From NCBI GenBank assembly GCA_016840035.1, contig JAEOTC010000220.1, forward strand, positions 1-19,810: a stretch of 19,810 nucleotides of DNA, given 5' to 3'. Shown one piece after another: positions 1-19,810 of the stretch. The translations under genes and the position numbers were made by a program. Numbering within the stretch: the first letter of the stretch is position 1; every line of letters begins with the position of its first letter. The DNA is from Candidatus Hodarchaeota archaeon (GTDB taxonomy: Archaea; Asgardarchaeota; Heimdallarchaeia; Hodarchaeales; Hodarchaeaceae). The notes beneath the pieces are model-generated. The model saw nothing but the letters and a program-made list of their open reading frames with translations, ran no database searches and had not been told where the DNA came from.

Positions 1-687
1 CAAATATGGAAAATCATGAATTCCGATATCGATTTTAACTTCTGTGGGAGCAACAAGAGATCCATTAACTGGTGTAAATTCTCCTGCAACATAGAATTGT
101 AGAGTAAACATCCCATCAACAGTTGATACCTTAAATAGATGAACTGTTGTATTAGACTCGGTTGAAGTTGAATAATCAATCGGTAGAAACTCCATATCTT
201 CAAAACTCAGTTTTTGCAATGATTCATCAACAGATTTATTATAAACTCCATCTGAGTCTACATCTATGTATTCTGTGATACTTTTGAATTTAATAGTGAA
301 TTCTAATTCGGTTTCTGTATTACCAACTTCCGATTCATATTCTAGTTTGAATTTTGGGTTATCGTCAACCGTGAATTTTACTTTTATTTCGTCTTTGTTT
401 TCGCCAGATTTTAATTGAGTCTTAATTTGAACAGAATATTCTTCTACTTCGATTTCGACCTCTCGTTCATTTTTTTCTTCAATTTCATCCTCAACTTCAT
501 CATCATCTGAGTCTTCAATTTCATCTTCCTCATCCTCGACCTCTGAGGTTTCCATTTCACTGAGATCGTCGCTTTCGTCATCTTCTGCAGCTATCATACC
601 TGTGAATCCTGTGGCAGGTAGAATAGCAGCAAAAATTATCCCTAAAAGAAGGGGTATTGCTAGGAAGGCAATTAAATGCCTTTTCAT
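1..687 (-). CDS. Secreted/surface-exposed acidic protein, partial (3' end runs off the window); not in the ORF track
   Basis: Manual translation from ATG at 687, open for 229 codons to the window edge: MKRHLIAFLAIPLLLGIIFAAILPATGFTGMIAAEDDESDDLSEMETSEVEDEEDEIEDSDDEVEDEIEEKNEREVEIEVEEYSVQIKT...YIDVDSDGVYNKS...TEVKIDIGIHDFPYL. It has a basic N-terminus plus hydrophobic stretch (signal peptide), a D/E-rich segment, a DxDxDG motif and N-glycosylation sequons NKS, NTT, NGS. Confidence 0.85.
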   Translation of the reverse strand, partial: MKRHLIAFLAIPLLLGIIFAAILPATGFTGMIAAEDDESDDLSEMETSEVEDEEDEIEDSDDDEVEDEIEEKNEREVEIEVEEYSVQIKTQLKSGENKDEIKVKFTVDDNPKFKLEYESEVGNTETELEFTIKFKSITEYIDVDSDGVYNKSVDESLQKLSFEDMEFLPIDYSTSTESNTTVHLFKVSTVDGMFTLQFYVAGEFTPVNGSLVAPTEVKIDIGIHDFPYL

Positions 688-987
688 ATAACTAAATATT
701 GTTATCATAGTGTATCACCGTTAAGAGTTGATATCTGAATTACTCAGAAGAGAGGGGTGGTATATAGATTGGCTTAAAATTTTCTGTAAAAGCAGAGGAA
801 ATCCATTTTTCAACCTCAAGAATGGGATGAATACGTTATTCGTAATAACGATGGGTGTATCAATTCTACCAAGAGTCTCAAGGGGCACGAATAGTAAAAA
901 TAAAGTAAAATTTGACCTTGATATCTACCCAGAGGGATATATGCACTAAAAATAGGAAATATAGGCTGAAAAATCTACTAAAAACAA

Positions 988-1512
988 TTATTTCTCTTTC
1001 AACCTAGCTTTAGTGTATTCTACCAAACCTCCAGCTTTGAAAATCAGAAGAGCCTGATCATCAAGCTTTGGAAAAGAGAATATTTCTTTATCGATTTTAA
1101 TTTCCCCTTTATCAAAATCTACATCAATTTTGATCATTTCTGAAAGAATTCTTTCCTTATTCTTCAGTACAAATTGAGAACATTCAGGTGATATTACCAG
1201 AGGAAGTGCTTGATTGATAGCATTTCGGAAATAAATACGAGCAAATGATCCTGCAATAATACAGCTAATTCCAGATGCTTGTAAACAGGTAACAGCTTGT
1301 TCTCTACTGCTTCCAGCACCGAAATTATTTCCAGCTACGATTATATCTCCTTTTTCAACCTTTTTAACGAACTCTGGGTCATAATCTTCCATGGCATGTT
1401 TGGCCATTTCCTCTGGAGAAAGTGGTTCATAAGTATAACGCCCTGGAAAGATCACATCGGTGTTAATATCATCCTCAGCGAAGATCCATAATTTTTGACT
1501 TGTAAAACGCAT
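988..1512 (-). CDS. hacB: Homoaconitase / 3-isopropylmalate dehydratase family small subunit (LeuD/HacB-like swivel domain); probably homoaconitase
   Basis: DDINTDVIFPGRY, GDIIVAGNNFGAGSSREQA, SFARIYFRNAINQAL and GGL motifs. Starts 3 bp after the large-subunit stop, with GAGGAGG upstream. Family assignment is firm; substrate (hacB vs leuD) is inferred. Confidence 0.85.
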   Translation of the reverse strand: MRFTSQKLWIFAEDDINTDVIFPGRYTYEPLSPEEMAKHAMEDYDPEFVKKVEKGDIIVAGNNFGAGSSREQAVTCLQASGISCIIAGSFARIYFRNAINQALPLVISPECSQFVLKNKERILSEMIKIDVDFDKGEIKIDKEIFSFPKLDDQALLIFKAGGLVEYTKARLKEK

Positions 1513-1515
1513 TTT

Positions 1516-2781
1516 TCATTCCTCCTCTGCAGTTATATAACCCGCCAACGCGGACTTTGCTACAGTAGCTGGACTAGCCAAATAAATACCAGTGTTTTCT
1601 TTACTTCCCATGCGACCTTTGAAATTTCTGTTTGCAGATGATATTGCTTTTTCTCCAGCCGCTATACATCCACCATATGCTCCTAAACAGGGACCACAGG
1701 CGGGAACTCCAATCTGACCTCCTGCTGCTATAAGTGTTTCAATTATCCCTTTTCGTGTGGCTTGAAGTAAGACATCCTGAGAGGCAGGATAAACCAACAA
1801 TCGAACCCCAGGGGGGATTGTCTTATCCTTCAAGATTTCAGCTGCAATCTCCAAATCATCTAACCGTCCATTTGTGCAAGTACCAATTAATGCTACATCT
1901 ATGTAAGTTTTCTCTAAATCTTCGATTGGTACCACATTATCAACTTTATGAGGTTTAGCAATACGAGGTGTTAAACTTGAGATGTCAAGTTCTAGTGTTT
2001 TAACATATCGTGCGTCTTCATCTGCAGTCATACGATCGTACTTAAATCCAAACTGTTTATTCCATTCATCGGTAACATTATCCACTGGGAATATTCCACT
2101 CTTTGCTCCCATTTCTGCGGTGAGATTGCTTAATGTCATTCGCTCACTTATAGAAAGTGTCTTGACTGCGGATCCATAAAATTCAACCGAATTATAGGTA
2201 GCTCCTGCAGCAGTAACTTGTCTAATAATATCTAAAATTATATCCTTTGCATAGACTCCCTTAGGTAACGAACCATTTAATATGATCTTAATAGACTCTG
2301 GAACCTTCAACCAAGTCTCCCCAATTGCCCAGACTGAAGCAGTTTCTGTTCTACCGATTGGAATACCAGCTGCACCGAATGCCCCATGAGTTGTAGTATG
2401 ACTATCACTGCCAAGAATAACTACATTAGGGGGTACATGTCCTTTTGCTGGTAAAACTTCATGACAGATGCCCGTACCACCCTCATAGAAGTGTTTTATC
2501 TGTTGATCCTTTACAAACTGTCTAATAACTTTGTGATTATCTGCTTTCACGGCATCAGGAGGAGGAACAGCATGATCCAATGCGATAAAGATCCTTTCTG
2601 GATCCCATACTTTTCCCTCTGACCCCACAATCTTGTGAAAGGTTTTAGAGATTGCAGCTGAGTTATCATGTGATAAAATTCTGTGAGGCGATACAAAAAC
2701 GATTTCATTTTCGATTACACCTTCTGATTCTTTTCCCGAAGCCCTAGCTAGTATTTTTTGGATAAGGGTTTGACCAACCAT
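1516..2781 (-). CDS. hacA: Homoaconitase / 3-isopropylmalate dehydratase family large subunit (LeuC/HacA-like, [4Fe-4S]); probably homoaconitase
   Basis: GQTLIQKIL, DH, GICHEV, DSHTTTHGAFG, IGTCTNG and CGPCLG (three cluster-ligand Cys), NRNFKGRMG, YLASPATVA. GAGGT RBS upstream. Family assignment is firm; substrate (hacA vs leuC) is inferred. Confidence 0.88.
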   Translation of the reverse strand: MVGQTLIQKILARASGKESEGVIENEIVFVSPHRILSHDNSAAISKTFHKIVGSEGKVWDPERIFIALDHAVPPPDAVKADNHKVIRQFVKDQQIKHFYEGGTGICHEVLPAKGHVPPNVVILGSDSHTTTHGAFGAAGIPIGRTETASVWAIGETWLKVPESIKIILNGSLPKGVYAKDIILDIIRQVTAAGATYNSVEFYGSAVKTLSISERMTLSNLTAEMGAKSGIFPVDNVTDEWNKQFGFKYDRMTADEDARYVKTLELDISSLTPRIAKPHKVDNVVPIEDLEKTYIDVALIGTCTNGRLDDLEIAAEILKDKTIPPGVRLLVYPASQDVLLQATRKGIIETLIAAGGQIGVPACGPCLGAYGGCIAAGEKAISSANRNFKGRMGSKENTGIYLASPATVAKSALAGYITAEEE

Positions 2782-2819
2782 AATCTTACCTCAGAAAAAG
2801 ATAAGAAAACGAGAGAAGT

Positions 2820-3986
2820 TTAAGTATTTAGGTTAAACCGTGAAACAGTCTCTGAGAGGTGATCAGCCAATTCAGTTAAATTTTCAGCTGAAGAGGCCAT
2901 CTGGTTCATCGCTGCTGTTTGTTCTTCTGTAGCAGCTGCAACCTGCTCGCTAGAAGCGCTAAACTCTTCAGACTGTGCGGAAAAACCCTGTAATGTTTCA
3001 TGTAATGTAGAGATATTCCCACCAATGTTTGTAACCATTCTATCTGTGAGATCTGAAATATCTGAAGCATTTGATCTTGTTTCTTCAGCAAGTCTTCTTA
3101 CATTATCAGCAACAACTGCAAAACCCCGCCCAAATTCTCCTGCTCGTGCTGCTTCAATAGCTGCATTCAGAGCTAGGATATTTGTCTGACTTGCAATGTC
3201 CTCAATTATTTGTAAGGTCGTTTCAACGTCCGCTAATGTTTGATCAACTATGTCAGATATTCTCTTTATGTCTTCCATTGTTCTTACCGATAATTCAGAC
3301 TGATTTGCTGCCCCACGACTGATTTGTTGGATGGTAGCTGCAATTTCCTCTGATAACGCATTGACTTCTGAGGATGTTGATGCAAGTTCTTCTGATGAAG
3401 CTGCTATTCGTGGAGCAGAATTTAGGACTGTTTCAATAATTTTAATTAAATAGTTCATTATATCATTTACTAGGAGCGCGATAGGTCCGAAAACGGAATC
3501 ACCAAGAGTTTCTTGAGCATTTAATCGCACAGAGAAGTCATTATTCTCGATTTTATCTTTAAGATCTTGAAATTCATTCAAAAACCGTTCCGTTAAGGCA
3601 AAGATGGCATTTACTGTACCTATCATGACTAAACAGATTATGACAATGGGTGTAATAGATTCAACACTCAGGATAAATCTTTCTGCAGACATTGCAGTAA
3701 CAATCATTGCAACTGAAGCGACACCCTGGACTATAATAATGATATGAAAAGATAATTTCAATCGATAATCATTTTTTCCAAGTTTTATGTATGCACTCCC
3801 CAATGTAATAGCAGAAACGGTTATTAGGATTGCAAAAAATGCCAACCAGTCAACAAAATCTATTGCTAAGTATTTTCCTGAACTTGCAGCCATAACTAAG
3901 ATGAGAAAGTAATAGGGAAGAATCAAGATCTCCAGATAATGAAACCATTTCTTATTTTTGATGAAATTCACTGTTCTTTCATACAT
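2820..3986 (-). CDS. Methyl-accepting chemotaxis protein: ~4 TM helices, degenerate HAMP, short signalling domain
   Basis: [42 protein letters not shown] hairpin; SEE/QQ/SEQ/TEEQ methylation-type pairs; four hydrophobic segments. ATG at 3986 is preferred over the ORF-track TTG at 4001 because GGTGA precedes it. Confidence 0.95.
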
Positions 3987-4050
3987 TCTTAGAGTCACCA
4001 AATATTGATATTAGTTTAATGTCACTGTTTCTAAATAAAGATAGGGAAAT

Positions 4051-4066
4051 AACAGAAAAAAAGGAA
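4051..4066 (-). terminator. Possible archaeal U-rich terminator after the upstream MCP
   Basis: Minus strand reads TTCCTTTTTTTCTGTT (T7 run) about 20-35 bp after the stop codon at 4086. Confidence 0.4.
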
Positions 4067-4085
4067 TAATTTTCACCATTTTTTC

Positions 4086-5243
4086 TTAAAGTTGAAATTT
4101 GGTTATGGCTACATTCAAATCTTCGCTTAATCGACTAAGTTCTTGGGCAGCACTTGTCATTTGATGCATGGAAGCTGTCTGTTCTTCGGTTGCAGCAGCA
4201 ACTTGCTCACTAGATGCACTGAATTCTTCGGATTGTGCAGCGAAACTTTGTAAGGTTTCCTGTAAGGTGACTACACTCCCACCAATGTTTTTAACGATGT
4301 CATCAGTTAATTCACTGATTCCTGACGCATTTTCCTTTGTTTCTTCTGCTAATCGACGGACATTGTCCGAGACAACTGCAAAACCCCTTCCATATTCCCC
4401 GGCCCGTGCAGCCTCAATTGCTGCATTTAAAGCTAAGATATTAGTTTGGCTGGCTATGTCTTCAATGACTTGCATTGATTCCTCGATATTTTGCAATGTT
4501 TGATCCACTGCTTTTGACATTGCTTGTACATTCTCTATTCCATGACTGGCTAAATCTGACTGACTTGAGGCACCACGACTGATTTGTTGAATTGTTGCTG
4601 CAATTTCTTCTGATAGGGCATTAACTTCTGTGGCAGTGGTTGCGAGTTCCTCTGAAGAGGAAGATAGATTTTCTGATGCTTTCTGTGATTCAGATATAAT
4701 TCTTGAAATATTTTCAGCCATATTCGTAAGTGCTTCCTCAACCATGCCGAATTCAGTTCCATAAGCAACTAACCCTTCATTTTTCACTGTTAAACTTCCT
4801 TGATCTATCTGATTTAGTCTTTTCTGCAAAGAGGTGAGAGGAGTCTGAACTGATCTAATTGTATAAATTACTAAGAAAACGGCGAATGAACCAATAATCG
4901 AGTAGATAATGAGAGTTATTGCTAACGTTTCTCCAGCCATCCTTGTTATTGCAGATGATAATCCGATTGCTGTTGCACTTAACGAGAAGCATAATGAAAT
5001 TCTAAAGTAGATACTCTGCTTGAAGATTAGACGTAGTCCGATTGAGAATACCACACCAATTCCGATGTTCATAATTAAACTTGTCTCCGTTGGTGTCGTT
5101 GATTCCATAATTTCGGCTGGTAAAACATTTGTTAGAATGATAGCAAAAATACCTAAGGTTACAGATACAACAAAGAATGTTGACAGGGTTTTTACGTAAT
5201 TTGGGTCGTTGAATACATTTATTTTTTCTTTTGTTTCGAGCAT
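4086..5243 (-). CDS. Methyl-accepting chemotaxis protein: ~4 TM helices, HAMP, short signalling domain
   Basis: HAMP ([18 protein letters not shown]...[12 protein letters not shown]); hairpin [39 protein letters not shown]; methylation helices; AGGGTGG RBS before the ATG. Confidence 0.96.
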
Positions 5244-5316
5244 ACATTTCCACCCTTATTCGAGCTTGAGGGGAATTCGGTAAAAGAGTAATAACAATCA
5301 TATAATATATGGGTGA

Positions 5317-5345
5317 GGGAAAGAAAAGGGGAAAATTTGGAAAAA
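5317..5345 (-). terminator. Possible pyrimidine-rich terminator after the PAS/DUF835/HTH gene
   Basis: Minus strand reads TTTTTCCAAATTTTCCCCTTTTCTTTCCC downstream of the stop at 5410. Confidence 0.3.
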
Positions 5346-5409
5346 TTTGTTAATGTTTAACTGTAAAAGAGTGATGGAGATGTTCAACTATTATCTACAG
5401 TCATTGAAC

Positions 5410-7599
5410 TCATTCGGTTCTTGAGGTGAATGAACTTAATCCACGAAGAGTTAACTCTAATACTTTAGTCCGCCCTTTTTGATTCTCTCGAATATAACCA
5501 ATCGTCGTGAGCTGTTTGATTCGTTTTCTAGTAGTTGGCCTACTGATACCAAGTTGATTCGCAACCTGTGTATATGAAGGTTGAACTCCTTGACTATTAT
5601 TTGTATAAATAAATCTGATAATATCGAGTAAGTGTAATGGAATTTCAGCCAAAATTCTTGTTTCAACCATCTCAGTCTCTTTCTCTAATAGTGCTAGCTG
5701 GTGCGATGTTACCGTCTGTTCATCAAGCGAGAGTATAACGACCAGATTTAGGAATATGGCTATCTCTCTAGCCTTGTATATAAATTTGAGTGTTTCTTCA
5801 AATCCAAATTTCGCAATTAGAAAGTCTACTCGTTCTATCAAAGTAACACTTTTGGGAGGTAATGCTTTCATTCTAATTTCAATTTTATGAAATAACGAAT
5901 CATAATTATCACCCAACCCTGTTTCAGCTAACCAGATATATTCGTAAGATGCATCAAAAATTTCCCTATACTCATCTTCTGGGGTTCTAGACATAACTAA
6001 ACCTGAATATCCAATTCTTAGCAAATCTGCGAATACTTCACGTGAGAGAATCGGATCTGCCTCTTTAACCAGGTAAACCACCTGATCTTCAATTTTAAAT
6101 TTTAAAAGTTCTTGTTTCATCTTGTTTTCTAATGTCTTCGATTTAGTGACATCTCGCCAGATACTCCCAACCATATATCCAGATTGACTTTTAATAGGAA
6201 AAACATTGATTTGTACGTACTTCTGAGTGCCATCTCTTTGCATGATCTCGGTATCAATTGGCCTGGTAACCCACTCAGCACCCCCCACCATCAAGATATT
6301 CTTAAGACCATTAATGATGAGATTAAGAGACTCAGAATTTCGAAGATATTCAGGCATAAGACCATCATAAATCTCCCAGAAACTTGTACCAAAAGCTTGC
6401 TCATTTGATATACCAGTTAATTTTTCAATTGCTGCGTTCCATTCAACTATGCTCCCTTCTTCATCAATTAAGATTATTCCATCCCGAGAATAATCGATAA
6501 TACTTCGTGCTTTCTTTTCACTTTCTCGAATAGCAGATTCTACTTCTTTGAATTTAGTAACATCTGTGACAGAAACAAAAATTTTAGACAAAGAGTCCTC
6601 AAATCCAGGGACAACGAATATCTTAATGATTGTTTGAATTTTTTTCCCTGTGATTGTATACATCTCTCTTTCTCGTTCAATTACAGTTTCACCTTTAAGG
6701 AGATCAATAAAATCCTCACGAAAAGTAGCTAACTGGTCACCAAAAATTGAAATCTTATTCTGAAGAAGTTCCTCCTTACTCTTTGCCTCAAATAGTTCCA
6801 AAGTAGCAGTATTGACATTTGTTACTTTTGTACTCTCTGCAATTAGGTAGGGATTTTCTTCCAGATACTTACGAATATCTCTAATCCCTTCTTCTCTCAA
6901 CTTCATTACAAGCTTTTTCCCTTCGGAAAGATCGATTTCTCTCATAGATACAGGTGAATCTTCGAAGAGTCTTCTAAATCGGATTTCACTATCGATTAAG
7001 GCTTTTTCCGCATCTTTGATTATTGATATGTCAGTTATCGAAATTAATACCTTTGCTAACGTTTCTTCAAATCCCGGCACAACTAATGCCGTAAGAAGTA
7101 CATCTTTCTTTCTTCCCTTTAGGCTATATGCAACTGTCTCCTCTTCAAATCGTTTATTCCCTGATAAAAGCGCAAATAATAAGTTAGCAAAGCCAGAATG
7201 TTGGTCACTTCTAACCTGGGTGAACTTAGGTTGTTGGAAATCTTCTATCGTATCTGCTTCATATAAATCCAAAGCGGAACGATTTATGTTTACGAATTTA
7301 GCTTTACTCGTTAATTTATCTAACTCACCTGGATTACTTTCAATAAAATCATAAATATTGTAAATACTTGTCTTTTCCAGATGGTTACCGTATGTTTTTA
7401 CTTCAGAGAAGTCAACTTCGAGAAGAGCTGTCGGTGAATCTTGAAATAATCTTCTGAATTTCGCTTCACTAGTAACCAACTCTTCTTCGATCTTTTTCTT
7501 CTCTTTAATTTCCACTAATATTTCTTTTATTGTTTCCTTCATATCTTTTGGAATATCCTCTCTTTCCAAGAGATTTTCAAGATTCTTCATTTGGAACAT
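5410..7599 (-). CDS. One-component regulator: PAS-PAS-PAS + DUF835 (inactivated KaiC-like) + C-terminal winged HTH
   Basis: Three PAS entries (SEAKFRRLFQDSP, SEIRFRRLFEDSP, SEKKARSIIDYSRDGIILIDEEGSIVEWN) with DIS/DVT PAC ends. DUF835-type segment (VYLVKE...GYSGLVMSRT...YIWL...IERVDFLI..FGFEETLKF...LLEKE). wHTH (PSYTQVANQLGISRPTTRKRIKQLTTIGYI...GRTKVLELT). Confidence 0.85.
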   Translation of the reverse strand: MFQMKNLENLLEREDIPKDMKETIKEILVEIKEKKKIEEELVTSEAKFRRLFQDSPTALLEVDFSEVKTYGNHLEKTSIYNIYDFIESNPGELDKLTSKAKFVNINRSALDLYEADTIEDFQQPKFTQVRSDQHSGFANLLFALLSGNKRFEEETVAYSLKGRKKDVLLTALVVPGFEETLAKVLISITDISIIKDAEKALIDSEIRFRRLFEDSPVSMREIDLSEGKKLVMKLREEGIRDIRKYLEENPYLIAESTKVTNVNTATLELFEAKSKEELLQNKISIFGDQLATFREDFIDLLKGETVIEREREMYTITGKKIQTIIKIFVVPGFEDSLSKIFVSVTDVTKFKEVESAIRESEKKARSIIDYSRDGIILIDEEGSIVEWNAAIEKLTGISNEQAFGTSFWEIYDGLMPEYLRNSESLNLIINGLKNILMVGGAEWVTRPIDTEIMQRDGTQKYVQINVFPIKSQSGYMVGSIWRDVTKSKTLENKMKQELLKFKIEDQVVYLVKEADPILSREVFADLLRIGYSGLVMSRTPEDEYREIFDASYEYIWLAETGLGDNYDSLFHKIEIRMKALPPKSVTLIERVDFLIAKFGFEETLKFIYKAREIAIFLNLVVILSLDEQTVTSHQLALLEKETEMVETRILAEIPLHLLDIIRFIYTNNSQGVQPSYTQVANQLGISRPTTRKRIKQLTTIGYIRENQKGRTKVLELTLRGLSSFTSRTE

Positions 7600-7618
7600 A
7601 TTATAGTATTAGTTCATA

Positions 7619-7626
7619 GTTTAAAA
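7619..7626 (-). promoter_or_regulatory. Candidate TATA box for a leaderless or near-leaderless transcript of the PAS regulator
   Basis: Minus strand TTTTAAAC 20-27 bp upstream of ATG 7599; no RBS is visible before the ATG. Confidence 0.35.
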
Positions 7627-7671
7627 CCATTACAAATGAAGCTTCGGTATTAAGAAGAAAAGAAGAGATTT

Positions 7672-8217
7672 CTACTGGTATTTTATTCCCAATTCAATGG
7701 ATTTTGATTCTTTTTCCAGTAAACGCAAATATCGAGATTTTATGGCACTCGAATTCACTGAAATTAGTATAATTATTGATTTCAAATGTGCTATCTCACG
7801 TAGATTGTATACAAAATTAAGAGTATCTTCAAAACCATTTCTTGCGATTAGATTTTCCAATCTATCAACAAAAATGAAGTTACTTCCATCCAATCCGTTC
7901 ATTATTGACCCGAATGTCTTGTAGAACATTGAAGGTACAATATCCTGTGATATTCTATGTTCTTCTTGGAGGTCTACAAGTTCAGCAAATCTCTCTTTGA
8001 TATCTTCCTTTGTCTCTTTCGATATTATAATACCTTTATATCCCAAATATATCAATTCATTAAGAAGCAGGTAAGAAATAGTTGAACCTAGATCTGTCAC
8101 AAGATATAAATCTCCTGCTTTCAGGTTAAAATTCTTATATTGACAGATTTCCGGTTTTTTTTCAAGTTCAATTGGAGCTGAAGACTTAATTGATGTAAAA
8201 ATATAGGAGCTTTCCAT
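7672..8217 (-). CDS. Stand-alone DUF835 (inactivated KaiC/RecA-like) domain protein
   Basis: FNLKAGDLYLV...GYKGIIISK...FIFVDRLENLIARNGFEDTLNFVYNLREIA...LLEKE aligns by eye with the DUF835 segment of the neighbouring regulator. No Walker A. AGGTG RBS upstream. Confidence 0.8.
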   Translation of the reverse strand: MESSYIFTSIKSSAPIELEKKPEICQYKNFNLKAGDLYLVTDLGSTISYLLLNELIYLGYKGIIISKETKEDIKERFAELVDLQEEHRISQDIVPSMFYKTFGSIMNGLDGSNFIFVDRLENLIARNGFEDTLNFVYNLREIAHLKSIIILISVNSSAIKSRYLRLLEKESKSIELGIKYQ

Positions 8218-8374
8218 TCAGACACCTGGTAATAGAGACATAATCCTCTGTATGTAACAGATGTTCAAATATAAAATAAGGATAAGGAAAAAAATAGGGC
8301 AAAATACCAGAGAATATCTCCAAAAGTGAGAATTATTTCTCTTTCATATAGGGTTCAATGATTCGATTTGAAAA

Positions 8375-9430
8375 TTATTCATGGGCTAGACTAGTTAGCA
8401 AGTATTCGATAAAGGGACTATCTCGATTGAAAGCTTCAAAGTTTTCTTGAATAATGAATGATATTGGTTTCTTTTGTAGAATTCGTCCTTTAGGTATTCT
8501 TGGAATGCGATTTACAATAGCTAAAATCTTAGTATCTCCATTTGTTTTTAATCCATGTATCTGACGAATATACTGGGGTGTAAGATTTGACTTCATAACC
8601 AAAATATCATAGGAAACACTCTCAGTCCAGGTATCAATGCTATTTCGAAGACCATCAATCGTGGTACAAAGATAGGAATAAATCTCTCTTGATTGAAGAA
8701 TTTTACGCAAATTTTCGAATTGTTGTTCATTGTCACTGAGAACGAGGAGTTTCTTTTGTTCTTGTTTTAAAGCACTCGCTTTGAGGTCTTTCAACAATCG
8801 ATAAAGGACATCATGGAGCTTTCCCTCTAATATTTCATCTTGGATAACTGATGAAATGACCTCTTCTAAGCTAGAAATTTTTCTAATCGAACGTTTTAAA
8901 ACATCTGGAGTTGCATCGGAGAATAATTGCATACCTCTCCAGTACAATTCCTCAATTGGGATATTACCCTCCATCGCATTCATAAACAAATTTTGGAACT
9001 GCTCTCTTTGGATATCCTCAAGGAGGTCCTTATCAGTGAGAAAGCTGTTAATCTCACGTGTAAAGGAATTTGTTTCTAAAGACCAATCAAATAATAGATC
9101 TTCCATAGTACTAAGGTATTTATCGGAGAATTTTGTCCCAATAAACTGTAACATCAGTTTAACTGAAAAAGGTTGGAGTTTTTCTGTTCCACCAGCTAAT
9201 ATTGCAGCAACAATGATTTCTCCAATCGATTCAAAATACAATTCGTCATTTCCGAGCTTTAAATACTCAACCGATTGATTTTTTGAACTAAGAGTTTCTG
9301 CAAAGTTCGCTAGACCAGCTACAAGACCTGAAAATAATAAATCATCAATTTTATAATCCGAGAAGTCCGCATGATAGTGATAATGACACAATCCAATTTT
9401 GGAAATTATCCAGAGATTCTTGATTATCAT
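8375..9430 (-). CDS. Longin-like N-terminal domain + helical linker + C-terminal pseudo-receiver (CheY-like) domain
   Basis: N-terminus IKNLWIISKIGLCHY...DDLLFSGLVAGLANFAETL...VEYLKLGN has a longin pattern. C-terminus KKLLVLSDN...YDILVMK...KILAIVN...ISFIIQE has receiver beta/alpha periodicity. Start reassigned to ATG 9430 (AAGGT RBS, 34 bp after cheR stop) rather than 9547, which overlaps cheR by 83 bp. Confidence 0.7.
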   Translation of the reverse strand: MIIKNLWIISKIGLCHYHYHADFSDYKIDDLLFSGLVAGLANFAETLSSKNQSVEYLKLGNDELYFESIGEIIVAAILAGGTEKLQPFSVKLMLQFIGTKFSDKYLSTMEDLLFDWSLETNSFTREINSFLTDKDLLEDIQREQFQNLFMNAMEGNIPIEELYWRGMQLFSDATPDVLKRSIRKISSLEEVISSVIQDEILEGKLHDVLYRLLKDLKASALKQEQKKLLVLSDNEQQFENLRKILQSREIYSYLCTTIDGLRNSIDTWTESVSYDILVMKSNLTPQYIRQIHGLKTNGDTKILAIVNRIPRIPKGRILQKKPISFIIQENFEAFNRDSPFIEYLLTSLAHE

Positions 9431-9464
9431 TATTGCTGACCTTTCTTTGGATTTTTGTAGTAAA

Positions 9465-10661
9465 TTATATTGGTTTTTTCTTATATATACGATTACGGGT
9501 ATCGATAATCTCAAATTTGTGTTTAATTGATTGAGGTAATACCTCACATCTACCTAACACTAAGTATCCGTCAGGTTTCAACGCGGAGTAGAACTGCTTA
9601 AAGAATATTTCACTTTGTGGGCGTGAAAAGTAAATCAATACGTTTCGACATAGAATAATATCAAAATCACGTCCAGGTGGTGAAGTTCTAAGATCATGTT
9701 GCTTAAATGTCACCATATTCCTTATTCGTGAAGATAGTTGATAAAGATCAGAATCACTGATAGGAGAAAAATACTTGGTTATTTTCGAGTTGTCTAGTTC
9801 CTCCAAAGATTTATCAGAATATATTCCTTTAATTGCTTGTTGAAGTAATCCCTGATTGATATCAGTAGCAAGAATATATGGTTTTAAAAAAGTGGTTCTT
9901 GATCGTAATTCATCTAAGAGAATTGCAATGCTATAGGGTTCGGGACCGATTGCACACCCCGCGCTCCAGACACGGAAAGTATTCTTTCTATCAATGATCC
10001 GGGGAAAAATCTCTTTTCCTAAAACCATAAATAACTCGTGATCCCGAAAGAAACGAGTTACATTGATTGAAAAATTATCCATTAAGAGTTTAAATTCAGT
10101 AGAAGAATTTAATAATAAATTATAATAGCCTTTGTAGGTATTTTTATTTACACGTTTCATTCTAGCATGTAATCTTCGAAGAAAATGATTTTGTTTATAT
10201 GCTTGATAATTAATATCTCGACTCGATAATAAATCATATATTAAGGTCAAATTCTTCTCATCCGTCGGCGTGTTGAGACTAGATTCAAATTCTGGGGGAA
10301 GAACAACGAGAGGTTTCCTTTTTTTCTTTTTTGCAGTCGAAGGAGCTGTTGAAAAGTCTTTCAATGTCTTTTTCCGTCTTATTAGAGGAATAAATGTTTT
10401 ATCCTCTTCATGAATTGCCCTTCCTTTTTCTAGCCATTGCAGGACAGATTCGAAGAGTTTAGGATCGGTTTTAAGAGAGCTCAATAGTTCAGAATAACTC
10501 TTTAATCCCATCCTCCTAGTTTGAGATCTCAGTCGAAGAAGTATACGCTTTTCATCTTTTGAGGTAAATTCAAATTTTTTCTCTCGGAGGAATTCAATTA
10601 TTTCTCTTTTACCTCTATCTGATTCCAAATTAATTGAAAACTTGTCGTACGTAATTTGCAT
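9465..10661 (-). CDS. cheR: Chemotaxis protein-glutamate methyltransferase CheR with an extra N-terminal CheR_N-like domain
   Basis: INVTRFFRD, VWSAGCAIGPEPYSIA, ATDIN, HDL, FDIILCRNVLIYF and GYLVLG motifs. Confidence 0.95.
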   Translation of the reverse strand: MQITYDKFSINLESDRGKREIIEFLREKKFEFTSKDEKRILLRLRSQTRRMGLKSYSELLSSLKTDPKLFESVLQWLEKGRAIHEEDKTFIPLIRRKKTLKDFSTAPSTAKKKKRKPLVVLPPEFESSLNTPTDEKNLTLIYDLLSSRDINYQAYKQNHFLRRLHARMKRVNKNTYKGYYNLLLNSSTEFKLLMDNFSINVTRFFRDHELFMVLGKEIFPRIIDRKNTFRVWSAGCAIGPEPYSIAILLDELRSRTTFLKPYILATDINQGLLQQAIKGIYSDKSLEELDNSKITKYFSPISDSDLYQLSSRIRNMVTFKQHDLRTSPPGRDFDIILCRNVLIYFSRPQSEIFFKQFYSALKPDGYLVLGRCEVLPQSIKHKFEIIDTRNRIYKKKPI

Positions 10662-10693
10662 TGCTTCCTGACTTCATGGTTTAATTTACTCTG

Positions 10694-11272
10694 TTAGAGA
10701 ATAAGTGAAGTTCCACCTGTTGGTGTGACTATTAATTCATAATCTTTCACGATGAATTTCACATTCATACCCCGATCGCCCCCTGTAAACTCTTTCACTA
10801 GGGGGATACTATGCTTTTTCAAGTTAATTTTTGTGGCACGAACATTTTCTTTCCCAATGTCTAAGGTATCTGAAGATTTCCCAAACATCTTCGCTCCACC
10901 AACCATTTTTGCTTCATATGTCTTTGGTTGAAAACCAAGATTTCTTAATTTGTCTATCATACAGGGAATTGCTTTGTCCGAATATTTTGCAGGTAAAATT
11001 TTCTTTATTGGTTTTTTCTTCTGTTTTCTCTTATGGAATTCGGGTAACATAATATGTGCCATAATCGCACATCTACTTTCACCAAATAGATGCTTTGGAT
11101 ATATAACGAGGCCGACACACGATCCTAATGCAGGTATCTTTAGGTGATCTGTAGCATAACCAATGACAATCTGACTGATATCAACATAGACTGAATTAAA
11201 TCTCAAATCGTTCTTTGATTCGTCAGGAAGAGATAATTTCTTTGTCATTGAAACACATCTAGAGCTCAGCAT
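10694..11272 (-). CDS. cheD: Chemoreceptor glutamine deamidase CheD
   Basis: LGSCVG (catalytic Cys), AHIMLP (His), KYSD, AKMVGGAKMF, IGKENV, TGGDRG. Alternative start at ATG 11248. Confidence 0.95.
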   Translation of the reverse strand: MLSSRCVSMTKKLSLPDESKNDLRFNSVYVDISQIVIGYATDHLKIPALGSCVGLVIYPKHLFGESRCAIMAHIMLPEFHKRKQKKKPIKKILPAKYSDKAIPCMIDKLRNLGFQPKTYEAKMVGGAKMFGKSSDTLDIGKENVRATKINLKKHSIPLVKEFTGGDRGMNVKFIVKDYELIVTPTGGTSLIL

Positions 11273-11284
11273 CTACTGTACGAT

Positions 11285-11938
11285 CTAATACATCTCTTCG
11301 GAAAACAAGGATTTCATGAATGCGTCAAATGTATCACTTTCAGGAACAATCGCTAAATCTACGGCAATATTACGTTCTGAAGTGAAAATATCACACTCTA
11401 CTACAAGAACTGTTGAAGGATCTTGATTTAATTCCTTTAATTCATATTTCTCAAGTGATTCAATCGTTCCAATCCTAAATTCAGGGGGAGAAGGAAAGGA
11501 ATTAGCTTTCAAAAAGTAATTTAAGGCTTCCAAATATTTCAACAGCAAGATGGATCCAGTCTCTTTAATTAATGATAAATATAAAGGTGATAATTCAGAA
11601 AGTTTTGATTGAACAAGATCTGGAGCAGAAGTAGTCATTAGATTAATGATTTTAGCTACACTAAGTTTGTCAAAAAAGACAAGAAGTGTATACTTCAAAT
11701 CGCTCACCGTTTTTAATGAAATGATTGCCAGTTCTTGATCGGAGGGCATTTTTACTAAAGTGTGGATGGAATCTACACTATCAAGAGCAACATTAGGAAT
11801 GCTCATATAGGTTGAACGGTTTAAAAATTGAGTTAAAGCTGTAGCAGCTTGACCAGCGCCAATATTTCCTACCTCCTGTAACGCATCAAGGTGGAAGTCT
11901 GACAATTTCTCAAAGTTATATTTTTCTTCATTATGCAT
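11285..11938 (-). CDS. cheC: CheY-P phosphatase CheC
   Basis: DALQEVGNIGAGQAATAL (D-x3-E-x2-N site), second site SLIKETGSI...PSPP. Start overlaps the cheA stop by 8 bp (ATGCATAA). Confidence 0.92.
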   Translation of the reverse strand: MHNEEKYNFEKLSDFHLDALQEVGNIGAGQAATALTQFLNRSTYMSIPNVALDSVDSIHTLVKMPSDQELAIISLKTVSDLKYTLLVFFDKLSVAKIINLMTTSAPDLVQSKLSELSPLYLSLIKETGSILLLKYLEALNYFLKANSFPSPPEFRIGTIESLEKYELKELNQDPSTVLVVECDIFTSERNIAVDLAIVPESDTFDAFMKSLFSEEMY

Positions 11939-13826
11939 TTATCGAAGTCTCCAAAAAATTCATGGGATCAAGTATTAACACAACTTGTCCTCCCTCTAAA
12001 ACAGTAGCCCCAGAAAAAGTTCCTAATTGACTAAGAAAATCATTTATGGGTTTGATTACAACGTCTCTTTCTCCAAGTAATTCATTCACAAGAAAACCTA
12101 AGCTTCGAGCTCCTTTACGCCATAGTACAATATTATTTTTCTCCACTACCCGATTACCCTTAATAGATGATTGCAGAAATGATGAACTTGTTTCTAAGGA
12201 CCTATAGTTCAATAAACTCGTTAAATCAATAACTGGAACAGGTGCATTGTCAACAATTATAGTTTTACTATCAGTTTCTGAATCTTGAAGAATCTTTTCT
12301 GCTGGTACTGTTAAAATTTGTTCAATATTCGCCATAGGAATTGCTAATCTCTGTTCTTGAATACTAAGCATCAATACCTTGGTAATTGCTACTGAAATTG
12401 GAATTATTAAACGAATTGAGGTAAATATTCCCGGTTCAGAATCAATTTCGATATTTCCTCCAATTTCATCGATAATTTGTTTAACAATATTTAGTCCAAC
12501 CCCTCTTCCTGAAATTTCTGTGGTTTTCAAGGCAGTTGAGATACTATGAGAGAAAATGTAGGAATGTATTTCTTCCCTAGATAATTGAGCTTTTGAAGAG
12601 GAAAGTCCAAGATTCTTAATTTTTTCCTGGATTTTATCATAATTCAATCCACGTCCATCATCCTTAATCTCGATTACAATATCTGATCGCTCATGGCTAA
12701 TATTAAGTCTGATGGTTCCTCTTTCATCTTTATTCTTTTTCATTCGATCAGAAGGTGATTCAATTCCGTGATCGACTGCATTTCTTAGCAGGTGTGTTAG
12801 AGGATTAGTTAATTGTTCAATAACTGAACGATCTACACCAATGTGTTTACCAGAAATAATCAAATCAACTTTCTTACCGTTATCCTGTGCTAAGTCACGT
12901 ACCATTCTTGGAAAGCGCGTAAGAATGGTTTCTAAGGGTACGAGTCGCATTTTTATAACTAAATCTTGGATATCTGAAATAGTCCGTTCATAACTAGCTA
13001 AATTTTCCTTAAAAGATCTAGAATAGGCTTGTTGTTCACCTATCTCTCTAATGAATTGTCCACTTATTACTAATTCACCTAATAGCTGAATTATTCTATC
13101 TAAATCCTTTAACCCAACTCTCACATTCAAAGGTTCTTGGCTATCAGCCATAATGCTTGGTTTTTCAACAGTACTAACTGAATCCAATAGTCGAGACATA
13201 TTCGCAGACATTACATCTTGAGTTTCCTCGATGATCTGTGTTATTGCCTCCTCATCTTCTTGAGTAGTTAACTCCACAAATAATTCCTTGAACGTAGTAC
13301 CCGCTTGAATTTCTTCCATCGGAGGAACAGTACGTTCAATTGTCGCTTTCTTTTGTAGTTTCTTTAGGAGAACTAAACTTCGTGCACTTATAACCTTACA
13401 ATCAGGACTGAAAAGTATCTTAATTCCAAACTTATTTCCAAGATTAACAATGAAATCATCGAAAGAAGCTAATTGTTGAGTCAATTGATCAAACCTAAGT
13501 AATTCTGGGGTTTTTCCACCACGTAATGAATTTGCAAGGTTTTGTATCTCATCACAGTACTGGAATAGGAGTGCAACAACTTTTTCGACTCCGCCACTAT
13601 CAATAGTATTCAATAAGTTCTCCATACTATGGGTAAGAGAGCTAAGTTGTGGATATCCTGATAAAGAAAAGAGTCCTTTTAAGCTGTGTAATGTGTGAAG
13701 AATGTTATCAGATTTCGCATTAGGATTCTTTTCTAGTTCCAATAAACCTGAATTTAACTCCTCAACACGCTCAGTAAGTTCTTGGAGCATAACTTCTTGG
13801 AATTCTTCTGTTTCAAAATCTTCCAT
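11931..13826 (-). CDS. cheA: Chemotaxis histidine kinase CheA (Hpt-P2-dimerisation-HATPase-CheW)
   Basis: HSLKG phospho-His; P2-like ILFSPDCKVISARSLVLL; VRV..LDRIIQLLGELVI; RFPRMVRD; HLLRNAVDHGIE; DDGRG; ISGRGVGL; C-terminal P5 ending SGATVLEGGQVVLILD. Confidence 0.97.
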   Translation of the reverse strand: MEDFETEEFQEVMLQELTERVEELNSGLLELEKNPNAKSDNILHTLHSLKGLFSLSGYPQLSSLTHSMENLLNTIDSGGVEKVVALLFQYCDEIQNLANSLRGGKTPELLRFDQLTQQLASFDDFIVNLGNKFGIKILFSPDCKVISARSLVLLKKLQKKATIERTVPPMEEIQAGTTFKELFVELTTQEDEEAITQIIEETQDVMSANMSRLLDSVSTVEKPSIMADSQEPLNVRVGLKDLDRIIQLLGELVISGQFIREIGEQQAYSRSFKENLASYERTISDIQDLVIKMRLVPLETILTRFPRMVRDLAQDNGKKVDLIISGKHIGVDRSVIEQLTNPLTHLLRNAVDHGIESPSDRMKKNKDERGTIRLNISHERSDIVIEIKDDGRGLNYDKIQEKIKNLGLSSSKAQLSREEIHSYIFSHSISTALKTTEISGRGVGLNIVKQIIDEIGGNIEIDSEPGIFTSIRLIIPISVAITKVLMLSIQEQRLAIPMANIEQILTVPAEKILQDSETDSKTIIVDNAPVPVIDLTSLLNYRSLETSSSFLQSSIKGNRVVEKNNIVLWRKGARSLGFLVNELLGERDVVIKPINDFLSQLGTFSGATVLEGGQVVLILDPMNFLETSINA

Positions 13827-13880
13827 TCATCTGAACCTTCAATTTAATGTTCTACTCAATTCTAAGAATAATTTTGAAGA

Positions 13881-14240
13881 TTAAAGCAACACATTCTCAA
13901 TTGCTTGAACTAATTGATCTACCTTGAATGGTTTAATAACGAAATCCTTAGCTCCAATTTTTAGGGCTTGTCGCACAAGTGGTTCATGCCCAAGAGCTGT
14001 GACTACGACAAAATTGGCTTTTGGATCAATAGCCATTATTTCTTTCATTGCTAAAAGACCATTCATTTTTGGCATAACAATATCCATTGTCACGACATCT
14101 GGTTTAAAGTTCTTGTACTGTTCGATTGCTTCAGCGCCTGTTTCAGCTTCCGCGACAACAGTATGTCCGTGTTTCTTCAAAATTTTACTTATCATTAGAC
14201 GTAGGTATTTTGAATCGTCTACAATTAGGACAGTAGCCAT
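13881..14240 (-). CDS. cheY: Chemotaxis response regulator CheY
   Basis: VLIVDD, PDVVTMDIVMPKMNG (phospho-Asp), VTALG and FVIKPF; all catalytic residues present. GAGG RBS. Confidence 0.97.
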   Translation of the reverse strand: MATVLIVDDSKYLRLMISKILKKHGHTVVAEAETGAEAIEQYKNFKPDVVTMDIVMPKMNGLLAMKEIMAIDPKANFVVVTALGHEPLVRQALKIGAKDFVIKPFKVDQLVQAIENVLL

Positions 14241-14258
14241 GTTTCTAATCCTCTTTTT

Positions 14259-16505
14259 TTATTTGGTTTTATTAGTAATTTTATCATTATTCGGAGATTT
14301 CAATATTTCTCCAGTTAAAGTTTTCTCTATAAACTCATTCTCAATTATAAAAACTGAAGATGAGTCCTTTTCATCAATGAATTGTTGCTGACAACATTTA
14401 ATTCCCTCTGAAAATATATCGATTCCCTCTAATGAATGAAAATCGCTTTTAAACGCCGTTATTACCGCTTCCAAGCTTTCTACGGGTATTTGGTAAGTTT
14501 CGTCCTCAATTTTAACTGTAAAGAAATCCACCTCTTCGTCATAGTTTGTTATTCCAGGTGTTTTCATCATCAAAGATTGAAGATCAATTACACAAATTTC
14601 CTCTTCACCTAAAGTGGCCTTCTTAATATGAGGAGGAAGATCAGCTCTTGACTTTTTAATCTTAACAGAAGAACTAAGAACGCTTTGAATAAATGATACA
14701 TCAATCGCCAGTTTATCTCCTCCCCATCGAAATACAAGGAAATCGCATCTATCCTCCTCACCATGAGACAGGAGATATAGTTCTCGTTCCTTGTGTTGAT
14801 CTTGAAGCTGTGCTAATGATTTTTCATCATCAGGATTTAGCTGAGATATCATTTCCTCAACATTATTAATACCAATATCTGATTTAAGAATGGAAAAAGT
14901 TTCTTCAAGTAAACGTGCTGGTTTCACTATAATACCCAAAGCTCCATTGAAGGAAAAAAATCCAGAAATCATTTGAGAGAGCATGGATGTGTAAAAACTA
15001 GTCTCAGGCTGAAAGATATCCAATTGATCTATTGAAACTCTTCCTAGTATTTTTTCAACGACAAAGGCTGCTTCTAAATCAGTTTTTTGATCATGTAGTA
15101 ATACTCCAGCCACCTTACTCGTTTCTGGAAATCCTAAACATGCACCCTGGACTAAATAATTAAAATCTACAAGAGGACTTAATTCACGATGAGTGGTAAC
15201 ACCCAGTATTGCCTCATGCGAATATTCACTTCTGAAGAATAAAACTTGATCCAGGATTTGCGTAATAAATTCAGAATCTATAAAAAATAAGTTTTCCTTG
15301 TTTTGAACCAATAGGCCTTCCTGAGCCCTGCTTTTAACCGACTCCGCAGTTACAGTCATAGGATTGTAAAAGGAAACTACTGGGTAATTTTCATCTTCAA
15401 GACTACCAGTATTGAAGTACATTCTGAAAATATAATTAATGTTTAAAACAAAGACAATATTCCCTGATTGCTCTAACATTACTCCCTGAAATATATAATT
15501 GTCGTTGATGCCTGTATTCAATACTAGTGTCTGCCTAATTTCACTTTTCTCGACTTCTACAATTCTGGGAATTTCATCCATCATGAAAGCAAGCTTTTCA
15601 CCAGCAAATTCCACAATTAAAGATTTTAATCCCGTGAATTTCTGATTGTCATTAATTTTCGTAGTTTGATCGGTGAAAAGTAGCGCGGTTAGATCTATTG
15701 CGTTTATTACTTCACCCTGATAATTAATAGCCCCAACAACAATGTTAGATGTATTTGGAATTTCAGTCAATTGTGAAATTGAATATATTCCCGACAAATT
15801 TTCATTTGGAATTAGGATTGATAAGTTTTGGACATTAACTATCGTCCCAGTAAATTTTTCCTCTTTAGCTGGACGGATAAATCTATCAGGTCTCCATCTT
15901 GAAACCTGAGTTGAATCTTGATTATGCTGTAATTCGATGTTAAATTCATCAAGTGGAACTTCCCCTCCGTTTTGATAGTTCTGAAAAGTAATTTCAATTT
16001 GTGAGTTTTTAAAATGCTTGTTTGAATCAATCATGATTTGATTAAAGATCATTTCAATGTTAAGCATTACGATTATGTTTTCTTCCCACATAAATGCTGA
16101 GTTAAAGAAAGATTCAGATTTCACTTTACTATTGATGAAGATTTCTTTTGTTACTGATTGGCCAGGCTTACTAATTATCCCAATAACATTATCAACGAGT
16201 AAGAATATTGACTGACCTCCATATTCTGCCACAAGAAAATTCTGTGTTTTCCTAGGATTGTCATTGAGTGAATCTAATCTCTCTCCGTAAAAATAGATGT
16301 TTAAGTCTATTGCAGGGAGAACTTCTCCTTGATAAGCTGTTGAACCTAATAAATAAGGAGGAGTATTAGCGGCTGGATTAATGAAGGCGTTTTGTATAAT
16401 TTGAGAAATATAGGTATTTTCAATCGCAAAGAATTTCTGATTAAGAGAAAAAATAACTAAACTTTCTTCATTATTTCTTCTCTTTATAGTACTTGCGATT
16501 GGCAT
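14259..16505 (-). CDS. cheW: Multi-domain CheW-like protein with four tandem CheW domains
   Basis: Four CheW-type repeats: LVIFSLNQKFFAI..PPYLLG..YQGEVLPAIDL; SILIP..IPNTSNIVVGAINYQGEVINAIDL; LFFIDSEFITQI..AILGVTTHRELSPLVDF; FLVFRWGGDKLAIDVSFIQSV..ICVIDL. ATG 16505 (GAGGTAGG RBS) is preferred to TTG 16544. Confidence 0.8.
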   Translation of the reverse strand: MPIASTIKRRNNEESLVIFSLNQKFFAIENTYISQIIQNAFINPAANTPPYLLGSTAYQGEVLPAIDLNIYFYGERLDSLNDNPRKTQNFLVAEYGGQSIFLLVDNVIGIISKPGQSVTKEIFINSKVKSESFFNSAFMWEENIIVMLNIEMIFNQIMIDSNKHFKNSQIEITFQNYQNGGEVPLDEFNIELQHNQDSTQVSRWRPDRFIRPAKEEKFTGTIVNVQNLSILIPNENLSGIYSISQLTEIPNTSNIVVGAINYQGEVINAIDLTALLFTDQTTKINDNQKFTGLKSLIVEFAGEKLAFMMDEIPRIVEVEKSEIRQTLVLNTGINDNYIFQGVMLEQSGNIVFVLNINYIFRMYFNTGSLEDENYPVVSFYNPMTVTAESVKSRAQEGLLVQNKENLFFIDSEFITQILDQVLFFRSEYSHEAILGVTTHRELSPLVDFNYLVQGACLGFPETSKVAGVLLHDQKTDLEAAFVVEKILGRVSIDQLDIFQPETSFYTSMLSQMISGFFSFNGALGIIVKPARLLEETFSILKSDIGINNVEEMISQLNPDDEKSLAQLQDQHKERELYLLSHGEEDRCDFLVFRWGGDKLAIDVSFIQSVLSSSVKIKKSRADLPPHIKKATLGEEEICVIDLQSLMMKTPGITNYDEEVDFFTVKIEDETYQIPVESLEAVITAFKSDFHSLEGIDIFSEGIKCCQQQFIDEKDSSSVFIIENEFIEKTLTGEILKSPNNDKITNKTK

Positions 16506-16574
16506 GGTTCCTACCTCAATTTCATTAAATGGTTCTCTATTCAAATCCTGATATGTTTAATTTTGCGGACATAT

Positions 16575-17186
16575 TTATTCCGAAAGATCCTCATCCTCGA
16601 TTATACTTTCCATAAAGTTATCTGAACTTTCATCTGGTAATGTGTACTGACTTAAGTCGAAATCCATGTCATCTGTATCTTCTTGTTCCCTCTTTGGAGT
16701 TTTAACAGATGTAAAGTAATTTCCTAACGCTTCTTCTGGATTTACAATCATGATTTCAGTTTGATCTTCAAGGACTCCAATTTGAGTTATGAGTGATTCA
16801 TCAACTAGAGTCTTTCCCTTGAAGTGTGATTCATTAGCACTAGATGTTTCCTTGATTTTTGAGATTTGATGAACCTGATCAACTAAAATTCCAACATCTT
16901 GTCCTTTTATTGAGATCACTAGAACGTTATTACTTTGATTAACCAATTTTCGCTCAATATCGAAGCCATTTCCCCATAAGAGATATAATAAATCAAACAC
17001 ACTTAGAATATAACCCCTGAGTTCTGTAATACCCGAAAGAACATTGGAAGTTTTTGGAAGTTTTAAAATTTTATCAGTCTGGAAAACTTCTTTTATATAA
17101 TCAACTTTAATCCCATAAACTTCCTTTACAATTTGAAATACAAGATATTTTTCTGGTGTATGAAGTGAAGAGTTCATGAATTTCAA
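16575..17186 (-). CDS. cheW: Coupling protein CheW with an acidic C-terminal tail
   Basis: YLVFQI..YGIKVDYIKEV, LPKTSNVLSGITELRGYILSVFDL, VGILVDQV. TTG start overlaps the upstream stop (TTGA); ATG 17177 is the alternative. Confidence 0.92.
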   Translation of the reverse strand: MKFMNSSLHTPEKYLVFQIVKEVYGIKVDYIKEVFQTDKILKLPKTSNVLSGITELRGYILSVFDLLYLLWGNGFDIERKLVNQSNNVLVISIKGQDVGILVDQVHQISKIKETSSANESHFKGKTLVDESLITQIGVLEDQTEIMIVNPEEALGNYFTSVKTPKREQEDTDDMDFDLSQYTLPDESSDNFMESIIEDEDLSE

Positions 17187-17911
17187 TCCTTTTTATTTGC
17201 GTTTAATATTTGCCGAAAATTTTTCATTACTTTATTGAATCTCGACGAAATCGGCTTATTGATCTCTTTTGTAGTTCCAGAGTATTCGGAACTAAGATAA
17301 GTGGAATCGGACTCCTCCATTGAGTCCAAACTTCTTTCAAGTTCTTGATCACCAATATAAGTTGTCGTAGTTTCCATCACAATATTATCAACTATACTGC
17401 CCAGTTGTGGAAATATTGAGGATTTTTTTTCCTCAAGGGCTTGATCTGTAAAATCGAAGCTTATCTCTACTACTAATCCAGATTCATAGGAGTGAAGGCT
17501 TACTAACATGAAGATTGTCTCAAATATTCTAGAAGCAAGATCATCAATCGATTCGATGAAGACTCGATTTGTTAAATAAGAGATTGGAAAATTTGTGACC
17601 GTGAGAAGGCAGACTAGATCACTTTGAGTGCGAACAAATATCCGTGATCCTTCCTGAACACCGATATCGTTTAATTCCATATTATTTCCGATCATCTCCC
17701 CAAATTGTACGATAGCAGCCATTAATCCAGCGATTAGTGCCGGATCCTCTCCTGGAGAGTTAGAGGTGCGTTTATAAACTCTAGAAAAAACAGGAAGTCC
17801 ACTTCGTTTATTTAATAACAAAATTTCGCGGACATTGAGGTTTATTTCCGCAAATTCGTTTTGTTTTTTGTCTCCATTGTTTAATTCTGGTTGAATAAAG
17901 ATTGGCAACAC
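17183..17911 (-). CDS. Longin-like domain protein with an acidic linker and a C-terminal basic amphipathic helix
   Basis: VREILLLNKRSGLPVFSRVY...EDPALIAGLMAAIVQFGEMI...LNDIGV...IFV....LVCLL matches the beta-beta-alpha-beta-beta-beta-alpha longin pattern (xxIxxxxSGxPxF / DxxLxxGLxxAIxxF). GTG/TTG start; exact start uncertain. Confidence 0.72.
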   Translation of the reverse strand: MLPIFIQPELNNGDKKQNEFAEINLNVREILLLNKRSGLPVFSRVYKRTSNSPGEDPALIAGLMAAIVQFGEMIGNNMELNDIGVQEGSRIFVRTQSDLVCLLTVTNFPISYLTNRVFIESIDDLASRIFETIFMLVSLHSYESGLVVEISFDFTDQALEEKKSSIFPQLGSIVDNIVMETTTTYIGDQELERSLDSMEESDSTYLSSEYSGTTKEINKPISSRFNKVMKNFRQILNANKKD

Positions 17912-18269
17912 CTAAATCTCACAATAATGTCAATGAATACCTTTAAATTCACTTGGGGGCTTTTTCGTACTATCTCGAAATATAGAAATAGAATAGTCAA
18001 ACGTACGTTCTTTTTGATCAAAATTCTTAGTTTGCATTTTGTTAGTAATTCTCCTCAAATTATAACCTATCGAAATAGAATGAGCTTTCCTAATAAATAG
18101 AAATTCGGTAATGAATATGGAAAAATTCGTAAAAACAGAGCTCTCATTTTATAGATGAAATAATTTTATCCGAAAAATCCTGAAATAATGTCAGAGGAAG
18201 CATTATCTGAAAATACCTGAAAAGTAATCCTAATACAAATGATAATTGGTTTATATTCAATTTTCTCTC

Positions 18270-19379
18270 TCAATTTTCGTATGTATAATCAATTAGGAGC
18301 TGAGGAATTTTGTGTAAAGGTGCCACATGATCAACAAGTTGCCCCTCAATAACTGCTTTTGGCATTCCATATATGACACAAGTCGATTCATGTTCTGCAA
18401 TTATCTTTCCATTGACTGCTTTTAACTTCTTGGCTCCATTATACCCATCTCTCCCCATTCCTGTAAGAATTATCCCAATGGTGTTATCTCCATATACATT
18501 AGCGGCAGATTTAAAAGTAACATCTGCTGATGGCATAAGAAAATTAACTTTCTGACCCTTGTAGATGTTAAATCTTTTTCCTCCTTCAATTGCACAGTGT
18601 AATCCACCAGGAGCGATATACACTTTATTAGGTCGAATAAGTTCGTTGTTTTCAGGAATTTTGATTGATAAGTATGAATATAACTTTTTTAGACGTTCTA
18701 CCCATTGTCCCACCATCTCTTCAGGCATATGTTGAATAATCACGATAGGTGGAAACTTGTACTTTGTTTTAGATAAAATCTCATTAATTTTGGTTAAAAT
18801 TAAAGAAATTGCTCTAGGTCCTCCTGTTGATGAAGCTATAATATAGATCCGATCTTGAAAGGTTTTTAGTCCTTTTTTCGGTTTTTTAACGACTTTAGGT
18901 TCCTCTTCCATAAAGGAATCGAAATCAAAGCTTTTTATTGCTCGCGTGAGATTTATCTGAGAGAGACTCTGAATTTTGGTGACTAATTCTCGTTGAAACC
19001 TCTTATCATCAATAGAATCATCGTGAGAAGGTTTTTTTACAAATTCTACTACACCTGATTCGAAAGCTGCCATTCCCAAGTTCTCAAGTGATTTATCAAC
19101 GTCTTTTTGACTTAAAGAAGAAACAATCACAACAGGTAATGGGAATCTATCCATAATATGTCCAATAGTCTCGTATCCATCCATTTCTGGCATCATAATA
19201 TCCATGGTAACAATATCTGATTTATATTTTTGAAGACTCATCTTCTGTAATGCGATATTTCCATTAGGAGCGGTACCAATGACTTTAATACGTTTTCCGC
19301 CTTTAGTTAGAATTTCTTTAATTTTGTGGCGATATACGGCTGAATCATCCACAATAAACACTCTAACTTCATCAGACAT
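18270..19379 (-). CDS. cheB: Chemotaxis response-regulator methylesterase CheB
   Basis: Receiver (VFIVDDS, DIVTMDIMMPEMDG, VSS, KKP) plus esterase triad motifs ASSTGGP, IQHMP, ILTGMGRDG and VIYGMP. Confidence 0.97.
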   Translation of the reverse strand: MSDEVRVFIVDDSAVYRHKIKEILTKGGKRIKVIGTAPNGNIALQKMSLQKYKSDIVTMDIMMPEMDGYETIGHIMDRFPLPVVIVSSLSQKDVDKSLENLGMAAFESGVVEFVKKPSHDDSIDDKRFQRELVTKIQSLSQINLTRAIKSFDFDSFMEEEPKVVKKPKKGLKTFQDRIYIIASSTGGPRAISLILTKINEILSKTKYKFPPIVIIQHMPEEMVGQWVERLKKLYSYLSIKIPENNELIRPNKVYIAPGGLHCAIEGGKRFNIYKGQKVNFLMPSADVTFKSAANVYGDNTIGIILTGMGRDGYNGAKKLKAVNGKIIAEHESTCVIYGMPKAVIEGQLVDHVAPLHKIPQLLIDYTYEN

Positions 19380-19427
19380 GGCTTGAGATCCCTTTTAATT
19401 CAAAATATAACCGATATATGACTATCA

Positions 19428-19435
19428 TGTATAAA
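19428..19435 (-). promoter_or_regulatory. Candidate TATA box for cheB
   Basis: Minus strand TTTATACA 49-56 bp upstream of the cheB ATG; AAGGGA RBS-like sequence in the leader. Confidence 0.4.
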
Positions 19436-19500
19436 TCTGAGAGCTTAACACTGTTTCTTGACCATTCACTAAATTCTCTAAGATAGATTATACTTGAATG

Positions 19501-19508
19501 TTTAAATA
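19501..19508 (+). promoter_or_regulatory. Candidate TATA box for the divergent plus-strand gene
   Basis: TTTAAATA 49-56 bp upstream of TTG 19557; AAAGGGG RBS-like sequence before the start. Confidence 0.4.
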
Positions 19509-19556
19509 TGTGGGTTTATTGAGAATTCAATAGATTACCAGAAAGGGGCTATTTCA

Positions 19557-19810
19557 TTGGATTTTTATCGCTCAGAGAAGTCGAATCAGGAAAAAGAAAA
19601 TTTAAGAACAGAAATTCAAGAGTTAAAAGAACTTGTTCAAAAGAATACTCTTTTAATAAAGGAACTTTCAACTCAACAGGAACGATCCTCACTTTTCCAA
19701 CAGGAGAAGAATTCCGATCTATTTAATGAGTCTTCTGAAAATGTGTCCATATTTGAGGAACTTACGACTAAAGTAAATAGCCTCGAGGAAAGGATTGCTC
19801 AAGATAAGCA
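19557..19810 (+). CDS. Coiled-coil protein, partial (runs off the window); not in the ORF track
   Basis: Manual translation from TTG 19557, open to the window end: MDFYRSEKSNQEKENLRTEIQELKELVQKNTLLIKELSTQQERSSLFQQEKNSDLFNESSENVSIFEELTTKVNSLEERIAQDK. Heptad L/I periodicity; RBS and TATA candidates upstream. Confidence 0.7.
   Translation, partial: MDFYRSEKSNQEKENLRTEIQELKELVQKNTLLIKELSTQQERSSLFQQEKNSDLFNESSENVSIFEELTTKVNSLEERIAQDK

Follow-up and report, generated by a model that had tools for sequence, protein, structure and literature searches.

What is encoded by a gene that stands directly behind cheR in the chemosensory cluster of an Asgard archaeon, and does its product take part in the signalling of that cluster? 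The window analysed here, a stretch of 19,810 nucleotides from a Hodarchaeales (Heimdallarchaeia) archaeon, is occupied by a chemosensory cluster with every gene on the minus strand. Asgard archaea are the archaeal group closest to eukaryotes, whose membrane traffic and GTPase control are built from, among other parts, longin and roadblock domains. The proposal that had been made for this gene, from the letters of the DNA, was that its product joins a longin-like domain to a degenerate receiver. The genes that matter for the question are the following.

18270-19379, minus strand: cheB, the first gene in cluster order
17183..17911, minus strand: gene of protein P0091 (242 aa), between cheB and cheW, a second longin-fold gene according to its model and the VIA comparison
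Next in order, minus strand: cheW, the gene of a 761-aa protein with several CheW domains, cheY and cheA
Next in order, minus strand: cheC, cheD, cheR, the target gene, and the genes of a DUF835 protein and a PAS-DUF835-HTH protein
End of the cluster, minus strand: two MCP genes, then genes of two aconitase-family subunits
9465..10661, minus strand: cheR, the upstream neighbour of the target (PF01739, E 3.4e-52)
9431..9464, minus strand: gap of 34 nt in the sequence, from the cheR stop to the start codon of the target
8375..9430, minus strand: the target gene (protein P0002), 351 aa plus stop, with its ATG at 9430

The longest open reading frame over the target region opens at GTG 9547 and overlaps the end of cheR. 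The Met of ATG 9430 is the start in all 45 homologues, therefore the gene was taken as 8375-9430, encoding 351 residues that begin with MIIKNLWI. The earlier gene call directly downstream of cheR was thereby confirmed, both by the shared homologue start and by the 34-nt gap, and gaps of similar size separate the genes in related che-adjacent loci. No terminator-like site was found in 7500-10800, and a conserved promoter motif upstream of the target was not found in a comparison of nine loci; a scan for sigma-70-type promoters is uninformative for an archaeal host. The source genome contains a second che operon (contig C12), where the contig breaks just past cheA.

The sequence search of the target protein against solved structures gave nothing relevant, and the architecture was read from an AlphaFold2 model built on a 29-sequence alignment (mean pLDDT 79, pTM 0.47) and from its comparison with 48,161 solved chains by VIA-align. 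Since pTM was 0.47, the individual domains can be considered credible, and their mutual placement is unreliable. The model is divided into a longin part, a helical module and a receiver-like domain, in agreement with the three-part layout suggested by the sequence-only reading. The features of the protein discussed below are listed here with the basis of each.

9032..9430, minus strand: longin domain, aa 1-133 (model, VIA Z 11-12, Foldseek, Atlas)
8762..9031, minus strand: helical module of four helices, aa 134-223 (model, conservation)
8378..8761, minus strand: predicted pseudo-receiver with helix 4 missing, aa 224-351 (model, VIA Z 10-10.9)
8591..8593, minus strand: codon of Lys280, which takes the place of the phospho-accepting Asp (hhalign and column counts)
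8483..8506, minus strand: conserved loop I-P-R-x-P-[RK]-G-R, aa 309-316, at the site of helix 4

According to DSSP of the model, the elements of the longin part follow each other as strand-strand-helix-strand-strand-strand-helix-helix, with no helix before strand 1; the strands comprise residues 3-10, 15-20, 57-59, 62-69 and 72-79, and the helices residues 30-48, 87-109 and 117-132. Residues 1-133 were superposed by VIA-align on the CPLANE chain 7q3d_C with Z 12.0 (129 aligned residues, rmsd 3.6), on the synaptobrevin-like longin 2dmw with Z 11.7, on the TRAPP chain 7b6d_C with Z 11.6 and on VAMP7 (2vx8) with Z 11.4, and for the solved longins overall (CPLANE, VAMP7, Sec22, TRAPP, AP sigma/mu) 113-129 residues were aligned at rmsd 2.9-3.6. 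Foldseek matched the N-terminal part to MglB, Asgard roadblock proteins, TRAPP and Mon1-Ccz1 (E about 5e-4), and an ESM Atlas structure search as well as a feature search with residues 1-225 led to clusters of Asgard stand-alone longins, the closest cluster with a Pfam family being an Asgard one that partly carries Fuz_longin_1. None of the 29 members of the family matched a longin or roadblock Pfam family at E <= 1. Judged by the predicted model, residues 1-133 are a longin domain at the fold level, and the longin-like N-terminal domain of about 130 residues that had been proposed is upheld by the element order and by Z values of 11-12 to solved longins.

The same fold and element order, at Z 11-12, are found in the eukaryotic and Asgard longins (TRAPPC1/4, Sec22/VAMP7, AP sigma/mu, and the first longin of Fuzzy/Mon1/HPS1). 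The target differs from these proteins in its fusion to a receiver-like domain and in its che linkage, which are not reported for them in the literature searched. From MglB and the roadblock proteins it is distinguished by its longin order: strand 1 starts at residue 3, and the N-terminal roadblock helix is lacking.

From residue 117 to 222 the model continues in helices, and the best conserved motif outside the longin domain lies within residues 134-223, where orthologue conservation revealed a nearly invariant EDIKREQFQNLF helix and Trp164. VIA-align gave no informative fold match for this helical module, only a designed helical protein. A Pfam match to WNK CCTL2, which covers 35 residues of the module in 11 of the 29 members (best E 3.5e-06), was rejected as chance or too weak; the DUF2709 match in the family and the PDE8A_N match of one member (E 0.0034) were set aside on the same ground.

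The C-terminal domain was modelled as a five-stranded parallel sheet (strands 227-231, 251-255, 274-279, 302-306 and 323-327) with helices 235-246, 258-267, 285-292 and 339-349, which stand for helices 1, 2, 3 and 5 of a receiver. Each of the elements KKLLVLSDN, QQFENLRKIL, IYSYLC, YDILVMK, KILAIVN and ISFIIQE, which had been named from the letters before, coincides with the matching element of the model. Residues 224-351 matched almost only response-regulator receivers in VIA-align (104-116 aligned residues, rmsd 2.5-3.4), including 2qxy_B (Z 10.9, 111 aligned residues, rmsd 2.8), 3snk_A (Z 10.8) and FixJ 1d5w (Z 10.7). The earlier claim of a receiver-like fold therefore holds as far as Z values of 10-10.9 to receivers go, but helix 4 is absent, and a loop of residues 307-322 occupies its place in the model. 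Within this loop 28 of the 29 orthologues agree at each of the positions Ile309, Pro310, Pro313, Gly315 and Arg316; the I-P-R-x-P-[RK]-G-R loop is not kept in the distant branch of the family.

Sequence methods detected no receiver homology in this domain: PF00072 had no match at E <= 1 in the 29 members, and the profile of the domain found no receiver among PDB sequences. For this reason "receiver" is a fold-level statement that derives from the predicted model. In hhalign against a profile of 13 real receivers the alignment was colinear over 115 columns, but weak (E 0.0064, probability 5.9%); in it Lys280 is aligned with the phospho-Asp and Asp233-Asn234 with the acidic pair. Homology of the C-terminal domain (residues 220-351) to the neighbouring DUF835 genes was also considered and was rejected, as hhalign aligned 14 columns only (E 0.35).

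The target has Lys280 for the Asp, Asn307 for the Thr/Ser and Gln328 for the Lys of a receiver; the site is degenerate, and the usual phosphorylation is ruled out, as had been claimed. Lys at the first of these positions occurs only in the protein of the window, and the retention of Asp among the homologues gives a mixed picture: the column contains D 15, Q 3, H 3, S 2, N 2, E 2, K 1 and G 1 in the 29 orthologues. One could argue from the 15 Asp-bearing sequences, and from relatives in which a canonical receiver is fused to the same longin-helical module, that the family is an atypical but functional response regulator, whose Asp-bearing orthologues are still phosphorylated and in which Lys280 is a recent loss. 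We consider this very improbable: of the 29 orthologues, 26 have Gln at the Lys position, 20 have Asn at the Thr/Ser position and 18 have Lys or Arg at the first acidic-pocket position (233), and close relatives differ freely from each other at the Asp position (K, Q, H, S, D). Such variable catalytic columns imply that the phosphorylation machinery is not under selection. On the predicted model, residues 224-351 are a pseudo-receiver, that is, a receiver fold without a functional phospho-acceptor site.

KaiA, CikA and FrzS provide known examples of pseudo-receivers or phosphorylation-independent receivers. The predicted domain resembles such proteins in that the receiver fold is kept and the phospho-acceptor chemistry is lost, and HP1043 (2hqr_B) matches residues 224-351 with Z 10.6; it differs from them by the Pro/Arg loop in place of helix 4, by the longin fusion partner and by the lack of a detectable sequence relationship. 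The combination of a eukaryote-type fold and a two-component fold in one chain, the central point of the sequence-only reading, is thus found in the AlphaFold2 model and its VIA-align matches.

A longin, an alpha/beta domain and a helical region are also the components that would be expected if the target were an archaeal forerunner of eukaryotic GTPase regulators that combine a longin with an alpha/beta domain (the DENN, folliculin and SMCR8 type), and longins of the folliculin/SMCR8 type have been described from Heimdallarchaeia (PMC12290439). However, the domain order differs, since the helical part of the target precedes the alpha/beta part. The folliculin/SMCR8-type GAP longins carry a Gly-Pro motif in the loop between strand 1 and strand 2 (PMC12290439), whereas in all 29 orthologues of the target the residue after the invariant Gly13 is L, I, M or T. 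The best matches of residues 224-351 are receivers, and no DENN or folliculin core is among the matches listed for them. A forerunner of this kind is, in our judgement, extremely improbable.

The nearest functional analogy is offered by the PatA-type (PATAN-REC) regulators, including PatA, PixG, PixE and PilG-like proteins. These have a protein-binding alpha/beta domain with helical hairpins at the N-terminus and a receiver fold at the C-terminus, and their genes are often found in che-like operons; the target family is likewise che-adjacent, though not universally. The N-terminal domain of PatA-type proteins serves as the output and binds the pilus motor, and some members are phosphorylation-independent (bioRxiv 10.1101/2021.06.11.447907). 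The differences are that structure and feature searches identify the N-terminal domain of the target as an Asgard/eukaryote-type longin, that its predicted receiver is without the catalytic residues, and that the host is an archaeon. Membership of the target in PATAN-REC itself was rejected: PF14332 was absent from the 29 members and from the source genome, while the controls matched, and the N-terminus groups with Asgard longins.

The number of homologues was 45 in a word-indexed search and again 45 in an exhaustive HMMER search of 1.84 billion representatives, and the source records assign homologues to Hodarchaeales, Hodarchaeota, Heimdallarchaeota or Promethearchaeota. In a set of 400 Asgard species genomes the full-length architecture was confined to one Hodarchaeales genus-level group, where it occurs in 13 of 22 genomes, and the remaining genomes gave matches to the longin part only; the source genome has one copy. 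The distant relatives P0046-P0057, P0062 and P0065 are 22-36% identical to the target and have the same three-part layout. Scanning for this distant branch returned only the orthologous group from the genome collection, and a pattern scan of JGI metagenome contigs found nothing. Three further relatives (P0058, P0059 and P0071) begin with a canonical receiver (PF00072, E 1e-18 to 1e-20) with its Asp and Lys intact; the longin and helical parts come next, and then a mere stub of the C-terminal domain. The presence of a phosphorylatable receiver and the longin-helical module in one chain suggests that this module is the output. We propose that the target is a cytoplasmic signalling adaptor limited to one Hodarchaeales genus.

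Whether this adaptor could belong to chemotaxis has to be judged from the gene neighbourhoods. The target follows cheR on the same strand after a short gap in the window and in the loci L004, L005, L006, L007, L028 and L032. In the tree the che-adjacent orthologues of the genus form one clade (support 100/99), and for this reason che adjacency in the genus may be a single inherited rearrangement and not the outcome of selection acting repeatedly. In the genome G059, a single contig of 4.9 Mb, about 200 kb lie between the target orthologue and cheA, and in G067 (=G001), G068 and G069 the two genes are on different contigs; in G001 cheR is the end of the che operon, with a convergent cheB. The orthologues of the loci L001, L003 and L009 stand amid peptidase, acetyltransferase and Lhr-helicase genes. 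Neither CheA nor a P0091 homologue was found in three gene-bearing genomes, which are 87%, 91% and 80% complete, and the target gene is absent from two CheA-positive genomes of the genus.

These neighbourhoods give room to the main rival of a Che role, according to which the target is a general longin scaffold, such as an Asgard small-GTPase platform or a trafficking-type adaptor, with no specific chemotaxis role, and its position behind cheR is inherited synteny in one clade. Such a scaffold would fit the facts that the che-adjacent members are a single clade, that the gene stands apart from the che genes in several species of the genus and that three gene-bearing genomes are without detected CheA. 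It would fit as well with the N-terminal part, which is nearest to Asgard stand-alone longin/roadblock proteins and to eukaryotic GEF/adaptor longins, and longin and roadblock dimers are treated as GTPase platforms (PMC10933270). Against it speaks P0048, a relative of about 35% identity that is embedded in a che operon of another order (cheA-cheC-cheR-[P0048]-cheW-cheD-cheB). The Che proteins of this operon are only 31-38% identical to those of the window, and this low identity, taken together with the other gene order, makes the operon a second, distant che association. The co-occurrence with CheA points in the same direction: within the genus CheA is present in 10 of the 13 genomes with the target gene versus 2 of the 9 without it (one-sided Fisher p 0.017, a value which overstates the co-occurrence because the genomes are related). 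Furthermore, no small-GTPase gene is adjacent to the target family in any locus read.

The second clade within the genus adds another argument against the scaffold, since the target gene is there coupled to a homologue of P0091, the che-bound longin. Although P0091 has no family match, it was recognized as a longin-fold protein by its model (overall pLDDT 59, core about 70-80), which VIA matched to synbindin with Z 14.5 and to sedlin with Z 13.1. A homologue of P0091 is present in 11 of 12 CheA-positive versus 0 of 10 CheA-negative genomes of the genus, and it stands a few kb from cheA wherever the contigs are long enough to tell. In the loci L008, L018 and L019, which represent this other clade, the target orthologue is directly downstream of the P0091 homologue, and the latter is 40% identical to P0091 (E 2e-53). 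It is therefore likely that P0091 is a functional companion of the target. The complex prediction of the full target with a P0091-family protein gave ipSAE 0.01 in both runs, which were made without controls. Close paralogy of the target and P0091 was rejected, as only the first helix aligns (22 columns, probability 16%).

Taking these observations together, a scaffold without a chemotaxis role is rather unlikely in our estimate, and the link of the target family to chemotaxis is real but partial. The tie to chemotaxis in the earlier reading is borne out for the one clade in which the gene is cheR-adjacent, but in other species the gene is elsewhere, and three genomes carry it without detected CheA.

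A further point concerns the output of the pathway. Among Asgard archaea, 27 of 97 MAGs are known to have chemoreceptor arrays and che genes, with no defined output (PMC9834061), and CheF was found in some Asgard genomes only (PMC13705601). In the present scan CheF (PF04283) had no match in the target, in the source genome or in any of the 22 genomes of the genus, and archaellin (PF01917) likewise had no match in any of these 22 genomes, whereas the controls matched in both cases; the scan took in one genome on a single contig that is estimated to be 96% complete and another estimated at 99%, and archaellins too divergent for the PF01917 profile could escape it. Structures resembling type IV filaments have been reported for cultured Hodarchaeales (PMC13705601). 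CheF is the adaptor by which archaea connect CheY to the archaellum. The target would fill the logical place of such a Che output adaptor; it is different from CheF in having no PF04283 match and another predicted fold.

The predicted folds, the lost catalytic residues, the gene contexts and the co-occurrence are what the analysis shows; a role on the Che output side, the identity of a partner and the assignment of domains to partners are inferred. The reading that we tentatively favour, at a little under an even chance, is that the target may be an adaptor that belongs to the output side of the Che pathway and is independent of phosphorylation. It would act there without being phosphorylated itself and might work jointly with the che-embedded longin protein P0091 (17183-17911). 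The longin-plus-helical part would be the effector module that binds a downstream target, and the pseudo-receiver, with the Pro/Arg loop replacing helix 4, could serve as a docking or regulatory surface.

The pseudo-receiver could also be assigned to the core of the pathway, as a CheY mimic that docks on CheA P2, on CheC/CheD or on CheY-P and acts as a decoy or tether instead of standing at the output. This would be in keeping with the predicted receiver-like fold, which resembles CheY-type receivers, and with a gene that lies near cheR, cheD, cheC and cheA in the window, where CheA does have a P2 domain. The alpha4-beta5-alpha5 face is the surface commonly used by receivers for partner contacts, and the part of the predicted domain most unlike a receiver is just the helix 4 site in this face; moreover, the gene persists in genomes without detected CheA. 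We hold a CheY mimic to be improbable, and the adaptor on the output side remains the preferred reading.

A broader form of this output role, which we regard as unlikely, would be that the sensory pathway signals through a longin-fold pair, made of the P0091 family and the target, and in this way controls a small GTPase, the cytoskeleton or a surface-filament machine. In the Frz system of Myxococcus xanthus a Che-type pathway acts through receiver-domain proteins on a regulator of the roadblock/longin superfamily (PMC6785124, PMC13408092). The target resembles this Frz-MglA/MglB/RomR system insofar as its N-terminal domain has MglB among the Foldseek matches; it differs in that the receiver-like and longin-like parts are in one chain and, as regards MglB, in that no GTPase gene stands beside the target family in the loci read. 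If such a pair were the output, a prokaryotic sensory pathway would be wired into a eukaryote-type polarity/trafficking module, much as Frz is linked to MglA/MglB in Myxococcus.

Asgard longins fused to GTPases and to TRAPPC3/V4R domains have been published (PMC10933270); for longin-receiver fusions and for che-linked longins of Asgard archaea, full-text literature searches brought up no description. Longin adaptors and pseudo-receivers are both known kinds of protein. The target family gives an Asgard longin a readable context, through its fusion to a receiver-type domain, its relatives with true receivers, its repeated ties to che genes and a genus without detected CheF or archaellin. To judge from the work cited in PMC13705601, cultured Hodarchaeales now exist, and therefore the idea of a Che output can be put to the test. 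Should the che link hold, the target and its relatives would be concrete candidates for the output that is still missing from Asgard chemotaxis systems, and would show how two-component signalling may have become coupled to proto-eukaryotic regulators.

The target, the 351-aa longin, helical and pseudo-receiver protein encoded directly downstream of cheR, is followed on its 3' side by two genes of DUF835 type.

5410-8217, minus strand: stand-alone DUF835 gene and PAS-DUF835-HTH gene, 3' of the target

The same pair was also found 3' of the target orthologue in four related loci (L004, L005, L006 and L032). In L007 and L028 the pair is missing, and MCP or aconitase genes stand directly after the orthologue. 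The pair is a separable module.

Relatives of the target with a canonical N-terminal receiver, 516-526 aa in length, were recognized in two loci (L012 10001-11581 and L013 101-1651). In these proteins the receiver is followed by a linker of about 120 residues, by the longin and helical parts, and finally by a stub of the C-terminal domain, of which only the first strand-helix-strand is present; in L013 histidine kinase genes lie near the fused gene. Additionally, in another genome, G064, a stretch of 62 residues (C13:90594-90779) matches aa 290-351 of the target family and carries an in-frame TAA. This genome is otherwise devoid of a target gene, and CheA is absent from it as well. The stretch is probably a decayed copy of a target-family gene.

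Two further che proteins of the window deserve description.

9465-10661, minus strand: CheR, 398 aa, CheR_N match from residue 148 on
14259-16544, minus strand: multi-CheW protein, 761 aa, CheW domains only, three stretches above threshold

About 145 N-terminal residues of CheR lie ahead of the CheR_N match and are not accounted for by it, and the length of 398 aa is the same across the related loci. A longer counterpart of the multi-CheW protein is encoded in a related genome (1145 aa, five CheW stretches; L015 15102-18539, minus strand).

17183-17911, minus strand: P0091 gene, 242 aa, between cheB and cheW

The genome of the window holds a second che cluster (contig C12, L056 and L016), consisting of cheB, a P0091 paralogue, cheW, a multi-CheW gene and cheA, the last showing 71% identity to the cheA of the window; this contig is 8.4 kb long and breaks right after cheA. 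In the distant che operon of L022, which holds P0048, a target relative, a 385-aa gene stands after cheB (7006-8163), and its product matched no Pfam family.

As regards the output of these systems, the CheF and archaellin Pfam profiles gave no match in any of the 22 genomes of the genus, including the 12 in which CheA is present.

P0091 itself had no match in Pfam. A longin fold was predicted for it, and structure comparison of the model gave a Z of 14.5 with synbindin. Its C-terminal end carries the motif STYLxSEYSGTTxEI, which is highly conserved, together with an amphipathic helix of basic character. Within the genus (n=22) the family was present in 11 of the 12 CheA-positive genomes, whereas none of the 10 CheA-negative genomes contained it. 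As a che-specific candidate, P0091 is stronger than the target.

Follow-up and report, generated by a model that had tools for sequence, protein, structure and literature searches.

Genes for two predicted longin-fold proteins accompany a chemosensory operon of an Asgard archaeon and may belong to its output side

Archaeal chemotaxis signalling has its adaptor in CheF (PF04283), which connects CheY-P to ArlCDE, the archaellum switch (PMC13705601). In cyanobacterial che-like Tax systems, the output is formed by PatA-type PATAN-REC regulators (PixG, PixE), whose N-terminal PATAN domain acts as the output element by binding the motor of the type IV pilus; PixE cannot be phosphorylated (PMC11181946). 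The Frz chemosensory system of Myxococcus xanthus acts on the polarity module of the MglA GTPase with its roadblock proteins MglB/MglC and receiver protein RomR, and controls non-flagellar motility. Longins are represented by the eukaryotic TRAPP subunits synbindin/TRAPPC4 and sedlin/TRAPPC2 and the SNAREs Sec22b/VAMP7, and a solved Asgard longin is the Lokiarchaeota Roadblock-Longin protein (PDB 8yqg, named by its entry title); the term 'Roadblock-Longin' did not turn up in the papers searched.

The window considered here is the whole stretch of DNA that was analysed, 19,810 nucleotides long and from a Hodarchaeales-type Asgard archaeon. Genes were identified by Pfam assignments of its ORFs, and two further genes, A and B, bracket a complete che operon; the minus-strand order is cheB, A, cheW, multi-CheW, cheY, cheA, cheC, cheD, cheR, B, with other signalling genes beyond:

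18270..19379, minus strand: cheB, receiver and methylesterase (Pfam CheB_methylest E 1.2e-49, Response_reg E 6.5e-17)
17183..17911, minus strand: gene A, 242 aa, predicted longin fold; GTG start, no Pfam match
16575..17186, minus strand: cheW, single domain (Pfam CheW E 2.9e-17); start overlaps the stop of A
14259..16544, minus strand: multi-CheW protein, 761 aa, three Pfam CheW domains and a C-terminal remainder without assignment
13881..14240, minus strand: cheY, single receiver (Pfam Response_reg E 2.4e-30)
11931..13826, minus strand: cheA (Pfam Hpt, P2, dimerisation, HATPase and CheW domains)
11285..11938, minus strand: cheC (Pfam CheC E 5.8e-10)
10694..11272, minus strand: cheD (Pfam CheD E 6.1e-23)
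9465..10661, minus strand: cheR (Pfam CheR E 3.4e-52, residues 200-390; CheR_N, residues 148-185)
8375..9430, minus strand: gene B, 351 aa; ATG start, no credible Pfam match
7672..8217, minus strand: DUF835 protein (Pfam DUF835 E 8.7e-13), 157 bp downstream of B
5410..7599, minus strand: PAS-DUF835-wHTH regulator (Pfam domains)
4086-5243 and 2820-4001, minus strand: genes for two methyl-accepting chemotaxis receptors (Pfam MCPsignal E 9e-35 and 1.2e-29)

The first-pass annotation had described a che block flanked by two co-directional genes with all gaps below 70 bp, and the coordinates bear this out: reading from A through B, neighbouring genes are separated by -4, 30, 18, 54, -8, 12, 32 and 34 bp (maximum 54 bp), the last being the cheR-to-B spacing it had given, and 358 bp separate A from cheB, upstream of it. 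The overlap proposed for A and cheW is present as well, the TGA stop of A overlapping a TTG that could serve as the start of cheW (TTGA); an alternative ATG lies 9 nt downstream of that TTG. The proposed set of four CheW domains was recovered in part. Three have Pfam matches at residues ~29-169, 235-374 and 409-548 of the multi-CheW protein, residues 581-761 have no match at E<=0.001, and a fourth domain is unproven.

Within the two accompanying proteins the following regions were distinguished:

17360..17836, minus strand: A residues 26-184, predicted longin domain (VIA-align and Foldseek on the predicted structure)
17270..17320, minus strand: A residues 198-214, conserved motif, acidic and rich in Ser/Thr/Tyr, within a stretch predicted to be disordered
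17189..17248, minus strand: A residues 222-241, basic amphipathic helix at the C-terminus of the model
9017..9430, minus strand: B residues 1-138, predicted longin domain (VIA-align on the model)
8375..8761, minus strand: B residues 224-351, pseudo-receiver, a predicted receiver fold without the phosphorylation residues

Longin-type motifs had been suggested for both genes, and the predicted structures agree with this. Both models show the order beta-beta-alpha-beta-beta-beta-alpha, and longin domains are their best matches in Foldseek and VIA-align (Z up to 13.8 for A and 12.3 for B); A and B are thus predicted to be longin folds. The homologues of A (n=46), every one annotated 'hypothetical', come from Hodarchaeales/Heimdall-type MAGs. 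The A model has low confidence overall (mean pLDDT 55, core 65-83), including an insertion at residues 140-166, and was matched by VIA-align to synbindin 2zmv_A (Z 13.8, 120 aligned, rmsd 2.8), sedlin 2j3w_A (Z 13.1) and Sec22 and VAMP7 (Z 11.7-11.8). Judged from entry titles, the first 31 rows hold longin-type folds or close allies of that fold, and the highest roadblock entry is MglC at Z 7.9; the best Foldseek matches are zeta-COP, AP sigma subunits, TRAPP and Sec22b. In residues 186-232 pLDDT is < 50. Here, the acidic motif has T204, Y205, L206 and G212 invariant and M198, E199, E200 and S203 nearly so in 32 sequences, and we infer that it may serve as a docking peptide. The best 14-residue window of the tail has a hydrophobic moment of 0.5-0.9 in 31/32 and a net charge of +1 to +5 in 29/32 aligned sequences, and the tail helix is a possible membrane anchor.

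For B (45 homologues found), the model predicts a longin domain joined through a helical linker to a degenerate receiver (mean pLDDT 78). Its longin domain was aligned with the TRAPP subunit 3cue_A (VIA-align Z 12.3, 129 aligned, rmsd 3.4), Fuzzy 7q3d_C (Z 12.2), Sec22 (Z 11.5) and BLOC-3 (Z 11.4), and its C-terminal domain with the response-regulator receivers 2qxy_B, 3hdv_A and 3cg4_A (Z 10-11). Among 35 sequences the acidic-pair positions hold C/S and mostly K/R, the Thr position holds N in 24 and the Lys position Q in 32; 20 of them have D at the acceptor position, where the window copy has K. Loss of the acceptor Asp is a feature of the che-embedded copies, which therefore would not be canonically phosphorylatable by CheA. 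The degenerate receiver, missing from the first-pass description of B, is the most direct structural tie of this protein to two-component signalling.

In their models, A and B share fold and strand/helix order with the TRAPP and SNARE longins (Z 11.2-12.3 for the N-terminal domain of B), but no sequence-level family match was found and the structurally aligned sequences are 4-16% identical. Unlike those longins, they are encoded in a chemotaxis operon, with the acidic motif and amphipathic tail as extra parts of A and the receiver fold as an extra part of B; TRAPP or SNARE partners were not identified for either. The Lokiarchaeota protein (Z 10.3 to B and 9.5 to A) scores below the eukaryotic longins. 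Like PatA-type proteins, B combines an N-terminal domain with a C-terminal receiver in one protein of a che-like operon. It differs in being archaeal, in its longin N-terminal domain, and in a receiver that has lost the Mg-binding pair, Thr and Lys in nearly all members. No match of B to Pfam PatA_N (PF14332) was obtained at E<=0.01, and in a protein-atlas feature search the PatA_N+REC and Robl_LC7+REC clusters were weak leads, with scores of 0.76-0.79 below the reliability mark of 0.9. The locus resembles the Frz-MglA system in joining a che-type pathway with small longin/roadblock-superfamily and receiver proteins, and MglB and MglC are among the weaker structural matches; it is unlike that system in its longin rather than roadblock fold, with no adjacent GTPase gene and no sequence homology detected. 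With CheF, A and B would share the proposed role of an archaeal che-specific output adaptor; they have no homology to it.

The genomic distribution was surveyed in 400 Asgard genomes, including 22 of the genus of interest (12 with and 10 without CheA). Full-length A and B are confined to this one genus, B occurring in 13/22 of its genomes and in none of the others. A is present in 11/12 CheA-positive and 0/10 CheA-negative genomes, the sole exception being G075, in which the contig ends ahead of the expected position of A. For B the counts are 10/12 and 3/10; it was not found in two CheA-positive genomes, G060 and G070, and the three CheA-negative genomes carrying it are 91, 87 and 80% complete. 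Fisher tests gave p = 3.4e-5 (A) and 0.027 (B) for the association with CheA, on related and thus non-independent genomes.

The expectation that homologues would be che-linked elsewhere held well for A and less for B. Of 12 A loci, 10 lie within che operons, nine have A immediately ahead of cheW and seven show the arrangement cheB-A-cheW, a position retained at sequence identity as low as ~44%. B is solitary in 8/13 loci, with GNAT, NAD-synthase, Lhr-helicase or molybdopterin-oxidoreductase genes as neighbours, and is not che-specific. The linkage of A and B to each other does extend beyond this operon. In G068 and G072, B directly follows A in the same direction (gaps of 74 and 57 bp) and the che operon lies elsewhere; that of G072 reads cheB, 375 bp, cheW, with no A, and that of G068 appears to be without A, on a contig that is cut. 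The B tree puts the che-embedded copies (three) and the A-adjacent copies (two) in clades of their own, with support of 100/99 and 100/100; B was therefore linked in two independent events, in one clade at the end of the operon and in the other immediately behind A. That full-length A and B are limited to one genus and that five linked B copies amount to two events counts against the output-side reading given below.

On the output side, the first-pass finding of no cheF in the window was reproduced with Pfam, and none was found in its 87%-complete genome. In six genomes of the genus (G000, 87% complete; the other five 94-99%), neither CheF nor an archaellin above the cut-off was found, and ArlD/E (Arch_fla_DE) was not found in the one genome searched, that of the window. 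These results make a different output route plausible, as had been suggested. Contig C186 carries a type IV pilus-like locus with a T2SSE ATPase, two T2SSF halves and pilin-like genes; a pilus platform gene is present in 21/22 genomes of the genus and so has no discriminating power.

In our opinion, with a probability of about 0.45, A and B are lineage-specific accessory chemosensory proteins that are paired near the membrane on the output side and fill the role of CheF. A would be the che-specific, membrane-proximal coupler, with its longin domain, disordered acidic motif and basic amphipathic tail, and might receive the signal from CheY-P or the CheA/CheW complex and pass it to a machine regulated by B. 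Since B also occurs without che genes, it probably regulates a machine that is present anyway; it would be the partner on the target side, with a receiver not phosphorylated canonically. The A-B pair would thus substitute for the CheF of other archaea. The pilus-like locus on C186 is the most concrete candidate target, and a small GTPase is an alternative one. The proposal draws on the predicted folds, the gene order, the distribution of A, the two linkage events, the failure to find the usual output genes, the pilus-like locus and the PatA-type precedent. Outside the genus, 15 other Asgard che loci gave two hints, an A-like 191-aa gene immediately after cheD in G044 (E 4.7e-11) and a 280-aa gene resembling the N-terminus of B immediately ahead of cheW-cheA in G137 (E 2.1e-8). 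Several findings speak against the proposal: the many solitary B loci, the presence of B without che genes in 3/10 CheA-negative genomes, the two CheA-positive genomes in which B was not found, the lost acceptor Asp of the che-embedded copies, the non-discriminating pilus platform gene and the low confidence of the A model. The longin-like domain that A and B share is also widespread in the phylum: 8 further ORFs of 3,924 in the window genome match one of the two profiles at E<0.01, so that two strong matches among the 235 ORFs of the other che loci are only ~4x expectation, and che genes are absent within 1.5 kb of 34 loci of distant domain relatives. A is limited to che-bearing genomes, and both proteins are candidate new components of a pathway in which the usual motor link seems to be missing.

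It is rather unlikely that A instead is a membrane-anchored scaffold on the input side, building or positioning the receptor array on CheW/multi-CheW, with B as a chance neighbour. The translational coupling of A to cheW in the window, its usual place ahead of cheW, its amphipathic basic tail and the many solitary B loci are all consistent with such a role, as are longin-like genes immediately upstream of cheW in other Asgard lineages, in G137 (E 2.1e-8) and, with weak matches, in three related genomes (E 0.002-0.009 or worse). Against it, A adjoins B and not cheW in G068 and G072, which argues for an A-B partnership, and B joined A or che genes in two separate clades.

The coupling to a small GTPase proposed in the first-pass annotation, in which an A-B longin heterodimer would act as an exchange factor or GAP platform and the Che kinase or CheY would steer a GTPase polarity switch, now appears improbable. 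In its favour, comparison of the longin domain of B with Fuzzy, Mon1-Ccz1 and BLOC-3 subunits gave Z values of 10.5-12.2, and a distant 138-aa relative (L071, profile E 4e-11) matches Pfam Fuz_longin_1 at E 2.4e-8. The Myxococcus precedent combines a che-like system with roadblock and receiver proteins around MglA. The window genome has 59 Ras-family matches, and two of its 8 further profile-matching ORFs lie on or next to Ras-family genes, on C11 in the same frame and on C36 ~0.9 kb off. Against it, known RabGEF subunits have three longin domains, whereas A and B carry one each, and the best matches to A are not GEF subunits but the single-domain longins of TRAPP and SNARE proteins. None of the Ras-family genes is near A or B: none was found on the window contig or the second che contig, and no GTPase gene occurs among 68 Pfam-scanned proteins around B-alone loci, A-B pairs and one B-less che-operon end, so the GTPase, membrane-remodelling and protrusion ideas stand as analogies.

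That A and B have no functional link to the che system, being two of many Asgard longin-domain proteins that hitch-hike with a mobile che operon in one genus, is improbable as well. In its favour, the domain family is an extensive one (A-profile matches in 232/400 Asgard genomes, mostly via ~50-100 N-terminal residues), the operon is patchy in the way expected of a transferable module (12/22 genomes of the genus and 82/400 in the phylum) and the evidence is genomic context within related genomes throughout, but the restriction of A to CheA-positive genomes, its position kept in diverged copies, the tight or overlapping gaps and its adjacency to B outside the operon all argue against it.

The cheR product of the window has ~130 additional residues at its N-terminus. 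DUF835 genes are recurrent operon neighbours, being found downstream also in G062 and G070.

The che operon of the window is bracketed by two genes, A and B, with predicted longin folds, and its contig (C202) belongs to a 4.30-Mb genome bin (G000) of 293 contigs, 87% complete and with 4% contamination. The genes of this region are as follows.

Features of the window
19379-18270, minus strand: cheB
17911-17183, minus strand: A
17186-16575, minus strand: cheW
16544-14259, minus strand: multi-CheW (761 aa)
14240-13881, minus strand: cheY
13826-11931, minus strand: cheA
11938-11285, minus strand: cheC
11272-10694, minus strand: cheD
10661-9465, minus strand: cheR
9430-8375, minus strand: B
7672-8217, minus strand: DUF835 gene, downstream of B
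5410-7599, minus strand: PAS-DUF835-HTH (wHTH) regulator, downstream of B
Minus strand, downstream of B: two receptor genes

The description of the locus given in the first-pass annotation was correct, and so was its statement that all gaps are under 70 bp, the intergenic distances from A to B being −8 to 54 bp. The exception is its "(CheW)4", of which the fourth domain is unproven: in the multi-CheW protein Pfam detects three CheW domains and has no match in the last 180 residues (581–761), and neither phmmer with CheW and CheA P5 domain queries nor BLASTP self-comparison resolved another. The stop codon of A overlaps a possible start of cheW, and 358 bp separate cheB from the downstream A; this spacer contains a 35-codon ATG ORF (17930-18036, minus strand) upstream of A. 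The 398-aa CheR has its Pfam domains (CheR_N and CheR) in residues 148–390 only, leaving about 130 N-terminal residues outside them. At the contig end, an ORF on the minus strand (1-708) running off the contig has no Pfam match; its product begins with a hydrophobic segment, after which comes a long stretch rich in Asp and Glu. In a search of sequencing runs, the stretch was present in four DNA runs of one marine-sediment study, with no RNA run among the matches.

Three genomes of the genus have DUF835 genes immediately downstream of this che operon, alone, fused to PAS and wHTH, or fused to MEDS and PAS, and these genes may form a linked regulatory module. The further copies are these.

DUF835 genes downstream of the che operon at other loci
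Locus L038, 46-546: DUF835 gene
Locus L038, 2569-3003: DUF835 gene
Locus L082, 2725-4512: DUF835 gene

In eukaryotes, longin domains are hallmark regulators of GTPases and of membrane trafficking. No Pfam family was found for A or B, and Longin (PF13774) and Fuz_longin_1 (PF19036) matched neither protein at E ≤ 0.01; the B profile had no match among PDB sequences at E ≤ 10. AlphaFold2 models were built from alignments of homologues (32 sequences for A, 35 for B), with a mean pLDDT of 55 for A (65–83 in the core, residues 26–139) and 78 for B. In these predicted models the N-terminal domains of both proteins have the longin order beta-beta-alpha-beta-beta-beta-alpha(-alpha) with a five-stranded sheet, consisting of E26-34, E40-45, H57-72, E81-84, E90-96, E99-106, H116-139 and H170-183 in A, and of E3-10, E15-20, H30-50, E57-59, E62-69, E72-79 and H87-109 in B. 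The longin character proposed in the first-pass annotation is supported at the level of models by structure search: the best match of A among structural representatives is synbindin (Z 13.8, 120 residues, rmsd 2.8), followed by sedlin (Z 13.1) and then by VAMP7, Sec22 and AP subunits, and residues 1–138 of B match a TRAPP subunit (Z 12.3), Fuzzy (Z 12.2), Sec22 (Z 11.5) and BLOC-3 (Z 11.4). Foldseek agrees with this assignment for both models (E 8e-5 to 1e-3). At the sequence level B is linked to longins transitively only, through a 138-aa protein (L071) that matches the B profile (E 4e-11) and Pfam Fuz_longin_1 (E 2.4e-8; 34.6 bits, the gathering cut-off being 26.1).

The Roadblock/LC7 fold (MglB, LAMTOR), with its order alpha-beta-beta-alpha-beta-beta-beta, was rejected for both proteins, which have no helix before the first strand and carry long helices after the sheet; Roadblock entries score below longins, MglC reaching Z 7.9 with A and MglB Z 10.1 with B. 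It was also rejected that A and B are close paralogues: direct comparison of their sequences showed a match over 21 residues of the first helix and no other (E 0.061 in BLASTP; E 0.0016 and a probability of 16% in hhalign). Prediction of an A + B complex gave scores of 0.01 and 0.06, which count neither for nor against binding.

The C-terminal part of B (residues 224–351) is predicted to adopt the (beta-alpha)5 flavodoxin-like fold of receiver domains, aligning with many receivers at Z 10–11.1 over 102–118 residues (rmsd 2.3–3.3), with a conserved Pro/Arg-rich loop (residues 309–316) in place of the fourth helix. Pfam Response_reg gave no match on B, and the phosphorylation quintet of receivers is not preserved in the 35 sequences counted, its positions having been set from the strands of the model and not by structural superposition on CheY. 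The acidic pair expected behind strand 1 is replaced by C/S at position 232 (35/35) and by K/R at 233 (23/35), the Thr/Ser behind strand 4 by N at 307 (24/35) and the Lys behind strand 5 by Q at 328 (32/35). The acceptor position 280, behind strand 3, is D in 20 of the 35 and K in the window copy, whose other close relatives, including those embedded in che operons, have Q or H there; the Asp is kept in B copies of the stand-alone type. Protein A possesses a nearly invariant acidic Ser/Thr/Tyr motif (residues 198–214) in a predicted disordered stretch and ends in a basic amphipathic helix kept in almost all of the A family; from these features we infer a docking peptide in the motif and a membrane anchor in the tail.

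In a profile search of 400 Asgard genomes, full-length A was found at 12 loci spread over 11 genomes, and B in its full length in 13 genomes, every one of them within the window's own genus (22 genomes). Outside it there were only longin-like domain matches, usually within other architectures. Public homologues of both proteins carry the labels Hodarchaeales, Heimdallarchaeota or Promethearchaeota. A search of 1.84 billion representative proteins with the A profile gave 30 matches at E ≤ 0.001, all of 72–363 aa and so, judged by length, too short for full-length A plus another Che domain; no fused B was found among longer proteins of 616–2000 aa, which is weak evidence. CheA occurs in 82 of the 400 Asgard genomes and in 12 of the 22 genomes of the genus. 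A is present in 11 of these 12 and in none of the ten genomes lacking CheA, and in the sole exception (G075) the contig is cut short of the expected position of A; the figures for B are 10/12 and 3/10. The Fisher p values for co-occurrence with CheA (3.4e-5 for A, 0.027 for B) make the association look stronger than it is, since the genomes are related and so not independent of each other.

The survey of synteny suggested in the first-pass annotation bore out the link of A to che genes, 10 of its 12 loci lying inside che operons. The order cheB-A-cheW is found at seven loci, and the remaining three che-embedded loci have MCP-A-cheW, A-cheB-cheW and A-cheW. At the two other loci (G068, G072) B directly follows A, with gaps of 74 and 57 bp and che genes absent from the vicinity; in G072 the che operon has cheB, 375 bp and cheW, and no A. 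For B the linkage was borne out in part: among its 13 loci, three are at the end of a che operon (G000, G061, G062) and two are next to A, but eight stand alone among housekeeping genes. By operon position and co-occurrence with CheA, A would qualify as an accessory Che protein and B partly so. Maximum-likelihood analysis of the 13 B sequences groups the three che-embedded copies in a clade of their own (support 100/99), separate from the clade of the two copies adjacent to A (100/100), which indicates that B joined A or che genes in two independent events. These joinings are the strongest evidence that A and B may work together.

One of the seven cheB-A-cheW loci belongs to a second che operon in the same bin (contig C12, 1-8393, cut at the contig end; locus L011 covers 1-3597), with the order cheB-A'-cheW-multiCheW-cheY-cheA-cheC-cheD. 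Its proteins are 36–82% identical to those of the window, and A' is 73–75% identical to A. This operon could be a true second system or come from a second strain in the bin, given the contamination of 4%.

The absence of a recognisable cheF, noticed at first for the window, extends to the genus: CheF (Pfam CheF-arch, PF04283) was found neither in A or B nor in any of six genomes searched (87–99% complete), and the control search detected it in three archaeal model genomes. Archaellin above the cut-off was found in none of the same number of genomes, and ArlD/E were not found in the window's genome. A single type IV pilus-like locus is present in this genome and comprises a T2SSE ATPase, two T2SSF halves and pilin-like genes.

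Type IV pilus-like locus of the window's genome
Contig C186, 1711-9586 (locus L103): flanked by radA and the gene for the large subunit of DNA polymerase D

The four pilin-like genes of this locus have RRRG-type signal sequences, a 159-aa gene accompanies them, and there is no ArlH-like or archaellin gene beside it. The pilus platform gene is present in 21 of the 22 genomes of the genus, so co-occurrence cannot discriminate and neither backs nor excludes a link to the pilus.

From predicted structures and from gene context, all of it in genome bins that are incomplete and related to each other, we tentatively propose (probability of roughly 45%) that A would be a che-specific coupler and B its partner on the target side, both together filling the role that CheF has elsewhere. 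B is placed on the target side because it also exists without che genes. That A would be a scaffold of the array is an unlikely alternative to this coupling role.

Regulation of a small GTPase by A and B, the idea of the first-pass annotation, seems more doubtful than a scaffold. Of 59 Ras-family matches in the window's genome none is on the two che contigs, no GTPase gene is adjacent to A or B, and no Ras match occurs among 68 neighbours of lone B genes, of the A-B pair and of a single che operon end that lacks B. The tri-longin RabGEF subunits (Mon1-Ccz1, Fuzzy-Inturned, HPS1-HPS4), whose heterodimers bind a cognate small GTPase and exchange its nucleotide, have three longin domains, whereas A and B have one each. 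B also differs from PatA-type PATAN-REC proteins in having no PatA_N match (PF14332) at E ≤ 0.01, with only weak protein-atlas feature leads (0.76). The closest functional precedents are both bacterial, namely the Myxococcus Frz/MglA module and the PATAN-REC regulators, which are the output of cyanobacterial che-like systems and include the non-phosphorylatable PixE (PMC11181946). Since B has no PATAN match and neither protein is tri-longin, the resemblance to these precedents would be one of function and not of membership.

Elsewhere in the window's genome, members of the same longin-like domain family do pair with GTPases. Two other ORFs that match the longin profile of A or of B coincide with or neighbour a Ras-family match, one on contig C11 (6862-7824; Ras match 7306-7785 in the same frame) and one on C36 (7977-9074; Ras match 6591-7082, about 0.9 kb off).

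A broader proposition is that in some of the closest known archaeal relatives of eukaryotes a che kinase pathway of bacterial type has been rewired, through a pair of longins of eukaryotic type with one CheY-like pseudo-receiver, to a small GTPase or a surface-filament machine and not through CheF to an archaellum. We regard this as improbable, slightly more so than GTPase regulation as such; if true, a prokaryotic sensory pathway would steer a eukaryote-style polarity or trafficking module. The least probable reading is that A and B have no functional link at all.

The che-specific longin A and the longin/pseudo-receiver B, with six Che proteins, one pilus-like locus and 59 GTPases, make up a small defined set amenable to binding assays, which bears on the che output in Asgard lineages without CheF or archaellum and on the role of Asgard longins. 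In the open-access literature searched, no published description of a che operon including longin-fold genes was found. Chemotaxis genes are known from Lokiarchaeia and Heimdallarchaeia (27 of 97 MAGs), and receptor arrays were observed in 'Ca. L. ossiferum' (PMC9834061); CheF and the genes of type IV filaments are published as scattered across the Asgard group (PMC13705601). Cultured Hodarchaeales bear surface filaments, in a preprint whose main text does not mention chemotaxis (10.1101/2025.02.26.640444).

Fifteen che loci of Asgard families other than that of the window, with 235 ORFs in all, were used for comparison. In G044 an A-like 191-aa gene directly follows cheD (L094 12686-13261, E 4.7e-11), and in G137 a 280-aa gene with a B-like N-terminus and no receiver directly precedes cheW-cheA (L095 8047-8889, E 2.1e-8). 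Three related Asgard genomes have a 271–279-aa gene before cheW with a weakly longin-like C-terminal half (profile A2, E 0.002–0.009 in two genomes; profile A1, E 0.87 in the third), which is a hint and not evidence. Since the A or B profile matches 8 of 3,924 ORFs in the window's genome as background, the longin-like genes in other Asgard che loci are suggestive only. No che genes were found near distant relatives of the domain in 34 loci of about 3 kb. In the che clusters of another Asgard family, which includes the three genomes with the 271–279-aa gene, a DUF11-containing protein of about 675 aa and a protein of about 277 aa are conserved after cheA.

Conserved unannotated che-cluster genes (the same genes in L098, L100, L096 and L099)
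Locus L097, 6602-9497: conserved unannotated genes
Locus L097, 12631-13449: conserved unannotated gene
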